A DNA stretch of 63,125 nucleotides, filler included, from Chrysochromulina tobinii (lineage: Eukaryota), in the NCBI GenBank assembly GCA_001275005.1. It is 11 parts of 11 records of this genome, joined end to end, with 100 filler letters (N's around TTAATTAATTAA, not from the genome) between each part and the next. Parts side by side here need not be neighbours in the genome. Positions count along the whole stretch, not along the records: positions 37,038 to 49,081 come from JWZX01000086.1; positions 49,182 to 51,088 come from JWZX01000087.1; positions 51,189 to 54,410 come from JWZX01000088.1; positions 54,511 to 56,826 come from JWZX01000089.1; 7 more parts are not named here. The stretch is one strand, 5' to 3'. Numbering within the stretch: position 1 is the stretch's first letter; each line of letters opens with the position of its first letter. Shown here piece by piece: positions 1-63,125 of this stretch. Position numbers and translations under genes: made by a program. The notes beneath the pieces are model-generated. The model worked only from the letters and a program-made list of their open reading frames with translations, searched no databases and had not been told where the DNA came from.

Positions 1-2812
1 CAAATTCGTCCATCTGACCCTCAAGGCTGCGCTCGAGCTTTGCAACAAGCCCCGGCAGCACCGAAGCGCTGACGGGTGCAGCCGCCACCATGGCCTTAGC
101 CACCGGAGCCCTTGTTGTCGCCACCCCTTCGGCCGTCGCCCCGGCGGTCGCAGCCTCGTTCGTTAGCATGAAAAAGACGTCCTCGCTCTTCTGGTAACGC
201 GTTGTCTCGACATCTTTGTCAAGTTGGACGGCGCGAAAGTTGTGCACCCAGTTGGCGCCGTCAGGCTCGCCCGCGTTCGTGTTGATCCCCCAAAAGTCGG
301 CCACACGCTCGAGGCGCAGCACGATGCGTGCGAATGCGAGGCGACCCTGCAGCTGGGCCTCGACCTGCGTCTTCGAAAAGGTGGAGCCCAGGAGTGCAAT
401 GAGCAGATTAAGCAGCAGGATCAACGAGAAGAAGATGTACACGATGTACACGATGTAGAAGACGGAGAAATTGATCTTTTGGAAGAGACCGAGCGGCGCG
501 AGGTAGTCTGGGTGCAGGTTGAGGTCGAGTGGCTCGCCGGTGAAGCCTGCTATGAGGATGGCATTCGCCCCCGTGACCCAGTGCATCATCTGGTTCGACT
601 GAGGCAGCTTGCCAGCGGCCGGGTGATCGGGGTACACGGTGATCATCGTGAACACGAAGGCCGAAATGAAGATGACGAAGATGCACATGAAGACCATCAG
701 CTCGCCGCGCATCACCTGGCGCACCGAGAGCACGAAGATCGAGAGCGACGTGTACGGCTGCACGAACTGGTCGACAAAGGCGTAAAACTTGATCAGGAAG
801 CCTAACCCTAGAAAGAGCCAAATGAGCGGTTCGATGCCCTCCCACGCCGCTGCCTCGGCCCCCTCAATATTGTAGGTGACCACTGCCGCACTGCGTTGCG
901 CCATACGATCGGCGGTGTAGAAGGCGTCAAACTCGTCCAACCGGCGGGCCATGCTGGCGAGCGAGCCGTCGCCGCGGCTGCCGCCCTCGCCAACCGAGCC
1001 TCTGCCGTCGCCGTTGGTAAAATGGCTCGTGAGCAGCTGCACCACGTAGTTGAGCGCACCGAGCAGCGCCTGCAGAACCATGACGATTGTGTGCACGAAC
1101 CCCTCTGTCTCCGTGTCGGCGAGGTAGAGGCTGATGCCAAACGTGATGAGTGCACTCGCGAGCAGGTTGGCGCCTGAGGCGAAGTCGTTCATCCACTCCC
1201 ACGTGCGCCGAAGCACCTCAAGTGGAGGAACGCCGCTCTTAAAGTTGGTCGCGTAAAGCGCGCCAATGAAGAGCTCAACGGCGAGGAAAGCGCCGAGGAG
1301 CACGAGCAGCATGACGCAGTCGGCATGCGACCTCTTGGTCTCGCTTTCACTCTTAAGAGCGGTGCAGAGCATCACGGAGCTCATCACGACAGCCAAGTCG
1401 ATTGTGCGCATGACGAGGTGCATGTACCAGCCAAACTTGTCCCACTTTTGCACGAAGAGCGCAAAGATGAAGCCCTTCATAAAGTTGTCCAGGATGAATT
1501 CGACAGTCTCCGGCGACGCGTCGGACCGGGCGAGCACTTCCATCACGTTGGAGGCGCCGCGCCCAGACGAGTCGATCCCGTCGAGCGAGATCTGGTACTG
1601 CGTGACCGGGCCCCACACCCACAACGTCTTGGTGTGCTCCTTCTTCATAATGTGCTGGAACATGACGCGCAGACCGCGCTTGGCCGTGAGCTGCAGCGGA
1701 GTCATGCCATCCATATCAAGATGGATGAGGCGTCCACGCGTGCCCACGGTCAGCTGCGTGCTGTCGGCGCGTACCGCGGCCGGTAGCTCGCTCGTGAGGA
1801 AGTCGTACATTCCGCGCAGACCATTTACCGAGACTGCATGCAGAGGAAAATAGCCGATGATGTGGCCGCAGCTCGCACCGTCATTGAGCATGACCAGTTT
1901 CGTCTCGAGCATGCGTCGCACGAGAGTCCGCAGCCCGAAGACACATGCATAGCTGAGGGGCGTCTCGCCGTACCAGCGCATGGGCTCATCGTCGAAGAAG
2001 ACACCGAGAGCCTGCGTGTTCAGAAACGCGCGCGCATCCTCCAACGAAAAGTGCTGCAGCGCGAGCGCCACCATGCGGCACGCGAGCTCCTCGCGTCGGT
2101 TGGCGCACGCGATATGTAGGTGGCCCTCGCCCAAAAATGGCTGCCCGGCGTGGGTCTGTAGGAGCAGGCGTGGCTGCACCTCAAAGATGGCCATAGAAAG
2201 CTCGAGGCTTGCCTCTGTGTTGCAAACCATGATCGCATGCATCACGAACGCGCCCACCGGGTCTGCCACCTCGAGCAAGTGCACGTGCTTCGTCGCAATC
2301 TCGAGCATCACGAGCCGCAGGATGGCAAGCTGCGGACCAGTATAACCACCCGGATAGGTGTAGAGATTGAGTTTGCCTGCCTCGACAACATCGCCACCGA
2401 TGCGAAGCGCCGTGTCCCATTCGAGCGTGTGCTGCCGCTCGCTATTTAGCGTCACCACTGTTGGCAGCGTCGTGCAGTGGATACGCGCCGCCTTCAACAT
2501 ATTCATGCCCTCATCGAGAAGAGGCTCGTACACGTCCTCCTCGGAGGTGCGTACTCCGCTCATCAAGCTCTGCTGCCGAGTCAGAACTCTGTCCGTCGCT
2601 GATCGTGCTAGAGAAAGCGGGCGCGCCACTGTTGGAGTCGACGCCGACGGAATTACACTTGGAACCGCGCTAAAATCGGCAACATCCGCGTCGGACTTGC
2701 CCAGAGCGAGGGTGCTCTCTTTCTTGAGCAGAATCTTCGTCGTGCCGTCGACGACTGGACTGATGGCGCGCTTGTCGAGGCTGCCAGGCGGCGAGGCGCC
2801 GGCGAGCTCCAT
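1..2812 (-). CDS. TRPV-like cation channel (ankyrin repeats + TM/pore + TRP region), 3'-partial
   Basis: Manual minus-strand translation from ATG 2812. It is absent from the ORF track because it runs off the window edge. Ankyrin motifs FLGEGHLHIACANR, GVFFDDEPMRWYGETPLSYAC, GYFPLHAV and DGMTPLQL; TRPV linker LWVWGPVTQYQISLDGIDS; S6/TRP-box-like ILLLNLLIALLGSTF...GRLAFARIVLRLE. Confidence 0.88.
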   Translation of the reverse strand, partial: MELAGASPPGSLDKRAISPVVDGTTKILLKKESTLALGKSDADVADFSAVPSVIPSASTPTVARPLSLARSATDRVLTRQQSLMSGVRTSEEDVYEPLLDEGMNMLKAARIHCTTLPTVVTLNSERQHTLEWDTALRIGGDVVEAGKLNLYTYPGGYTGPQLAILRLVMLEIATKHVHLLEVADPVGAFVMHAIMVCNTEASLELSMAIFEVQPRLLLQTHAGQPFLGEGHLHIACANRREELACRMVALALQHFSLEDARAFLNTQALGVFFDDEPMRWYGETPLSYACVFGLRTLVRRMLETKLVMLNDGASCGHIIGYFPLHAVSVNGLRGMYDFLTSELPAAVRADSTQLTVGTRGRLIHLDMDGMTPLQLTAKRGLRVMFQHIMKKEHTKTLWVWGPVTQYQISLDGIDSSGRGASNVMEVLARSDASPETVEFILDNFMKGFIFALFVQKWDKFGWYMHLVMRTIDLAVVMSSVMLCTALKSESETKRSHADCVMLLVLLGAFLAVELFIGALYATNFKSGVPPLEVLRRTWEWMNDFASGANLLASALITFGISLYLADTETEGFVHTIVMVLQALLGALNYVVQLLTSHFTNGDGRGSVGEGGSRGDGSLASMARRLDEFDAFYTADRMAQRSAAVVTYNIEGAEAAAWEGIEPLIWLFLGLGFLIKFYAFVDQFVQPYTSLSIFVLSVRQVMRGELMVFMCIFVIFISAFVFTMITVYPDHPAAGKLPQSNQMMHWVTGANAILIAGFTGEPLDLNLHPDYLAPLGLFQKINFSVFYIVYIVYIFFSLILLLNLLIALLGSTFSKTQVEAQLQGRLAFARIVLRLERVADFWGINTNAGEPDGANWVHNFRAVQLDKDVETTRYQKSEDVFFMLTNEAATAGATAEGVATTRAPVAKAMVAAAPVSASVLPGLVAKLERSLEGQMDEF

Positions 2813-3123
2813 TTCGCATTTGTCGCGAAAAAGAGTCTCGTCCGTTACCGGTGTCTTACCGGTACAGTACAGTGCAGTACCGGTATCCGGAAAGAGACAG
2901 GTCCGTTCCATAAATGTACGGTATCGTACCGGGGAGCGGGAGGCGGCAGGGTCGGGTTCGCAGGGGGCGGCCTCTTCTGAGTCGGCCGCGGGGAGCGGTC
3001 CGCTCCGGGGCTGCGGCTGTTGAGTCGGCCGCGGATTCGGTCGTCGCGCTGACGTGCGGGTGTGTTGGTGGGTTTGGATGGTTGTGAAGCTCGTCTGTGT
3101 GATCCGTGTGCCCATGTGCGCCC

Positions 3124-3262
3124 CTGTACCGGTAAAAAGCGGGTTGTTTGTTGTTGGTGGGTCTGGTTGGTTGTGAGATTGGTCTGTGTGCCTTTGTGCT
3201 TCCGCGTGTCCCGTGTGTCCCGTGTGTGTCCCGGCTCCCCCGGTGTCTTTTTACCGGTACAG
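3124..3262. mobile_element. MITE-like 139-bp element with perfect 16-bp terminal inverted repeats
   Basis: CTGTACCGGTAAAAAG (3124-3139) and CTTTTTACCGGTACAG (3247-3262). The internal GTGTCCCGTGTGTGTCCCGGCTCC motif recurs at 17569-17592. Confidence 0.55.
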
Positions 3263-3403
3263 TAACTGCCCCTGCGGACACGAGGTTGCAGACTCCCAAA
3301 CCTGGTCTTGAACGCGACGACCCGTTCGCTACTGACGAGACCAGGCGTCTTCGCCGCTGCTCGCTTATCGTATCGCGGGCTGGCTGCTGCTGCGTCGGCC
3401 GCC

Positions 3404-6013
3404 ATGCCGCCTTCTCTCCAAGGGACTTCATCGTACGATTATACCCAAGCCGCCTGCTATGCCGGCTTCAAGCCACACTCGACGCGAACCGAAAACACCT
3501 CTGTGTTCGTGTGCAACCTCCCCTTCAAAGTCTCCGAAGAGTGGTTGCAACGGCTCTTCCGCAAGTGTGGCGAGATCAAATCATTCAAGCTCGTCACCGA
3601 TCGCGAGAGCGGTAGGCACAAGGGCTTTGGTTTCGTTGAGTTCGTCACTACCGAAGGCGCGGCGACGGCCGTGCGCACCTTGGATAGCTATGAAGTTTGC
3701 AGCCGCTTGATGCGCGTGAGCTTTGCTGATCAGGACGCGTATAAACCCATAGCGGAAGTCGGCGGCAAATTCAGCGAGATGCGCACGGCGCGCGACGTGC
3801 TGCATGGCTTCGAGCTCCGCAAACGCCAGTTGCGCCCGAATTGTGTCGTCACCTGCTGGGGCACCCTGGGCAAGCTGGTACGCCAAAGCAGCGAGGAGTG
3901 TGAGTGGATGAAAGCGGAGCTGCGTCAGGGCAACGCGCTCGCGTCGTTGCTCGAGTCTACGCTACAGATGGTGCCGCGCCTCGAGCCAACGACGGTTGCG
4001 ACTGTAGCGTACGGGGCGGCGAGCGTGGTGACACAGTGTGGATTTGCAATGGGCAAGCACGTCTGGGAGGCGCTGGCGGCGAAGGGCTTGGACTTGGCCA
4101 ACCAACTCGATCCGCGAGGACAAGCGAATTTGGTGAATGCGTTCGCAAAGGCGAAGCACGCGGCACCTGCGCTGTTCGATGCGATCGCATCGGTCGCGCC
4201 GCCGCGTATGCGCGACTTCACGTTTCAGGAGCTTGCGAACACGGCGTGGGCGTACGCGACGGCGCAGCACGCGGCACCTGCGCTCCTCGATGCGATCGCG
4301 GCGGAGGCGGTGCCGCGTATGCGCGAATTCGAGCCGCAGACCCTGTCGAACACGGCGTGGGCGTACGTGACGTTGCAGCACGCGGCACCAGCGCTGCTCG
4401 ATGCGATCGCGGCCGAGGCGGCGCGGCAGGTGCGCGACTTCACGCCGCAGGGCCTGTCGACCACGGCGTGGGCGTACGCGAAGGCGAAGCACGCGGCACC
4501 GGCGCTATTTGATGCGATCGCGGCGGAGTCGAGGCGACAAGTGCGCAACTTCAATCCGCAGCAACTTGCGAACGCGGCGTGGGCGTACGCGACGGCGAAG
4601 CACGCAGCACCAGCGCTGCTCGATGCGATCGCGGCCGAGGCGGCGCGACAAGTGCGCGACTTCAATCCGCAGGGCCTGTCGAACACGGCGTGGGCGTACG
4701 CGACGGCGCAGCACGCGGCACCTGCGCTTCTCGATGCGATCGCGGCGGAGGCCGCGCGGCAGGTGCGCGACTTCAAGCCGCAGGAGCTCACGAACACGGC
4801 GTGGGCGTACGCGAAGGCGCAGCACGCGGCACCGGCGCTGCTCGATGCGATCGCGGCGGAGTCGAGGCGGCAAGTGCGCAACTTCAAGCCGCAGAACCTT
4901 GCGAACGCGGCGTGGTCGTACGCGACGTTGCAGCACGGGGCACCGGCGCTATTCGATGCGATCGCAGCAGAGGCGGCGCAGCGCTGGCGCGATTTCGCGC
5001 CGCAGGAGACTTCGAACTTGGCGTGGGCGTACGCGGCCGCCGACCACAGCTCGTGCGAGGTGCTCTTCGGCAGCGCAGCCTTTGTGGCCCACTGCGATGC
5101 AACGCAAGCTGCCTTCATGCATGTGTCCTTGGCCCAGCTCCACCAGTGGCAGCTTTGGCTCGAGGAGCGAGGCGCCGCGTGGCCCCGACTACCTTTGCCG
5201 CTCGCCGAGCGGTGCCACGCGGCTTTCGTCTCGAGGGCGCAGGGCGAACCCTCCAACCTGCAGCGTCATGTCGTCAGGGCGCTCAAGGCGCTCGGCCTCG
5301 AGCCCAAAGAGGAGGTGCTCACTCCGCAGGGCTACTCCCTCGATGCGGTGGTCCGCATCTCGGGCTGCGAGGTGGCGATCGAGGTCGACGGGCCCTTCCA
5401 CTTCGTGGGCCGTGATCACTGGGTAGGCTCACTGGCGGGCGTGCCTCCGGTTGGCGTGCATCTCACGGGCTCGACGGCGCTCAAGCGGCGGCAGCTGCGT
5501 GCGGCGGGCTGGGCACTGGTGTCGTTGCCGTACTGGGAGTGGAACACGTTCGAGTCCCATGACGCGCGATGTGCTGCATGGCAGCGGGAGCTTCTGGTGC
5601 GCGAGCTGGGGGCAGCAGTGCGCAGTGCTCGGCCTCACGCCATCAAGGATGGCGACACGTCATCAACAGAGCGATTCGTGTCGCGATTTGTGCGCGAGGA
5701 CGGCGATTCGCCGCTACATAAAAAGAGGAAGATGGAAGGGGGGATGTCGCAACTGCCAGTCGTGGGTCCGCCACCCAACAGCATCCTGTCGCAACTGCCA
5801 CCATCTGCGCAGATGCTGCGCAGCGTTCCGATGGCCCAGCATAGGTCGGGCGACGCGGGCACGCCCCGTGTAGCCAAAGGCCCCGCCAAGTGGGAATGCG
5901 GCCGGTGCACCTTCCTCAACAACGGTGCGCATACCGAGTGCGAGATGTGCGGCCGAGTGCGTGTTGTGCACATCACGAATCCATTACCGGCAGCATCATG
6001 CTCTCATCCATGA
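3404..6013 (+). CDS. RRM + 37-aa helical repeats (HPR/OPR/FASTK-like) + RAP domain + RanBP2-type zinc finger RNA-binding protein
   Basis: RNP motifs VFVCNLP and KGFGFVEF; 8 repeats of APALxDAIAAExxRxxRxFxPQxLxNxAWAYAxxxHA; RAP motifs GYSLD..AIEVDGPFHF..LKRRQL..GWALVSLPYWEW; WECGRCTFLN...CEMC. First ATG is at 3404, in the 3308 frame. Confidence 0.9.
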   Translation: MPPSLQGTSSYDYTQAACYAGFKPHSTRTENTSVFVCNLPFKVSEEWLQRLFRKCGEIKSFKLVTDRESGRHKGFGFVEFVTTEGAATAVRTLDSYEVCSRLMRVSFADQDAYKPIAEVGGKFSEMRTARDVLHGFELRKRQLRPNCVVTCWGTLGKLVRQSSEECEWMKAELRQGNALASLLESTLQMVPRLEPTTVATVAYGAASVVTQCGFAMGKHVWEALAAKGLDLANQLDPRGQANLVNAFAKAKHAAPALFDAIASVAPPRMRDFTFQELANTAWAYATAQHAAPALLDAIAAEAVPRMREFEPQTLSNTAWAYVTLQHAAPALLDAIAAEAARQVRDFTPQGLSTTAWAYAKAKHAAPALFDAIAAESRRQVRNFNPQQLANAAWAYATAKHAAPALLDAIAAEAARQVRDFNPQGLSNTAWAYATAQHAAPALLDAIAAEAARQVRDFKPQELTNTAWAYAKAQHAAPALLDAIAAESRRQVRNFKPQNLANAAWSYATLQHGAPALFDAIAAEAAQRWRDFAPQETSNLAWAYAAADHSSCEVLFGSAAFVAHCDATQAAFMHVSLAQLHQWQLWLEERGAAWPRLPLPLAERCHAAFVSRAQGEPSNLQRHVVRALKALGLEPKEEVLTPQGYSLDAVVRISGCEVAIEVDGPFHFVGRDHWVGSLAGVPPVGVHLTGSTALKRRQLRAAGWALVSLPYWEWNTFESHDARCAAWQRELLVRELGAAVRSARPHAIKDGDTSSTERFVSRFVREDGDSPLHKKRKMEGGMSQLPVVGPPPNSILSQLPPSAQMLRSVPMAQHRSGDAGTPRVAKGPAKWECGRCTFLNNGAHTECEMCGRVRVVHITNPLPAASCSHP
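4163..5050 (+). repeat. 111-bp coding tandem repeat x8 (37-aa units)
   Basis: Eight near-identical units seen in both DNA and protein. Confidence 0.9.
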
Positions 6014-6581
6014 TGGACCTTCTGCTTTCGAGCGCTGGTGTGCCTGCGTTCGCGTTCTGCGCCGACGCGGTGAAGGGTGAGCAGTTCGGTGCCGCGCACC
6101 CGCCGCACGAGAATCTTCCATGATCTCCCGTGTCCAGATCCGAGAAACCCACCCTAGTCAGTAATAGTGCAGCGCGGCGCGCCGGCTCGCCACGAGGCGA
6201 GTGGAATATAAGCATCGTCTCTCAATATGAGGAACTTGAACAAAAGCTACCGTAAATACCGGATGTGTAGGATTGCCTTTTAATATGCTGCCTATATCCT
6301 ACGGAGATTTACTACCGGTAGACCCATTGACGAAACCCACTGATTGCCTAATAAAGAGATGACGAAACTTAGCGAGGTCAGTGACGAAACTTCGACGAAC
6401 CTTTTCCCGCACTTTCAGTGTCAGACACTCCAGTGTGACCCTTCGACTCTCAAACCTCGGCCCGGGGGGGTCTCGGATTTTGGTCCAAATACTTTGGTTG
6501 ACCTCGGAGGTCAGCTTCGAACCTTGGACCAAGGGGGGTGTTTTCCCGGAAACGATACTGAATTTCCTGGACTCGCTTCAG

Positions 6582-6666
6582 ACCCGACCCGACCCGACCC
6601 GACCTCGACCTCGGAGCCCGATTTTCATATCCTATCCCCCGACCCGACCCCCTCCGACCCGACCCC
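6582..6666. repeat. GACCC pentamer repeat tract at the end of the small-gene array
   Basis: gacccgacccgacccgacccgacctcgacc ... gacccgaccccctccgacccgacccc. Confidence 0.7.
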
Positions 6667-6703
6667 ATACTGGAGAGTGGAGACGCGCCGTGTTGGGCGC
6701 TTT

Positions 6704-6989
6704 TCATATCGTATCTCGGTAGCCCTCAAATCCACGCCTTCCTAACAGAACTAAGACGAGACGCGCCCATCTTAAAGGGTTCAACATGAACCTAATTGTG
6801 TTGAAGTAGTGTCCCATCCCGAGTACCATCCCCCTCCTTAAAGCATCATTACTGAACCACATAGTTGACATTCTCCCCCAATCTGCATGTTCATCTGCAA
6901 TCCATCCTCGTTGAGAATACCTTAATGGTGGTGGTCGGGGTGCTAATTGCATCGGAAGGGGGTGATGTACGCTCGCGCCCCGCGCCCAT
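6704..6989 (-). CDS. Small hypothetical protein, probable N-myristoylation start MGAGAS if a +1 base in the C4 run (6978-6981) is removed
   Basis: ATG 6989 lies 19 nt after the junction motif. Removing one G joins it to ORF 6704..6952. The stop abuts the hairpin repeat. Confidence 0.5.
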
Positions 6990-7051
6990 GTCGTTTCACA
7001 GTAAGTTTAGAAATTACCGGTGTGACGCGCCGTGTTGGGCGCTTTTGGTGG

Positions 7052-7426
7052 CTAATGCAAGGTTAATCCCAGATCCAAGTACAAGATCCTTCGAATGATC
7101 CGTAAAGGAATCCAAATCAATTTTCCTGTTATTCGTCGAAAGGCTAAAACCCAGCCCATGGGATTCCCTGGGAAATGAATAAGGGAAACGAACCTTACTC
7201 TCACGCGTCTGAGGTGTTCTTGCCAAGGAATGCGTCGATCCATCAACATCTGCATGTCAAAAGAGACATTTGGCTCCTGTATTTCCTCAATCATAGCAGC
7301 ACGCCTCTGTTGACTAATCTGAACCTCGTATTGAGCTCCTGGTCTCAAACCATCTTCGACCCGGGGCCGCCTGCGTGAGTCTATCACGTTCCTCCAGAAT
7401 CGCCTTTTAACTGGCCCGCGCGCCAT
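7052..7426 (-). CDS. Small Arg-rich hypothetical protein (cassette 2)
   Basis: ATG 7426 lies 18 nt after the junction motif. The TAG at 7052 is followed 5 nt later by the AAAA-hairpin repeat. Confidence 0.55.
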   Translation of the reverse strand: MARGPVKRRFWRNVIDSRRRPRVEDGLRPGAQYEVQISQQRRAAMIEEIQEPNVSFDMQMLMDRRIPWQEHLRRVRVRFVSLIHFPGNPMGWVLAFRRITGKLIWIPLRIIRRILYLDLGLTLH

Positions 7427-7478
7427 CGACAATCTAACTTGTTCAGAAATTACCGGTGTGACGCGCCGTGTTGACCAT

Positions 7479-7745
7479 TTAAAAGCCTTCGTTAAGATAG
7501 TCTGAGTTGCGCATCCATCCAGGACGTTGTCGACCAGGTGGGGGGTTATTTAACGCCCTACTAAACATCGCCCTAGCTACTCTCCTTATGACTACGAGGT
7601 AGCGTATGATGTGTCGAAATAATGGTAACCAACCATGTGTACCACGCCTCAGTTGTTGCATTCGCAAGCGCTGAGGAAGAGTGTCAATTGCTGAGCGTCG
7701 CATTAGAAGTGGCATGGATTTTGAGCGTCGCATTAGAGGTGGCAT
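7479..7745 (-). CDS. Small Arg-rich hypothetical protein (cassette 3) with a 30-bp N-terminal duplication
   Basis: MPPLMRRSKS/MPLLMRRSAI duplication; the TAA is followed by the junction repeat. Confidence 0.55.
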   Translation of the reverse strand: MPPLMRRSKSMPLLMRRSAIDTLPQRLRMQQLRRGTHGWLPLFRHIIRYLVVIRRVARAMFSRALNNPPPGRQRPGWMRNSDYLNEGF

Positions 7746-7786
7746 GGATTTTCACACTGATTTTCACACTACCTCAGAAAGTTACT

Positions 7787-8299
7787 ATGGGCGCCCTTTT
7801 TTCCAGATTAAAGGTGTTAAGAATGTCACGACAACTCATACCTAGAGTGTCACGTCAAGGTACGTGGAACAATGCATTTATCAACGTGGTGGAAGACATA
7901 CTTGACGAGATGCCCATTTCTGGCAATCTAAGTGCATATATTGTGTCGTGTATGCGTGTAAAAACTTTTTTCGTGTGCGGAATGGCGACGTGGCTAGCCG
8001 GCAGGGCGTGCTGGGTGGGAGCTGGACGCAACTTGGCTGGCTTGTCGATACGGCGGCGGTACAGGCGACAGTGGTGCACATGGGCAGCACCCAGCAGGGA
8101 CCGCGGCATCTTGGTTGGCGGCGTGGGCGGGGGCATGGGCGTGACAGCGGCAAGTTGTTGGCGGCCGTGGCCGCGTTTGTGGCTCTCAACGGCCGGCTTG
8201 GCGGCCGTAGCCGCGTTTGTGGCTCTCAACCGAACACTCAACGGTCGGCTTTGGGCTTGGCGTGAATCAGCTGCACAGTGTCTGATCCTGCCTTTTTGA
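7787..8299 (+). CDS. Divergent hypothetical ORF starting MGALFS (MGxxxS motif)
   Basis: The ATG lies inside the fourth junction motif. The 3' half may be spurious read-through into GC-rich DNA. Confidence 0.3.
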   Translation: MGALFSRLKVLRMSRQLIPRVSRQGTWNNAFINVVEDILDEMPISGNLSAYIVSCMRVKTFFVCGMATWLAGRACWVGAGRNLAGLSIRRRYRRQWCTWAAPSRDRGILVGGVGGGMGVTAASCWRPWPRLWLSTAGLAAVAAFVALNRTLNGRLWAWRESAAQCLILPF

Positions 8300-9322
8300 A
8301 CGGTATGAGCCCGTCACCAACACCATTGATTCCTACGGGCGTCATGGATGCCGGTCATCAAGTGCAGACGATGGACGAGTCAGATGCCTTGCGGTTGTGT
8401 GGCGATTGGCTATATGGCTTAAGGGGGGGCAGCGAAGCGCGTCATGCGTTTGTGGGACCAGGCAAACCAGGGGACGAGGGGATACTGAAGGACACTGCGA
8501 CCTTGACGCACGCGCACGGCCATTTCGACATAGATGGCCCGAGTTTCCGTCTTTCCGAGGCGCCTCAGGCTGAGCTGGTGGGCTCTTTTCCATTCACATG
8601 CTTTTGACGCAGCTCGGCATCGCTGAGCTCCTCTGCGCGGATCTGGCATCTGCGACATGATCTGCAATCTGCTCACGCCGCGAGCTCCATCAGTGCAGTG
8701 GCGGGCTTCACCTTACATGTTCATGCACAAGTCGCCGTGTCGCGCATGCTTTTATTACGTGGCGTTAAGCCATATTGTCTACTGAGCATGCGGACCTATT
8801 AAGGACTTCGGTCTATCCGGCCCGGTATCCGTCTTGCGTTATTATAAACGAACAGTATCAGTAACAAAAAGCCTGTATTATCCGAATATGAGTAGACTTT
8901 AGTTCACGTGCGATCTACACCACCGCGGCGCTATCGCGCCGCGGGGCTCGTCTAGTTTTTGTATAGAGAGACGAAAAGAAAAGCGGGTCCCCACAGCCCT
9001 CGCCCCCTGGGCCCATATCTTTTGCAGTCCATTGCTGTGCGCGCGCGCCGGGTCGAGAGGTACGTGACAGAGACGCCATGGCGTGCTCATGTTAGCGCTG
9101 GCCCTCATCTGGCGTGCGCGCTGGCCCTTACGGCCAACTCGGGAGCCCGGCCGGGAGGCAGCCCTCGTCGAGCATGGAATTGGCCCTTGAGTCGAAGCGC
9201 CCTCGCGGAGCATGGCATGCTTCGCACCTTTGGGGACTCGGGGGTCTGACAATTTCGCTCCGATTGCGTGTCAGGGAACTCGTCGGCCGACCCTCGCGCG
9301 CCGCTGACACCGCGCAGAACAC

Positions 9323-10050
9323 ATGGGCTGGTTCGGTCCCTCCAAGACCGAGAAATTGTATAAGGCCGCACAGGACGGCGACGAGGCGGAGCTCACGCGG
9401 CTGATCGAGCGTGGAGGGAACGTCAACTGGCACAATCCTGATGATGTGCGCCGCCGCATGTGCCTCGCGTGGGCGCCCGCGTCCTCGCCGCCTCTGGTGC
9501 TTTCGCCGCCGCGCTCGCCCGAGACGGCGTCATCTCCCCAGAGCTCGCTGTACCGCGCGCGGCCGCGCAGCCGCCGAGCTTGGCACACGCGTCCTCGTCG
9601 CATGGCGCGCGCCGCACCCCCGCGTGCTCGCCCACGCTCCTCGCGTGCTCTGGCACTCGATGACGCCGCGTGTGCTGCATTTGCCACAGAGCGGACGGAC
9701 AGCTTTGATATGTGCCTCCATCTACGGGCGCGAAGGGTGCGTCCGCCTCCTCCTCGAGGCCAAGGCCATCGAGGTCAATGCCAAGGTAAGCCTCGAGCAT
9801 GCCCTCCCCCAGCACATGCGATGGATCCGCTTCCATGTACTCATTCCGCTTGGCCTCTCGTTTGTCTTTAGAGCAACACCGGTTGGACAGCATTGCATTG
9901 GGCGGCATGCCACGGCTACCTCGCGATCGCCAAGCGCCTTCTCGAAGGGGGCGCCGATCCGACGCTTCGAACCAAGGGCGGCGAGACGGCCATCGACATC
10001 GCACGGGAGCGTGGCAAGAGCGAGGTCGTGGCGCTCCTCAGCGAGCCTCG
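9323..10050 (+). CDS. Ankyrin-repeat protein, spliced (exons 9323-9445, 9690-9785, 9872-10050), 3'-partial
   Basis: Phase-0 GT-AG joins give KLYKAAQDGD..GRTALICASIYG..GWTALHWAACHG..GETAIDIA. Confidence 0.85.
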
Positions 10051-10146
10051 GTACGCCGCGCGCGCATGCACACTGATTGCCCATCGCTGCCGAGCGGATG
10101 TGCAGAGGCGCCGTCTTGGGCGCACGCGGACCACGGGTTTTCGGCC

Positions 10147-10246
10147 NNNNNNNNNNNNNNNNNNNNNNNNNNNNNNNNNNNNNNNNNNNNTTAATTAATT
10201 AANNNNNNNNNNNNNNNNNNNNNNNNNNNNNNNNNNNNNNNNNNNN
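10147..10246. other. Artificial contig linker; also at 15420-15519, 28653-28752, 30895-30994, 32547-32646, 36938-37037, 49082-49181, 51089-51188, 54411-54510, 56827-56926
   Basis: Identical N44-TTAATTAATTAA-N44 blocks with stops in all frames. Confidence 0.98.
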
Positions 10247-10560
10247 GGAGGCGGTGGAGGCGGCCGCGGAGGGGGAGGTGGCGGAGGTGGAGGTGGTGGA
10301 GGTGGAGGTGGAGGCCGAGGGGGCGGCGGCAGAGTGGGAGGCAGCGGAGACCGAGGCAGCGGGGACAGAGGGGGAGGCAGCAGAGGCCGAGTCGGAGGCG
10401 ATGTCGGAGGCGATGTCGGAGGCGATGGCCGAGGCGGTGGCGGAGGCCGAGGCGGCGGCGGCGGCGGAGGCCGAGGGGGCGGAGACGGCCGCAGCGGAGA
10501 CCGCCACGGCGGTCGAGGAGGAGGAGGAGACGGGCAGCGGGCACGACGGCCGCGGCTACA
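10247..10560 (-). repeat. Low-complexity Pro/Ser-Pro-type tract (possible fragment of a Pro-rich protein)
   Basis: GGA/GGC-rich tract that translates to SPPP-like runs on the minus strand. Confidence 0.4.
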
Positions 10561-12962
10561 GCCGCAGATTACATCACCCTTGTGCCTCCAGAGGCACAAG
10601 ACACGCCGAGTGCCCCCGACAGGTCACAGCATGCATGTACTCGATACGGCGCGTTTGCGCTTCCAGAGGCCTGCGACACGCCGAGTGCTCCGGGCAGCTC
10701 ATGCTCTTCACAGCAGCTATTCCTCACCGCCTGTGAAACGCCGAGTGCTTCGCTGGCGCGCGTGCCTTTGGTGGTGCGGTCGGGCGATAAGGTGGCGGCA
10801 GGGGCCAAAGGGCGCCGCTTGCAATGCTCGCTGGATGAGGTGGCTTTTGGTGTTGCGACCGTTACGACCGTTACGACCGTTGCGACCGTTGCGACCGTTA
10901 CGAACGAGCCACTGGACCCACCGCGCGCCGCGCCCACTACGGAGCCCGCCGCGGGGATGAGAGCCATCGACGCCCGCTACGACGCGCCCCCTTCGGACTT
11001 CGCGGCAGGGGTGCTGGCGGCGTTAGCCCAGCTTCCTGTTCACACTGCACCCCTGCCTGTTCACACTGCTCTTCCTGTTCACACTGCCCAAGCGGCGTTA
11101 GCCCGGCTTCCTTTCCCGCTGCTGCCGCACTTAAGTGATCCTGAGGGCAGCTGCCTAATTAGGACAGCCCCATTCCCTGAGGGCAGCTGCAGCAGCAGTG
11201 CCAGATCACTCCACCAGGTTGAGACAGCCGCCGTCGCGGAGACGGCTACGTCCACAGTCGCCGCTGCGCACACGGATGGCGTTGTCGGGCAGACGTTGGT
11301 GCATCGGACGGCGGCATCTCCGGCGCGTCAGACTCTACATGTCGTGGCATGGGCGGGCTTTGGTGCGGTGTACACTGTGGAGGTGCCCGGGACGGCGCGT
11401 CGCTTGGTGCCTGCTGCTAAGGGGGTGCAGGACGAGTTGCTGCGACGGCTCTGGTGGCGGCGGCTATGGGACATCATGTGCCAAGGCTCTGGTGACATTC
11501 CCTATTAGGCCACCGAGGGCTGGTGCCGATTCTATGTCTTCAGACATCTTGATGCCTGTGGCTGTGCGCTTGCTGTATGCTGACGTGAGCCTGAGGCTCT
11601 TCACGCCAAACGAATCTCGCATGGAAATAGAAAAGGGGGGTTATATAACAGTTATGAGTAACGATGTTAATGCATGAATTATGCATGGAATTATGTCGAT
11701 CTGGTGGTAAGTGTCTTAGCACGTATTTTTTCATGGAAAAAAACCCACACATGAATGGCATGTTATCACGATGACGCGTCTGGATGCACTTTTACGCTTC
11801 GCACTTCTTACCGACTGCACGTCGACGCCCGCCCCATCTCGTATTTGTACATGTACATGCGCTGGACGTGTTGCACGCCGGCGTGAAACGAGATCCGACA
11901 AACTTTTCGAACTCCCGCAATGCGGGACCCCACTCGACTTTTTCTCGCGGCCACGCCGCGTTCAGATGCGTGAGTAATATTGAACGGAAGGTGAGCGTCC
12001 CGGACCTTGACGACTCATCCTTCGCCCCACTCTTCTGCACAACGCCTTCAGCTGCCTCGCATGCACCGTATCCTCGAAGTCCTGTGGCAACACGGCGGCC
12101 TCGCTATAAACTCTTTCCAGAGTGGCCGCAGTGGAGTGCTTGCTGCCTTCTCAATCTCTCACACTCTTGCCCTGTAAGCACCCCTCATGTACACTAATCA
12201 TCGCCCATGTGCAACCGTGTGCTCACCCGAACTGTGCAGGTACCATCGCGACTTAAAACCCCTCATGGCACACACGCTGTCGCGTGAGCTTCGAAACGAG
12301 GCTCCTATCGGCGGACAAAGCTTGCGCCACCGGCTGGATAAGGTGCGGCAGCTCCTTGTCCACCATGATTGACATAGTCCAGCCGTCGCCGGCCGCGGGC
12401 CGTGGCTGGCACGTGCTGCACACCACCACCACATGCGGAGCCATTTCTGCCGCACGAAGATGGCTCCGCACCCGCCGCCCACGCCTCACCCCATCCCCGT
12501 GCTCCCGGACAGGTTCTGACGCATTGGTAGGCATCCTCGTGGTGGACAAGGAGGAGCCCAGCAGCAAGCGCGGGCACGGCGACGCGTGCGCGAGCGCTGG
12601 CGGCGTGTGGACGGCGACGCTCTCTAGCCGGCCCTTGAGAGAGGGCCGCGCGTCAGCCGTGAGGGTCCGCCGTGGGCGTTTGGGACCGGTCAAACGAGTA
12701 CTGTACCGACCTCGTACATGCTTGGGCCGGAGGTACACGCATCAGTTACGTGTGTAGGCTTTACTATTGACCCGCATTGCACTCATTTGTCGGAAAGCGA
12801 CGCGCTTGGTTTCACCCTGGCGTGCAACACGTCCAAGCTCAAGCGCGAGGCATCTCCGGCCGGCGCACCTGCTCTTGCCCACCTGCTCTTGCCGAGACCC
12901 GGAGACGCGCAGCTGTTCCTGTGTGAAATTGGTAGTTTGACTACTGTAAGTTTGTGACGTCA

Positions 12963-13013
12963 TGCTCAACCCGGACTTAGTAAGTCCGGGTTGAGCAAAG
13001 TCCGGGTCGAGCA
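12963..13013. repeat. Perfect 17-bp palindrome with a 1-nt centre, plus a third direct copy of the arm
   Basis: tgctcaacccggactta-g-taagtccgggttgagca followed by aagtccgggtcgagca. Confidence 0.85.
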
Positions 13014-13311
13014 AATCTTTTTCCGCGTAGCTGGCTGTGAATTTGCTGTTAACACTCGGCCCCTCGTGTGGTCAATTGGTGGTGTAAGTGAACCGTCTTT
13101 CGCGCTTTGGCTAAGGGGCCGAAGGCAACCGCTGGCTAGAGCTGTACTTTGGACCTCACACTAGAGACTACCATACTATATAGGGGGCGGCGCCGATGTG
13201 CCACCAGGTCCGCGCGTCTCCCAGCCTGACCCCGGATTGTACGCACGCAATTATACTATTAACTGTTGGATAGCTGTAGAACCGGGGTAACTGACTGCCT
13301 GCTTGATGACC

Positions 13312-15419
13312 TCACGCAGGAACGATTTTGACCTTCTTGGTCCTCGCGGCGGTCCCGTAGCCATACCTCCACCTGTATAGGAGGCATATGCAAGGCAAGG
13401 CTAGGCAAAGGCAAGGCAACATGATGCAAGGCCACCTGCGTTGGGTACAGGGCTTAGCGTGCTTGGTGTGCCTCCTGTACAAGAAATAGACCACGAAGCA
13501 CATCGCCAGTGAAAACACGATCGCGCCTACGACAGAAACGCCAATGATGGGGATGAGGTCATCGGGGGCCTCGCCGCCGCTCCTCGTAGGCGGAGGCGGG
13601 CCGGCAGGTGGTGGGGCTGGGCTGATGCTCCTGTACACAACGACAGCCCGAGCCACAGGTGGGTTCGTCACAAAGGCGCGGGTGACGCCGCGGCCGCTGA
13701 GCGCCGCCTGCAGCGAGTCTACAGTCGCACCCGCGCCGTTGATGGCGGCCGCCGCCGCCTGAGCGGCAGCCTCCGAGGCAACGGCCCGCTCCATGCGCAA
13801 GGTGAGCAGCTGCCCCGTTTGGAGCTGTCGTCCCGCAACGTGGAGGCGTCGGCCGCTGGTGGGCACCTCGGGGCCTAAGGAGACCTCAGCGAGGCCAAAG
13901 TCCGTCACCGTCACGTCGTTGACTGCCATCCGAATAGGGTCGAGCTGGCTGGCGAGATCGGGGAGCCGCCCCCATAAGCCCACCTCCACCGCGATCAGGT
14001 GCATGTTGGCATCGATGGGCGGCGGCGGCGGCGGCGGCGGTGAGGGATGTGGCGGCACGGCGAGCGCGTATACGCAGAGTGTGCGGGCGTTGACTGTGGC
14101 GACCGGGTTATAGGTGGTCGCGCGCGGGTTCATGCACCCGACGACCCTCGGGACACAAATGGCGACGAGCTGCACGGTGGCATGCGCGTCATAGTTCGCC
14201 GCGCTGGAGTCCATGCAGCCGTCGATGGCCGGCACACAGCCGGAGAGCACGTTGGCGCTCGCATTGTAGTTGAGCATGCCCACACGGAGTGTGCAGCCGG
14301 GTGCGCCGTGCATCAAGCACGCCGCCGCGTCATGCTGCGTGGCGAGCGAGTTGTAGTTGAGCGCGTTCGGATCCATACAGCCGAGGGTCTCGTACCGGCA
14401 GAAGGCTGACTCCCGCGCGAGCGGATCGTAGTTGACCGCGCCCGGGAATAAGCAGCCAGGCAAGTAGTGCGCAGGCTGGGCGCACATCTGAGGCACGTGT
14501 ACGTCGGCGCTTTGAAGGAACTTGGTGTCCGACGGGATCATGCAGCCGGCGATGGGCCCTCGGTTTGCGGCGATGACTGTGCCCGTGGCCCCTCCGTTGG
14601 TGTTCGGCGTGCCGGGAGGGCACGGCACAACACTGTCGACCGTCGAGATGACGGGAGATTCTCGGTAGTATGAGGTGGTGGAGATGGCGTGGCCGCACTC
14701 GAGCGTGCGTGCGGCGGAGACGTAGCAGAAGCCGCGGCCGCCCTTGCAAGAGGACCCGGTCCGATGCACGGCCGCATCGCACCTGCCGAGCGTTTCGCAC
14801 ATCGTGATGCCCACGAGCTGCGGGTGCAGTGCAAACGAGGGCAGCTCAAGCATGAACGTACCAACGAGGCCCGCGCTAGCCAAGGGCTCGCCGATGGCGT
14901 ATGCCGAGTCGAACATGATGTTCGCCGCATCGTGCTTGTCGTCGGGACGGGCGAGCGTCGTCTCGTCCACACCGTCGGAGCCGATCACAAGCTCGGACGC
15001 TCCTGCGGGTGCATCAGCGACGATGCTGCTCAGCCCCCCGGCGCCGTGCACAAAGGTTGGCACGCTGCGCGACACGTCCGAGGCAAACAAGCAGATGCGC
15101 GAGCAATTCTCTCCTCTGGGCGGTGGTGGGGGCCAGGGCGGCGGTGGCGAGGGCGAGGGCGGCGGCGGCGAGGGTGGAGGTGGCGAGGGCGGCGGTGATG
15201 GCGGCTGCACGGGAGCGTTGTGTTGAGCGTCCGGACCGTGCCAAGGAGGCGGCGAGGCCCCTGGCGGCGGTGACGGAGGCGGAGAGGGTGGAGGCAAGGG
15301 CCGTGGAGGCGGAGGTGGCGAGGGTGGTGGCGGCGAGGGAGGTGGGGGCGAGGGTGGTGGCGGCGAGGGCGGCGGCGAGGGTAGCGGCCTCCTCGGTGGC
15401 AAGGGTGGTGACGGCGGGG
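13312..15419 (-). CDS. Type I membrane/cell-surface protein with SPPP tracts and Cys-rich GCxDxxAxNY repeats, 5'-partial
   Basis: GCMDPNALNYN, GCMDSSAANYD and GCMNPRATTYN repeats; TM LIPIIGVSVVGAIVFSLAMCFVVYFLY; C-terminus KKVKIVPA. Confidence 0.8.
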
Positions 15420-15761
15420 NNNNNNNNNNNNNNNNNNNNNNNNNNNNNNNNNNNNNNNNNNNNTTAATTAATTAANNNNNNNNNNNNNNNNNNNNNNNNN
15501 NNNNNNNNNNNNNNNNNNNTGGCGCGCGGTGGCCATTGGTGACTGCGCGAGCGGATCTGCGCGAGATGTGGATGCGAGAGGATCTGCACGCTGGCTAGAT
15601 CTGAAAGGTCGTCGTCAGGCATCGCGACGACAGGCGCCGAGACCAGGAGGAGCCGAGGACCCAGGCGAGACACCAGGAACCAGCGGACCCCCATCGCGAG
15701 TGGCGATTTCCCCACAGCAAAAAACGTGCGGGGTGGCGGACGATGCTGGCTTCTGAAGTAG

Positions 15762-17479
15762 ATGTCGACGCTAGTCTGCGGCCTGCGACCAACCGTTATA
15801 GTCTGCGTCGCGTGCGCCAGTTCGTTCTCGGTGCTCCTCGGATACGACATTGGCATCATGTCTAGCGCAAAGCGCCTCATCGCCGACGATTTTTCGCTGG
15901 ATGAGGGTCAGGTATCGGTGCTCGTGGGGATCTTGAACATCGTGTCAGGCTTGGGCGGCGCACTTTCGGGCCGTCTCGCCGACTCGATGGGACGGCGCCC
16001 GACGGCGGCTTGCGCGTGCATCATCACGCTCGGAGGAGCCCTGCTCATGTCGATGGCGCCAGGCTACGGGGCCTTGCTTGCCGGGCGCACAATCACCGGG
16101 GTCGGGGTCGGCTTCTGCTTCCACGTGGCGCCGCTCTACCTCGCCGAGATCTCACCCAAGGGCATCCGCGGCAAGCTCACCTCCTTCTTCGACCTGTTCA
16201 TCAATGTGGGCATTCTCTTAGGCTTCATCGTCGGGTGGGCTCTGACGCCCGCGGGCGGTCCGAGCATGGAAGTGCACCAGCGCGCGATCTCGGCGTGGCG
16301 CGTGATGCTTGGGCTGGGCGCGCTGCCGCCGCTGCTCATCCTCCTCTCGCTCGGCTGGCTGCCCGAGAGTCCGCGCTTCCTCGTCGCCTCTGGCCGCGAC
16401 GCTGAGGCGCGCGCCGTGCTTCATCGGATCTATGCGGCGGACGAGGCGGAGCAGCTGATCGCATCGCTGGGGGAGGAGCGACGCCAAACGAAGCCGCTCT
16501 CGCTCTGTGCTGGGCTGCGCCGCGTCTTCCTGCCAGCGCGCGGCGCGCCAAGGGCGATGATCCTTGCTGGCATGGGCTGCGCCTTCTTCCAGCAAGCGAC
16601 GGGCGTGGAGGCGGCCGTGTACTACACTCCCGAGACTCTCGAAGCGGCGGGGATCCATGACGAGAACATGCTGCAGCTGGCCACCGTGGGCGTGGGCGTC
16701 GTTAAGGTGGCTTTCATTGTGCTCGCCGCCTGCCTCATCGAGCGGGTCGGCCGAGTGCGCCTGCTCCTCGTGTCCACAGCCCTCATCGGGTTTGCACAGC
16801 TGCTGCTCGGACTCTCTTTCTCGATTGGCACCCGACAGGTGGGCCTCTGATGGCCTCTGATGGCCTCTGACGGCCTCCGACGGCCTCTGATGGCCTCTGA
16901 TGGCCTCTGATGGCCTCTGATGGCCTCTGATGGCCTCTGATGGCCTCTGACGGCCTCTGATGGCCTCTGATGGCCTCTGATGGCCTCTGACGACCTTCAA
17001 TGGCCTCTGATGGCACTCGCCAGGTGGGTCTGGCACTGACGGGTCAGCTGCTCTTCATGGCAGCCTTCTCTATTGGGGCGGGCCCGTGCTCGATGCTCGT
17101 CGCGTCCGAGCTCTTCCCGCTCCAGGTACGCGGCTTTGCTCTCGGGGTGGCGACCCTGCTCAACCGCACCACCTCGGGCACCGTCGCCATCTCTTTCCTG
17201 TCCCTCTCGCGCGCGCTCACGCCCGCAGGCGCGTATTTCCTCTTTGTGGGCCTCGCGGCGGTCGCGTTCGCTTTCATTCGCACGCTCGTGCCTGAGACCC
17301 AGGGCAAGAGCCTCGAGGAGATCGAGCGCGAGATGTCCGAGCGCTACACGGTCACCACCACCTTGCTCGGCGCGGGCAGGCGCAGCTCGTGCACGGAGCT
17401 CGCGTTGGCCGGCGGCAACGCGGAGATAGACGCTCCTGGGAGCAGGGGAGACGCAGATCATCACCATGATCGTGTATAG
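15762..17479 (+). CDS. MFS sugar porter family (polyol/inositol-type) transporter; intron 16839-17023
   Basis: LLGYDIGIMS, GRLADSMGRR, PLYLAEISP, PESPRFL, FFQQATG, SELFP, VPETQGKSLEEI. A phase-0 intron joins the two ORFs. Confidence 0.93.
16839..17023 (+). repeat. Intron filled with a TGGCCTCTGA 10-mer tandem repeat
   Basis: About 17 units between CAG|GTGGG and CAG|GTGGG. Confidence 0.9.
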
Positions 17480-17726
17480 GACGCGGCTCGTGTCATTTGA
17501 ATGCACCTCAAAAGGGAATACCTCAAAAGGGAACACCTCCAAAACTTATGATGATACGCCTTGTCCCCGTGTCCCGTGTGTGTCCCGGCTCCACACACCG
17601 GTGAGCCGCAGCCAGGCTTGAGAGTGGCTTGAGCAGAGTCTATTTTTACCGGTACGCCTTTCGGGTCTCTCGGCTTTCCGACGCGACCCCCTGTGCTGGG
17701 GAGCTTGAGCGCCGAGTTACGTAACG

Positions 17727-19349
17727 ATGCAGGCCCTCTCGGCGCAGGTGAGCCGCATGGAGGCCGAACTGGCGACGCTCAAGCAGGTGCTTGCTCAGAA
17801 GCAGCAAGAGCGCAAGATGCAAAAGTCCGCTGCGGCCACCATGTCGAGCTCTTCCCGCCTCTCAGATGCCGCAGGCTCAAAGCTCGCCACCACGGCTTCG
17901 ACGACGAGCGATGAGCGCGCATATCTCGCGTCAAAGCACGGCCGTTATAGCACGGGTGGCATTGGTCGGCGGCAGGGCTGTCCACTGCTCAATGAGTTGG
18001 CCGTGCCTCCGGAGAGCGAGCCGCTCTCTGACGTGGCCGAGTGGGAGCCGCGGGACAGAGAGCCGCTGGCGAAGAGCTCAAATTTCTACATGTACGTGCC
18101 GCCGCTGCAGACCGAGGCCGACCAGCATGCGCTGCGTCACGTGCTGCGCGCCAATCAGTTCCCTTCGGACCCGGCCGCTTGCAATCGGACTCTGGTGCTC
18201 GCGGACGACGCGATCACGGCAGGGCTCGGTTACTCGGCGCGGTTGATCGCCCTTGCGCTGCTGGTGGCTGTGCAGGAGCGACGCGTGCTCGTGATGCCCG
18301 AGCACCACACGCGCCGCTGGTGCGCGCGGCCACCCTACACGCTCGGCTGCTACTACGAGCCGATCACACACTGCCGAGCACCCGTCTTCGGTGTGAACGG
18401 CACCTTCCGTGGCCCCGGTGGACTGCCCATGCATCTACCCAAGTGGTCGACACGCGGCTCGTCGATGGGGTTGGCGCACCGGCGGTCGAACGCTACGGCC
18501 GCGCACGTGCGCATCGGTACCGCCCAGGTACATAAGTCCACGTTCTGGTACAAATTCCACCCGCCGATCGCCCTCTTTGGCGCCACGCACGAGTTACTCT
18601 TCCGGCCGCGCCCGTGGGTGCTTGAGGCAGCGCGGTGCGTGATGGACCACGCCGGGCTGCGAGGCGGCAACTTTGCGGTAGTGCACGCGCGCTTCTCAGT
18701 CGAGAAGAAGAAGGAGCGCGGCGCGTCGCTGCCCCCGTTAAGTGCGTACCTGCCACTGACTCGAAGCGTGCTGGCGAGGGCGAACGCCTCGCGCGTCTTT
18801 TTGCAGACGTCCACGCCCACAGCCGTGGAGCTCTTCGAGCGTTGGAGTGCGGAGCATGCATGGCGGCTGAGCTATACGGAGAATCCGCGCTCGACGCACG
18901 ACATCTGGGTGGCGGGCTCTGGTCGGCGCAGTAATCACTCGGGAGAACGCACCTCTGTGGTGGCGCAGGCGGTCAACGCGTTCATCGCCTCAGAGTCTCG
19001 CCACTTTATCTCGCCGGCATCGTCCATGTGGACATGGTTTGTTCGCGCGCTGATGGCGCGCCGCGTGAGCGATGCCTTCCAGGACTCGGGGGGCGAGATG
19101 TTCGAGTCTTGCGTGGCCGCGCTCGAGGCAGCGCTCGAGGCGGGACACCAGGATGGACACCAGGATGGCGGCGGCGGCGGCGGAGGAGGAGGAGGAGGAG
19201 GCGGTGGCGGCGGCGGAGGAGGAGGCGGTGGCGGCGCCGGCGGCGAGGGCGGCCACAACGGCCACAACGTGACGCTACAGGAGAAGAAGCGATGCAAGAA
19301 GGCCATCCCGAAGCTCATCGACATCCACCGCACGCCGCGCAGTAAGTAA
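17727..19349 (+). CDS. GT23 / alpha-1,6-fucosyltransferase (FUT8/NodZ)-like glycosyltransferase
   Basis: AGLGYS..ALLVAVQERRVLV, CYYEPITHC, VVHARF..KKKE, VFLQT; poly-Gly tail. Confidence 0.65.
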   Translation: MQALSAQVSRMEAELATLKQVLAQKQQERKMQKSAAATMSSSSRLSDAAGSKLATTASTTSDERAYLASKHGRYSTGGIGRRQGCPLLNELAVPPESEPLSDVAEWEPRDREPLAKSSNFYMYVPPLQTEADQHALRHVLRANQFPSDPAACNRTLVLADDAITAGLGYSARLIALALLVAVQERRVLVMPEHHTRRWCARPPYTLGCYYEPITHCRAPVFGVNGTFRGPGGLPMHLPKWSTRGSSMGLAHRRSNATAAHVRIGTAQVHKSTFWYKFHPPIALFGATHELLFRPRPWVLEAARCVMDHAGLRGGNFAVVHARFSVEKKKERGASLPPLSAYLPLTRSVLARANASRVFLQTSTPTAVELFERWSAEHAWRLSYTENPRSTHDIWVAGSGRRSNHSGERTSVVAQAVNAFIASESRHFISPASSMWTWFVRALMARRVSDAFQDSGGEMFESCVAALEAALEAGHQDGHQDGGGGGGGGGGGGGGGGGGGGGGGAGGEGGHNGHNVTLQEKKRCKKAIPKLIDIHRTPRSK

Positions 19350-19749
19350 AGAAGTAAAACACGGCTGACGGCAGCGCACACATCGCGAGGAGGGTACTAT
19401 ACCCAGGATACAAAGCGTGCGTGGAGCGTGGAACGTGGTCACCGCGCGCCGAGAGGCGAGTTGGCGGTCGTGGGGGCGGCCTGCGCTCGTGAGATGGTGA
19501 ATGACCCATCAGTATCAGCGCGTTTGGCTTTAGCCTTTACGTTAGGAAATTCAAGGTCAGTTAACAGTACGCGGCGTGTGCTGCATTTGATTGCGCCCTC
19601 TTGCAGCCAATGTCCACGATTGTGGTTTGTGCGGTATGTGTAATCTAAACTCGCTGAACGCGCCTATCAATCCTGTTAAAATCGCTGGCACGTTCTTGAC
19701 AGTGAGCGAACTCAAAAAAATTGCACATTGACGAACCCGGGGTGCATCG

Positions 19750-21151
19750 ATGTCCGTCCAGCGAAGAAATCCATGCCCTCGTAGCCGCATGACCTCACTG
19801 CGGGCGGCCACCATCATGGATGACGACCTGCTCGCACTCATTCTTGAGCACGTCATCGTGCGCCGCCTGTCCAAGACTGCTGCCGTGTGCAAGGCCTGGC
19901 GTGAAAGGTCAATACAAGTCTTCCGCGCGTGGAGGTGCGCGCCGAGCCTGTACCTCGTCGGAGGCTGCGGCGATGGCGCGCACCCCGCATGCGCACAGGC
20001 GCGCCAAACGGTGCTGCGGTACGATGTTCGCGGCGACGACTGGGTTCAGTGCGCAGGGCTGCACAAGGCGCGCGATCACCACGCCCTGGTCAGCTGCAAT
20101 GGCAAGCTCTACGCGCTCGGCGGATGGAGCGGCGCTCGAAACCGCTCGTCGTGCGAACGCTACTGCCCGGTAAAGGACGAGTGGACGCTGCTCTCGCGCC
20201 AGCGACTGCGTATCGCGCGATCGGGCCACGGCGCGGCCGTGAGCGATGGTCACATCTTCGCGCTCGCGGGATGGGGCGGCCCGCACGCTGGGTTCCTCGC
20301 TAGCATCGAATGCATCCGTGTGGCGGAGGCAGGCAGCAGCGGCAGCGGCAGCGGGAGTAGCAGCGATGCATCTTCGTCAGGCAGCACCACCAGCTGCACC
20401 CTCACCAGCGGCTTCGTGAGCGACAGCGGCGACGCGCCGCCGTGTGTCGCTCTACCCGGCTGGACGATGGCCGCGGCGCCGCTGCACCTGGCACGCCATT
20501 GCCCGGCGACCGCCACGCTGGGCCATTATCTGTACGTCGTAGGCGGCTCGGGGACCGATCCAGAGGACGCGAGCCAAGGCGCGCAGCCGACGGCTTCCGT
20601 CGAACGCCTCGACACGAGGGCGCTGTGTGCGGGCTGGCGGCAGGACATTGCGGCGATGCAGGTGCCCCCTGCCGTCTAATTGCCTCCTCATGATCTCTGA
20701 TTGCCTCCCTCATCAGTTGCCGCCGCCCGACTCGCACCACCCCATTCCTGGCCCTTTAAGCCCCACCTTCACCCCGCCTACCGCTCCCCTTACCCACCCC
20801 GCCCATTACGGCGCCATTTCATACCGTTAGGTGCCGCGCTACCGTCACGCAATGGCGATCCTCGGAGGTCAGCTTTTCGCGACAGGTGGCCAGACGCCGG
20901 ATGGGCGCGCGACCGCATCCGTCGAGCGCTACGATCCAGTCAGTGAGACGTGGCACTACGTCACGCCCATGCGCCGTCCGCGCTTCTCGCACGCGTGCGC
21001 AGCCCACGGCGGCAAGCTCTATGTCGTCGGAGGCTTCGCCGGCGGCGAGTGGCTCACAGCCACCGAACGGTATGATCCGAAGACGGGCCAGTGGGAGAGC
21101 CTGCACGACCTCGCCGTGGCCGCCTCGGCGCCGGGGCTCGCCGAATGCTAG
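19750..21151 (+). CDS. F-box/kelch-repeat protein; intron 20662-20830
   Basis: F-box-like DDLLALILEH..AAVCKAWR; kelch blades LYLVGG, LYALGG, IFALAG, LYVVGG, LFATGG, LYVVGG with ERYDP..W. Confidence 0.88.
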
Positions 21152-21560
21152 CATTCGATTTCGACCTCCGGAGGTCGACGCATGCGCGCGCCAGGCGCCG
21201 CGAGGCGGGTCGCGGGTCGACGAATAGGCAATAGCCCGGCCACATGCCGCGATCGATATCCAATCATACCGATATCCGGCACGCTCCTAGGCACGCGGCA
21301 GCTAGTAGAATCATTTAGCACAAATTAGCACAGCGTGACTCAAGCAGCTATGTTCCAGGCCACGTGTGACACTTAACGTTTCGAGGTAGTTAAATGCAGA
21401 GACTTTGCACACAAGACAGCGTGCGTGTGCGCATAGACGATACTAGACGCGGCTCGGGCACTATTACCATGGGATACTTTAAGGTGTGGGCGGGGACTGG
21501 GTTTCCACGTCTGACTCTACGTTTCCTCGCGTGCGTGCGGCCTAGAGTGCGGCGCAGCAC

Positions 21561-21982
21561 TCATCGATCCTTGCAAAAGGCTTTGCCCATCGCATTGAGC
21601 TGTTGCTCGAAGATCGCCGCCTCATACGCAAGGAACTCCTTCATCCGGGTTTTGCGCTCGATGAGCAGCACCGCTTGCGCCTGCTGCATCTCCTGCGAAA
21701 TCGTCTTGATCTCCTGCAGCTGCTTCTGGGTGATGTCTGTCCGCATCTTTGAGGTGGCCCACTCGGCCGCGAGCATCGCGTGCGACCGCTCCTTCATCCC
21801 CTCGATGCGGTCGCTCAGCGTCTGCGGGCAAAGGGCAGTGGGCAAAGAGTGAGCATGGTCGTTGTTGCCCTTCGGCAGGATCCCGCCGAGGCTCATCGCG
21901 CGGTGGTAAATTCGCGAGGGCTGTGATATCGCACCTGCTCCATCTCAACCCGCCGCCGCACATTCAACGGCGCAACACTCAT
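21561..21982 (-). CDS. CFAP141: Cilia- and flagella-associated protein 141-like (102 aa; exons 21982-21935 and 21821-21561)
   Basis: Spliced product MSVAPLNVRRRVEMEQ|TLSDRIE...EAAIFEQQLNAMGKAFCKDR resembles CFAP141/C1orf189 in size and C-terminus (recalled similarity). Confidence 0.7.
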
Positions 21983-22170
21983 TGCCTCTGAGCGCGGGCA
22001 AGTCGGTGAGCCAGAGCGCCGCTTGACCACAACAGCCCAAGAAGAGGGAGGTGCTCGGCGCGACGCGTTCCGAAGCTCATGCGTGCGTGCGTGCGTGCGG
22101 GGCTTGTGTGGCGGGGAAAGCCTGGCGGAGGTTACGATTGTCGCCGACCCAAAACTTCATCGTGAAACCG

Positions 22171-22887
22171 ATGTCTTCGTCGCCATCGAATCGCCGATTG
22201 AACGATAGGAAGATCATGACAGGGAAGCGAAGGAGGCTCCGCCCTTCCGTCGTGCCTCCACTGCCCTCGGAGCTCCCGCTGTGCCAGTGGGCCGCCGCGC
22301 ATCTCCCGACTGCCACAAAGTCGGAACCTTCGAGTGACGAGACTTCGAGCTCTCCTTCTCCGACATCGACTTCGAGCAGCACTGCGGATGAGGCCGAGAA
22401 GCGCCAGCCGTTTCTCCAGCGCGCACTGCAGGCCGGCCGCAACCTTGTAGCCGAAATCGTGGGTAAGCGTCCATCCTCCGATATCACCTTGAAGAAGAAG
22501 AAGAAGAAGAGGAGGAAAAAGAGCCACGAGCTGCCGCAGGCCAATGACAGCAGCCGGGATGCTCTCGCACTATTGGCTCCACAGCCGGGATGCTCTAAGT
22601 GCAGATCCACGGGCTGTTCGCGATGCCGTGCGCTCGCATTCATCGGACCGGCGGCCGCGCCCAGTTCGGATGGTGCCAAGCGGCTGGCCGCCTCACCGGC
22701 AGTGTCGCAGGCTCCGCCGACCAAACGCGCAAAGCTCTCTCAGGCGCCGACGCCTGCAGCATCGCCTCGCACGTGTGCGCCGAAGGCTGAAGCATCGGAG
22801 CGTAGCTCCATGGCCGCGGTAACTTCTCCAAGCAAGGCCGCTGCCATGGCCAGCAAGGCCACAGACACCGCAGCAGCAGCAGACACC

Positions 22888-22946
<59 letters not shown>

Positions 22947-23916
22947 GGGAGGCAAGGCGATCGCCGCTGGCGCCAAAGCCCCTGCCACTGCCGGCACGGT
23001 GTCGTCCGCGTCGCCGCGACCAGCGTCCGCGCTCCGACCGGTGCGCTGCGACCGATGCGACGGCCAGCACGCGAGCGCTCTGTGCCCTCACTTCAAAAAG
23101 GCGCGCGACTCGCACCCCGACGCGCAGCCCGGCCGGATGCTGAAGGGGCTCGGGAGGTCGAGCGGGCCGCCGCTGCTGCTCCGTAATGGGACGGTCCGGC
23201 CGCAGCCGCCGGATGGCTCGTGCCTCTTCCACAGCCTGCGCTTTGGGCTCAGTCGCATCGCGGCCGCACGCAATGTGCCCAATGTGCCCACGAGCACGCA
23301 TGGGCTGAGATCGCATCTCGCGCGCTGGGTGGGCGCGCATGCGTCGCTCCGGCTCGCGGACACGCCGCTCTCGTCGTGGGTGCAGTGGGACAGCGGGCTG
23401 TCGACTAAGGCGTACGCCGACCGAATGGGACGCTCTGGCTGGGGAGGTGGCATCGAGATCGCGGCGTGCTCGCACTCGTTTGCGGTCAACGTGTGGGTCT
23501 ACGAGAAGCGACGCGGCAACGGCGGCTTCGAGCGCATCTCGACGTTTGATGCGCCCAAGACGGCGTCGGGCTCGAGTGCGGCGGGTGCCGTCTCCCCACA
23601 CGGTCTCGAGCGTACAGTGCACGTACTCTACAAAGGAGGCTGCCACTATGACGCGCTCCTCCCAGACGACGGCGAGCTCGCCGCTTTCCTTGCCGCGAGC
23701 CCGCGCCAGCACGCCGGCGCGGGCTCAGGCGGGTGCGCGCAGTCAGCGTCGCCAGCGATGGCGCCGAGCAGCGCACGCCAAAACCATGCGAGCGGCAGCG
23801 GCAAGGGCGCAGCGGCAGGAGGAAAGGGCGGCAAGGGCTCCCCAACTGGCTCACCGCGATGGGGCGGCGCGCGCGGCGGCAATCGGTTTGGGAAGGTGCC
23901 TTGGCATAGGCGTTGA
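22171..23916 (+). CDS. OTU-domain deubiquitinase with Cys-rich motifs and a poly-Ala tract
   Basis: DGSCLFHSL, WGGGIEI, HVLYKGGCHYDAL; CDRCDGQHASALC knuckle; poly-Lys NLS; (GCA)n. Confidence 0.85.
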
Positions 23917-24425
23917 GCGGTGAAATATTAAGAAGAGCCGAATCCACAGTTGGTCTCTGTTCACACACACCAGAGAACATAAGCAAGTTTCCCGGTTAAG
24001 TTTCCTGGTGACCGTGTCCCGCCGCGTGTGCGCACTGTCAGCCGGTCACAAGGTCGTCACAACGCCGTCCCATCTTCTCATGTCGCACGGCCGCCATACT
24101 CTTACGCCGACATCCCCTTCAAATTCCCCCACCGCAATTCAGGGGGTCCTGCCAATGTGTAGGTAGCTTGGTAAGTTACAAGTCTCTCTCACACACAGAC
24201 TGTCACCAGACTCAAGTGACAAGAGCGACGCCCTTGGAGCGACGTGCGCTAGAAACGCCGGTCGCCACCGCCCCCACACAGCGAGCTCAGCGTGTGTCAT
24301 TGCTTCACAGAACACAGTTCGTGGACAGGCAGTCGACCGCTAGCAAAGCACAGCTAGCAAAACACCGAGCCCACCGAGCCCAACGAACTGTGAAGCGAGC
24401 CGTGCGTTTGACGATTCCGAGGTTA

Positions 24426-25268
24426 ATGGCCTCGCCCGTCGAACTAGGCATTCTGAACGCTGTGCTCCACGCAGCAGCAGCTCAGGCGGCTGAGAGAGCC
24501 GACAAGATTCAGGAGGTCACGTCTGCCGCATTCGATGAGGATTTCGACAAGCGTGACTTGCCAATGCTCATCAGCTTTATGGAAGAGGAAGAAGCCAGGC
24601 TTGCCAGCGAAGTAGATGCACTCAGACTAAAGCTGGCCAATAGATCCGCCCCGAAGCCCGCGCCCAAGCCCCAACGCCAAGCCGCTGCCTCGGCCCAGGA
24701 TGCCCATACCTCGGCCCAGGAGGCTATGATGAAGCAGCTACCGACCGAGCATCTCGCACGGATCCTTGCCGAGCTGCGTGGGCAGACGGCCTCGAGCCAA
24801 GTGCCGATGGAGCCGCCGCCAGCACGGCCATTGTCCCATCGCTCGCTGCCACCCTCGATCTCTCTGGCCCCGGGAGAGACGACCACGCTGGTCGACATCC
24901 TGGCGATGATGCGCGAGATGCCCACACCGGCCCTCGCCGAGTTCTTGACGACGCTTCGTGGCGTCAGCCGCGGAGGCGGCTCGCGGCTCGAGCTCACGAA
25001 TACAGAGGTTCCGCAGCCGCACGTGCCCATGGCCGTGCCGCCGCCGCCATCGCCTTCGGTCCTGCAGTCGGGCCGCGCACAGCTGCTCCGAGCGATCCTG
25101 CTCAACTTCTTCACTAAGCATCAGCCCTCCGCGCTGCACACGGTCGAACAGCTCTGTGGGCTCGTGGTGGGCGATGGCGCCATCTGGACAGAGGGGGAGC
25201 TCTTCCAGAAGCTCGAAGCGCGCTACGGCGTGCGCGTGGACATCGACCCGCACGGACACGACGGTTAG
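24426..25268 (+). CDS. Hypothetical protein
   Basis: ORF with host-like codon use and a coiled-coil N-terminus; no recognised family. Confidence 0.55.
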   Translation: MASPVELGILNAVLHAAAAQAAERADKIQEVTSAAFDEDFDKRDLPMLISFMEEEEARLASEVDALRLKLANRSAPKPAPKPQRQAAASAQDAHTSAQEAMMKQLPTEHLARILAELRGQTASSQVPMEPPPARPLSHRSLPPSISLAPGETTTLVDILAMMREMPTPALAEFLTTLRGVSRGGGSRLELTNTEVPQPHVPMAVPPPPSPSVLQSGRAQLLRAILLNFFTKHQPSALHTVEQLCGLVVGDGAIWTEGELFQKLEARYGVRVDIDPHGHDG

Positions 25269-25429
25269 CTGAGGCTGTGTTCATCCAGGTTGCACCGAGC
25301 TTCGCAGCTGCTTGTTTCTGCGAGTGTCGTGTCGTCAAGGGTCGTGTCGTCAAAGCCGAAGCGCACAAAATGTCTCTTATCAGCACTATTCACAGATATT
25401 TGCGGCCGAAACCGCCCATTCACATTTAC

Positions 25430-26173
25430 ATGCGCCTCGAGCTGCTCGCGTGGCTTCTCGGCGTCGCATCCGCAACAACAGTGACCTTTCGATACACGGC
25501 ATCTCCAAGAATGTCTGCTGCTACTCCCGAGAGCGTCTCGATCCATCCAAAGCTCCTCGTCTTTGACCTCGACGCGTGCCTCTGGGACAAGGAGATGTTT
25601 GAGATGGAGGCGATTCCGACGGAGTCGGACGCAGTGCTTGGCGATCTGAACGGCCGTGGCACAGGATGCGTGGGCGTCATGTCGGCCCGTGATAAGATCT
25701 CATTGCATCGGGGTGCACTGCTGGCCCTGCAAGAGCACGCGGACGGCCGCTATCCAGGCATGCGAGTCGCGCTGGCGAGCAGTGCAAATACGCCGTTTGC
25801 AGAGCGCGTCGGGCGCAAGGCACTCGCGATGCTCGAGGTTCTTCCCGGTTTGACGGTGTGGGATCTTCTCATGCGGGACTGGGGTGGCGTCGACGTCAAC
25901 CAAATCGGGCGGCAGCCTCCGCTCTCGCCAAATAAGGCTGAGACTCACTTCCCTCGGCTGCGGGAGGCGACGGGCATCGGCTTTGACCAGATGCTCTTCT
26001 TCGACGACTGCAACTGGTCCGACCACTGCGCCATGGTGGCGAACCAGTGCAAGGAGGCGAGTGGGCTCGGCGTCGTCACGCTCCGCACGCCCCGCGGTCT
26101 CGGTGTGGACGAGTGGCGCGCAGGCCTCGAGGCATGGCGTGTCGAGAGACGCATAGCAGGCGTCGAGCCCTAG
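25430..26173 (+). CDS. MDP1: Magnesium-dependent phosphatase 1 (MDP-1, HAD IIIC) with an N-terminal signal-like peptide
   Basis: PKLLVFDLDACLW (DxD), VALASS, K..HF, MLFFDD. Confidence 0.82.
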   Translation: MRLELLAWLLGVASATTVTFRYTASPRMSAATPESVSIHPKLLVFDLDACLWDKEMFEMEAIPTESDAVLGDLNGRGTGCVGVMSARDKISLHRGALLALQEHADGRYPGMRVALASSANTPFAERVGRKALAMLEVLPGLTVWDLLMRDWGGVDVNQIGRQPPLSPNKAETHFPRLREATGIGFDQMLFFDDCNWSDHCAMVANQCKEASGLGVVTLRTPRGLGVDEWRAGLEAWRVERRIAGVEP

Positions 26174-26416
26174 GCATTCGGGCGCCCTTTTCGTCGAGGG
26201 CAAATCATAATAAGTGTCTGACTGGGGGCGCCGACCCGAGTCGATAGCCGCATAGATGGGTCTATGGGGATACATTCCTATACCCCCTTATTTGTTATTA
26301 CGTTACGAATGATGGTGCCGGCCGGCGCTCCCTCGGCCCTCGCCCGGTCGGGTTGGCGCGGCCGCGGCGCGGGCTCGGCCCGGCTCGCGATCGGCAATCT
26401 CGTTATGCCCTGGCCC

Positions 26417-26840
26417 CAGGGCTCCGCAATACGCAATACGCAATACGCAATACGCAATACGCAATACGCAATACGCAATACGCAATACGCAATACGCAAT
26501 ACGCAATACCCAATACGCAATACCCAATACGCAATACCCAATACGCAATACGCAATACGCAATACGCAATACGCAATACGCAATACGCAATACGCAATAC
26601 GCAATACGCATGCAATACGCAAAACGCAAAACGCAAAACGGGTCAAAGTGGGCTGGCCCGTACGCACTACGCAATACGCAATACGCAATGCGGGTCAAAG
26701 TGGGTTGGTAAATACGCAATACGCAATACGCAATACGCAATGCTGCTCAAAGCGGGTACCGTGGTACGCAATACGCAATACGCAATACGCAAACCGCAAA
26801 AAGTCAACGGTACGCAATACGCAATACGCAATACGCAAAC
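26417..26840. repeat. AATACGC 7-mer tandem array, likely a transposon subterminal region starting CAGGG
   Basis: About 26 consecutive units (26425-26610), then interrupted blocks. Confidence 0.85.
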
Positions 26841-27429
26841 AGACGTGGCAGGGTGATAACTCGTTGACCTGGCAGGCATACAACTTCGCGTGCAAGAAAT
26901 ACGTCTTGACAGCTGCGCACATGTTCTTGCACACTTGATACAATGCCATTATGACCAAGTTGAGCTCGTCAAAGCCAAGGACATTGGTAATGTCAGGCGC
27001 TGCCGCCGCCTGCATGTCACCCGGTGCCGCGATCGTTCTCCGCGGCGTCTGGCGGGCGGGCGAGTCGACCGGGCGGTTTGTAACGCTAGCCTTCGCTGCC
27101 GCCTCAGCTGCCCTGGTGGTCATCTCCTGGGCCGCGCGCTCCTCCTCCTCCAGCTGACCCCGCCCGGCCTTGGCGATTTCTTCGGCCTTGTGACTTTTTG
27201 CCGCCGTCGGCTTGATGGCTTTCTTCGTGGCTCCCTTGCCAGTCACAACGTATCGAATGATGGTGGGCGGCCTTTCGGGCGAGAACACGCTCTGGCCGAA
27301 GACCACCTGACGCGGAAACATTCTGGAAACGCGCGTGCACAAGAAAAGCTGGTGGCGAGGGCGCGGAAGAACGCAAAAATTAAATGGTTTTTGTTTATCT
27401 CCCTTTTCCCAGGTCAACTAGTTATCACC

Positions 27430-27935
27430 CGAGCAGGGTGATGCACAGGAAGACACCGCACGAGTTGCCGTCCATCTGCTGCGCCACGCCAGACATTGGC
27501 GATTCAAATAACACCAAGCGTCAACTCCTGTAAGCTCCTCGATGCCCTGGAGCAGAATGCGGCCGTGCTCCGTCTTTGTATGACCCGTGGAATCATATAG
27601 ATTTCGACCCGCTGGAACTTGAACATGACGCGCATCAGCGCCCAGTGCCAGTCCTTGAGGTTGAAGTTGACAAAGAGCTCCTCAGCGCCTGCAAGAACAC
27701 TGGCCGCTCGGTCGCGCAGAAAGTTAGTGCGCATCACAAGTTCGTGCTCATCACAAGCCATCTCGCCGAGATTGCCGTCCACCGAGTGGAACCCCAGCGT
27801 GCCTGTCTTGTCGAGCGAGCGCGAATGCACACCCGGGAGGAAGACACGCAGTGCCCCAGGTTTGGCGGTCGCCAACGGCGGAATGAGCTTGGACAAGTAA
27901 GCGTCCACTGTGAAGTTGGTGAGCCATCCACTCGA
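27430..27935 (-). pseudogene. Ulp1/C48 SUMO-protease-like domain, frameshifted, probably transposon-borne
   Basis: GWLTNFTVDAYL, NFNLKDWHWAL, EIY/DS (AT slip near 27595), then QQMDGNSCGVFLC in another frame near 27460. Confidence 0.75.
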
Positions 27936-28784
27936 ATTCCAGATTGAGCCATTCGTGCTGAGGACACGCCGAATGTCGTTGGACTACCTTAAAATTCAGT
28001 ACGGACTGCTCGATTTCCTTCCAGTTACAGTGTGGGGGGGCAAGTTTTACTTTCAGTGTCAGTGAAATTCAGTGCTGGCCGCTGGCCTGCACTGAAAGTA
28101 GCAGTGCGGGCGCTCTGCGCCCGCTGAGACGTCAGCATTCAGTGTCCACTTTCACTGTTTGAAGTGTGGATGTCGTTCTTGTCATTGAAAAGCAGGCCGT
28201 CCTGATGCGCATAGAACTCGAGGTCCTTTCCCCACGATTCGATTACGATTCGATCAAGCGATTGTCACTCTCAACATCAGGAATCAACGTGGCATTACAT
28301 GCGAGCTTCATTTGAAGCCGGTGTGGTGCCACGTACATCGCCTTGCACTTGCCGCCCACCTGTTGAGCGATGCGAAGCTGCCCGACATCCAGGCTGACAT
28401 CAAGGTGTGGCGCCGCCACATCGCGGCCACCGTCGGTTCTGTCACACACTGCATGATGAAGACGTCGGCATGATGAAGACGTAATCTTGGAATGGGAGCA
28501 GCAGCGTCAAAACGGATCCGTCGGTGATGAGAGTCAGGGAACACGTCGACTGTACGTGCGTTTGTGATGGGAACTGTTTTGTGATCTCTGTACTGTCTCA
28601 CAGTCTGTCATGCTCTCTCGTCTCTGTGCGAACACTACAATGCAGTGCGCAANNNNNNNNNNNNNNNNNNNNNNNNNNNNNNNNNNNNNNNNNNNNTTAA
28701 TTAATTAANNNNNNNNNNNNNNNNNNNNNNNNNNNNNNNNNNNNNNNNNNNNACGGATCCAGAGATTAGGCCTGAGACGAGCTT

Positions 28785-30890
28785 CCCAAGCTCATAATGT
28801 CTCGAGTAAGGCCAGCCTGAGACGAGCCGAGGAGTACTCGAGGCTCGAGATGTCTCGAGTAAGGCTGCACAAGCCCGAAGGCGTGGAAGTTCAAGAATAG
28901 ATCCGGAGATCGTAAGAGCACCGCAAGATGTTGATGATAATTGGCCTGAGACGGATCTCGAGGGCCGTGGTAAGGTGCCGCATGATGTGGAAAGGAGTGC
29001 CATAATTGCCATAATTGCCGCCCGTGCGAAGAGGAAGGAGGCCAGCAGATACCCAGAGAGGAGATGGTCGCAGAATAGACAGATCAGGAGCAGGCCGCTG
29101 GCCAGCCCCCAAGCGCATCACTTGATCTTCTGCTTCTTGCCCTTGGGCTGCCCTCCGTCATCCTTCTCCACCGGCACCGACATGTCGCGGTCGCGGTTCA
29201 CCTTCGCCGAGTTGAAGTCCTTTGGCGTGGTATGCTTCGCCGACGTAAGTGAGGTGTGGCCTTCCTTACCCCAATGAGGGCAGAGCGCCAGCCGATCAGC
29301 CCCCTTCTTGATGGAGAGGAGCACGGGAAAGCAATGATCCTTGTCGAGCGCGTAGTGGCTCCCGATCGCGGCCACGTCGTACACCCTGTTGCCGAGCTTC
29401 ATGTGGGTGGCGTCCGGCCACGTCGCAGCACCTCGAGCCGCGCCGGGCTTGCCCCCGCCACGCCCGCCGTCCTCACCGCCTTTCCCGCGGCCTCCGCCTT
29501 TGCCTTTGCCTTTACCCGGGACGACCAACGCATCCGTTACGGTGACGAGGGCGGCACTGCTCGTACCGCACGCGCAAATGCTCTTCGAGGGGGTGTTCAG
29601 TTTGCTGTGCAGATCAGGAGCAGGCCGCTGGCCAGCCCCCAAGCGCATCACTTGGTCTTCTGCTTCTTGCCCTTGGGCTGCCCTCCGTCATCCTTCTCCA
29701 CCGGCACCGACATGTCGCGGTCGCGGTTGGTCGGCAGATTAGTTAGAAGGGGTCGGCAAAGGGGTCGGCAGATTAGTTAGAAGGGGTCGGCAGAGGGGTC
29801 GGCAGAAGGGGTCGGTAAGGGTTCGGCAGGGGGTTCGGTAGCTGACTAACCATTGGGGGGTCTGCAGACCGTCTGCAGACAGGCCCTCATCGAGTGCAGC
29901 GCTGCCCATGGCCGCATGCTGAGCCACCCGGAGCCGGCGTCGGCCAAGCTCACCTTCCACCTCGCGTTCGGCGGGCCCTACGACAACGGCATCGCGGAGA
30001 AGAAGAGAGGCGTGAAGCCTATCGTCTTCATACGCAAAGCCCTCCCGAGCCTGTTCAAAGCCTCGGCACCGCGCTCTTACCCCGGTGTCAACTTGGGCGC
30101 AGGCTCGAGCAGTGCCGCCCTTGTCACCGTAACGGATGCGTTGGTCGTCCCGGGTAAAGGCAAAGGCGGAGGCCGCGGAAAAGGCGGTGAGGACGGCGGG
30201 CGTGGCAAACCCGGCTCGGCTCGAGGCGCTGCGACTTGGCCGGACGCCACCCACATGAAGCTCGGCAACAGGGTGTACGACGTGGCCGCGATCGGGAACC
30301 ACTACGCGCTCGACAAGGATCACTGCTTTCCTGTGCTCCTCTCCATCAAGAAGGGGGCTAATCGGCTGGCGCTCTGCCCTCATTATGGTAAGGAAGGCCA
30401 CACTTCACTTACGTCGGCGAAGCATACCACGCCAAAGGACTTCAACTTGGCGAAGGTGAACCGCGACCTCGCCATGTCGGTGCCGGTGGAGAAGGATGAC
30501 GGAGGGCAGCCCAAGGGCAAGAAGCAGAAGACCAAGTGACGCGCTTGGGGGCTGGCCAGCGGCCTGCTCCTGATCTGTCTGTTCTGCGACCATCTCCTCT
30601 CTGGGTATCTGCTGGCTTCCTTCCTCTTCACACGGGCGGCGATTATGGCACTCCTCTCCACATCATGCGGCACCTTACCACGGCCCTCGAGATCCGTCTC
30701 AGGCCAGTTATCATCAACATCTTGCGGCGCTCTTACGATCTCCGGATCTATTCTTGAACTTCCACGCCTTCGGGCTCGTGCAGCCACTCGTTCGAACGAG
30801 TGGCCGATACCGTCTCGGTCGACGTGGTCTACACTTCGCTGTACCACCGACTCAGGCTGGCCTTACTCGAGACATTATGAGCTTGGGCAG
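28785..30890. repeat. Large inverted duplication (about 28785-29563 vs 30106-30890) of a retroelement-like ORF end
   Basis: ORFs 29118..29651(-) and 29853..30539(+) encode nearly the same protein. 29610-29727 directly repeats 29080-29197. An AGAAGGGGTCGGC tandem lies in the spacer. Confidence 0.85.
29853..30539 (+). CDS. Gag-like C-terminal fragment (Gly/Lys-rich + Cys/His cluster)
   Basis: GKGKGGGRGKGG followed by HCFPV..CPHYGKEGH..H; the family assignment is inferred. Confidence 0.35.
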   Translation: MGGLQTVCRQALIECSAAHGRMLSHPEPASAKLTFHLAFGGPYDNGIAEKKRGVKPIVFIRKALPSLFKASAPRSYPGVNLGAGSSSAALVTVTDALVVPGKGKGGGRGKGGEDGGRGKPGSARGAATWPDATHMKLGNRVYDVAAIGNHYALDKDHCFPVLLSIKKGANRLALCPHYGKEGHTSLTSAKHTTPKDFNLAKVNRDLAMSVPVEKDDGGQPKGKKQKTK

Positions 30891-31144
30891 CTCGNNNNNN
30901 NNNNNNNNNNNNNNNNNNNNNNNNNNNNNNNNNNNNNNTTAATTAATTAANNNNNNNNNNNNNNNNNNNNNNNNNNNNNNNNNNNNNNNNNNNNCCGTCA
31001 GCGCCTTCGGAGGCTTCCATGGCCTGCCCGGCGGCCCGGCGATGGCGAAAGCCTCAATTGTTGAGTTTTACATGGGACGATATTGCCAAAAAACCCTGAA
31101 TTCCTCAGGGCATCTTTAACCGTTGGGGTCAGCGGCAGGCTGTG

Positions 31145-31645
31145 ATGTCGTCCAGCGTCCCGCTAACCGAGCGAGTAGCGGCGACCTTGAATCGCCACGC
31201 CGAGGAGCGATGCCATTTCGATGAGCGCCATGCTATGGAGCTCCATGAGCTTATTGAGTTTGGCATGAGCGCTGACGATTGTGAGGCCGTCCGGCCGGCG
31301 ATCCCAAGCTTTGTGCAGCTGCTCAAGCTTAGCGGCGGAGCTTCAGTGGCTGCATCGATCCTGCTCACGCTCTCCCGCTCCATCGATACTGCCCGTGATG
31401 CCATCCGAGAGGCGGGCGCCATCCCGCCGCTCGTGGCGTTGCTGCATGCGGGGGCTGAGTCGGAGGCGGCGAAGATTGCGGCTTGGGCGTTGGAGAGCCT
31501 CGCCTCCGACAACCCCACCAACCGAGATGCCATCCGAGAGGCGGGCGCCATCCCGCCGCTCGTGGCGTTGCTGCATTCGGGGGTCGACTCGGAGGCGGCG
31601 AAGAGTGCGGCCGAAACACTGAACGTCCTCGCAACTAGCCCCACC
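31145..31645 (+). pseudogene. Armadillo-repeat protein truncated by a minisatellite/insertion
   Basis: Two AIREAGAIPPLVALL ARM repeats, cut off abruptly at the 65-bp array. Confidence 0.7.
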
Positions 31646-31992
31646 ATTTTGGAATCGGTCCTGCGGCATGTTGGGGTTTGCGGCATTGGGTCTTTTGTCA
31701 TCCTCCGCCTATTTTGGAATCGGTCTTGCGGCATTTTGGGGTTTGCGGCATTGGATCTTTTGTCATCCTCCGCCTATTTTGGAATCGGTCCTGCGGCATT
31801 TTGGGGTTTGTGGCATTGGATCTTTTGTCATCCTCCGCCTATTTTGGAATCGGTCCTGCGGCATGTTGGGGTTTGCGGCATTGGATCTTTTGTCATCCTC
31901 CGCCTATTTTGGAATCGGTCCTGCGGCATTTTGGGGTTTGCGGCATTGGGTCTCTTGTCATCCTCCGCCTATTTTGGAATCGGTCCTGCGGC
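31646..31992. repeat. 65-bp minisatellite x5.3
   Basis: Units start at 31646, 31711, 31776, 31841, 31906 and 31971. Confidence 0.95.
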
Positions 31993-32011
31993 GTAAAAAA
32001 GACACGGAGAA

Positions 32012-32546
32012 ATGGCAACAATATGTGTGTACTGCCATATATTCGAGCGGCAAGATGCCCAACACGCGACGAAGTCGTTGCCAACGAGTCACAAAGCATC
32101 GCGGCTAGGACCCCACTGTGATGGGTGCCACCGCAAGTTGATGAATTGGCGGCGGGTGTCCCCCGAGCAGATCGATCGGCTGCAGGAACTCGGTGTCGGG
32201 CCGCCGCTCAGTCAGCAACAGCAGCAGCCGAAGCAGCGGTTGTTGGCTTCCTCAGGAGGCGATGTCATGCCGCCGCCGCATCAGCACCAGCATCACCAGC
32301 ACCAGCACCAGCAGCCTCAGCCTCAGCGGCAGCCGCAGCATCAGCATCAGCATCAGCATCAGCACGATCTGCAGCAGCAGCATCCGCAGCAGCAGCAGCA
32401 GCCTCCCTCGCCGCAGCAGCAGTTGCAGCAGCCCCATAGAGGCAAGCTACCCATAGAGGGCGTCGGCATGGCATCGGCATGTCAGCCATATCGGGCGAAT
32501 CCGTATGGCATTTTCTCAGCGAACCTCAGCGGCATGAGCGGTGGCG
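32012..32546 (+). CDS. Hypothetical CxxC..CxxC protein with a Q/H-rich tract, 3'-partial
   Basis: CVYC...CDGC, SPEQIDRLQELG, poly-QH. Confidence 0.45.
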
Positions 32547-32646
32547 NNNNNNNNNNNNNNNNNNNNNNNNNNNNNNNNNNNNNNNNNNNNTTAATTAATT
32601 AANNNNNNNNNNNNNNNNNNNNNNNNNNNNNNNNNNNNNNNNNNNN

Positions 32647-35600
32647 AGCGGCGACGGTAACGATGCCGACGGCAACGGCGACGAGCGCGCCCGGAAGCGG
32701 AGCCGCGGGGCGCACGCAGGGGGCGACGGAAACCACGCGGGCGACGGCGGTCGCGGCGTGAACGGCGGGGGCGACGGGGGAATCAGTCTTGACGAAGACG
32801 GATCCGCCGTCTTGACTCGAAAGATCCTCGTCCACGTACGCTACAAGATCACGCACGGAGGCGGACGGAGGGACGCATATCGCGTTCACGAGCGGTGGAT
32901 GCCACGCGACAACACGTCGACCGAGCTATATGCGGGCGTCGCAGCGACGCTGGGCACGGAGGGGCTTATCCTGCGGAGACGCGTCCCCCTAGAGTCGACG
33001 CGCCGCACACAAGCGGTCCGAGAAAACGGGGACGCCGTCGACGAGGCACGTCGCGCCGACGTATGGCTCCCGGACGGCGTGGACATTGTCCCTCGGGACG
33101 ACACACCGATCCGCTCCATACTCTACTACACCTACATGCTCCACGTCGACGCCGAGGAGGGCCCCGAAAGCGCGACCGCCCACGACGAAACGGCAGTTGG
33201 CGCAAGGGGCGACAACGGGGACGGCGGCGGCGGCGACGGAGAAGGCGGCGCCGACAGGGACGGCGAAGATGACGGAGAAGGCGGCGCCGACGGGGACGGC
33301 GACGATGGCGGCGGCGGCGATGGGGACAGGGGCGGCGGCGGCGACGGCGACGGAGGCGGCGGCGGAAGCGGCACGCGAGCGGACCACGGCGACGACCGTG
33401 GTCGCAGCGAGGGCAACGGGTCAACGCCCCCAAGCCTCCTGCACATAGCGGCCAACACGGTCGTGCTGCAATGCGCGACGCGCAGCGAACTCGGCTGGGC
33501 AGTAGTGCACTCGGGCGTACTTGCACCCAACGGCAGGAACGCATGGGACATCGCCGATCTAATCTGCCAAGAGCTCCTCGACATGGATGCCGGAACGCTT
33601 CCTGCCATCGGGAATGCCATCAGCACGGCGGCAACACGACACCTCAGTATTGACGGGCTCGTCGGCGATCTTTTCGCCGCCGCCCTAGACATCGTCCCGA
33701 CCCTTAACAGAGCGCTCCGAGGCCAACGCCGGCCAGACGTACAGCCGCGAATGCTCCTACGGGTTCTCCTCACCGCCGCGTATCGACCGGCCGCAGCCCG
33801 GTCTGAACGGCACGTGGCAGGTGATCCTCGCGCCCGAGGGCGAAGACGCATACTCGCTCCTTCGACTCGTACACGGAGGCGCATTCTCAAGCCGCGAAGC
33901 GGCGGTTGCACGACTAGCGCCAGTGTGGCACACCGTCGGCGCGACTCCCGCCATTACGTACGTACCGCGTCTCGCCGCGGCGGGTCTGAAGGATGCGGTG
34001 ACACCTCACCGGACGGACGACCCTGTCGAGCCGCCCCAGGTGGCACTGGCGATACAAGCTACTGCGGTGCCGACGGCGTCGGTCGGACCGGCGAGGGCGG
34101 CCGCTTGCGCCCATTTGGCCGACCACGACGGCACGCACGATCCCGTCCCTGACGCGCCGCCGACGGCAGCAGACGGCCCATCCACGCGCACTGACGGCGA
34201 AAGCGACACGAAAGAGGCGGCGGAGGAGATGGATTGGGGGGGAGAGGTGCACAGGGGCGACTTCGACGCCTCCCTCGGGAGATACCATCCGATTCGTGAT
34301 CCATCCACGCTCCGCCTCCCACCCCTCCACGAGCGACGCATTACACTCGCGGAAGCCCTCCAGGAGCTGCGCTTACGGAAGGAGGTGACCTCGGGCCACA
34401 ATCTCAACTGCCTTGCGTACTCTATCCTGCTCGGCACAGACAGAATCGCGCCGGCAGCGCAATGGGTGACAAAAGAGCGGGGTGACGAGGAGCGCCGGCG
34501 CACGCACGAGACCATCGTGCGCCGCCTCCCGCCGGAGGCGGACACAAAAATAGGTCCCAATGGGGTGTGGTGGGCGGGTCAGACGCGGGATAGCCTGACC
34601 AGGACGATGGAAACCTCTCAAGTCATGGGCGAGGCACACGTGCATGGCTTCTGCAACAGAATCGACCGCTGTATCGTGATCGTCGATGTACGGGAGTCGG
34701 CGGCCGTAATATACAAGTACCTGCCGGGCTACGCCGCGCAGAGTCAGATCTCCATGCGCGAAGCTCACGAACTACGTAACAGTGATGAGCAGCCCATCTG
34801 GGTACTACTCGAACCCGATCACTTCAGCGCACTGTTACCAATACGGCGGCCCATCGCCTCAACGCCGCAGGCGCCCACAGGAGCGGGGGCACCCGCCAAG
34901 GTGACAAATGGCGCGGGGGCAGGCTCCGCGAGCGCGACGGCACAGGAACCGGAACAACGACCCTCACTACCGGAAAAGGGGTCAGCGCCGGTACCGGACA
35001 AACCCGAGGGTACGCAACAGCGGGGGGACGCAGCGGAGACAAAGATCGAGTGGGCCACGCGGATCTTCACGGACATGGGATACCCAATCGGCGCACGCAC
35101 GGAGATCGGGGACGCGGACGTGTACGCGATCGCACGGTATGTCGCGGACGCAACGGCCGGCGTGGAGGAAGCCGGGGACGGAAGATTCAACGAAGCGGCA
35201 GTACGCGAATACATCCGGGAGGGAGGAGGCGACGACAGTACGTACCCGCGCCATATACTACGACAAGCGGTGGGGGACTACCTTCGGCTGCAAAGAGGGG
35301 CCAAACACGCGCGCGACCTTTCCCCCGCCCACCAGGCCGACAACACGGCGGACGACCGAATAGTCTGGCCAGGCGATTCGGTGCGCCTGCAACGCGAGGA
35401 CACACCTGGGCAGCACACCCGCTGGAAGGCATGGAAACAGGGAACCACGGGAACGGTCCTTCGCAGCGCCGGTCGGGGCGACTGGACGGTCCTCATCGAG
35501 GACAAGGCGGGAAAGATCGAGGTCCACGTCCATGACCACGAGGTGCACCTCCTCGCCAAGCGCGCACCGGCGGCAGGGGACGTCATTCTTTCCACAAGGA

Positions 35601-36937
35601 GCACCCCACACACCACCGCGGCGAGGGCCGGGCGGAAGGGCACTCCGGGTACGCACGCATTGATCTTACGGCGGCGGGCACCGGACGACGTGGCGCGCGG
35701 GGGCGCAACCTGGCACGCCTTCCACTGGCATGACCACAGGTACGTGGTCGTCCACGAGGAGGACATGACGCGTGCCCCGTGGCAAGCCCCGTACCGACAG
35801 CAGGAAAGCACGCTGCAATCGCTGAAGGCTCAGGGGGCACTAGTGACAATAGCACAACGCGTGTACGCCCAAACGGGGGACTGGGGAGGCGAGATCCTCT
35901 CGGCTACAATGGACGCCGCCGCACGGGACGGACTCCACACCGATGCGGGGCAGGCGAGCAGGGCAATCCAAGAGGCGAAACAACGATGGCAAGGGGGACG
36001 GCCATGCGCGCACATGGTCACGCTCAATCACGGGGGTATCCTCGTACGCTTACGCGAGACCACCGCGGCCATCCCCGGGCAGCGACGCATGGCGACGGCG
36101 CCAGCACACGCGGACACCGCCGCGCTGGCGTGGGAAGCAGACGGCAGACTATGGCGCACGATGCACACTCTCGCCGACGGGAACGACGTCGTTCTATTAC
36201 AGGAGACCCACCTCCCGGAGCTCGACCCAGAGGGCCGCAGCGAGCGGGTCATGCAAATGCTCACGAGCGGCGAGTACTCGACGTGGCGCGCGGCGGCGTC
36301 GCCCGCCCCGGTGGACGACGCGTATGCGGGCGTTCTCATGTGGTGGAACACCGCCACAGTAGAGGTAACGGAGATCCAAACACTGACACCTGGACGGCTC
36401 CAGCGCGCGAGGGTCCGCGTCTTAGCGGACGGTACGGATTTCATCGTCGTAAACGCGTACGTCCCCACCAAGCGAGGCGCACCGACCGTCCGCCAAGCGA
36501 CAATTCTCGAACACGTCCGGGCACACATCCAGGCAGCAATCGACACGGCGGACGACGCCGGCGACGAGATCGTCATCGGGGGCGACCTCCAGGCTCAGAC
36601 GTCGGCCACCCTCGAAGCGCGCAAGGACACGGGCAGTGTCAATGCGTACGACTCGTGGCTCGACACACTGTGCGCGGAACACTGCCTCCTGAGCGTCGGC
36701 GATGACGAACCCACCTACAGCGGGGGGGCCGGCGGCCCGCAGACGACTATAGACCACTGGCTCGTCAGCACGGGACTCGCCGACCGGGCAGCGGCGGAAG
36801 TGGGAGCGGGCGCGGACGGGCTCGCGGGACTGGGGGACGGTACGCACGGGCACAACTCCCTACAACTGAGCATTACCCTGCGCACCGCCGAAGCGGAGGA
36901 CGCAGAAGAGAAATGGGAGCAGCGGGAACCGCAACTA
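32647..36937 (+). mobile_element. Non-LTR retrotransposon 5' part: OTU-like protease + APE endonuclease (RT not reached before the contig ends)
   Basis: APE motifs VTLNHGG, VVLLQETH, VVNAYVP, IVIGGDLQ, PTY, TIDHWLVS, GH; OTU-like GHNLNCLAYS...EPDHFSALL. Confidence 0.78.
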
Positions 36938-37037
36938 NNNNNNNNNNNNNNNNNNNNNNNNNNNNNNNNNNNNNNNNNNNNTTAATTAATTAANNNNNNN
37001 NNNNNNNNNNNNNNNNNNNNNNNNNNNNNNNNNNNNN

Positions 37038-37305
37038 CACGGACCCGAACGGTGGCGCCTTTGCCAACACCGCGTCGCTCCAGGCCGCCTTGGCTTCCGT
37101 GCCGGGCTTGCCCGAAATCCCCGTGCAGGTCTTTACCCAAACGGTGCGCTACTATGTGCCTGAGCCCCCGGCCGAATCCGGCTGGGCGGCCGGGCCGATT
37201 GTGGGCATCGTGGTCGCCGCCCTCGCGGGAACTACTGTGATTATGGGCCTCGCCTACTTGATGTTGAAGAGGAAGACAAAGACGGCCGAGATCGTGCCTG
37301 CTTAA
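37038..37305 (+). CDS. C-terminal fragment of a type I membrane protein ending EIVPA
   Basis: TM PIVGIVVAALAGTTVIMGLAYLML followed by KRKTK; a 21-bp tandem duplication covers the stop (37286-37328). Confidence 0.65.
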
Positions 37306-37874
37306 GTCCGAGATCGTGCCTGCTTAAGAAGGCGGCGCGTGGCGCCCGTGGGGCTGACTGTGATGGGAAATGACCTGACCTTGCAGAACCAGTGAAGGCT
37401 CGCGCCATGGCGAGCGTCAGCGGCATTCTTAATTTTCATCACTTAACGAGCTCTCGTCCGAGAACCAGTGACCGTCCAAGATCCGCTCTCTCTTGCGAGA
37501 CCGCCTACGCTGCTAGGCGCCGGCGCGCAAGGGGGAGAGCCTCATTAAGGCCCATTTGGCCGCAACCGACAACTTGCCGTACAGTCTCCCCCCCTTTAAG
37601 AAAACAGTGATTTTAGGCTTGCTGTAGATTGCGCCTTTGGCGTGCACCATGGGCTGGTTTCTTAGCGGGCCGGCCGACCAAGTCCCGAAAGGTCCCGATC
37701 GTTTTTGGCGTTTTCTCACATATATTTCTAAGGACCGCCGGCACAATCATGTAGGTTGTAGCTACGTGAAGTCTATTAAAATAACACACACAAGTTCCTC
37801 CGCTCGACTGCGGGACGGGACTCGCAAATGTCGACGCAAATGTCACAAATCATCCGATCACAGGTGCTCCGCGT

Positions 37875-40800
37875 TCACGCCGGCGGCCCCAGGGTCGCAA
37901 GGAAGCTCTGTAGGTCAAACTCCTCCTCATACTGCTCAGCGCTCCACAGCTCGCCCACCGTCTCCAGTAAGTTATGGAGCCCACCGCTGGTGCTGCCGCC
38001 GCCTTCGCCGCCGCCGCCGGCACTAGCGGCCCGAGAGTGCGCCGCGCTCGGCTTCCCGCTCGGCTTCTCACCTGCTCCGGTAGCGCTGGCTGCGTACTCG
38101 GCGAGCATGGCCTCGTCTGGCGTGGTCGCGTCCGCGGGCCGAGCCGGCGCGAGCTCAAACAAGTCGAGCAGCTCGTGCGTGTTCATCGTGGAGAGCGCCG
38201 CGTTCTGTTGGTTGACGACCGTGGCGGCCACGTGCCGTTTGAACGCCTGTGCGCTCATGATCTTTTCCTCGAGCGTGCCGCGCGTCACGAGCCGGTACAC
38301 GTTGACGACGCGCCGCTGCCCAATACGGTGCGCACGGTCCATCGCCTGCGCACCACTCGGTGGCACATCCAGAGGCACATTCAGAGGCACTCAGAGGCAC
38401 TCAGAGGCACTCAGAGGCACTCAAAGGCACTCAGAGGCACTCAGAGGCACTCAGAGGCACTCAGAGGCACACGCCAGGGGAGACGGGAGAGGGCATCGAC
38501 ACACCTGCAGGTCCTTCATCGGGTTCCAGTCGTGGTCGAGGAAGATGACAACGTCGGCACCCGTTAAGGTGAGCCCGAGCCCACCCACCGACGTCGTGAG
38601 CAGCATCAGGTCGATCGACGCGTCGGAGTTGAAACACTCGGCGAGTGCGAACCGGTCGGGCGCGGCTACCTTGCCGTCGAGCCGTAGGTAGGAGACGGTA
38701 GGCATATGTCCCTCGAGCAGCTGGGGGCGAGGTGAGCGCGAGATGAGGGCGAGATGAGGGCGAGATGAGGCGAGATGAGGCGAGATGAGGGCGAGATGAG
38801 GCACTCAGAGGCACGCAGAGGCACTCAGAGGCTGCCGGAGGGCAATCCGATGTTAATCAAAGGGCAATCCGAAGGCAATCCGAAGGCAACCCGAAGGCAA
38901 TCCGAGGGTAATCACCTGAGACTCGACGAGATCAAGTAGAGCACCGCTTTGGCTGAAGATCAGGGCGCGATGCGTCGCGAGAGGCGTGACCGCGCTGCCC
39001 TCCTCCTCCACCTCTAGGGCTACACCCAACCCGTTCTCGTTGTCGCTCCCGCCCTCGCCGCTGTCGCCAAGGGCGCCGCCGCCCTCGCCCTCGCCGCCGC
39101 CTCTGCGGCCGCCGCGCCGTCCGCCGCCCTCGCCGGCAAGGCCGTTGCCACACTCGCGGCCACTCTCGGTGGGCCGCCCGATGCCACACTCATGAAGGAG
39201 TTGCTGGAGCGCCAGCAGCTTGGGCGCGCATGCAAGCGCTGTGAGTCCGCCGCTCGACACCGCGGCAGCCACGCAACGCTCATAGAGGGGATGCGAAGGC
39301 GTGAGGGCGAGCAGCGGGTGGTTACACACACGCCGCAGATATTGGAGTGCGGCGAAGACGTGCGCATGGGCGGCGCCATGGGCGCCGTTGTGAGCGCCGT
39401 GGTGAGTGCCGTGGTGAGCGCTGCCGTGAGCGCCGTGAGCGCCGTCCCCCGCGCTCGCGCTCTCCTCTTGCGCCGCTCGCCCGTGTACCATGCGGACCGC
39501 AGCGTACAGGAGGGCTTGCACTGGATGTAGCTCACACAGTCTGTCCTCGATCACCTGCACTCGGTGTCATATCGCTATCAGACGCAATCCGATTCAATCA
39601 AGTGTCATCAAGTGTCATCAAGTATCATCAAGTGTCATCAAGTGTCATCAAGTGTCATCAAGTGTCATCAAGTGTCATCAAGTGTCATCAAGTGTCATCA
39701 AGGTTCATCAAGGGTCATCAAGGGTCATCAAGGGTCATCAAGTGTCATCAAGTGTCATCAAGTGTCATCAAGTGTCATCAAGGGTCATCAAGGGTCGTCA
39801 AGGGTCATCAAGTGTCATTCAGTGTCATCAAGTGTCATCAAGGGTCATCACCTTGGGCGGCAGCTCGGTGAGCACGGACTCCTTGGTGCGTCGAAGGCAC
39901 AGCGGGAGGACCTGCCGGTGAAGCCGCGCGAGGGCTTCCTCCCCCATCAGCTGCGCCGCCTCGCCCGCGCGCGCTCCTTGCGACGCGTGGATGGGCTGTG
40001 CATACTCGCGCTGAAACGCGAGCTGGGTGCCCAGGTAGCCCGGCATAAGAAAGTCAAACAGTGACCAAAGCTCGAGTGCGTGGTTTTGGAGCGGGGTGCC
40101 CGAGAGGATCAGCCGACGTGCAGCGCGCAGCCGCTTGGCAGCACGCGCAACCTGTGCCTTGGGGTTGCGAATGATGTGTCCTTCATCGAGCACGGCGTAT
40201 TCCCAGCGCACCTGTGGGGAAGGGCAGGGCGCCGTGGTGAGCAAATGCATGCAAGGACTCATCGAGCGCGGCGTATTCCCAGCGCACCTGCACTCAAACG
40301 GCACTCAAGCGGCACTCAGAGAGCAATCAGAGAGCAATCAGAGAGCACTCAGAGAGCAGTCAGAGAGCAATCAGAGAGCAATCAGAGAGCACTCAGAGAG
40401 CACTCAGAGAGCACTCAGAGAGCTGTCAGACCGGGCAGCCGTCCTCTGATCGCCTACCTGTGCCAGCGCGTCGATGTCTGTTCGGAGTGTCTCGTAGGAC
40501 ATCACCACCAGCTCCACCTCATGCACTCGCAAGCGCAGTCGCGCGCGCTGTTGGGCACTTCCCCCATACTCAAGCACACAGAGCCCATCGGAGCCACAGA
40601 ATTTGGTCGCCTCGGCGCGCCAGTGCGCGGTGAGGGTGGCCGGGCAGACGACGATGGAGGGGAGGTTCGCTGGGGGGGAGGTGGCGCCGCCGTTGCCACT
40701 GCTGTCGCTGCCGTTGCCACTGCCGCTGCCGCTGCTGCCGCCACCGCCGCCGCCGCCGCACCCGAGACGCTCGCTCGCGCCCGCGCGTCTCGCTCGTTGC

Positions 40801-43800
40801 TCGTGCGCGGCGGCGGCGAGCACACAGAGCGTCTGCAGCGTCTTGCCAAGCCCCATGTCGTCGCACAGGATGCCATGGAGTCCAAAGCGGCGCAGGAAGG
40901 CGAGCCAATCGACGCCGGCTTGCTGGTAGGGCCGGAGCGTCGTCTTGAGCACCATCGGCAGCTCGTACCGCGGCGGCGCACCGCCCACGACAACGCCCAA
41001 CAGCTGATCCACACAGGGGCGCTCGGCGGCTTTGCGTGCGCGGAGCGCCGCCGACATGTCGATCGGGTCAGCTGTTCCCGGCTCGAGAGGGAGCAGCGGC
41101 ATCAGCTGCCCGAACGCGGCCGAGGCCTCGTGCCGAATGCATGCCGAGCTGTGAGCGAGGCTAGCCACGAGGGGGGTGATCAACAGGGCGGCATACGGCA
41201 GCACACGCGTCTGCAGCGTGCTGATGATCGCGCGCATGCAAAGCGCCGCCCCCAACTGCGTGCCAGGCGGCGCCGTTGGGTGCGCCGCGTGGGGGAGGAG
41301 CTCGAGCAGCGCCTCCATGGCGCCGCAGCCGAGGGCGTCGCAGCACATGGCCACGGCCTGGGCGGCCAGCCGGCGTATGTCGAGCAGCCCTGACGAAGCC
41401 GACGAGGCGGGCGCTGTGGCGGGCGCGCCGTCCGGAGCGCCTTCGCACACCGCCGCCGCCGGCGTCACCGCTGCTGCCTCGCCGCGGCCGTCGGCGACAG
41501 ATCTGGCTCCCTCCTCCTCCTCCTCCCCTTCCACACCTGGCAGCTGAGGCGCCAGCACGACGCGCGCCGTCGCGGGCACGAGGCGCAGCAGCTCGGCCGC
41601 CGCGCCTCCCACGAGGTGTGAACCCACGAGGTGTGAACCCACGAGGTGTGGCGCGAGGGCTCGGAGTATCTCGAGCGCCGAGCGCAGCTGCAGCTCGTCA
41701 TCGAGAGGAGCGCCCTGGAGAGAGGGCTCATGGGTGGCGTCGCGCGGACTCTGAAAGGCCTCAAGAGGCGTCTGAAGCCCCTTCCAAAGCGCGGGAAGCC
41801 GTTCAAAGAGACGATCACCAAACTCGTGGCAGCACGCGCTCAGTGCGGCGCGTGCACCCGTCGCCGCCTGCCTGTCCGCCTCCGCCATCGCTGCCGCCTC
41901 CGCCGCCCCAACCGTCGCGCCATCGGGCCGTCGGCCCACAAGCAGCTTGCACAGATTCGCCACCACCTTGTCTGCGAGCGCGCCCGACACAGCGCCAGCG
42001 CCCGACACAGCGCCCGTGGCCCCTCGGCACGTGTACTGCTTCAAGAGGTTGGCGAGCACCGCGGCAGCACGCGCCTGCACCGCCGGCGGGGCACCCTGGA
42101 CCGCGTTCATGAGCGCCTTGACGATTGGATTGAGCTTCGGCGGCAGTGCGCGGAGGCGTACGATGCCCTCGGCGGCCGCCGCGCCGAGGGTCGTGCACAG
42201 GCTCTCGCGCTGCACCAACACGGCGCGCCTAGCTTCGAGGAGTGCGTCGCGGGCTACCTCACACCGGGCACGCGCACGTGCACTCACGGTGTTGGGCAGC
42301 AGCCCCATCCAATGGGTGTAGATTCGATCGCTCAGAGCGAGGGCCGCCTGCTCGCCCACAGGCGCCCCCGCACCCCCGGGCCAGCTGGCCGACTGGGATG
42401 ACAAAGCACGCAGGGCCTCGGAGGGCGCGCCGGCCGCCTCAAACGCACGCAGCAGCGCGGTGGCGTGCGCCTGCATCTGTGCGAGGGGATGCCTCATCTC
42501 ACGCGCGGTGGCGGCGACCACGGCCGCATCGCTCGCCAGTGAGAGAAGGACCGCACTCAGTGCTGTGAACCCAGTGCTGTGAACGGCACCCAGTGCTGTG
42601 AACCCAGTGATGTGAACCGCGCCAGTTGAATTGTCCATCGCCGCGCCCAAGACAGCGCCCTCGCCTGTCTCGGCGCCCGTCTCGGCGCCCAAAGCCGCTC
42701 GTGCACCCGTCGCGCCGTGGCGCTGCGCCCACTCGGCCACCACCCACGCGCACACCTGCCGCATCGTCGCGGAGGACGTCGAGAGGCCGGTGAGCAAGCT
42801 CGCACGCCACGGGTCGCTGCCCAACAATTCTGACGAAGCAGGCTCACTTTGACGAAGCATGCGCCTGTCCAACGACTGTGACGAAGCATGCTCGCTGCCC
42901 AACAATTCTGACGAAGCAGGCTCAGGCATGGCGGCCGCCTCGCACGCGGCGGCGATTGCACCCAGTGCCGCAGCCCCTCGCGCGTGCATCCCACTCGAGG
43001 CCACTCGAAGTTCAAATGGAAGGGGCTCGCACGCGTCGTGATGGGCATTCTCGTCGTCGTCCAGCGCCACGCCGCCGACAGCGCCGCCGCCCCCGTCCCC
43101 GTTGCCGTCGTTGCTCTTCGCGTTGCGACGCGCAGAGCCAGCGGCCCCACGCCCCCCTGTGCGCATCGTACCGGTGGCCGCCGCGGCGGCGCTGCCATTG
43201 GGGGCAAATGGCGGCCGGTGCAGCCCTCGCAGATGGATAGGCTGGCTTAACGGAGTGCCGAGCATCGCCAGCCAGTCGCCGATGTGAGGCGCGGCGGCCG
43301 CACGCAGCTGGCGCGCGGGTACGACGCGCACCACGGCCGCAAGGGCCGCTTCGGCCGCTGCGTGCACCGATGTGCTCTCATCCAGCAGCGCGGCCTGCAC
43401 GAGCAGCTGCAGCGCTGGACCGAGCTCGCCCGTGTCCTCGGTACCCGCGCCATCTGTGGCGCCGCCGCCGCGGGCACATAGCCACTCTGGCGCGCTCGCG
43501 GCCGGCGCCGCCGGCGCGGCCTGCGCGGCCGCATTGAGCAGAGCTTCGAGCGTGCGAATGGCCGCCGCGCGCGCCGTCGCCGACGGGTGGCGCCAAAAGG
43601 GCCATAGGCGAGGGACAACGGTCGCAAGGCTCGAGGCACCGCCTCCGCCGCCCTTGCCTCCGCCTTTGCCTTCGCCTCCGCCTTTGCCTTCGCCTTCGCC
43701 TTCGCCTTCGTCCTCTCCAAAGGTGGCGAGGGCACTGTAGGGCAAGCAGGCGCAGTAGGCAGAGAGCGTCGTCATCACGTGCGCCGCGGAGGACGTGAGC

Positions 43801-45399
43801 TCATCAAGCTCGAGGAGCACGTCCCAGAGCGCGCCCAGCACGGCACCCAGCGCGCCCGGCGAGAGCAGCGTGCCGACGCGTGCCGCTACGCCCCCCGAGA
43901 GCCTCGGCAGCGACGCAACGCACGTCGTCGTCGTGGTCGCCCGCGAGGGCGGCTCGGAGCGCTTCCGCTGCCTGCGGCAAGAGCGTTGGTAGCAAGTCGG
44001 TGCGCACAGCGAGCAAGTATTTGAGCCCGAGCATTGCGGCGTGACGAACCTCCCACGTCGGCTGACGCGCCATCACCAGCAGCGCTTGCGCCACTTGCGC
44101 CGCCGCGGCCGCTGTCATCGGCTGGAGCAGCACCGCGAGCGCTTGCGCTGCCGTCTCGCGAACGGGTGCGACGACCTTATCACCAGCGGCCCAATCCCCA
44201 AACCGATCGAGAGAGAGTACACAGATGAGCCGGAGGGCGCAGTCCTGCAGCCACTGCGCACGCAGCTCGTCGCGCACCCGTGCGGACACGCCCCCCACCG
44301 CACCCGCCGTGGCCGCATGCGCGCGCAACACGGCGCGCAGCCCCAGCGCAGCGCCGTGTCGGCGCTGCCAACGTGGCTGGAAGAGTGAGCAGCGCAGCTC
44401 AGCACACAGCGGCTCGAATGGCCACTGGTCGCACCTCTCCCACGCCGTCGCATCGTCCAAAGCCGCCACCGCATCGCCCGCCGGATCATCCCCTGACGCA
44501 GCTTGGACGGCAGCCAGTTCAGCTCCCGCCGCTTCGCCTTCGTCGTCGGCAGCCGCGGCCGCGACCGGCGGGCAGCCGGCCGACCCGTCCGAGGCTGTTG
44601 CGCATGGCGCTGGTGCTGCCGCTGGCTCGAGCCGCCGCGCGCGCTTCGCCATCGGCAGCTGCACGACCACGCCATCGGCGCCGCCATCTGTGGCCAGCTT
44701 GGCCGCCCGACGCGCTTTGCGCTTGAGCGTGTTGCGAGCACGCTCTGAGAGAGCACCACCGCTGGCCGCGAGCTCCTCAGCGATCAGGCGTGCGGCGGCC
44801 AACTGATGCGCGTCCGCTGCCGCCGCCCGGTGCGAAGCTGCGGCGGCGCGCCCAGCGCCGAGCACGTCGTCCTCCTTGATGAGGTCCATCATCTCGCGCT
44901 GCTCGCGCCCGCCGATGGCGCTTCCGATGGCGTCGAGGCCGAGCTGCTCCTGCAGGAGCGCCCTCTGGCGGAGCAGGCGCTCGTGCGGCCGGTCGTCCGC
45001 CGCGTCGTTGGCCTCGAACTCCTGCCCACCACTCGCCAGCAGTGGTGCTCCATGGGCCAGCACGCGGTCGATGGCAAAGCTCTCAAAGCTCAACCACGCA
45101 CCGGATGCCTCGTCGCGTGCTGCCGCCTCGACCTCGGCCGACGCCGCGTCCGGATGGCTGGGCTGCCACGTCGTCACCGCCTCGGCGATCTCCTCGAGCG
45201 CATGCGCGGCCGCTCTGCGCGTCTCCCACTCCTCGTGGAAGAGGTAGCACAGCACGCGTTGGAGCAGCGCGTGGAGCTGCTCCGGGTGCTCACGCTGGAT
45301 GGCACCGAGCTGTCGGCCCGCCGCGAGGCGCGCCGCCTCGCTCGGACCGGTGCGCAGCAAGCCCAGCAGGCGGTCAAGGCGACTTGGCCGTGCCATCAT
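37875..45399 (-). CDS. BTAF1: TATA-binding protein-associated SNF2 ATPase BTAF1/Mot1; introns 40212-40457, 39555-39851, 38721-38915, 38346-38504; apparent +1 frameshift at the C6 run 43891-43896
   Basis: SRLDRLL N-terminus; LSLDRFGD..VAPVRETAAQ; LRPYQ; GILCDDMGLGKTLQ; LDEGH; LSGTPLQN; YLRLDG; GGLGLTLTGAD; DWNPMKDLQ|AMDRAHRIGQ; EQYEEEF. Confidence 0.95.
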
Positions 45400-45512
45400 C
45401 GTCCCGTGCTGTGAACGGTGAAGTCTGTGAACTGTGGCTGTTAATACTCGGACGCCTACCACCTGCCAGGCTCTCGTTTGGAGTTTCACTCATCATCCTA
45501 TAAATCACCCGC

Positions 45513-46280
45513 TCAACCCGACTCGGTCGAGCCTTTCAGACGCTTGAAGATGGACTTGCTGATATCGCCGAATCTGTACTCATCCTTGCCTGTGACGCGC
45601 TTGACGGCGCCCTTGGTCAGATCGCCAAACTTGTATTCGTCGCTCCCAGTCACCTTCCGCACGGTGGCCTCTGTCAAGTCACCAAATTTATACTCGTCCT
45701 TGCCCGTATAATCCTTGACCGAGTCGGCAATGCCTTGCGAAGCCCGCTCGCTCAGTCGCACGCCGACCTCTTTGACGGCCCGCACGCCTAGCTCAGCCTT
45801 GAGCACCGTTCCGTACGTGGCCAAGAGGACCGCCACTGGCATGGCGGCAAGTCCTGCCACAGGTGCCGCGGCGCCGGCGCCGAGGAAAACTCCGACCTTG
45901 AGCAGTAAGGAGAGGTCCGCCATAGTCCACTCTGCTGACATCTGCCGCTGGACTTCGGAGCGCATGCTCTCAACGACGCTTTTGGTGATGTCGCCGAACT
46001 GGTAACCCTCGTTCTCGGCGGTGACCCGTTCCTCGACGCGCGCAAGCAGTGTGGGCAGCCGCTCCTCCTGCTCCTCCGGAGTGCTGATTGCAAGCTCGGC
46101 CAGCTCTTCTCTGACAATTGCATCGAGCGCATCTGCGCGTGCGTCTGCGCGCAGCGTCCGCACTCGCAGATGCATACCCCGTGGCTGCCTCAGCCGGCCA
46201 ACTGCATGGCCGCAGCTCTGCCCTTGCACAAGTGCTGCAATGGCCACCGTCGCCGCGAGCAAGATCGAAATGGCTCTCAT
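45513..46280 (-). CDS. Hypothetical signal-peptide (possibly plastid-targeted) protein with YxFGDxT repeats
   Basis: MRAISILLAATVAIAAL; YQFGDITK, YKFGDLTE, YKFGDLTK, YRFGDISK. Confidence 0.7.
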   Translation of the reverse strand: MRAISILLAATVAIAALVQGQSCGHAVGRLRQPRGMHLRVRTLRADARADALDAIVREELAELAISTPEEQEERLPTLLARVEERVTAENEGYQFGDITKSVVESMRSEVQRQMSAEWTMADLSLLLKVGVFLGAGAAAPVAGLAAMPVAVLLATYGTVLKAELGVRAVKEVGVRLSERASQGIADSVKDYTGKDEYKFGDLTEATVRKVTGSDEYKFGDLTKGAVKRVTGKDEYRFGDISKSIFKRLKGSTESG

Positions 46281-46561
46281 TGTAAATTCGGGCTGTGAAG
46301 ATCTCCTCCGTCCAAAGTTCACGCTGCCGTTAATCGGCGGCATGGCGGGGGAAGGAGTAACCCTTCCCCCTAACGTAGCCCGATAGTACCGATGGTTCAC
46401 GTATTTGCCAACACGGCAGGGCGCACATCCACAGGACCCGAACACTCCAACACGAACCGACCTTGCAGCCTTAAAGTGTGCTGAATCCGCGCGTGTCCTA
46501 ACATACTATTGTAGTAACTATGCTTGATTGCTTGTCACGTGCTGAGTTCTCAATATGGGTC

Positions 46562-49081
46562 CTATCTCATAGTCTGAGCTATGATGTTATGGATGGGCGT
46601 GTAATTGCCCGCTCGTCCGAGGCCAAGCTCACCGATGGCTGTGACCTTCCACGTGTGCCCTGGTGCGGTGCGCCAGATCTTGGCCATCACAACCGCCGTC
46701 TGCTCCCCCGTGGGCCGCCCGTCCAGCTCGTAGCGCGCGAGAGGCACCCCCGATCTGTCGGCCGGATCAAAGCAGCGCACCTCCGGTCGGATGATGTCGG
46801 AGAGTCGGGCAGTATCCCACGCAGAGAGTGTCAGGTAGATGGCGCCAACTTGGTCGCTGAGGGCGCGCAGGTCAATGTCGACCCTGTGTGTGCCCTCGCG
46901 CTTCTCCGCGTCGATCTGGTCACCAGAATGGCGCAGTGCCACGCCCCTCCCCCCCTCGCCGTACGCCGTGTGCACGCCGCCGGAGACCAATCCCGTCGCC
47001 GATCGCTGGTTGTCGTAGTCGACGTAGGCGAGCGGCTTGCCGTCGAAGCTGTACGCGAGCGCCGACGCGTCGAGGTAGAGCGTTCCCTCACCCGCCCAGC
47101 GCCACACCTCCTCGAACCGGACCGCCTTCATCGTGGGCGAGGCAGTGACGGACTCGCCCCTGCGCAGGATGGCCGAGACGCCGCTGCGCTGGACACGCGA
47201 AAAGTCCATCCCTTTCTTGTGATAGCCCTTCTGCTCTGAACGGCCAACGGCGCGGATGAACCACGCGTGAATGTAAGCCTTCGACGGGAGCGGCACGTTG
47301 ATGAGCGCGTAGAACTCGGGCCACGAATCAGCGGCCATCACCTTCGCAATGTGCTGACGCATCGAATGACGAAGCCACGGTGTCGGGTTCCCATTGAAGT
47401 CATCGAGCTGCGCTGGCGACACCTTGGAAAGGCGGGACAGGAAGCCGACAGAGAACATGAGCAGTCGGTTCGAGACGCGCCGCGCCTCCCAGCAACGCTG
47501 CACGAGCTCATCCACCCCGAGCGTGTGCGGAGTGGCCAGCTCGGGGTGATGGCGGCAAGCCCAGAGAACCGAACGGTCCATCATCTCCTCGAGCAACGGC
47601 CACGCGAGGTCGCTCCAGCGCAGGCTGTTGCAGATGGCGAGCAGCGGCACGAGATCGCCCAGGCTCGGCTCGGACGCCTTGCCGCGCTTGCTTTCCTTGC
47701 CGATGAACTCCTGCACGCGCTTGGTCACCTGTGCTCGTAGCGCCGGGTGCTCGTGCGCGAGCGCGAGCAGAAGCCGATAAATCTGCGTGAAGCCGTTGAT
47801 GAAGACGTCGGAGGCTGCGACGCCCCGGTCGACGAGAAGCACGACGAGCGTGCACAGTAGCTTCGGCAGCACATCGAGTGCCATCTCGGGCACAAAGCGG
47901 CCCTGGGCGAAGCGCCACCGTGGCGCGTTAGCGCACAGGGCAGCGATCGTCTGGTGCAAGATGGGCCTCGCCGCCTTGAAGTGGTCACGCGTGAGGTAGA
48001 GCGGCAGGAAGTGGGTGAAGGCCTCGCCCCATACGCTCGTGCGCACACCATCTTCCCTGAAGGCCGAGTACGAGAGCGTGTCGAGTGTCGAATAGATACA
48101 GTCCACTTCGTGCGTGCGCGGGTTGACGGTGAACGTGAGCGGGATGCCGAAGACCTGTGGGGAGGAGCAATGGCGCCGTGGTGAGCACTTGCATGCGAGT
48201 CGGAGGTCCATATATGAGGTTCGAGGGATGCCAAAGACCTCGAGCCCTCCGCGCTTCTCGTCGAGCGCGCCCAGCGTCGCCTTGCTGTGGTAGCAGCGGA
48301 GTAGCTCGGCGTTGCTGCTGTGCTCGAGCATGTATGCGTGGCGCCAGTCGCTGAGCGAGGCCGCAGCTAACTGGGACGCTGGGAAGTGCCGGTGGAAGAG
48401 CACGCGCCACAGCAGGCCGTCACTGCATGCGCTGCGCAGGTGAGAGCACGTGCACGCGAGCGAGCGCACGTCTGCCTCGGAGTGCAGCTTCTCTATGACG
48501 ATGATGAGCGCGTCGTACGACAGCAGCGCAAAGGATCCCGAGCACTCATCTGCCGTCTCCTCATGTGCCTCAGGGTCGGCACATACCAAATTAGGGTCGT
48601 CACAGCCCCTCTGCTCGGCAATCGAGGCCGTTGGCTTTGCAGTGGCAACGGTGACGACTGCGGCGGAGGCGGCGGCAGTCTGGGCGGCGTCAGCCACGCC
48701 CAAGCCGCCGCGCTCGCGCTCGCGTTTGCGCGCGCGGTAAGCATTCTTCTTCTGCGTCCGCTTGCTTGGGCCAGTCTTTTCAGACGTGCCCTCATCGTCA
48801 GCTGCAGCACTCTCTTCCTCATCATCTGCATCGCTCTGCTCGTCTCCCTCGACGCTGAGCACGGCAAACTTGCCCTTCAGCGCCTGCGGTTTGGGCGGCG
48901 CTAAGGCGAGCGACGGCTTTGGCGGCGGCGCTGCGGCAAGAAATTGCTTTGGCGGCGGCGCTGCGGCAAGCAATTGCTTTGGCGGCGGCGCTGCGGCAAG
49001 CAATTGCTTTGGCGGCGGCGCTGCGGCAAGCAATTGCTTTGGCGGCGGCGCTGCGGCAAGCAATTGCTTTGGCGGCGGCGC
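46562..49081 (-). CDS. F-box + uncharacterised domain + C-terminal TerD-like domain protein, 5'-partial; in-frame intron 48155-48238
   Basis: F-box LSYDALIIVIEKL..SLACTC..LW; TerD-like YLDASAL..VDY..LRHSGD..IDLRAL..WKVTAIG; 30-bp QLLAAAPPPK repeat. Confidence 0.75.
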   Translation of the reverse strand, partial: APPPKQLLAAAPPPKQLLAAAPPPKQLLAAAPPPKQLLAAAPPPKQFLAAAPPPKPSLALAPPKPQALKGKFAVLSVEGDEQSDADDEEESAAADDEGTSEKTGPSKRTQKKNAYRARKRERERGGLGVADAAQTAAASAAVVTVATAKPTASIAEQRGCDDPNLVCADPEAHEETADECSGSFALLSYDALIIVIEKLHSEADVRSLACTCSHLRSACSDGLLWRVLFHRHFPASQLAAASLSDWRHAYMLEHSSNAELLRCYHSKATLGALDEKRGGLEVFGIPRTSYMDLRLACKCSPRRHCSSPQVFGIPLTFTVNPRTHEVDCIYSTLDTLSYSAFREDGVRTSVWGEAFTHFLPLYLTRDHFKAARPILHQTIAALCANAPRWRFAQGRFVPEMALDVLPKLLCTLVVLLVDRGVAASDVFINGFTQIYRLLLALAHEHPALRAQVTKRVQEFIGKESKRGKASEPSLGDLVPLLAICNSLRWSDLAWPLLEEMMDRSVLWACRHHPELATPHTLGVDELVQRCWEARRVSNRLLMFSVGFLSRLSKVSPAQLDDFNGNPTPWLRHSMRQHIAKVMAADSWPEFYALINVPLPSKAYIHAWFIRAVGRSEQKGYHKKGMDFSRVQRSGVSAILRRGESVTASPTMKAVRFEEVWRWAGEGTLYLDASALAYSFDGKPLAYVDYDNQRSATGLVSGGVHTAYGEGGRGVALRHSGDQIDAEKREGTHRVDIDLRALSDQVGAIYLTLSAWDTARLSDIIRPEVRCFDPADRSGVPLARYELDGRPTGEQTAVVMAKIWRTAPGHTWKVTAIGELGLGRAGNYTPIHNIIAQTMR

Positions 49082-49181
49082 NNNNNNNNNNNNNNNNNNN
49101 NNNNNNNNNNNNNNNNNNNNNNNNNTTAATTAATTAANNNNNNNNNNNNNNNNNNNNNNNNNNNNNNNNNNNNNNNNNNNN

Positions 49182-51088
49182 AACGTGCAGACGTACAGCC
49201 TCCTCAGGTACGATGTCCAGAGCATGCAGGTGGCCGGGGTGATGAGATGCACGAACCTGTGGTGCTCGATCATGGGCCGCTTCTCGCAGATGAACATGAG
49301 CGGCAGCAGCTCCTACTTAGAGGCGACGCACATCTTCTTGGAAGGCAGCGACCTGAACATGCAGGGCAGCAGCAGGCTCGATGCCTCGGCGCGCGGCTTT
49401 GCCCAGCTCAATGGCACCGGAGCCGGCGCCGAGCCGTCGGATGGTTACGGCGGCGGCAGCGGCGGCGGGCATGGCGGCACCGGCGGCACCGGCCACGGCG
49501 GAAACGCCGGGGGCGTCGCGTACGGCGTGATCGAGCAGCCCGTCACCGCCGGCAGTGGCGGCGGGCGTGGAAGGTATCCGAGCTACTTGACCTACGTGCC
49601 AACCGTCGGCACGTGGGCGGCTGGGCGTGCAGCGTGCCAGTCTCTCGGCGGTGATCTCGCAAGCATACACAGTGCCGCGGAGAACGACGCTGTGAGGGCC
49701 GTCGTCCCTCACACCACCGCCGCCTGGATCGGTGCGACTGATGCGGTGAGCGAGGGCACCTGGAGGTGGTCCGATGGCACTCCGTGGGACTACTCCAGCT
49801 GGCACCCTGGTGAGCCCAACAACCAGGGCGACGAGGATTGTGGCGAAGCATATGCGGACCATCCAGGCTGGAACGATATGCCTTGTTCAAGGGACCTTGG
49901 TGCCGTGTGCCGGTTGCCTGCTGCGGCTGCCGTCCACTTCCGCGACGGCGGCGCAGGCGGAGGCACCGTGCGCATCGACGTGCGCGGCACGCTGACCTTG
50001 GCGCCATCGGCTTCGGTTCGTGCCAACGGCGCACAGGGCGCCGACTCAGGCATCAGCTGCCAGTCCAGATGCCTCGACAACGCGTACAACGGAGGTGGCG
50101 GTGCAGCGGCTGGCTCGATATGGATCACCGCCGAAAGCGTGCTCGGCAACGGCTCTCTGCAGGCGACGGGCGGGGCCGGAGGCGCAGCGGGCGCACGTAG
50201 CGGCTCGTGGCAGAACGCTGGAGGCGGCGGGGCTGGCGGACGTATCGCTGTGCACTGCGCGTCGCAGCTCGCAAGCGGCATTTCAATGAGCGCAGTCGGC
50301 GGCCAGAGGGGGTCGAACGACGCGGGCAGTGAGGGTGTGGGTGCGCCTGGGACCATCTTCACGTCTGTGGGTGGCGTTCGCACGCTTGTGGTGGACAACG
50401 CGGCGACGAGCTCGTCGCTGGTCGGCGGCTACGTGCGACTGCCTGCGAACGGCAACGGCAGCCTTGCTCTGCACACACTTAGGCTCGTGAACAGCAAGGT
50501 CGATGTGCACTACAGCGTGAACGCGGCGCACGTGATTGGCTTGTCGTCTGACGTGACTACGCGCTTGCTCGATGCTACCTCGCTGTCGACAAGCTCGTGC
50601 ACATGGCTGGCGCACTCGCGCGTCGCAACTGTGACGATGCAGCTCCTAAATACAGTTTGGACGAGCGCGGCGCCGATCGCAGCGTCGAGCACGCTCAAGA
50701 TCAACGGATCGACCACGCTCACGATCAACGCATCCGTCGGTCGCATCGAGGCCGGCACGTTGTTGGTCGAGACCGGCGCCATCCTGACGACGTCATCGAT
50801 ATCTGACGGTGTGCTCGATGTGGTGGCCGGCACAATGCGTGTGCAGGGCACCGGCGCCGTGAGGTCAGGTGCGCTGCACGTCAATGCGTCCAGCTGGTCG
50901 GTCGAGGCGTCTGAGTCGAACGTGCAGACGTACAGCCTCCTCAGGTACGATGTCCAGAGCATGCAGGTGGCCGGGGTGATGAGATGCACGAACCTGTGGT
51001 GCTCGATCATGGGCCGCTTCTCGCAGATGAACATGAGCGGCAGCAGCTCCTACTTAGAGGCGACGCACATCTTCTTGGAAGGCAGCGA
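49182..51088 (+). CDS. Internal fragment of a large Gly-rich repeat surface protein with a C-type lectin domain
   Basis: GGGHGG/GSGGG/GGAGGG repeats; CTLD W..ACQSLGGDLASIHS..WIG..W.WSDG..WHPGEPNN..EDC..WND.PC; 170-nt identical ends 1737 nt apart. Confidence 0.85.
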
Positions 51089-51294
51089 NNNNNNNNNNNN
51101 NNNNNNNNNNNNNNNNNNNNNNNNNNNNNNNNTTAATTAATTAANNNNNNNNNNNNNNNNNNNNNNNNNNNNNNNNNNNNNNNNNNNNTATAGTACTCGT
51201 GAGGGGCATCTGTATCTTACCACTGTTCCTCTTATCCACACTGATCCTCAATGTACCGCCCGTTACGCTGTGGGCCGCGCTCATGGGTCGATTC

Positions 51295-51560
51295 ACTGCT
51301 CTCGACTAAGGAGAGGCTTACCGTACTGCTCTCGACTAAGGAGAGGCTCACTGACTTTGTACTGCTCTCGACTGATGAGAGACTTGTGCTGCTCTCTACG
51401 GGTGAGAGGCTTTGGTTTGCATGCTGCAACGCGCTCGGCTCGTGAGAGCGTGCGCCGTCGTCGGCCCCTCGACTAGTGAGGGGCCGGTTGGGCTGCGGTG
51501 TGCTTCCGACTAAGGGAAGCGCACCGGCTTACTGGCCTGTTCTTCGCCTACTGAGAGGCT
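51295..51560. repeat. Array of short stem-loops with 7-nt loops (GACTAAG-like)
   Basis: ctctc-gactaag-gagag x2, ctctc-gactgat-gagag, ctctc-tacgggt-gagag, ggcccctc-gactagt-gaggggcc, cggtgtgcttcc-gactaag-ggaagcgcaccg. Confidence 0.8.
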
Positions 51561-51789
51561 CATGCTGCGTACTTGTTACGAGCTGCTCGGCACACTTGGT
51601 GCTTTGCCGGGCTGCAGGCAGAGGGATCGCAAGCGATCGCCTACCTGAGCCCTCTCGGCCTGGCTGCTGTGCTGTGCTTGGCTTGCGCTGAGGCCCGAGG
51701 GCGCTGCAGCGGGTGCTGGGCGGGGCTGGCTCTGGCGGGCGGCGCGGCGGCTCTGTGCCGCTGGCCTCGTAGCCGTAATCGTCTGCACT

Positions 51790-54410
51790 TCAGGGGGAGT
51801 GCCCGTAGTCGCTGTCCACGCCATCGAGGAGGCCAGACTCGTAGTGTACTCGAGTCATTTCGAGTTGCTCTCTGCGCGTGAACTCGATATGGCCTACTTG
51901 TGCGGGCGCGGGCTCTGCATCGTTGGCGGCTTCGGCATCTGGTGCGTCATCGCCGTCCGTGCCGGGCCCTTCGGCCCAGTCCATGGCGGCTAGCTCTTCG
52001 ATGGTGTGCGCCGACGCCAGTCTCTGGATGTCTTTCGACACTCGGACGGCCATGCGTGCGTCCCTTGCAAAGGCGGTGCTCTGTGCGTATCTGTCCGGCA
52101 GGACCGCACATTTGAGCCTGTGTTTCTTGAGCTCTGCTGGTTCTGGGACTAGCGTGGCGCTCTGCGCGGCGCTGCCGGAGAAACGCCCGAGGCCGTGCCG
52201 CTCGATCGGCCCGAGAAGCATGCGTGCGGCGTGCTTGAGCATCATGGGCTTGAGCGAGTGGACCTTGAACTCGAGTAGCGACGGCGGCTTGCACGCGAGC
52301 GGCGGGAGCGACAGCAGAAACTGTAGCGCCGCGTCGGCCCGTCCGCCGAGGATGGGGCCGTTGGTGAAGGCGCAGCCTTCGACAGGTGCGCCGGAGGCCG
52401 AGTCGTTGTCACGGACGAGGAAGCAGCCGTCTTCGACGTCGCGGAGCGCGTCATAGACCTCGTCGATGACGCCGCGCGAGCCGTAGGCGTCGAGGATAGG
52501 CCCGAAGGCCGGGCGCGGCGACTGCTTGTGCGGCTCATTGGACTTGTCCACCTGAACGCACGTGTAGAGCACGCCGTTCTTTTCGGCCAGGATGGCGCAC
52601 GCCTGCGCTTGTTTGAACCTCGACGTCTGCGAAGCCACGAGCGCGAAGCCGGCGGCGGTGCCGCGCACGACGCGGCTGTGGTGGTGCGTGGCGAGGTAGC
52701 AGAGCTGAGCGTAATGTGGTGGCTCAAGCGCCGGCGTCGGGATGGAGGTTGTTGTACCAAACTTGCGCTTGCAGACGAGTGCGTCGTCTGCCGCCGTGGC
52801 CATCTTGACGTTGTCGAGCAGCCAGCGCAGGGAACGGAAGGCGGTTTTGGCGGCTGTGCGCCCGTCGCGCCTCTGCTGCTGCGCTGTGAGCACTCTGCCT
52901 TCGGCCTCGGCCTTATCTCTGTACGCTTTGGCGGCGTCGACGGCCTTGACGTTGACCTCGTCGAGGAAGCTGTTAGTGAGCTGCGCCGGGTACGTGTCGT
53001 TGTCGGCTGCATCGTACTCTCCCTTTGCTTCGGCGTATGCCCGGAGGCGCGTCAGCGTGGAGAGGGCGCCTTTGAGCGTGGACGTGCCCCATCGGGCGAG
53101 GAACGTCACGAGCTCGTCGGCGCAGTTCACGCTGTAGGGCTCGTCGTCGTGGAGCCGCATGGCCGTCTTGATGAGGTCTCTCCCCCAAATGCCGGCAATC
53201 GTCTGCAGCGAGAGGGCTGAGGCGAGCTGGCATGCGGCCCGAGTCCTGTTCGCCTGGTCTCTCATCTTGCCAGTAATGAGGGGCCCGCCTTTTTTATTTC
53301 TGCCCAACTGAGCCGGCATGAGTAGCTGCACCGCTTCGCTGATGGCGCAGCTGGCCTTGGCCCAGGCGACGTAGCGGCCGTCGCCTTGAAGCGCTGCCTC
53401 CATGGGTACTGCGACGCCGATGGGCTGGTATTGCTCGAGGCCGCTGTGCTGGCCGGTGGGCACCACGAGAGCCCGTTGCTGTGCGGCATGCGTGCTGGGC
53501 TGTTCGGCGAGGTGCTGTTGGTGCAGCAGGTACGTCGCCGAGGCTGGGATGGTGTCGCGTGCCGTATTGGCAGCGATGTAGAGGCGGTTTCGGCTAGGTA
53601 GTGCTGGCTTTCTCGGCTGCTTGTCGCGGATCGTGTTCCACACGTAGTGACCCTCGGGGTAGGACAGCAGCGCTCGCCGTACTTCTTCTTGCTCTCCTGC
53701 GATGGCACGAGCGACCTGCTCGGCTCTCGCTTTGAGCTCTTCCGCCTGGTTCGACTCGCGCAGCCCTTGCATGATGTGCTGGAGCCGCGAGCCGGGCATG
53801 CCGACGCTGGAGTCGGATCTGGTGTTGTGGAGGCGGCTCTGCTGCTGCACTCCGAATGGCACCAGCTGGCCGCCCATCCCGTGCGACGGCTCCACGGGAG
53901 TCGTAGTCGCAGCAGGCGGAGGGCCCGGGGGGTTGCAGAACATGCTGCGCTCGAGCGCCGACGATGGCCACTCCGACGAGGCGCTAGAGCTGCCCGGCTG
54001 GTAGCCACGCTGGCCGGGCTGCGGCGTGTCGTCCCAGATGTTGTGCCACGCGCCTGCGCCGCTGGGGTCGATGGTGCCATCGAGGTCCCCATATGGGGTG
54101 AACACCCTGATAAGGCGGCCGACCGGGGTCGGCTGCTGCGCGGGTGGCGCTGCGCTCGGGCGTTCGTCATCGTGGGTATCGCGCGGCGCGATGCCGCTGA
54201 TCGGCTGCGCGCTCTCGCTGGCGCTTCCGCCCTCGCTCCCTGCTGAGGGGGCGATTGATTCATCTTCTGCAGCTTGCGCGTGCGCGTCGGAGATGTGCTC
54301 GTCGCCCGCTAGAGTTTCGACCTGGGCACCGACGGCAGGGTCACCTGCTCGTGGTGGGCCGGCTTGTACTCCAGAATCGCGACCCCGCTTCTGTGCTCCG
54401 CGGCGCGTCT
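51790..54410 (-). mobile_element. Tyrosine recombinase ORF of a DIRS/Ngaro/Crypton-like element, 5'-partial
   Basis: Ordered catalytic-like motifs TSRFKQAQ (R), VDKS (K), VHSLK (HxxK/R), RHGLGRF, DRYA (Y). The frame is open to the contig edge. Confidence 0.72.
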
Positions 54411-54949
54411 NNNNNNNNNNNNNNNNNNNNNNNNNNNNNNNNNNNNNNNNNNNNTTAATTAATTAANNNNNNNNNNNNNNNNNNNNNNNNNNNNNNNNNN
54501 NNNNNNNNNNCTCGACGGGCGCGGCAGCGGCGGCGCCGCGAGCTCCACCATGTAGCTTGGAGATACTCGAGCCCTCTGGCGAGAGGGTCGTGAGCTTAGT
54601 GGCGGTGATGATGTGGCACGCCTCAAGGAAGCCATTGTTGGCCTGCATGGTGCACGGCCTTGGGCTGCGACGCAAGTTTCGTTGATCTCACGCGGTCTCT
54701 GCACTATGTGCGCGAACATTTCTTTCGTGTTGACGTGTACTGTGTGAGGCTTCATGTGCCGATGGACTCAATTCGCGCCGTGTCGGTTGATAAGATTGCA
54801 AAGCGCGCGAGGTTTCCGACTCAAAACCGGCCGACCGGTGTACAGCGCAGCGCAGCGCGCCTCTGCATCATGGCGCACACCGAATATGGTGAGCTGCCCC
54901 TTTGCAAGGGTGAGTGCCCATTTGAATGCCCTTCCTGATTGCCCACCTC

Positions 54950-55616
54950 CCAGATAACCGCCGCGCTCGCCTCCGCCTCTCTTGCCGCCACCGTCTCCGC
55001 CGCCATCATCACAACCGCCTCCTTCGCAACCGCCTTCTCCACCACCTTCACCCTCTCCGCCGTCGCCTCCTCCGCCATCGCCGCCACCACCATCACCGCC
55101 TCCGCCCTCGCCTCAGCCTCAATCTCCTTCGCCGCCATCACCACAACCGCCTCCGTCGCCTCCACCGCCGTCACCGCCTCATCCACCACCGCCTCCGCCC
55201 TCGCCTCCGCCTCCATCTCCTCCGCCGCCATCAACACAACCGCCTCCGTCGCCTCCGCCGCTGTCACCGCCTCATCCACTGCCTCCTCCCCCACTGCCTT
55301 CTCGACCGCCTCCACTGCCACCACCGCCCTCACCGCCTCCTCCATCGCCGCCACCACCACCTCGTCCGCCACAGCCATCGCCTCCTCCATCGCCGCCTCC
55401 TCCTCCATCGCCGCCTCCTCCTCCATCGCCGCATCCTCCTCCATCGCCGCATCCTCCTCCATCGCTGCTGCCGCTGCCACCACCGCCGCCAGCGCCAGCG
55501 CCTCCGCCCCCACCGCCCCCGCCCCCGCCGTCGCCACCGCCGCCTTCACCACCACCACCTTCACCACCACCACCACCGTCAACGCCACCAACGCCATCCC
55601 CCCAGCCGCCATCGCC
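54950..55616 (+). repeat. Ser-Pro(n) low-complexity tract
   Basis: CCx-rich repeats translating to SPPPP; no convincing start. Confidence 0.6.
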
Positions 55617-55618
55617 CG

Positions 55619-56705
55619 TGATCGTGATACGCGAGCACGCAGGCAATCAAGCTCGTCCAAAGACCGAGCGCTCATCACTCAGACGCAGTCAGACTCAGTC
55701 AGACTCAATCGGACTCAGTCGGACTCAATCAACTCAACGGTGGTGCTCGTGATCGTGATACGCGAGCATGCAGGCAATCAAGCTCGTCCGAAGACCGAGC
55801 GCTCATCACTCAGCACTCAGACGCGGTCAGACGGTCTCGTAATTCGCTCAGACTCAATCAGACGCAGTCAGACGGTCTCGTAATCGCCTCAGGCGCGGGA
55901 GGAGGGTAGTCGCGGGGGAGGGGGTGAGGGAGCGGAGTGGCGGGCGGGCCGCGTCAGTGGAGCCCTCGTACCTGTGGGGAGAGGGCGCGCCGTAGTGAGG
56001 ACTTGCATTCGAGCCGTCCATCATCAGACGCAATCAGACGCAATCAGACGCAATCAGACTCGGCAATGGCCGAGGCGGCGATGGCTGAGGTGGCGATGGC
56101 GGCCGAGTTGGCGATGGCGGTCGAGATGGCAGTGGTGACGCCGGGGGTGTGGGGGGGCGGAGGAGGCGATGGCGGAGGCGGTGATGGTGGTGGATTTGGG
56201 GGTTGTAAACGTGGCGGAGGCGATGTCTGTGGGGGTGACGGCGGAGGCAGTGACGGTGGAGGCGGTGATGTCAGAGGCAGTGATGACCGTGGAGAAGGCG
56301 GTGAGGGCGAAGTCGTCAGCGGCAGAAGTGACAGCGGTGGCAGCACCACCGTTGAGTTGATTGCGTCCGATTGAGTCCGATTGAGTCTGACTGAGTCTGA
56401 CTGCGTCTGAGTGATGAGCGCTCGGTCTTCGGACGAGCTTGATTGCCTGCGTGCTCGCGTATCACGATCACGAGCACCACTGTTGAGTTGATTGCGTCTG
56501 ACTGAGTCCGATTGAGTCTGACTGAGTCTGACTGCGTCTGAGTGCTGAGTGATGAGCGCTCGGTCTCCGGACGAGCTCGATTGCCTGCGTGCTCACGTAT
56601 CACGATCACGAGCACCACCGTTGAGTTGATTGCGTCTGACTGAGTCTGACTGAGTCTGATTGAGTCCTGATTGCTGAGTTGATGAGCGCTCGGTCTCCAG
56701 CTCGA
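55619..56705. repeat. ~130-bp unit containing CAGACTCAGT 10-mers; about 2 copies forward and 3 inverted
   Basis: gtgatcgtgatacgcgagc..gaccgagcgctcatcactcag..caactcaacggtggtgctc at 55619 and 55749; reverse complements at about 56345-56705. Confidence 0.75.
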
Positions 56706-56926
56706 TTGCCCGATGTGGTCCTGATACATTTTTGCCTTCTTGCTTGTAGGAGAACATCGGCGGCATTTGCCATTGAGGTGGCCACAGCCACCGCCACCAC
56801 CGTCACTGACATCTTGGCCGCCGCCGNNNNNNNNNNNNNNNNNNNNNNNNNNNNNNNNNNNNNNNNNNNNTTAATTAATTAANNNNNNNNNNNNNNNNNN
56901 NNNNNNNNNNNNNNNNNNNNNNNNNN

Positions 56927-59900
56927 AGCGCAGGCCAGCTAGGATCTCCTCCCGAGGCACGCCTGCATTGATCATGGCGGCCGCTTCCGGGAGCTTGGCG
57001 AGCAGCTCGTCGTCCGTTAGATTCGCGGCCGGGGCAGCCGAGACCACCTTAAACGTCTCCTTCTGGGCGTCCTTCTCGTCTTCCTCCTCGTCCTTCTCCC
57101 CGCGCAATGTCTCCGCCATGGCAGGCGCCAGTTCTTCGCGTTCTTCCGGCACGCTCTCCAACTTCACAGGAGTTGCATCTCGCATGGAGCCCTCCCCGCA
57201 CTGCTTGAGCGTACCAGAGCCGATCTTATCGAGCTCCACCGTGTAGACTTGCTTCTTCGCATCGTACACCTTCACATAGCCAAAGCTCTCCTCTCCGCTG
57301 CTGCGCTTCACGAACACGCGGCTGCCGTTGGCGAACTTTTGAGTGGCAGTGTCCGCCTCGGACTTAGTGTCCGCCTCTCGCAGATAGCTCTCCGTGGCCT
57401 CCTTTTGCTTCCCGGAACCGAGCTTATCAAGCTCCACCGTGTAGACTTGCGTCGTCGCGACGTACTTCTTCACATAGGCGATGCTCTCGTCTCCACTGCT
57501 GCGTTTTACAAACACGCGGCTGCCGGTGGCGAAGCGCTGAGACGTGGTGCCCGTTGGAGCTGCAGGCGGTGGCACGGGTGCAGGCCCAGGAGCTGCGAGC
57601 CGCTCATTCGTGAAGGTGAGACGTCGCGTCGTCCCGTCGGGGGTTTGCTTCACGAGATTGAGCGCGTCGTCCTTGCTGATACCCTTCACACTCACGCCAT
57701 TGACTGCGAGCAATGTCATACCAACCATCACGCCCTTCTGCTGCGCCAGTGTACCTTCCAACACCTCAGTAAGGACGATGGCGCCGCTGCTGTGATCTTC
57801 AAACGAAATGCCGATGCGAGCACCTGGCTCAAATTCGTACGTTGTCGACGGTGGCTCGGGTACGGGCACAGGTGCAGGCCCAGGCGCTGCGAGCCGCTCA
57901 TTCGTGAAGGTGAGGCGTCGCGTCGTGTTCGCATAGCGCTTGACGATCTCCATCGCGGCGTCCTTGCTGATGCCGGCCGCCTTCTCGCCATTGACTGCGA
58001 GCAATGTCATACCAACCATCACGCCCTTCTGCTGCGCCAGCGAGCCTTCCGCCACCTCAGTCACGATGATGGCGCCGCTGCTGTGATCTACCAACGAAAT
58101 GCCGATGCGAGCACCTGCCTCAAAGTCGTACGTTGTCGACGGTGGCTCGGGTGCGGGCACAGGTGCAGGCATCGACGCCGGTGCCGGCGCCGGAGCGTGC
58201 GCCGGCGCGAGCGCGGGCGAAAGTTCGGGCATCGGATTAGCGACAGGATCAGCGCTGTGCAGGAGCGCCGCCACAAGGTATTCCATGCCCTCCTTCTTCT
58301 TCATGTCACCCTTGGAGGCGTAGAGCGAGACGAGGTTCTGCAGCGTCGCGATCGAGTGTGGGTGGCAGTCGCCGAGTACCTTGCGCTGGATACGGCTGGC
58401 CTTCTCGAAGAGCTTCTCCGCCTCGTCAAAGTTCCCGAACGCCTGCACGAACGTCGCCACGTCGTTGAGGCACGTCGCCGTCAGCACGTGCTCCGCACCG
58501 TACGTGCCCTCGCACAGCACGTGCCGCTGCTTGGCGCTCTCGAGCGCCTCCTTGTACTTTCCCTCTCCTGCCAGCTGCCGCACCAACTGGCCCAGGCGGC
58601 CCACTTCCTGGCCCTGAGCCTCCAAAGACTTGGGCAGGGAAATGTCGATGCCATCGTTCTTGTTGCCCTTGCTGCTGCTGAAAAAGCCGCCAGAGCGAAA
58701 GGACTTGACGGCTGCAGGTGGCAGAGCCGACGAGACAGGCTGTTGACGCGTTGGTTGTGGTGCCGCCAGCTGTGGCGGTTGCATCTGTTGTTGTTGTGGC
58801 ACAAGTTGTGCGGGCGCAGGCTGCTGTCCCTCGGCCCCCGTCGAGGCGCGAGAGCGCAGGCCAGCTAGGATCTCCTCCCGAGGCACGCCTGCATTGATCA
58901 TGGCGGCCGCTTCCGGGAGCTTGGCGAGCAGCTCGTCGTCGGTCACCGACGGCGGCGGTGCGTACGCCGGCGCAGCGGCGGGCGCGGCGAGGGCATTAGA
59001 GGCATCACGAAGCCACTCGGGCTCTGGCCCATCGTCCGTGGTCCGTGGCGTGAGTGGAGGCAGCGGCGGCGATGGAGGCAGCAGCTCCTCCGCCTCCGCC
59101 TCCGCCAGCGCCTGCGCCTCCGCCAGCGCCTCCGCCTCCGCCTCCGCCTCCGCCTCCGCCTCCGCCTCCGCCTCCTGGGGTTCGGCAGGCACCGCGGGTT
59201 CCGCGGGTGCATCTACCGCCACTGTCGTCGCCACCGCCACCGTCGCCGCCGCGTTCGCGTCCAAGGAAGGCGCGTTCGCTGCGACGTCACTACGGAACGT
59301 CGCAGCGGCCGCCCCGCGGCTCAGTGCATCGGCGAGCGCGCTGTCGGCGGCAGCGGCGGCCTTCTCAGCGGCCGCCGCGGCCTTCTCGGCTGTCCGAAAC
59401 TTCTCCTTCAACTCTCGCAACTCCTTGCCGAGCTCGAACTTCGCCTTCTTCGCCTCCTTGGCCTGCTCACTGAGCGACGCCACCTCATCTGCATGGGCCA
59501 CTTCGCTCTGTTGGAGCTTCTCCTCCGCCGCCGCAAGCTGCTGCTGGGCCTCCTGCGCCTGCGCCGCTGCCGCCTCCGCGGCCGCGAGCGCTTCCGCGGC
59601 TTTCTTCTCCTTCTTCTCGAGCTTCTTCTCGAGCTTAGCGAGCGCGGCCTCGTGCTCAGACTGCATGCGCGCCAGGGCCGCCGCCACGGCCGCTGCCACG
59701 GCCGCCTCCGTCGACGCCTCGGTCGCCGCCTCGGACGCCACCTCCGGTGCCTGCGCTTTGGCGGCCGCGACCGCGGCGGTCGCCTCCGCCGCTGCCGCCT
59801 CCGCCGCCGTCGCCCGCGCCTCCGCGGCGGCCACCGCTTCAGCAGCTGCCGCAGCCGCGGCCGCCACCTCAGCCGCCGGCACTCCTGCCAGCTCTGCCAC

Positions 59901-60341
59901 TGCCTCTGGTTGTTGCGCGCGCACCGCCGCGAGCTCAGCCTTGGCGGCATCGGCAGCGTCGGCCGATGCGATGCCCGCGGCCACCGCCGTTGCGAGCGCC
60001 GCCTCGCGCTCCGCGAGCGCTGCCTGTGCATCGGCCAGCGTTTTCTCCAGAGACACACGCGCCGCGGCCGCCTCGTCCCCCGCCTTCGACAGGGAGGCCA
60101 ACTCGCGCTGCGACGACTCAAGTGCCTCCTTGGTCGTCGACAGCTCATACTGGAGGTTGGCCAACTTTTCCTGCGCTGCGACCTCGCGGGCTGCCACCTT
60201 GGCAAGCTCCATCTCAGCCGGTGAAGGCCCGTCCCCTCGGAACGCCTTAAGCTCCTGTTCGAGGGTACGCTTCTCCTTCTGGAGCTGGATCACCTTCATC
60301 AGGTTGGCGCGAGCTATGATGGCGTCATCTCGCGCCGTCAT
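56927..60341 (-). CDS. Coiled-coil + kinesin-light-chain-type TPR + 2 PDZ + 2 Tudor/SH3-like repeat scaffold protein, 3'-partial
   Basis: HVLTATCLNDVA, LGDCHPHSIATLQNL; RIGISL..VAEGSLA..GV.VG..LLAVNG x2; FAxGSRVFVKRSSG x2. Confidence 0.8.
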
Positions 60342-60509
60342 CGGAGAGCGGACCGCTGGAGGCCGGGGGGTCCGTTCTCAGAGAAACACGTATGTGTGAA
60401 TATAAACCATGGCTGTGAAGGGAAAGAACTCTAATTTTAGATCCTCGTATCATCAATCAGAGGCAAATGGCGCCATCCTCCACCCTGGTCCTCCACCTCC
60501 TCCGTGGCC

Positions 60510-62039
60510 TCATTGCGAGTACACGTGCAGAAGCCCATTCCGGTCGCCCACGTACAGCTCGTTGCGCTCCTCGCTAAAGTAGAGCGCCGAGACGTCGCGC
60601 AGCACGTGGGCGTGCGCGCAGCCGCCGTCCGCGCAGCTAGCCAGCCGAGCCACGCACCGGCCAGTCCGGATGTGGGACACGTGGATGGCTCCAGTAGTCG
60701 GCGCTGAAAGCGGCTGCCGCTCGCGAGCCTGCGACGGCGCCACGAGCACGGTGCTGCCACTCCCGCGACTCGTCCGCTCGGGCTCATCCGCATCGGCCGA
60801 GCTGCCGGTGCCGGTGCCGGCGCCGCCGCTGCTGGCACCACTGCTGCCGCCGTCGCTGCTACTGCCGCCGTCGGCTTCGCTGCTGGCGCCACTTGTGCAG
60901 CTGCTGCTGGCGCTGCTGCCAACGCCGGCGCTACCATCCCCTCTAGGGAGCCGATCACGGCCGCCGCGGTTGGGTATGTGGAATTTGGGTCGGCAATAGG
61001 AGATAATGTAGTCCTGTTTGGCGGTGATGAAGATGTTGCTCGTGTTGGTCTCGGCGTGCCAGAGCTCGTGATCTTCGAAGGCCGTGACCTGCTCGCCCTT
61101 GAAGTTCCACACGAGCACCTGCCGGCCGCGAAAGGTGAGGAAGAGGTGATTCTCGTACAAGAAGATGAAGGCGGACGGAGTGACGAATTCCGTGCGAGAC
61201 ACGGAGATGACGGAGCCCGAATGCACGTCGACGATGTTGAGGTTCTCACCCTCCTGCTTGACGAGGAGCTTCTCGTTGAACTGTTCGATGAAGTCGACCT
61301 TCTTGGTGCGGATCAGCAGGTGGTTGAACTGCTTGAGCACCGTCCCGTTGTCAATGGAGAGGATGCGCAACGGCACATAACCCGTCGTGTGCCGCTGGTG
61401 GATGAGCAGCAAGATGCCCGGCGAGATCTTAATCTCGGTCACGCCATCGTCGGGCACCGAGAAGAGCGGCTCGTAATTGGTCATCTCCCACACGCGGTAC
61501 GCCTTGCTCTCCGCTGAGTATGTGAGCACCTTCGAGTTCACGTCATCGAACTCGACGAAGCCAGGCCATTTGAGCGACTCGCTCTCGAAGATCGGGAAGC
61601 CGTCGGCTGCCCGGCCGCGCCGAATGTAGTTGATGGGTGTCGATCGGCAGCGCAGCGAGGAGAAGTTGTCCGCCCGATAGACGGACACGGTCACCAGCGA
61701 ATCGTTCGCCTTGTTGAAGTAGAGTGAGCGGATGACCTCATCTGGTGAGGAGTTGAGGAAAGCGATGCGCTTGCTGCCGCTGAAGGCAGCGCACACCCCA
61801 GAGAGCGTCAGCGCGAAGGCGATGTCACCGGCCGCCACGATCTCAACGACCTTGGACCGCCGGCGCAGGAATGACAGCTTGAGGTTGGCCACGTCTGGGT
61901 CGTGCGTGTCGTGCACCCGCTGTTGGTCAAAGTTTGAGAAGCGCTGGCGCGCGCAGTGCCGCTTGAAAGTACTACATGAACCGCCGTCACCCAGCTCGCG
62001 TTTGAACAAACGCGATGACATCGACGACGACGACGACAT
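60510..62039 (-). CDS. Conserved WD40/beta-propeller-like protein of plant/protist type
   Basis: RSKVVEIVAA..DEVIRSL..ESLKWPGFVEFDDVN..IKISPG..FIEQFNEKLLVKQE..ELYVGDRNGLLHVY. Confidence 0.8.
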   Translation of the reverse strand: MSSSSSMSSRLFKRELGDGGSCSTFKRHCARQRFSNFDQQRVHDTHDPDVANLKLSFLRRRSKVVEIVAAGDIAFALTLSGVCAAFSGSKRIAFLNSSPDEVIRSLYFNKANDSLVTVSVYRADNFSSLRCRSTPINYIRRGRAADGFPIFESESLKWPGFVEFDDVNSKVLTYSAESKAYRVWEMTNYEPLFSVPDDGVTEIKISPGILLLIHQRHTTGYVPLRILSIDNGTVLKQFNHLLIRTKKVDFIEQFNEKLLVKQEGENLNIVDVHSGSVISVSRTEFVTPSAFIFLYENHLFLTFRGRQVLVWNFKGEQVTAFEDHELWHAETNTSNIFITAKQDYIISYCRPKFHIPNRGGRDRLPRGDGSAGVGSSASSSCTSGASSEADGGSSSDGGSSGASSGGAGTGTGSSADADEPERTSRGSGSTVLVAPSQARERQPLSAPTTGAIHVSHIRTGRCVARLASCADGGCAHAHVLRDVSALYFSEERNELYVGDRNGLLHVYSQ

Positions 62040-62093
62040 TCCAGGATGGTCTGCTCGATCGCCAGAGTCGGAAGCCGTCCAGTCCTCCTTTTG

Positions 62094-63125
62094 AGCTGCC
62101 TCGTGCTGCTGCTGTGAAACACACGACGCGCACACTCTCCGGACCCCCAAGCACGAGGGCCTCTATCGCTATGGACGGAGGTGTGGCCGACACAACCTGC
62201 TATTACACAGGCCGTTTATCGGCAGAAGGTGGGGGCGAGGCAACCACCTCACCACCTAAGAGTAATCCGATAGTACGGGCCGCTGTTCGCGGCAGCGGCC
62301 GCTGTGGCAGCGCGGACGCGCGAGCGCCTCGGTGCCGTTACGCCTGCTAGCAGCAGTGTAACCTTTTTCTCATACGCCGCGCGTGCAGCCCCCTGCAGCC
62401 GCGAGCGTCCCGCTGCCACGGCCGCGCGCCGTGCGCGCGGCGGTGGTGGCAGTGGCGGAGGCGTCGGTGGTGGTGGTGGCGGCGGCGGCGTCGGTGGTGT
62501 TGGTGGCGGCGGCGTCAGTAGTGGTGGTGGAGCCAGCTGTGGTGGTGGTGGTGGCGCAGGCGGTGGCTGGGATGGCAGCGGCGGTGGCAGTGGCGGCGTC
62601 GTTGGTGGTGGTGGCACCAGCGGTGGTGGCGGTGGCGGGGCCGATGGGTATCCTAGGCCCGGTGGGTAAGATACGGCGCTCCTGAACCTGAACGGTGGTG
62701 TCGGCATCGGTGGTGGCGGCATCGGTGGTGATGGCTTCGACGGTGATGCGGGCATCGACGGTGGTGGCGGCGGTGACTCCATCAGGAGCTCCTCTGTGTG
62801 CTCTTCTGGCCATTGGATGTTGTGAGCGTCAGGCGGTACGTGCTGAAGAAGAGGTGCAGGAGGTGGCATGGACGGTGGCGGTGTTGGTGGTGGTAGCGTC
62901 GATGGCGGCGGTGGCAGATGCTGCGGCAGCGTCGATGGTGGTGGCGCTGGCAGTGGTGGCGGTGGCATCGGTGGCAACCGAGCTGAGAAGCTGAACGCGG
63001 ACGGCGTCGGTGGTGTAGGCGATGGCGTAGCTGCCTCGTGCTGCTGCTGTTCAACACAACGCGCACAACCTCCGGACCCCCAAGCACGAGGGCCTCTATC
63101 GCTATGGACGGAGGTGTGGCCGACA
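62094..63125. repeat. ~98-bp direct repeat (62094-62192 and 63029-63125+) flanking a Pro-rich minus-strand ORF (62249-62977)
   Basis: agctgcctcgtgctgctgctgt...ctccggacccccaagcacgagggcctctatcgctatggacggaggtgtggccgaca occurs twice. Confidence 0.8.

What the first reader, a model, noticed from the sequence alone, without database searches (positions are those of the whole stretch)
6682..7800. Cassette-like array of tiny genes joined by a conserved terminator+promoter junction
Seen: a visibly more AT-rich, intronless island holds three tandem minus-strand ORFs (88-124 aa, Arg-rich). Each stop codon is followed within 0-6 nt by the same repeat. In sense it reads AAAA-GCGCC-caacac-GGCGC-GTCACACC-GGTAATTTCT, a GC hairpin plus a motif. 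The 7445-7473 copy keeps only the right arm of the hairpin. The TTTCT end lies 19, 18 and 18 nt before the next ATG, the last after collapsing an exact 12-nt duplication (gattttcacact x2). The final copy (6682-6704) keeps the hairpin but lacks the TTTCT half, and no convincing ORF follows it. Inference: this is either a modular terminator/promoter grammar of a compact endogenous virus (PLV/virophage/NCLDV-like; hairpins at gene 3' ends are established for Mimiviridae and virophages) or a recombination-built, integron-like gene-cassette array in a eukaryote. No hallmark viral gene is visible here.
Basis: partly seen in the sequence, partly recalled or inferred. Interest (0 to 1): 0.85.

Follow-up and report, generated by a model that had tools for sequence, protein, structure and literature searches.

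The report
Shuffled gene cassettes from algal virus
Three tiny genes spaced by a repeated 50-letter signal are part of a library of at least 22 small gene families that occur in changing orders and at many chromosome sites; the library likely comes from the end of a small algal virus, and would be a eukaryotic counterpart of the gene-swapping cassettes known from T4-like phages.

Summary
The repeat is real and is not confined to this window. A 21-nt piece finds 37 metagenome stretches (36 real, about 23 distinct loci). The same junction there separates at least 22 families of 74-284 aa Arg-rich orphan genes in variable order and orientation. Arrays usually end in a conserved ~430-bp arm that stops at ATATAG and has many different host flanks. 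One array with the junction and shared cassettes adjoins genes of a gamadvirus-like small DNA virus (mriyavirus; NCLDV relatives of haptophytes). The junction's TTTCTRA half lies upstream of 24 of 42 conserved genes of such viruses. Best reading: a terminator-plus-promoter unit that also serves as the homology patch for cassette swapping (like T4 PeSLs), at a viral end that inserts one-ended at ATATA sites. Promoter and terminator function, the recombining enzyme and the proteins' roles are inferred, not shown. Corrections: the window's third gene is frameshifted, a fourth divergent gene is cut off at the left end, and the hairpin has little covariation. I found no description in print.

The parts
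6292..6681 (-). Conserved terminal arm: GGGTC/CCGAC-rich stretch, three TTTCGTCA repeats (6389, 6367, 6335), ending in ATATA-G at 6297-6292; likely the viral end or origin
   Evidence: 84-91% identical arms in other loci with unlike flanks. In each of 4 DNA runs 7 contigs leave the window at 6292 with unlike sequence, and summed depth is about 30-70 times the flank's, not a copy number
6682..6715 (-). Last junction: T motif (AAAA-GCGCC-CAACAC-GGCGC-GTC) with its GATATG lead-in; no promoter half follows
   Evidence: 11 of 61 unique junctions are followed by the arm
6704..6989 (-). Cassette gene 3 (family C, 94 aa when intact, N-terminus MGAGAS); frameshifted in the window by one extra G near 6980
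   Evidence: intact in L011, with relatives in L005/L034, L030, L037; 5 homologs among 8 candidates, all unnamed or hypothetical
6990..7046 (-). Full junction: T motif 7046-7024, promoter-like GGTAATTTCT 7018-7009, TGTGAAA 7000-6994
7052..7426 (-). Cassette gene 2 (family A, 124 aa), distantly related to family B; weak SH3/Tudor-like barrel hint only
   Evidence: 11 homologs among 14 candidates, none named beyond hypothetical; A-B blastp E 6e-6; model pLDDT 54, best VIA Z 4.2
7427..7473 (-). Junction lacking the left stem arm, with full promoter-like half
7479..7745 (-). Cassette gene 1 (88 aa, family J2); identical in L011, no other member found in the fetched loci
   Evidence: single-copy depth in 4 DNA runs
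7746..7786 (.). Divergent promoter-like region with an exact 12-nt duplication (7747-7770)
   Evidence: the same region without the duplication precedes another cassette in L001 and L025
7787..7936 (+). First 50 codons of a fourth, divergent cassette gene (120 aa in L001), cut off at the element's ragged left end
7937..7941 (-). ATATA at the left junction, the same 5-mer as at the arm end (target site)
   Evidence: uninterrupted copies of the flanking repeat run on at 7937 into the sequence that follows the arm in L011/L019
7937..8797 (.). Separate multi-copy host repeat into which the element inserted (flank, not part of the element)
   Evidence: depth about 5 times the single-copy flank; 99% shared with L011/L019

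Best explanation
The array is a set of small-gene cassettes that occur in variable order next to a conserved terminal arm at many host sites; it is likely the end of a gamadvirus-like algal virus, its 50-bp junction is predicted to act as terminator plus promoter and likely also as the homology patch through which cassettes are swapped, and the copies likely arise by one-ended insertion at ATATA sites. Shown: at least 22 gene families between the same junction in changing order and orientation; the T half follows stop codons and the P half precedes start codons, each also without the other; P matches a motif upstream of conserved gamadvirus-like genes; one array adjoins such viral genes; the arm ends precisely at ATATA(G) and left ends fall inside cassette genes. 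Inferred: homologous or single-strand-annealing recombination within the junction (viral PDDEXK/YqaJ nuclease, SSB and RuvC, or host repair) does the swapping. Also inferred: the viral HUH endonuclease nicks the end and an ATATA target and transfers a strand of variable length, as in one-ended IS91/Helitron events, and the proteins are fast-evolving accessory effectors expressed when viral transcription factors are present.
For: 36 real of 37 stretches. 49 distinct proteins in 22 families. 35 neighbour pairs read by hand from 19 arrays, with reciprocal orders A/E, E/F and E/H. Culture arrays repeat across separate assemblies yet give the same cassette different neighbours. In 13 paired comparisons identity breaks mostly within the junction, at different positions. 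Motif WTTCYRA within 45 nt upstream of 24 of 42 conserved viral ORFs, against 1.7% of random windows and 15 of 111 non-conserved ORFs. L003/L033 link the junction and shared families J, I, P129, Q255, N120 to a PDDEXK/YqaJ gene (69% to L041) and three more conserved viral genes. Relatives carry NCLDV capsid, A22 resolvase, VLTF3 and A32. Two marine virus contigs end exactly at TATATAG and a third runs through it as a palindrome. ATATA on both sides in L011 and L034, at a background of 1.7e-4 per position. Pooled dN/dS below 1 in 10 of 12 families.
Against: No capsid, HUH or other recombinase gene was seen on any array-bearing contig; the contigs are partial and the motif search was crude. The window-type arm has no significant similarity to the marine virus arm beyond the end motif (57 of 300 shuffles score as high) and only marginal similarity to the L003 arm (score 27, shuffled maximum 26). 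No IMG/VR contig carries the array, the arm motif or cassette genes. ATATA flanks are clear in only 2 of 5 left ends examined, partial in 1 (L035), and not seen in L013 or L007. The 45 of 49 figure for P upstream of cassettes is circular, since most were found by that motif. dN/dS is only 0.2-0.8, above 1 in families A and H, and pairs are not independent. RNA contigs are short, shallow and show no transcript ends. 11 distinct sequences join directly before the TGATCC lead-in, a sharp edge that plain homologous recombination does not explain well.
Confidence: 0.58

Rival explanations
1. A true site-specific cassette system (eukaryotic integron or shufflon): one enzyme, such as one of the two gamadvirus HUH proteins or an unseen tyrosine recombinase, recognises the GCGCC-N6-GGCGC dyad or the TGATCC edge and excises, inverts and inserts cassettes.
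For: Core positions are mostly 90-100% conserved including the loop, then conservation drops after GTC. 33-bp empty units (3 of 61). 11 different sequences joined at one edge. A head-to-head fusion at the loop in L037.
Against: Marker bases travel with the upstream cassette in some cases and the downstream one in others, and chimeras occur inside ORFs and leaders. No recombinase found. Each cassette has its own promoter-like motif.
Confidence: 0.16
2. The arm-plus-array is a non-autonomous satellite or transposon in its own right (transpoviron- or MITE-like) that borrows gamadvirus promoters and enzymes, trades genes with the virus, and sometimes sits at its end, rather than being a broken-off viral end.
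For: Dozens of arm copies with host flanks and no core viral gene. Insertions into other cassettes (L007, L029). The window-type arm differs strongly from the L003 arm. Free marine viruses have variable terminal genes but no repeated junction.
Against: No conserved left end exists. In L003/L033 cassette-family genes are interleaved with a conserved viral gene before the first junction.
Confidence: 0.16
3. Only the ordinary gene grammar of a compact virus; the host copies are decaying fossils and much of the apparent shuffling is short-read misassembly at the repeat.
For: Lake contigs are 1-2 kb and often end at junctions. Several host copies have frameshifts (window gene 3; B in L034; last cassette of L013). 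The window itself joins the L011 array to a different arm tip.
Against: The junction is shorter than a read. Culture arrays are the same across 2-8 fetched stretches from separate assemblies yet differ in order. Related viruses use P without any 50-bp repeat.
Confidence: 0.07
4. Copies arise by retro-insertion (target-primed, 5'-truncated, short target duplication) of arm-containing transcripts.
For: One precise end, one ragged end and a 5-6 bp repeat at both sides.
Against: No poly(A) or simple-repeat tail; arrays include divergent genes; the end motif matches the end of free virus contigs.
Confidence: 0.03

Closest known systems
PeSL promoter/terminator cassettes of T4-like phages (PMC2839356, passages; PMC4122927, part 1 of 3 of the text)
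   Same: A repeated composite terminator-promoter between small orphan genes in a hypervariable region; recombination between repeats swaps or deletes genes, with no dedicated recombinase identified.
   Different: Here the setting is a eukaryotic virus-derived element in a host genome; the promoter is not sigma-70; arrays sit at one terminus, include inversions and are copied to many chromosomal sites; mini-circles are shown for PeSLs but untested here.
Gamadviridae / Mriyaviricetes, 'NCLDV-like dwarf viruses' (PMC11253617 and 10.1101/2022.07.28.501842, passages)
   Same: Linked PDDEXK/YqaJ gene and conserved neighbours; relatives with capsid, A32, VLTF3 and RuvC; haptophyte hosts and endogenous copies are reported; shared upstream motif.
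   Different: The passages seen mention no promoter motif, cassette array, end motif or integration mechanism. The name rests on gene content, as no hit was labelled PEV.
Bacterial integrons (features recalled; compared in PMC2839356 passage)
   Same: Tandem single-gene cassettes of unrelated orphans between repeats, variable order, empty units.
   Different: No IntI seen, no long attC-type hairpin, each cassette has its own promoter-like motif, both orientations occur.
IS91 / Helitron one-ended rolling-circle transposition (PMC4778049, passages)
   Same: One precise end, variable other end, capture of adjacent genes, HUH enzyme expected.
   Different: No TC...CTRR termini or A/T target; the same ATATA at both sides; the enzyme would be a viral replication protein.
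Mimivirus/Sputnik hairpin polyadenylation signal and late promoters shared with virophages (PMC6723459, passages)
   Same: A palindrome after stop codons and a virus-wide upstream motif.
   Different: Here one fixed 23-nt sequence with a 5-bp stem is repeated almost exactly; poly(A) at it is untested.

Membership tests
Gamadviridae (Mriyaviricetes) | PDDEXK (YqaJ-like) nuclease and conserved neighbouring genes | tested here: met
   In L003/L033 beside an array: PF09588 E 4.7e-20, 69% to L041, three further conserved genes. Not in the window itself.
Gamadviridae (Mriyaviricetes) | NCLDV-type capsid, A32 ATPase, VLTF3, RuvC | tested here: inconclusive
   Present in the relatives L046 and L041; not on any array-bearing contig held, all of which are partial.
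Gamadviridae (Mriyaviricetes) | HUH endonuclease | tested here: inconclusive
   A crude motif search of 8 partial virus loci found no convincing HUH; the regions that encode it were probably not held.
Gamadviridae (Mriyaviricetes) | 35-45 kb genome; capsid phylogeny with PEV | not testable with these tools
   No whole genome; most virus records not held; no named PEV sequence returned.
PeSL-type cassette system | Repeated composite terminator plus promoter between orphan genes | tested here: met
   As anatomy: T then P in 39 of 61 junctions; T follows stops, P precedes starts. Function is not assayed.
PeSL-type cassette system | Gene exchange with crossovers inside the repeat | tested here: met
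PeSL-type cassette system | Excised mini-circles | not testable with these tools
   Only contigs were available; the joints have single-copy depth and fit other chromosomal arrays.
PeSL-type cassette system | T4-like phage genome with sigma-70 early promoter | tested here: not met
   Eukaryotic flanks (RRM/FAST/RAP gene) and NCLDV-related neighbours. It works like a PeSL but is not one.
Integron | Adjacent tyrosine integrase | tested here: inconclusive
   None recognised among long ORFs of the long loci (output partly cut; no family scan of all of them).
Integron | Promoterless cassettes read from one promoter, one orientation (recalled) | tested here: not met
   P motif before each cassette; divergent and convergent pairs.
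Integron | Structure-conserved, sequence-variable attC hairpin (recalled) | tested here: not met
   Sequence-conserved 5-bp stem, loop exact in 56 of 61, one compensatory change.
Helitron / IS91 rolling-circle elements | One precise end and a variable other end | tested here: met
Helitron / IS91 rolling-circle elements | 5'-TC and CTRR-3' ends between A and T, no target repeat | tested here: not met
   End is ATATA(G) with varied next base; ATATA on both sides in 2 loci.
Mimivirus hairpin rule | Polyadenylation at the hairpin | not testable with these tools
   RNA runs were contigs only.

The most novel reading that the evidence does not exclude
A eukaryotic integron-like system: a virus-encoded HUH enzyme both shuffles single-gene cassettes at the junction and scatters end-anchored arrays through the algal genome. 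There they form a reshuffled, virus-inducible arsenal of small effectors, several likely myristoylated, switched on by an incoming gamadvirus or giant virus and used against it or against host silencing.
Probability: 0.15. Interest if true: 0.94.

Novelty: new variant of a known kind. Interest (0 to 1): 0.8.

Why it matters
Cassette-style shuffling of whole single-gene transcription units is known from phages and integrons. My searches found no report of it in a eukaryotic DNA virus or its endogenous copies. The finding also gives testable handles on open questions about mriyaviruses: a candidate family-wide promoter motif, a candidate genome end or integration site (TATATAG), a way for an integrase-less virus to enter host chromosomes, and a library of over 20 orphan protein families likely to act in alga-virus conflict.

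Tried and rejected
Own genome not held. Junction and arm patterns in IMG/VR: 0 hits; 3 single hits judged chance. Cassette proteins Q255 and G in IMG/VR: none confirmed. Handles: 1 of 5 records held in each. L006 was dropped as a chance match inside an unrelated gene. Duplicate assemblies were dropped before counting junctions: 13 loci, 11. Pfam: no cassette protein reached a curated cutoff (3 cassette frames plus one overlapping frame, 26 proteins, 14); weak hits such as PP1c_bdg and nec1 were not accepted. PHROGs 0 of 14. PDB sequences 0. Atlas gave no usable hit for families A and B. Rfam gave only two sub-threshold hits outside the element. Folds: family A pLDDT 54, best viral Foldseek E 0.08, best VIA Z 4.2, inconclusive; family B pLDDT 40, not searched. 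Chromodomain and IQ-motif resemblances were recalled by eye and not supported by Pfam. The profile search of 1.84 billion representatives was still queued, so distant relatives are untested. A reversed D/F order noted early was dropped because the last cassette of L008 is not clearly F. RNA runs X12-X17 hold 4-7% of words; four were laid, and uncovered parts prove nothing. The tandem-unit refutation was tested: window genes 1-3 show no mutual blastp similarity. Earlier scan findings: nothing. Literature searches that listed no description of such an array. Supplements of the cited papers were not opened; the genome maps and Table S1 of PMC11253617 could bear on novelty.

Full report
OBSERVATION. 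The repeat is present as described: three exact copies of the 14-nt core on the minus strand, the two upstream ones sharing 33 nt at 97%, in a 48% GC island within 62% GC sequence. Genes 1 and 2 are 88 and 124 aa. The ATG at 6989 gives only 32 aa because of one extra G near 6980; L011 is otherwise identical from 7936 to 6372 and has an intact 94-aa gene. Whether the extra G is a mutation or an assembly error is open. The flank is eukaryotic (an RRM/FAST/RAP gene). A haptophyte host is inferred from the reported host range of the related viruses, not tested.

A CASSETTE LIBRARY. A 21-nt piece of the junction matched 37 metagenome stretches. One, L006, is a chance match; after dropping 13 duplicate assemblies about 23 distinct loci remain. 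They hold 61 unique junction contexts. 39 are followed by the promoter-like half, 11 by a conserved arm, 3 by a 33-bp empty unit and 8 by something else. Between or beside junctions lie 49 distinct proteins in 22 families, 74-284 aa, median 107, 14% Arg; five of the 22 were taken from the virus-adjacent array L003, two of them upstream of any junction. None reaches a Pfam cutoff or matches PHROGs. Order varies: 35 neighbour pairs in 19 arrays, read by hand from the maps, include reciprocal orders A/E, E/F and E/H. Cassettes also occur inverted, in divergent and convergent pairs. Misassembly is an unlikely explanation: culture arrays are the same across separate assemblies, yet family F sits between E and D in L007 and between B and C in L034, and C follows A here but F in L034. 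Those assemblies may be of one strain, so they are not independent biological samples. Pooled dN/dS is below 1 in 10 of 12 families (0.2-0.8) and above 1 in A and H; pairs are not independent. Four otherwise unrelated families begin MG(A/S/T)GASV with synonymous differences, which resembles the recalled N-myristoylation motif.

THE TWO HALVES. The T half (AAAA-GCGCC-CAACAC-GGCGC-GTC) lies within 36 nt of the stop in 36 of 49 genes, including where a reversed gene or the arm follows. The P half lies 14-35 nt before the ATG in 45 of 49 genes, but most genes were found by that motif, so this count is circular. The independent test is in the viruses: WTTCYRA lies within 45 nt upstream of 24 of 42 ORFs conserved among seven gamadvirus-like loci, against 1.7% of random windows and 15 of 111 non-conserved ORFs. 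T was not found in those virus loci. Support for an RNA hairpin is weak: 47 of 61 stems pair fully, one change is compensatory, and the loop is exact in 56 of 61. A protein-bound DNA dyad fits as well. RNA contigs from four runs touch the arm and pieces of all three genes at low depth and show no ends.

VIRAL ORIGIN. L003, L015 and L033 carry the junction, families J and I, and genes (P129, N120, Q255) whose relatives occur in other arrays. These adjoin a PDDEXK/YqaJ gene, 69% identical to that of virus contig L041, and three more conserved genes. Relatives carry NCLDV capsid, A22/RuvC, VLTF3 and A32 on contigs of up to 39 kb, the gene set described for gamadviruses (PMC11253617, passages). 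Endogenous copies are reported in haptophytes (10.1101/2022.07.28.501842 and 10.1101/2025.04.19.649669, passages). No hit carried a PEV label, so the name rests on gene content. No capsid or HUH gene was seen on an array-bearing contig.

THE ARM AND THE ENDS. Most arrays end in a ~430-bp arm with TTTCGTCA repeats. It stops at ATATAG in 6 and ATATAA in 1 of 8 loci examined; L003 did not match the pattern. Flanks differ, 7 contigs per DNA run leave the window at 6292, and summed depth is about 30-70 times the flank's (not a copy number). Two marine virus contigs end exactly at TATATAG after small variable genes, and a third runs through it as a 14-bp palindrome into more virus-like genes. Beyond that motif the marine arm is not significantly like the window's (57 of 300 shuffles reach the score), and the L003 arm only marginally so. 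Left ends are ragged: here a divergent gene (whole in L001) is cut at codon 50. In L011 and L034 ATATA stands on both sides; for L011 the empty site is seen as a loose end. L035 shares CTATAT; L013 and L007 show no such flank. The window's own right flank differs from L011's, and all 12 substitutions between them lie in the last 80 nt of the arm. The window has therefore either swapped tips or been misassembled across the arm.

MECHANISM. Thirteen paired comparisons show identity between shared cassettes breaking mostly inside the junction, at different places, and chimeras also occur in leaders and ORFs. This fits homologous or annealing-type recombination at a 50-bp patch, the mechanism proposed and supported by mini-circles for T4-like PeSLs (PMC2839356, passages; PMC4122927, part 1 of 3). 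The virus encodes a YqaJ-like nuclease, an SSB-like protein and RuvC that could do this (inference). Against it, 11 different sequences join just before one TGATCC edge, which keeps a site-specific rival alive. One precise end, a ragged other end and a target resembling the end fit one-ended HUH transfer as described for IS91 and Helitrons (PMC4778049, passages). All mriyaviruses are reported to encode a HUH protein, but its role here is inferred. The function of the proteins is unknown at the fold level. I take them to be accessory conflict effectors because they are small, variable, terminal and individually expressed. Induction by a helper virus is an analogy to virophage promoters (PMC6723459, passages). 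PMC12945077 (passages) added nothing on these elements.

VERDICT. A real, actively reshuffled cassette system tied to a gamadvirus-like virus and spread through an algal genome. It works like a PeSL array, is not a phage PeSL, and fails two integron-defining features. Searches listed no description of it; supplements were not seen, and most subscription papers are not in the library. Novelty: new variant of a known kind. Interest 0.8.

Noticed in passing
window 8902-8960: GC hairpin followed by CTAG on the + strand, like a Helitron-type MITE end; very high summed depth in DNA runs and a diverged copy in L019.
   Followed up: no
window 3404-6013 (+): Intronless 869-aa gene with RRM, seven 37-aa FAST/DUF1601 repeats, a RAP domain and a RanBP zinc finger, directly beyond the arm end.
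   Followed up: partly
window, 10 gaps from 10147 to 56926: Contigs are joined by N44-linker-N44 spacers, so the window is a concatenation; the element lies in the first 10,146-bp piece.
   Followed up: yes
L049 and L051 ends; L050 14830-14860: Marine gamadvirus-like contigs end at TATATAG; in L050 it is the centre of a 14-bp palindrome with small Arg-rich genes converging on it from both sides. Candidate genome end, origin or attachment site of gamadviruses.
   Followed up: partly
L041-L049 intergenic regions: WTTCYRA upstream of most conserved gamadvirus-like genes; candidate family-wide promoter, not mentioned in the passages of PMC11253617 seen.
   Followed up: yes
L010 1120-1163, L032 1110-1170, L050/L051/L055 arms: TTAGGG telomere-like runs inside terminal arms of both freshwater elements and marine viruses.
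   Followed up: no
L029 1-480 (reoriented), L007 1000-1050 and beyond 3165, L016/L017 ends: Other arm types with TTTCGTC repeats; the one in L029 also ends in GATATAG and sits inside an E-family gene, and the L007 arm is followed by part of another cassette. Insertions nest in one another.
   Followed up: partly
L008 451-1302 (-): An unusual 284-aa acidic, Gly/Ser-rich gene within an array, unlike the basic cassettes; no Pfam match.
   Followed up: no
window 1-2800 (-): Long reading frame whose sequence looks by eye like an ankyrin-containing ion channel; not searched.
   Followed up: no

Follow-up and report, generated by a model that had tools for sequence, protein, structure and literature searches.

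Introns composed of a shared acceptor cassette and a long duplication of the downstream exon start at hundreds of loci in a freshwater haptophyte alga

We found a family of introns in which the 3′ half, together with its acceptor, is shared at hundreds of loci and the 5′ half repeats the beginning of the exon that follows. The origin of new spliceosomal introns is a long-standing question, and the known mass gains of introns are mostly credited to transposons with fixed ends. The results presented here make it likely that existing introns are the templates for new ones, and the template is probably RNA; for the complete account, in which a staggered DNA break receives a copy of the 3′ part of an intron already present, probably by way of its excised RNA, our confidence is evenly balanced.

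The window, which is the whole stretch of Chrysochromulina tobinii DNA that was analyzed (63,125 nucleotides, filler included), consists of contigs joined by N spacers. Inspection of the window sequence located all three minus-strand cassette strings; the contig at 37038-49081 is home to both the BTAF1 and the F-box/TerD genes, and the third cassette lies on the contig at 54511-56826. The pattern CTCACYACGGCGC-N6..14-CCCCACAGGT matched three times in the window versus zero times in 100 dinucleotide shuffles, which upholds the earlier claim of shared cassettes at three unrelated loci. A relaxed search of the whole window with the 24-nt core, allowing up to four mismatches, recovered only the same three cassettes. 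The features are as follows.

40212..40457, minus strand: phase-0 intron of 246 nt in the BTAF1/MOT1-like SNF2 gene, from the RNA joint and the open frame
40259..40287, minus strand: copy, within the intron, of the beginning of the downstream exon (29 nt counted from the GT, with one mismatch), directly behind the old acceptor
40183..40211, minus strand: exonic copy of the duplicated target in BTAF1, from sequence comparison
40212..40258, minus strand: family-1 acceptor cassette of BTAF1, with the core, a CTCAC branch-like motif, a pyrimidine tract and CCCCACAG
48155..48238, minus strand: phase-0 intron of 84 nt in the F-box/TerD gene, made up of duplication, linker and cassette, with an RNA joint
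48225..48238, minus strand: intronic copy of the exon start in the F-box gene, 14 nt counted from the GT with one mismatch, which supplies the donor
48141..48154, minus strand: exonic copy of the duplicated target in the F-box gene, from sequence comparison
48201..48224, minus strand: linker common to the unrelated locus L007 (73-nt match between L001 and L007 at 86%)
48155..48200, minus strand: family-1 acceptor cassette of the F-box gene, from string and pattern match
55972..56013, minus strand: third family-1 cassette, with 3 mismatches in the 24 core positions, followed by GT

The BTAF1/MOT1-like protein was recognized by Pfam DUF3535 and SNF2. RNA contigs from X13 and X16 skip 246 nt (40457-40212) in this gene, the reading frame is open once these nucleotides are removed, and the RNA joint revealed that the AG of the cassette is the acceptor actually used. 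In order, the intron contains an older donor, whose GT is at 40457, a stretch of 11-nt tandem repeats, an old acceptor at 40290-40288, the duplication and the cassette. The preliminary description had implied an intron of 76 nt at this position; that boundary was misplaced, and the shorter intron was ruled out by stops in all frames after its removal and by the RNA joints. When the CAG/AG before the GT is counted, the duplication is 32 nt long with one mismatch (40290-40259 vs 40214-40183). In BTAF1, an older acceptor was already in place when the duplication and the cassette were added downstream of it, and its AG is now either bypassed or used recursively.

In the F-box/TerD gene, one bridging RNA contig from X16 skips 84 nt (48238-48155), and loose ends bearing the junction were present in RNA contigs of X13, X9, X14 and X7. 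A contig of X14 covers the interior of the intron, reflecting either retention or DNA, and a DNA contig of X12 runs unbroken across it. Since the intron is a multiple of three in length and has no stop inside, the evidence for splicing is the RNA and the gap-free homologue alignment rather than the frame; the spliced protein showed 100% identity over 752 aa to C. tobinii KOO53746.1. Splicing was accordingly confirmed by RNA joints at two window sites, F-box (84 nt) and BTAF1 (246 nt). Counted with the CAG/AG before the GT, the F-box duplication is 16 nt long with one mismatch (48240-48225 vs 48156-48141), and both window duplications are as they had been described. From its sequence we infer that the linker at 48201-48224 may be a relic of a parent intron held in common with L007. 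Three to four CTGAT repeats of 10 nt stand in front of the third cassette, and flank comparison revealed no duplication of its downstream start; it is a putative intron end.

A metagenome scan with the exact pattern returned at least 142 loci and at least 166 matches, of which 159 had enough flank, at no fewer than 142 distinct sites; the copy number is large, not few. Because the core and the AG end are set by the scan pattern itself, the conservation of both is partly by construction; core positions outside the pattern were also well conserved. Duplications were called by comparing the 90 nt before the core with the first 60 nt after the AG, using the 99th percentile as the cut-off and swapped exons as the control. 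Among the matches listed, a duplication above the cut-off was found in 107 of 142 distinct sites, versus 9 of 141 in a shifted-exon control, and 89 of the 107 begin exactly at exon position +1. The match started within 6 nt at 99 of the listed sites, where the introns were 57-112 nt long (median 78), a range that is partly by construction because the search reached no farther than 90 nt before the core. At these 99 listed sites, the duplication was 13-60 nt long (median 31) and the non-duplicated remainder 31-85 nt (median 46); the intron started with GT in 85 and GC in 8, and the preceding base was G in 82.

Also among the matches listed, the duplicate pairs differed at 176 of 3031 positions (5.8%), and 22 of 99 were perfect. 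The base directly after the AG was G at 138 of 142 listed sites, and GT[AG]CG followed 44 of 150 listed cassettes versus a background of 0.33%. The 142 listed copies contained 127 different pyrimidine tracts although the duplicate pairs differ by only 5.8%, which argues against a single master. The cassette of about 45 nt was therefore confirmed as shared, but not as a single fixed sequence.

Coding potential was assessed with a model trained on seven window ORFs, after 28 of 97 sites with cassette-bearing flanks had been dropped. Among the matches listed, the best coding signal was on the cassette strand at 57 of 69 clean sites. Where both flanks were sense (44 listed sites), 43 were in frame after removal of the intron and 11 when left unspliced; intron phases 0, 1 and 2 occurred 29, 10 and 18 times among the matches listed. 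A relaxed core search of the listed loci found 244 copies, against zero in shuffled sequence. Where a contig group among these loci has several copies, they lie on one strand in 45 of 48 cases. The same site was recaptured in different assemblies in 16 of 12,813 pairs, which suggests roughly 800 exact-pattern sites, a rough figure that assumes one species and equal sampling. Viral contigs gave no scan-pattern match and one core match, located at a contig end.

As a separate observation, the summed contig depth over the cassette was about 11,000-18,000, versus about 47 in X12; this value is not a copy number, and it fits hundreds of copies.

Presence/absence variation was found at one site, which is filled in L093 and empty in L009 and L041, as the preliminary description had proposed to look for. 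The 81-nt insertion in L093 comprises a perfect 33-nt duplication starting with GTGAGT plus 48 nt, and outside it the identity between the loci is 98.4% over 1015 nt; the difference is either a gain in L093 or a loss in L009/L041. Independent assemblies were identical at shared sites. These results bear on the view that the introns are old and merely carry a strong species-specific splice signal, or that they are an assembly artefact. The scan pattern does include genuine splice signals, as that view would have it, but the 24-nt core had no match in shuffles, 22 of the 99 listed duplications are identical, and the empty allele, the agreement of independent assemblies and the RNA joints all speak against it. 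The empty site and the duplications refute this reading, which we consider to have virtually no chance of being correct. The earlier picture of a family that is spliced and recently active, brings its own acceptor, lacks TIRs and obtains its donor through a duplication of long and variable length was supported.

The ancestry of individual copies could be followed in several cases. The 48 nt of L093 recur exactly in a neighboring intron 470 nt away and at no other listed locus. L126 consists of its own 14-nt duplication followed by the whole L060 intron from GT to AG, including the duplicate of the L060 exon; the copy stops at the L060 donor, and L060 and L126 are alike in the intron alone. L011 is a full-length intron copy that begins with the exon start of L012, approximately 1.2 kb away in one gene; its insertion site is not a GT, and no long duplication accompanies it. 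The host gene of L011 and L012 is, from our reading of the sequence, presumably FtsH-like. Further linker-sharing pairs were L001/L007, L003/L087, L073/L111 and L074/L080. All of these pairs were picked by ranking and inspection, and only L126 and L011 are full-length cases. In bulk, linkers matched the exon starts of other sites 137 times versus 133 in the control, which is no excess. Strictly local (cis) spread as a general rule was rejected, as neighboring cassettes were no more alike than others (permutation 647/1000; 170 vs 15,188 pairs); rare core words were shared by 21 of 170 neighbor and 628 of 15,188 distant pairs, tandem copies included. Taken together, L093, L126, L011, the shared-linker pairs and the diversity of pyrimidine tracts indicate, at the level of sequence, that many templates rather than one master would have been used. 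The 5′ part appears to be inherited from individual parent introns.

A second cassette family, made of 10-nt CTGAT repeats ending in CCCTCATCAG, was found at 39 distinct sites among the listed loci. Twelve of these sites exceeded a repeat-inflated control, with seven beginning at +1, and the second family lay on the family-1 strand in 32 of 36 cases, again among the listed loci. At L108 and L137, both families are present at the same junction. Because the second cassette has an unrelated tail but the same build and sites, the process appears to act on introns and not on one element. Among the listed loci, 22 core copies without an acceptor were found inside introns, where they are free of the constraint of splicing, 13 of them with a flanking duplication; many are simple tandem duplications of a resident intron copy. 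The AG end is thus usual, as had been claimed, but not absolute. In L024, L053 and L128, the cassettes are truncated at the 3′ end and the duplication spans or adjoins the donor, and two antisense copies were present among the listed loci (L083 and L136). The window itself contains 19 direct-repeat pairs, most of them coding or satellite repeats, and duplications with local non-cassette filler, for example at 11017, 28797, 42814 and 51295. Because of the acceptor-less and antisense copies and the local-filler duplications, the exact junction between AG and GT must come at least partly from selection.

The same observations could be explained by the repair of breaks on a DNA template, without any mobile machinery, in which short synthesis primed by microhomology would take place on nearby or ectopic DNA (polymerase-theta type). 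Introns ending in AG before GT(G/A)CG would then be the best donors at donor-like breaks, with selection retaining the spliceable products. The local non-cassette fillers and the acceptor-less and antisense copies are in keeping with this explanation, as are the location of two of three parent-daughter pairs in the same gene and the junction microhomologies of 2-3 nt in such pairs. However, the likeness of L060 and L126 in the intron alone means that copying works in trans, the non-cassette fillers are few where random donors predict a large excess, neighbors are not more alike than distant copies by the permutation described above, and parent and daughter have only 0-3 nt in common after the AG. 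We regard break repair of this kind as fairly unlikely.

Searches for the hallmarks of a mobile element gave largely negative results. Among the 99 listed copies, inspection revealed no TIRs, and the 5′ ends were locus-specific; there was no 3′ tail, the target directly following the AG. Five window sequences had fold z-scores of -0.72 to +0.71 and no compensatory changes, and five loci had no Rfam match at the gathering level. A conserved hairpin around the branch motif was unsupported; only the L093 intron beat shuffles (z -2.43). An APE-bearing ORF of the window (33689-36937) is cut short by the end of its contig. Its relatives carry APE or RNase H, but no RT match was obtained with its two longer relatives, and it was set aside as a reverse transcriptase source.

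A non-autonomous transposon moved by a dedicated core-recognizing enzyme, either Replitron-1-like (HUH) or SINE-like (target-primed reverse transcription), was weighed against these results. Replitron-1/N1 of Chlamydomonas reinhardtii has the closest published insertion signature, with the same four features of one fixed end, an oriented target, a far end derived from the parent flank and a variable duplication (PMC10288648), all of which were found here, the parent-derived far end in three pairs. One Replitron locus is reported in C. tobinii (PMC10288648), the core is conserved at positions outside the scan pattern, and the APE-type endonuclease ORF at the contig end has one longer relative with RNase H. 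In contrast to the cassettes, which have no terminal direct repeats or hairpin, Replitron-1/N1 elements are 0.9-3.6 kb long with both of these features (PMC10288648). Replitron-1/N1 are also under-represented in coding sequence and introns (PMC9977147), and we found no report of their creating introns in the literature searched. Non-LTR retrotransposition (SINEs, Dualen, Chlamys PLEs) likewise gives a fixed 3′ junction, 5′ truncation and a long variable duplication, and this combination of variable duplication and 5′ truncation was seen here, but the poly(A) or repeat tail was absent; unlike non-LTR elements, the cassettes lack a tail and seem to have neither a master copy nor, in the five loci compared with Rfam, an RNA-gene head, and their templates appear to be individual introns. 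The transposon explanation is further weakened by the absence of a second conserved end in the 99 listed copies on inspection, of a significant fold, compensatory changes or an Rfam family in the sequences searched, and of a detected reverse transcriptase domain in the APE relatives. Moreover, nearly all copies are sense and genic, and two unrelated cassettes behave alike. A MITE-type element fits poorly as well, with no TIRs and duplications of 13-60 nt (median 31 among the matches listed) rather than a fixed 3-9 bp. Overall, we consider a transposon unlikely.

The exact junction at the AG raises the question of partial reverse splicing by the spliceosome, in which the 3′-OH of the excised intron would attack donor-like DNA, followed by a downstream cut of the opposite strand, reverse transcription and end joining. 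The target is donor-like (GT[AG]CG, as counted above among the matches listed), and existing junctions were hit again, as in BTAF1 and at 5 of 95 listed family-1 sites, which lie directly behind another acceptor. The 3′-OH of lariats is active after splicing (PMC11146597), and linear group II retrohoming yields an exact 3′ junction and a truncated, end-joined 5′ junction (PMC3280974). However, group II introns use a ribozyme and their own RT, and their homing loses the overhang, the 3′ exon being rarely duplicated (PMC3280974). The acceptor-less and antisense copies and the full-length L011 copy at a non-GT target also stand against this route, and the donor-like target is explained by selection. 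Whole, precise and duplication-free insertion of an intron is seen in L011 alone; the majority of copies are truncated and carry long duplications. We find partial reverse splicing very improbable.

In non-LTR elements, a fixed junction, a long variable duplication and a truncated far end reflect primed copying into a staggered break (PMC9977147). Under the templated-copying account that we prefer, the target would be opened by two nicks approximately 13-60 nt apart, and the end of the future downstream exon would prime copying from the 3′ end of an intron, usually at the terminal AG and sometimes internally via short microhomology. Copying, by a LINE/PLE reverse transcriptase or a repair polymerase, would mostly end after about 45 nt and occasionally reach the 5′ splice site of the parent, and end joining and fill-in would leave the target duplication. 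The only survivors in exons would be products with an AG end and a donor-like GT starting the duplicate. New introns could then serve as templates themselves, the branch-acceptor half being inherited and the 5′ half renewed each generation. An RNA template is favored because copies are mostly sense and end at the AG, because the two full-length ones are delimited by the splice sites of the parent, and because copying works in trans, whereas the antisense copies, truncated copies and local fillers favor DNA; in particular, the acceptor-less tandem-type copies and the local-filler duplications of the window fit DNA-level repair. As the copies run through the branch motif, an RNA template would need to be debranched or unspliced, and since the end of the L011 copy at GT is explicable by selection alone, this copy is weaker as support for RNA. 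That the process amounts to a self-propagating intron cycle without a transposon, in which excised introns are templated into staggered breaks and the donor half comes anew from the host exon, is a serious but somewhat doubtful possibility.

The family works like an acceptor-carrying introner, yet it departs from known introners in its ends, TIRs and duplication length. To count as introners, four or more similar introns must occur at unrelated loci (Gozashti et al. 2022), and here at least 142 sites were found; splicing restores the mRNA, from the RNA joints at two sites and the frame consistency at 43 of 44 listed sites, and presence/absence variation was seen at the L093 site. Similarity within 10 intronic bases of both ends, by contrast, was lacking, as the 5′ 13-60 nt are locus-specific. 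As in introners of Symbiodinium and Polarella glacialis (classes 4/5 and 6/8/10) and Aureococcus, the element gives the 3′ site, the 5′ site is the start of the duplication and the mRNA is exactly restored (PMC9860276; bioRxiv 10.1101/2020.10.14.339549). Those introners have fixed 4- or 8-nt duplications, an intron-wide family sequence and, in Symbiodinium, TIRs, whereas the duplicate here measures 13-60 nt, approximately 40% of the intron length, and each locus has a 5′ end of its own. The introners described in marine Chrysochromulina sp. MAGs share the genus label, the lack of TIRs and the short introns, but, compared by description, they are the mirror image, with a 4-bp duplication, a carried 5′ site and a co-opted 3′ site (PMC9860276). 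For fungal and Micromonas introner-like elements without TSD/TIR and Hypoxylaceae sister (stw)introns, spread via intron RNA, through reverse splicing or break repair, has been proposed (PMC8469720); these are whole-intron, seamless insertions without duplication, in contrast to the mostly half-intron copies with long duplications found here. We found no account of this family in the literature searched, which included few subscription papers.

Introner duplications are given as 3-9 bp in PMC9860276, and its pipeline demands similarity at both intron ends. A survey that includes non-LTR-derived introners scored zero families in C. tobinii (PMC12130899). The comparison with published catalogues that had been proposed could be made, with an outcome opposite to the at least 142 sites reported here: a likely route of intron birth was scored absent from this species by a published survey.

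Pipelines that demand similarity at both ends thus have a blind spot and overlook half-shared intron families, as illustrated by the zero listed for C. tobinii. Hundreds of introns here carry a record of their own ancestry: each has a duplication that can be dated, and some retain part of the parent, so that a single genome is enough to draw parent-daughter trees and the idea of an RNA template is open to direct test. If the templated origin is true, introns would beget introns genome-wide in a culturable freshwater haptophyte alga, without a transposon, and such families, which would escape end-to-end similarity searches, may be common elsewhere.

A second acceptor cassette was found, composed of 10-nt CTGAT repeats with a terminal CCCTCATCAG, and its architecture matched that of family 1 (the ~45-nt acceptor cassette), in that the 5' part of the intron copied the start of the downstream exon. 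This cassette was present in the metagenome loci L002, L007, L012, L015, L023, L033, L053, L076, L100, L108 and L137 as well as in the window, and is probably about as abundant as family 1.

20701-20716, plus strand: CTGAT-repeat cassette
39382-39437, 39597-39850, 38370-38470 and 16842-17014: tandem-repeat tracts

These four tracts, the first of which included 12-nt repeats of the core motif, are probably additional introns of these families. Units consisting of a duplication plus a cassette also occurred in head-to-tail arrays of up to five units (L039, L018/L054, L052, L075 and L127), which created AG|GT sites with zero-length exons; the number of units differed between L018 and L054.

Further features were present in the window.

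33689-36937, plus strand: long ORF that extends into a contig gap and has an APE-type endonuclease domain close to its end
42814-42924: identical 33-nt direct repeats flanking 45 nt of filler of local origin, in frame in an exon of BTAF1 (SNF2 gene)
55614-56666: inverted arrays built of repeats of 131-138 nt (97% over 143 nt)

The ORF is likely a non-LTR retrotransposon fragment; a 3688-aa relative carries RNase H. The inverted arrays surround the third family-1 cassette of the window and GGC/GCC-rich tracts.

RNA contigs from several runs diverged from the window at 44912-45099 and 46350-46395, with long loose ends and a common 1-nt deletion at 45014, which may reflect a repeat, a paralogue or an assembly difference. 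In the viral collection, a contig of 4.6 kb carried a single family-1 cassette at its end (L143:601-660) and may be host DNA.

At L016, L038, L053, L079 and L107, hybrid introns were found in which the family-1 core immediately followed CTGAT repeats, and the third window cassette (55972..56013) was of this type, its CTGAT repeats running into the core. These hybrids suggest that the CTGAT-repeat family and family 1 are related or recombining.

Follow-up and report, generated by a model that had tools for sequence, protein, structure and literature searches.

The 246-nt intron of the BTAF1/Mot1 gene of Chrysochromulina tobinii consists of a repeat-filled unit of 170 nt (unit A) followed by a 76-nt unit (unit B) that is one member of a high-copy intron family. 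On balance, we read this intron as the outcome of two insertions at one exon junction that is mostly removed in a single step, with the AG/GT motif at its internal boundary (the slash marks the junction) a by-product of the way it was built. The initial annotation of the window, by which we mean the whole 63,125-nt stretch of DNA analysed, filler included, had described stacked introns with a zero-length exon and a natural recursive-splicing substrate, and had overlooked the family. The features discussed are collected in Table 1.

Table 1. Positions of the BTAF1 intron, its parts and neighbours, and of related cassettes in the window
Feature	Position	Strand	Details or basis
BTAF1/Mot1 exon 5′ of the 246-nt intron	40458..41009	-	Pfam PF00176 positions 1-122; ends ...GCACAG; extends further 5′
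Unit A, 170 nt, GT...AG, repeat-filled	40288..40457	-	GTAGGC...GAGTGCAG
11-mer tandem array within unit A	40312..40423	-	TRF, 10.2 copies, 95% matches
Internal CAG/GT (CAG/GTGCGC at 40288/40287), candidate ratchet point	40286..40290	-	sequence
Unit B, 76 nt, copy of next-exon start plus family cassette	40212..40287	-	GTGCGC...CCCCACAG
Duplicated target, CAG plus 29 nt of downstream exon	40259..40290	-	31/32 identical to 40214-40183
High-copy acceptor cassette	40212..40258	-	putative branch point TGCTCAC (40243-40237), pyrimidine tract, CAG; depth, copies
BTAF1 exon 3′ of the 246-nt intron	39852..40211	-	Pfam positions 125-232; 98% to C. parva model
Next BTAF1 intron, repeat-filled, ending GAGTGCAG	39555..39851	-	excision yields ELPPK/VIEDR; relatives read LPAKIIEDR
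Stand-alone family member in another gene, 84 nt	48155..48238	-	starts with 13/14 next-exon copy; locus L001; RNA-skipped
Diverged third copy of the cassette, preceded by a repeat array	55972..56010	-	exon copy: none detected

Anatomy and removal of the BTAF1 intron

The gene is identified as BTAF1/Mot1: its best protein match, at 98% identity, is a gene model of Chrysochromulina parva that has the junction peptide in common with it, and additional matches bear the names BTAF1/Mot1. The two exons that flank the intron match neighbouring parts of the Pfam domain SNF2-rel_dom (1-122 and 125-232). The structure reported by the initial annotation holds up in the sequence: two complete-looking GT-AG units of 170 and 76 nt abut at CAG/GT, the first is filled by 11-mer repeats that TRF recovers as an array, and the second opens with a copy of the next exon. 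The template of that copy is the first 29 nt of the downstream exon, and the 31/32 match between 40290-40259 and 40214-40183 has a chance probability of about 4e-17 per alignment. The end of unit A, GAGTGCAG, is the same as the acceptor of the next BTAF1 intron, which we count as working because homology demands its excision; an acceptor like that of unit A can thus function. Excision of all 246 nt gives ...DIDALAQVRWEYAVLDEGH..., and excision of unit A alone shifts the frame and brings a stop 35 codons on, just as had been anticipated for use of the first AG alone. Reading 40287-40259 as a micro-exon is ruled out, as there is no in-frame acceptor after it and both homology and RNA demand excision of the full 246 nt.

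The locus is contained in ten DNA and six RNA runs, in all cases as assembled contigs, and one DNA run and three RNA runs were aligned. In each of the three RNA runs the aligned piece of the contig ends at 40209, with 176, 193 and 237 letters remaining. The GT can be assigned to either side of the cut, so under full removal this remainder is expected to start at 40456. The depth then predicted for the bin 40462-40762 is 2.81, 2.75 and 4.11, compared with 0, 0.25 and 1.08 if only unit B were removed and 1.55, 1.63 and 2.75 if only unit A were. The depths observed were 2.81, 2.75 and 3.69, two of which equal the full-removal prediction exactly while the third lies nearest to 4.11 (vs 2.75 and 1.08); run X13 agrees with full removal only roughly. 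To judge by where the contigs end and by their depths, the three RNA contigs are consistent with excision of the entire 246 nt. No splicing intermediate is present among the displayed RNA contigs of the three runs, a test of little power because at a depth of about 5, and with contigs dropping rare forms, intermediates could not have shown. In the DNA run, depth in the bin that holds the cassette exceeds that of the flanks 62-fold, a value that is not a copy number but marks the sequence as a repeat.

The remaining three introns of BTAF1 (38915-38721, 38504-38346 and 39851-39555, all on the minus strand) are likewise filled with repeats, and each comes after an AG of the exon. The BTAF1 model of C. 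parva (P0001) comprises just 568 aa, omits most of the middle and is truncated at the next intron, so the introns of this gene seem to hamper its annotation.

Census of the cassette family

Within the window, the last ~42 nt of unit B recur at 48196-48155 and, diverged, near 55972. The first of these recurrences lies in the stand-alone 84-nt intron of Table 1, which is skipped in record 23 of RNA run X13. Since this intron is in frame and stop-free, ORF callers read through it even though the RNA skips it.

A pattern scan of metagenome contigs found the ~25-nt core of the cassette at no fewer than 133 places (at least 133 stretches), with its 3′ end exactly at the junction. From these came 141 listed matches, of which 23 were dropped as duplicates or for short flanks, leaving 118 unique loci with enough flank; they include the window's own stand-alone intron and were drawn from several assemblies, which may represent several strains or species. 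Viral contigs gave 0 matches. A copy of the downstream exon lies directly 5′ of the cassette at 98 of the 118 unique loci among the matches listed, against a null of 0.3% (3000 shuffled pairs), and in the other 20 no exon copy reaches a score of 9 within 70 nt. The copies are 9-44 nt long, begin at the junction with 0-3 further matching bases leftward in 95 of the 98 listed loci, and differ from their exons at 113 of 2508 bases over the 98. By eye, we sorted the 98 into 69 stand-alone and 17 compound loci and set aside 12 (tandem cassettes, odd cases).

Among the 69 listed stand-alone loci, the exon copy starts with GT in 62 and with GC in 6; position -1 is G in 59, position +3 a purine in 63 and position +5 G in 51. 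The modal donor is GTGCG (15/62 stand-alone members vs a background of ~9%), and GT[AG]NG accounts for 40/62 stand-alone donors compared with 24% of exonic GT. These are the bases of a splice donor, which derives from the host exon; the acceptor is supplied by the cassette, because an AG precedes the copy in only 26 of the 69. All 98 listed loci have a putative branch A at a distance of 23-33 nt from the end. With 150 nt on each side, the frame is open in 57 of the 69 after removal of the unit, as opposed to 41 with the unit kept and 41.5 in a shifted control; at 90 nt the same test is weak (66/69 removed, 58 kept, 60 shifted), and only the 150-nt version separates removed from kept.

The 3′ end of the cassette is fixed and its 5′ end ragged, with nested 5′ truncations of an extension common to several loci. 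Microhomology of at least 2 nt at the 5′ junction, where cassette and exon copy overlap, is found in 13 of 20 testable loci vs 19% by chance, a figure inflated somewhat by the x-drop extension with which the duplication was scored. At three loci (L078, L087 and L091) exon copy and cassette are repeated head-to-tail, as unequal recombination between long repeats predicts, and the reverse of that event would excise the intron precisely.

The long copies extend beyond this cassette. A second 3′ end (...CTCATCAG; acceptor end ...CCTCATCAG), whose motif occurs in the loci, has repeat-filled bodies and, in 17 of its 35 loci, is preceded by a long downstream-exon copy, where the null is 1.3%. It occurs at L005, L023, L041, L044, L055, L056, L057, L098 and L115, and some of these introns are stacked mutually (L022, L023, L041). 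The presence of the same long copies at a second 3′ end indicates that the process is not bound to one cassette.

Order of gain and route of splicing

Anatomy and the comparison with the family both support the proposal, already made in the initial annotation, that the two units of the BTAF1 intron are two separate gains. The unspliced ORFs of relatives (P0002-P0004 and P0014; 75-80% identity) continue through the BTAF1 junction and have no intron there, which makes this intron position a gain specific to the lineage if these ORFs, as their ends would have it, are raw calls. No empty allele of any family locus was seen within the species examined.

The order of the two gains, which had been taken to be the birth of a second intron at the acceptor of the first, is possibly the reverse. 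From the sequence comparison we consider it fairly probable that unit B came first and that unit A landed later in the donor of unit B. The copy in BTAF1 starts with GTGCG, the commonest donor of stand-alone members, which are enriched for GT[AG]NG in the proportion given above. Furthermore, at ten sister loci a repeat unit looks as if it had been inserted into the donor of an existing family intron along with a duplicate of the end of the upstream exon, which counts against the order first claimed. An internal copy of the exon-exon junction follows the repeat array in the compound introns L004, L016, L034, L047, L050 and L053, and further in L069, L071, L076, L085 and L096; the ten loci just mentioned are these 11 without L085, and such internal copies imply that repeat units, too, insert with long duplications. 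A less favoured but still substantial possibility is that the same end state was reached in the order of the initial annotation, unit A being the older and the cassette having landed on its acceptor and taken over the 3′ splice site. Events in this order must have occurred at L020, at L085 and in the L022 variant, where the copies start with CT or AC and were never possible donors, whereas the typical donor of the BTAF1 copy and the ten sister loci speak for unit B first. Comparison of the first 45 nt of unit A with the fetched loci and the window gave, among the matches listed, 10-13-nt matches outside its own array and was uninformative, and when the window was scanned for AG-anchored repeats, coding repeats dominated the result.

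The compound loci also bear on how such introns are removed. Seven of the 17 listed have AG/GT or AG/GC at the internal boundary, eight have an internal GT without an AG, and two (L020 and L085) have an AG without a donor. At the eight the outer donor must win, and at L020 and L085 the cassette acceptor must win; because ten of the 17 are without a usable AG/GT, one-step removal is the likelier route and the ratchet looks like a by-product. If the ten genes concerned work, the outer donor would beat the inner one and the cassette acceptor the older one, giving one-step removal, although the loci were sorted by eye from sequence alone and some may be dead genes. We therefore lean, with some reserve, towards a single cut, between the outer GT and the AG of the cassette, as the main way in which the BTAF1 intron is removed. 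Where the outer junction carries an AG (7 loci), its internal copy has lost it in 3 (L016, L071 and L076), a loss that counts for the one-step route but is only suggestive. For human introns <1 kb, the available text of PMC10156609 gives more conventional than recursive lariats. Absence of a donor does not differ significantly between stacked and stand-alone copies (2/17 vs 1/69, P=0.10).

Alternatively, removal in two steps might dominate, either with unit A cut first so that CAG/GTGCGC is regenerated (recursive splicing at a zero-length exon) or with unit B cut first and then unit A. Each unit is complete and has a normal intron size, the 3′ end of unit A matches the working acceptor at 39555, the donor of unit B is the commonest in its family, and either two-step route is available at no cost. 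Moreover, AG/GT or AG/GC is kept in the seven compound loci, and a zero-length exon is described for a 336-nt intron of S. pombe in the portion of 10.1101/226894 available to us. We nonetheless regard dominant two-step removal as rather unlikely, given that the point is absent from ten of the 17 compound loci and lost in three of seven junction copies; the displayed RNA contigs contain no intermediate, which is a low-power test. The recursive splicing put forward by the initial annotation may occur, but the three RNA contigs fit the full product only and ten sister compound introns would need one-step removal. CAG/GTGCGC does have the makings of a recursive splice site, in that a 3′ splice site is followed immediately by a 5′ splice site within an intron. 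Selection does not appear to keep it, the site being present in seven and lacking in ten of the 17 sister compound introns and the relatives being without the intron. Recursive splicing of the BTAF1 stack is accordingly possible and apparently dispensable.

Recursive splicing at zero-length exons is known from Drosophila and human introns. The BTAF1 stack resembles those systems in that an acceptor is followed immediately by a donor inside one intron, and differs from them in that its candidate site is not conserved in sister introns of the same build and that the relatives have no intron. Recursive splicing in short introns is reported for S. pombe SPNCRNA.445 (336 nt; 10.1101/226894) and for human (PMC10156609) in the text of both sources that could be consulted, so that the ratchet point taken alone is of modest interest. 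Fungal stwintrons, as portrayed in parts of PMC6616335 and PMC9024468, are likewise short compound introns, some of which spread as families. In a stwintron, though, the outer intron has one of its splice signals split by the inner intron and two steps are obligatory, whereas the BTAF1 stack interrupts none: its outer GT and its final branch point and AG are intact in the primary transcript.

Possible origin of the family and its relation to known introns

How family introns might arise can be sketched from their build. A staggered break would duplicate 9-44 nt of the target from the future junction onward, and between the two target copies the 3′ end of an intron, ~42 nt with branch point, pyrimidine tract and CAG, would be copied in from its final AG backwards. 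The first target copy would then give the donor and the cassette the acceptor, so that the mRNA would be unaltered. Target-primed reverse transcription of the 3′ end of an intron is our leading candidate for the copying step, at somewhat short of an even chance, and a DNA template switch during break repair is a possible second; the fixed 3′ end, the ragged 5′ end with microhomology and the long, variable duplication fit both mechanisms. A fixed 3′ end, a ragged 5′ end and a variable duplication are established traits of non-LTR insertions. The family shares with SINEs and other non-LTR elements the fixed 3′ end, the truncated 5′ end with microhomology and the duplication of variable length, and lacks both their A-rich or simple-repeat tail (0/98 listed loci) and a head derived from tRNA, 5S or 7SL (an Rfam search of 40150-40500 gave 0 matches at E<=1). 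Nor does it resemble MITE-type introners derived from TIR DNA transposons, as the longest inverted match between termini is 3-4 nt in 98/98 listed loci and the duplication is 9-44 nt.

It is also possible, though in our view doubtful, that no mobile element is involved, and that local tandem duplication or repair of staggered breaks made these introns with the cassette, a homogenised intron 3′ end, serving as repair filler. The lack of a terminal inverted repeat and of an A-rich tail in all 98 loci and the empty Rfam search would agree with such an origin, as would the same long duplications at a second, unrelated 3′ end (17/35 loci vs a null of 1.3%) and the 4-12-bp repeats of Daphnia gains that are ascribed to staggered breaks in the consulted part of PMC4202315. 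Against it stands the core, which at 133 or more places has its 3′ end exactly on the junction, since a random-repair filler would not end at an AG in register so frequently.

At its widest, the copying hypothesis says that a Chrysochromulina near C. parva makes introns genome-wide by an undescribed form of retro-copying, and that repeated hits build compound introns, some of which are newborn recursive-splicing substrates; we offer this only tentatively and consider it on the unlikely side. Under retro-copying, the 3′ end of an existing intron would be written into staggered nicks, the 9-44-nt duplication would give the donor, and the BTAF1 stack would be a newborn recursive-splicing substrate of only 246 nt. 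No mobilising enzyme was tied to the cassette. Elsewhere in the window, a long ORF at 33689-36985 (+) has an endonuclease/exonuclease/phosphatase domain (PF03372) at its end, is interrupted by the spacer between contigs and is possibly the start of a LINE-like ORF2. The long frame at ~51790-53900 (-) we take, by eye, to be like a tyrosine-recombinase element.

Introners that carry an acceptor and co-opt their donor from a 4-nt target duplication are known, according to the sections available of PMC9860276, 10.1101/2020.10.14.339549 and the review PMC11282704. One of the closest likenesses is to classes 4/5 of Polarella glacialis (10.1101/2020.10.14.339549), in which, as far as the accessible description goes, the element gives the acceptor and the duplicated target the donor and the mRNA is unchanged. 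In what could be consulted of these accounts, the duplication is fixed at 4 nt (3-9 bp being typical) and the Symbiodinium example has TIRs, whereas the cassette family has a variable duplication of 9-44 nt that makes up about a third of the intron, a ragged cassette 5′ end and no TIRs. A published introner labelled Chrysochromulina is described, in the extract at hand, as comprising introns of ~70 nt without TIRs, much like the cassette family; it carries the 5′ site and co-opts its 3′ site from a 4-bp duplication, which makes it the mirror image of unit B, and its type may resemble that of unit A. Direct repeats of exon ends also flank new introns in the staggered-break gains of Daphnia (PMC4202315) and in AGGT tandem duplication (PMC3443670), to judge by partial texts. 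As those texts have it, the Daphnia repeats are 4-12 bp long with no common insert, unlike the cassette family, and tandem duplication draws both splice sites from the exon, whereas an AG stands before the copy in just 26/69 stand-alone members here. A survey of 213 introns gives 4-30 bp repeats at intron borders (PMC11782384, from the portion available).

The cassette family behaves like introners in that many similar introns lie at unrelated loci (the 133 or more matches, 118 of them unique and usable among those listed) and in that the copies are spliced out, as indicated by the one stand-alone copy skipped in RNA, the donor consensus and the open-frame test. It departs from them in having no similarity at both ends, the 5′ part (median 34 nt) being specific to the locus and consisting of exon copy plus linker. 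The family of unit B thus works like an introner and fails the both-end definition. The screen of Gozashti et al., in the part of its description consulted, requires similarity that comes within 10 intronic bases of either end of the intron, at both ends; the part consulted of file 7 of PMC12130899 gives 0 introner families for C. tobinii. Because the 5′ third of each intron is a copy of the host exon, the family would slip past both-end screens, and intron gain may therefore be under-counted. Behind the family there is probably a way of making introns to which the usual introner searches would be blind. We found no account of it in the literature searched; the cassette motif is absent from the parts searched of the introner supplement tables (30 of 99 Chrysochromulina family rows), and introns are mentioned once in the accessible text of the C. 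tobin genome paper (PMC4580454).

How new introns originate is an old question. If the reading given here is true, retro-copied introns would be invisible to both-end searches, and recombination between the long repeats could remove them precisely. The organism is culturable and its compound introns come in three natural states (AG/GT, AG only and GT only), so that splice-site competition and the birth of recursive sites are directly testable.

That the duplication is an artefact of assembly, the outcome that would have undone the initial annotation, is hardly credible: the window is made of joined contigs and none of the displayed DNA contigs covers the whole intron, but the exon copy bears a mismatch of its own, the 10 DNA runs contain 0.89-0.91 of the words of the locus, and the same design recurs at ~100 independent loci. 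Runs of N with a TTAATTAATTAA spacer join contigs near 37000, 49130, 51140, 54460 and 56880, so genes on either side of these spacers are unlinked. Finally, the BTAF1 frame shifts at ~43800-44070 (-) without an obvious intron, and record 27 of DNA run X9 has one gap within 43721-44941, which makes a one-base assembly error likely near the frame switch.

What the first reader, a model, noticed from the sequence alone, without database searches (positions are those of the whole stretch)
51189..51790. Covarying 7-nt-loop hairpin array downstream of a tyrosine recombinase
Seen: at least six stem-loops in about 270 nt, whose stems differ (CTCTC/GAGAG, GGCCCCTC/GAGGGGCC, CGGTGTGCTTCC/GGAAGCGCACCG) while loop length stays 7 nt and mostly GACTAAG/GACTAGT/GACTGAT. 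Stem mismatches are T-G on the plus strand, which favours folding of the strand antisense to the YR ORF. Inference: a selected ssDNA/RNA structure such as attC-like folded recombination sites, a cDNA-circularisation signal or a multivalent protein-binding RNA of a YR element.
Basis: partly seen in the sequence, partly recalled or inferred. Interest (0 to 1): 0.7.

Follow-up and report, generated by a model that had tools for sequence, protein, structure and literature searches.

The report
Hairpin array in a reshuffled retrotransposon
Six small hairpin-forming repeats sit in the middle of an algal jumping gene whose three genes appear to be arranged in an order not found in the papers searched, and they are likely a landing pad that lets the element's own protein pick out the element's RNA for copying.

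Summary
The array is real: six 7-nt-loop hairpins at 51299-51526 (0 of 5000 shuffles reach six). Four are tandem duplicates, so the independent covariation comes from the two long stems and from other copies. It lies inside a methyltransferase-less, Ngaro-like tyrosine-recombinase (YR) retrotransposon of a Chrysochromulina-like haptophyte. Pieced from overlapping contigs, the layout is A1 - YR> - array - B1|A2 - <Gag-like - RT/RNaseH> - B2 (about 8.5 kb): YR first, internal repeats in mid-element, Gag-like gene inverted. I did not find this layout in 7 literature searches. The array occurs behind YR but not behind RT, persists in a subfamily 72% identical in YR, and persists in a deep-coverage contig set that includes a YR-deleted derivative. 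Shared G-T wobbles favour the window + strand (11:1, p about 0.04 post hoc). The hairpins are not the recombination site: element left ends map about 390 nt away, inside a separate bulged hairpin at the B|A junction that folds better on the opposite strand. Best reading (0.45): a multivalent protein-binding signal on the Gag-sense RNA. No binding, strand or activity was shown.

The parts
51299..51408 (+). H1-H4: four tandem 5-bp-stem / 7-nt-loop hairpins (CTCTC-GACTRRK-GAGAG; H4 loop degenerate). 4 units here, 5 in L012, 3 in subfamily 2
51438..51449 (+). small hairpin with a GTGA tetraloop (GNRA type on this strand; motif class recalled). Kept in L005, L006 and L010; TTGA in L012
51460..51488 (+). 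H5: long stem, loop GACTAGT; subfamily 2 has a different stem sequence around the same loop
51496..51526 (+). H6: 12-bp stem, loop GACTAAG; two compensatory T-A to C-G changes in a variant contig
   Evidence: (table 3)
51215..51575 (.). segment (array plus about 70 conserved nt) present behind YR but missing from the corresponding place behind RT; boundaries approximate
   Evidence: (joint 51221-51633)
51578..51710 (.). b': 3' segment shared by the YR end and the RT end (72% over 114 nt to L013)
51189..51215 (-). start of internal repeat B1 (continues off-contig as L003 11548-11828, then the B|A junction and A2 at 11829-12131)
51790..54410 (-). tyrosine recombinase ORF (874 aa; ATG just off the contig at L003 8322): variable N-terminal part, then a Cre-like fold
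54371..54410 (-). last 40 nt of left repeat A1 (303 nt in L003 8063-8365, identical to A2)

Best explanation
The array is a conserved set of stem-loops inside a tyrosine-recombinase retrotransposon, and it likely works as a multivalent protein-binding (packaging or template-selection) signal on the element's RNA, predicted to fold on the window + strand and to be read through its shared GACURRK loops by the element's own Gag-like zinc-finger protein. Shown: the hairpins, their conservation and covariation, their place inside the element, their absence behind RT, and the A1-YR-array-B1-A2-inverted Gag-like order on one contig (L003). Pieced from overlapping contigs: the RT half and the start of B2. 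Inferred: the + (Gag-sense) strand is the RNA that is packaged and reverse-transcribed; the resulting single-stranded cDNA is then the YR-sense strand, on which the B|A junction would fold into a bulged hairpin that the YR would use to integrate; stems can vary because the protein would read loop sequence on any stable stem, and 5-7 copies would give avidity.
For: Loop kept while stems change: in 12 aligned units 7 of 9 pairs show two-sided changes, with a covariation score of 0.33 against 0.09-0.18 for slid controls (the units are related, so this is not a probability). One variant contig seen in 4 of 4 runs carries 51499/51523 and 51504/51518 T-A to C-G; L012 has the T-G intermediate at the first pair. 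Subfamily 2 (72% YR identity) keeps the tandem units, H5, H6 and the tetraloop hairpin, with a rewritten H5 stem of about 16 bp and 4 G-T pairs. Mismatches shared between copies: 11 G-T to 1 A-C on + (hand count; p=0.043 against the 1.87:1 compositional expectation). In run X5 the array contigs have depth 214-285 against 58 for the YR catalytic region, and a contig of depth 251 skips 51719-53381, so a YR-less derivative seems to keep the array. The junction hairpin folds better on the opposite strand with DNA energies in 3 of 3 copies (z -4.0/-2.9, -3.1/-1.7, -4.1/-1.7). The third ORF ends in a conserved CCCH-type finger. DIRS-1 cDNA is single-stranded (PMC7192593, passages).
Against: No binding, expression-strand or activity data; the RNA runs laid were contigs without strand. 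Whole-array z-scores do not separate the strands (RNA -2.5 vs -2.7; in L012 the YR strand is better). Counting all mismatches gives 12:3 (p=0.18), and internal-only 10:2 (p=0.15); the 11:1 subset was chosen post hoc. With RNA energies the junction also prefers the YR strand in 2 of 3 copies, so the RNA/cDNA roles of the two structures could be swapped. YR and RT are both on the other strand and repeat A holds the YR start codon, which is the orthodox sign of a YR-sense genomic RNA. The Gag assignment is positional only: no fold match, Pfam CCCH E 0.12-0.5. One stem position is broken in the deep variant (51502) and H5 is rearranged in L012. Contig depth is not copy number, and no single contig joins the YR deletion to the array. 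No complete element was seen on one contig.
Confidence: 0.45

Rival explanations
1. The genomic RNA is YR/RT-sense, and the array folds in the single-stranded first-strand cDNA (+ strand) as a loading or second-strand priming signal, like a single-strand origin.
For: Same strand evidence; best DNA-energy z-score on + (-4.3 vs -3.4); A1 holds the YR start, as a 5' repeat would; DIRS-1 cDNA is single-stranded.
Against: Long stems with several G-T pairs suit RNA better than DNA (general knowledge); the junction fold, where DNA is cut, prefers the other strand.
Confidence: 0.2
2. A transcription or 3'-end control element that makes the internal B copy behave differently from the terminal one: read-through at B1, or stopping Gag-sense transcripts before they run antisense into YR.
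For: The array is inserted between b' and B only at the internal copy; the divergent gene layout makes antisense overlap a real problem.
Against: Does not explain a conserved 7-nt loop sequence repeated 5-7 times unless a protein binds it; the array is more than 800 nt from the Gag-like stop.
Confidence: 0.15
3. Double-stranded DNA binding sites (inverted half-sites around a 7-bp spacer, as in YR core sites) for the YR or a host factor, with apparent covariation made by template switching between arms.
For: A constant 7-bp spacer and inverted arms resemble YR sites (recalled); four units share one arm sequence; L012 H5 shows a local rearrangement.
Against: Arms of H5, H6 and subfamily 2 share little sequence beyond the innermost 1-3 bp while pairing is kept; the conserved part is the spacer.
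Confidence: 0.1
4. attC-like folded recombination sites.
For: Hairpins next to a YR gene; strand asymmetry.
Against: 4 of 4 intact left ends start at the A boundary, which matches the B|A junction about 390 nt away; the stems of 5 bp are too short for two YR monomers (general knowledge); no breakpoint seen maps to a loop centre as a recurring site.
Confidence: 0.04
5. Neutral by-product of tandem duplication of one palindrome.
For: H1-H4 are tandem copies with variable number.
Against: Retained in two subfamilies whose 3' regions otherwise align poorly; compensatory changes.
Confidence: 0.06

Closest known systems
Ngaro retrotransposons (order DIRS); passages read in PMC8547959, PMC3783388, PMC4157794, PMC3266345
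   Same: YR plus RT/RNase H, no methyltransferase, split direct repeats with an internal B|A junction, non-overlapping ORFs.
   Different: Ngaro is A1-[gag, RT/RH, YR]-B1A2B2 with the internal repeats after all ORFs. Here YR is first, B1A2 is mid-element, the Gag-like ORF is on the opposite strand and RT is a stand-alone ORF of about 813 aa placed last.
Nematode Pat1-like and Kangaroo elements (PMC4157794 passages)
   Same: Internal repeats separate YR from pol; an inverted ORF occurs (YR in Kangaroo); a Gag zinc finger occurs in Pat1.
   Different: They carry an MT domain and have pol before YR. Here the order is the circular permutation of that layout, YR and RT are co-oriented, and the Gag-like gene is the inverted one.
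VIPER/TATE (PMC6681497 passages)
   Same: No MT (per PMC4157794, PMC3266345), split direct repeats; ORFs listed there as Gag-like, YR, RT/RH.
   Different: Repeats A1 ... B1A2B2 at the 3' end; kinetoplastid hosts.
Retroviral/LTR packaging signals and multi-hairpin protein-binding RNAs (recalled; only search listings seen)
   Same: Works like: clustered stem-loops with conserved loops read by a zinc-finger Gag.
   Different: No sequence or Rfam similarity (one chance hit, E 3.4); position is mid-element.
Integron attC sites (recalled)
   Same: The B|A junction, not the array, forms a long bulged hairpin with a strand preference and contains the insertion boundary.
   Different: Folding-dependent recombination is untested; the YR model resembles Cre more than IntI (IntI at rank 41).

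Membership tests
YR retrotransposons (order DIRS) | tyrosine recombinase | tested here: met
   AlphaFold model (mean pLDDT 71) has Cre as all top Foldseek hits (best E 2.5e-3, prob 1.0; none at E<=0.001), then XerH, Tn1549 and lambda Int; Atlas 0.96 to clusters with PF00589; R, K, HxxK, GRF and Y motifs conserved (motif roles recalled). No Pfam hit.
YR retrotransposons (order DIRS) | RT and RNase H in the same element | tested here: met
   L012 holds YR, array, B|A, a Gag-like fragment and RT/RH. An independent lake contig joins the Gag-like fragment to the RT upstream region. RVT_1 in 3 of 19 members, best E 0.0019, below cut-off; YxDD and RNase H motifs (motif names recalled).
YR retrotransposons (order DIRS) | Gag-like ORF | tested here: inconclusive
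   424-aa ORF, 30 homologues, C-terminal CCCH-type finger; no fold match; Atlas hits unnamed.
Ngaro | no methyltransferase domain | tested here: met
   Full-length RT/RH homologues are about 813 aa and end about 45 aa after the RNase H motif; in L013 the stop is followed by b' and B. The whole element was not seen on one contig.
Ngaro | split direct repeats A1...B1A2...B2 | tested here: inconclusive
   A1=A2, 303 nt, 100%; only the first 36 or so nt of B2 were seen behind RT; the right end was never seen. A and B depth about twice the array depth in X5 is a weak hint.
Ngaro | internal repeats downstream of all ORFs; co-oriented gag-pol-YR | tested here: not met
   B1A2 lies between YR and the inverted Gag-like ORF in both subfamilies (L003, L007); RT follows, divergent from Gag-like.
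Ngaro | RT falls in the Ngaro clade | not tested
   No named reference sequences were returned.
PAT / Kangaroo | MT domain after RNase H | tested here: not met
PAT / Kangaroo | YR inverted relative to RT (Kangaroo) | tested here: not met
   Co-oriented in L012, consistent and with two in-frame YR-RNase H fusion proteins, P0016 and P0266.
DIRS1-like | inverted terminal repeats plus ICR | tested here: not met
   Self-comparison of L003 shows direct, not inverted, repeats.
Crypton (YR DNA transposon) | YR without RT | tested here: not met
   RT linked.
attC-like site (array) | crossover lies within the folded site | tested here: not met
   Left ends map to the A boundary.
attC-like site (B|A junction) | bulged hairpin containing the crossover, conserved by covariation | tested here: inconclusive
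   Predicted fold z -3 to -4 on the YR strand; outer stem rewritten in subfamily 2; only two subfamilies; right ends unseen.
attC-like site (B|A junction) | strand-specific recombination of folded ssDNA | not testable with these tools
   needs biochemistry
Packaging signal | bound by Gag and required in cis for packaging | not testable with these tools
   only indirect: apparent retention in a YR-deleted derivative

The most novel reading that the evidence does not exclude
A 'negative-sense' YR retrotransposon: a circularly permuted, two-module element whose packaged and reverse-transcribed RNA is antisense to both its RT and its recombinase, marked by a GACURRK hairpin array that its Gag reads, and whose single-stranded cDNA integrates through an integron-like folded B|A junction. 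The array would also tell the internal repeat from the terminal one.
Probability: 0.27. Interest if true: 0.82.

Novelty: new variant of a known kind. Interest (0 to 1): 0.62.

Why it matters
How DIRS-order elements prime, select their RNA and integrate is largely unknown; for DIRS-1, PMC7192593 states that no primer is known and YR specificity is untested (passages). This element puts Gag on one strand and RT/YR on the other, and has two folded features with opposite strand preferences. One stranded experiment can therefore tell which strand is the genome, which is the cDNA and which structure each protein reads, a distinction that co-oriented Ngaro elements cannot give. Intact ORFs, identical A repeats and a freshwater alga with cultured relatives make it testable. 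The gene order also extends the known range of YR-retrotransposon layouts.

Tried and rejected
No whole genome was held. Rfam: one chance hit. A hammerhead ribozyme was considered because of CTGATGAG at H3 and rejected because no GAAA core follows (sequence, motif recalled). tRNA-arm mimicry and kissing loops were considered: only GACTAGT and GACTGGT loops are self-complementary, and the anticodon-loop pattern does not fit. Coding explanation: stops in all six frames over the array. Pfam and PDB sequence searches missed the YR and nearly missed the RT. Gag-like fold searches gave nothing above background (best Z 4.8). Viral contigs: 0 loci in 4 scans; genome contigs: 0 for the hairpin pattern and one stray eukaryote-type contig for RT, whose MAG held no further piece of the element. 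A hairpin-less non-autonomous family was first suspected from the 51221-51633 joint and reinterpreted as the RT-end copy after L013; a real hairpin-less derivative is not excluded. Whole-region z-scores did not decide the strand. RNA-run contigs cover the array (X17) but show neither strand nor transcription. The Gag-like profile found no homologue among the RT-search proteins, including the long ones. No covariance model was built: only two subfamilies were in hand. No complex prediction was run. Sequence and place look-ups of earlier findings were empty. Literature searches showed no paper on Ngaro hairpin arrays or on this gene order; Repbase/Dfam, subscription reviews and supplements were not seen and may hold such elements.

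Full report
Observation. The window is a set of eukaryotic contigs joined by 11 linkers; the finding lies on the contig 51189-54410. Six hairpins with a 7-nt loop and at least 5 Watson-Crick pairs are present at 51299-51526. Shuffles give a mean of 0.49, and 0 of 5000 reach six. H1-H4 are a tandem duplication with one stem sequence, so the shuffle test overstates independence. The region is non-coding (stops in all six frames) and has no Rfam match beyond one chance hit.

The neighbouring gene. The minus-strand ORF 51790-54410 has no Pfam or PDB sequence hit. It has 23 homologues among 7994 candidates scored, with conserved R, K, HxxK, GRF and Y positions (roles recalled). Its model matches Cre first and other tyrosine recombinases next, though no hit reaches E 0.001, and the Atlas points to PF00589 clusters. 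One member of its 90% cluster is a Chrysochromulina tobinii protein, and the DNA occurs in freshwater and mixed-culture runs, so the host is likely a Chrysochromulina-like haptophyte.

The element. One search returned 12 loci. L002 and L003 contain the whole contig at 100% (L001 3206 of 3222 nt). L003 shows A1 (303 nt, holding the YR start codon), YR, the array, B1, an identical A2, and then a 424-aa CCCH-finger ORF on the opposite strand. A second subfamily (72% YR identity) has the same A2 / inverted-ORF adjacency (L007). L012 continues into an RT/RNase H ORF on the YR strand. Its homologues are stand-alone proteins of about 813 aa without a methyltransferase. An independent lake contig joins the Gag-like fragment to the RT upstream region with 727 letters between, in the same orientation as in L012, so the two genes are divergent. 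Two in-frame YR-RNase H fusions agree with YR and RT being co-oriented. Equal longest-contig lengths for YR and RT proteins (8293, 18075) hint at complete copies that I could not read. L013 shows what follows RT: a segment b' 72% like window 51606-51710, then directly the start of B, with no array. A contig joint 51221-51633 and matching loose ends show the same array-less form in runs holding the window's own family. The layout is therefore A1-YR>-b'-array-B1|A2-<Gag-like-RT/RH>-b'-B2, about 8.5 kb. It is pieced together, and the right end was never seen.

Is the array selected? A variant contig present in 4 of 4 runs laid carries two compensatory changes in H6 (51499/51523 and 51504/51518), one break (51502), and possibly a third compensatory pair in the weak outer H5 stem (51455/51492) (pairing read from the sequence). 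L012 shows T-G at 51499/51523. Subfamily 2 keeps three tandem units, H5 with a rewritten stem of about 16 bp, H6 and a GTGA-loop hairpin, in a different order and spacing. Across 12 aligned units (a hand-picked non-redundant subset; H6 variants with bulges were left out) 7 of 9 pairs change on both sides, above all slid controls; relatedness inflates this. In run X5 the array has depth 214-285 against 58 for the YR catalytic region, and a contig of depth 251 skips 51719-53381. This suggests an amplified YR-less derivative that keeps the array; depth is not copy number, and no contig spans both features.

Which strand? Mismatches shared by several copies are 11 G-T to 1 A-C on + (p=0.043 given composition). 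All mismatches give 12:3 (p=0.18) and internal ones 10:2 (p=0.15) (hand counts, subset chosen post hoc). Whole-array z-scores do not discriminate. The preference for + (Gag-sense, antisense to YR and RT) is modest.

Where recombination happens. Four of four intact left ends (L003, L012, L006, L005; L007's is truncated) begin at the A boundary, which matches the internal B|A junction about 390 nt from H1. After reading earlier AI notes on folded junctions in other Ngaro elements, I folded this junction: it forms a long bulged hairpin, its outer stem differs between subfamilies, and with DNA energies it prefers the YR strand in 3 of 3 copies. With RNA energies it does so in 2 of 3. So the array is not the attC-like site; the junction is the candidate.

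Mechanism. Two folded features with opposite strand preferences fit one being in the RNA and the other in the single-stranded cDNA; DIRS-1 cDNA is single-stranded (PMC7192593, passages). The junction is where DNA is cut and the array is rich in G-U pairs, so I place the array on the Gag-sense RNA as a multivalent binding signal for the CCCH-finger protein (0.45). That would make the reverse-transcribed RNA antisense to RT and YR. The swapped assignment (0.2), a read-through or termination role that distinguishes B1 from B2 (0.15), duplex binding sites (0.1), neutrality (0.06) and attC-like sites (0.04) are the rivals. All functional steps are inferred.

Comparison with what is known. From passages of PMC4157794, PMC6681497, PMC3266345, PMC8547959 and PMC3783388: Ngaro and VIPER lack MT and have B1A2B2 after the ORFs; nematode Pat1 and Kangaroo have MT and internal repeats between MT and YR; Kangaroo and one Daphnia element invert YR. 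This element works like a Ngaro-type split-repeat YR retrotransposon but fails the Ngaro gene-order and repeat-position features, and it fails the PAT MT feature; the RT phylogeny was not tested. The YR-first order is the circular permutation of the Pat1 layout. PMC3266345 leaves the Emiliania element unclassified; passages of PMC12477816 added nothing. Seven searches showed no paper on such arrays or this order; Repbase, subscription reviews and supplements were not seen. Earlier AI notes describe hairpin arrays in other Ngaro tails; these are unchecked leads, and they suggest that the array is a recurring feature of the group rather than unique here.

Verdict. Observation confirmed; interpretation partly supported; new variant of a known kind; interest 0.62.

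Noticed in passing
L003 11802-11888; L012 12190-12277; L010 1720-1808 (about 280 nt beyond the window contig end at 51189): The B|A junction folds into a long bulged hairpin containing the left-end boundary; its outer stem is rewritten in subfamily 2 and it prefers the YR-sense strand.
   Followed up: partly
L007 11634-12181 / L009; L011 / L012 10711-11443; L001 11480; L010 about 1215; L005 3164-3443; L004 about 285: Most copies carry internal inversions, deletions or duplications; L001 lacks 735 nt that L003 has at the same locus. These may be real rearrangements or amplification/assembly chimeras; read laying shows the unrearranged forms for L012.
   Followed up: partly
L012 9113-9137: The host flank ends in a perfect 12-bp inverted repeat right at the insertion point; 3 of 4 left flanks end in ACTG and the fourth in GAC.
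   Followed up: no
L003 8233, 11787, 11999; L001 12817; L005 298, 309: An ACCGTTAC motif lies upstream of the YR start, near the end of B and between the Gag-like and RT genes, always in one orientation; a possible promoter element.
   Followed up: no
P0016, P0266: Two different in-frame YR-RNase H fusion ORFs, probably deletion products.
   Followed up: partly
P0251, P0265, P0275, P0285, P0218, P0300: Distant relatives of this RT carry DUF4326 or SET domains; P0300 has an N-terminal part that looks like a cytosine methyltransferase by recalled motifs, with no Pfam hit.
   Followed up: no
window 33821-36937 +: ORF with an endonuclease/exonuclease/phosphatase domain cut by a contig end, possibly a LINE.
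   Followed up: no
window 49182-51088: C-type lectin ORF whose contig begins and ends with the same stretch of about 170 nt, suggesting a collapsed tandem repeat gene.
   Followed up: no
whole window: Contigs are joined by N44-TTAATTAATTAA-N44 linkers at 11 places, so neighbours across linkers are not genomic neighbours.
   Followed up: yes
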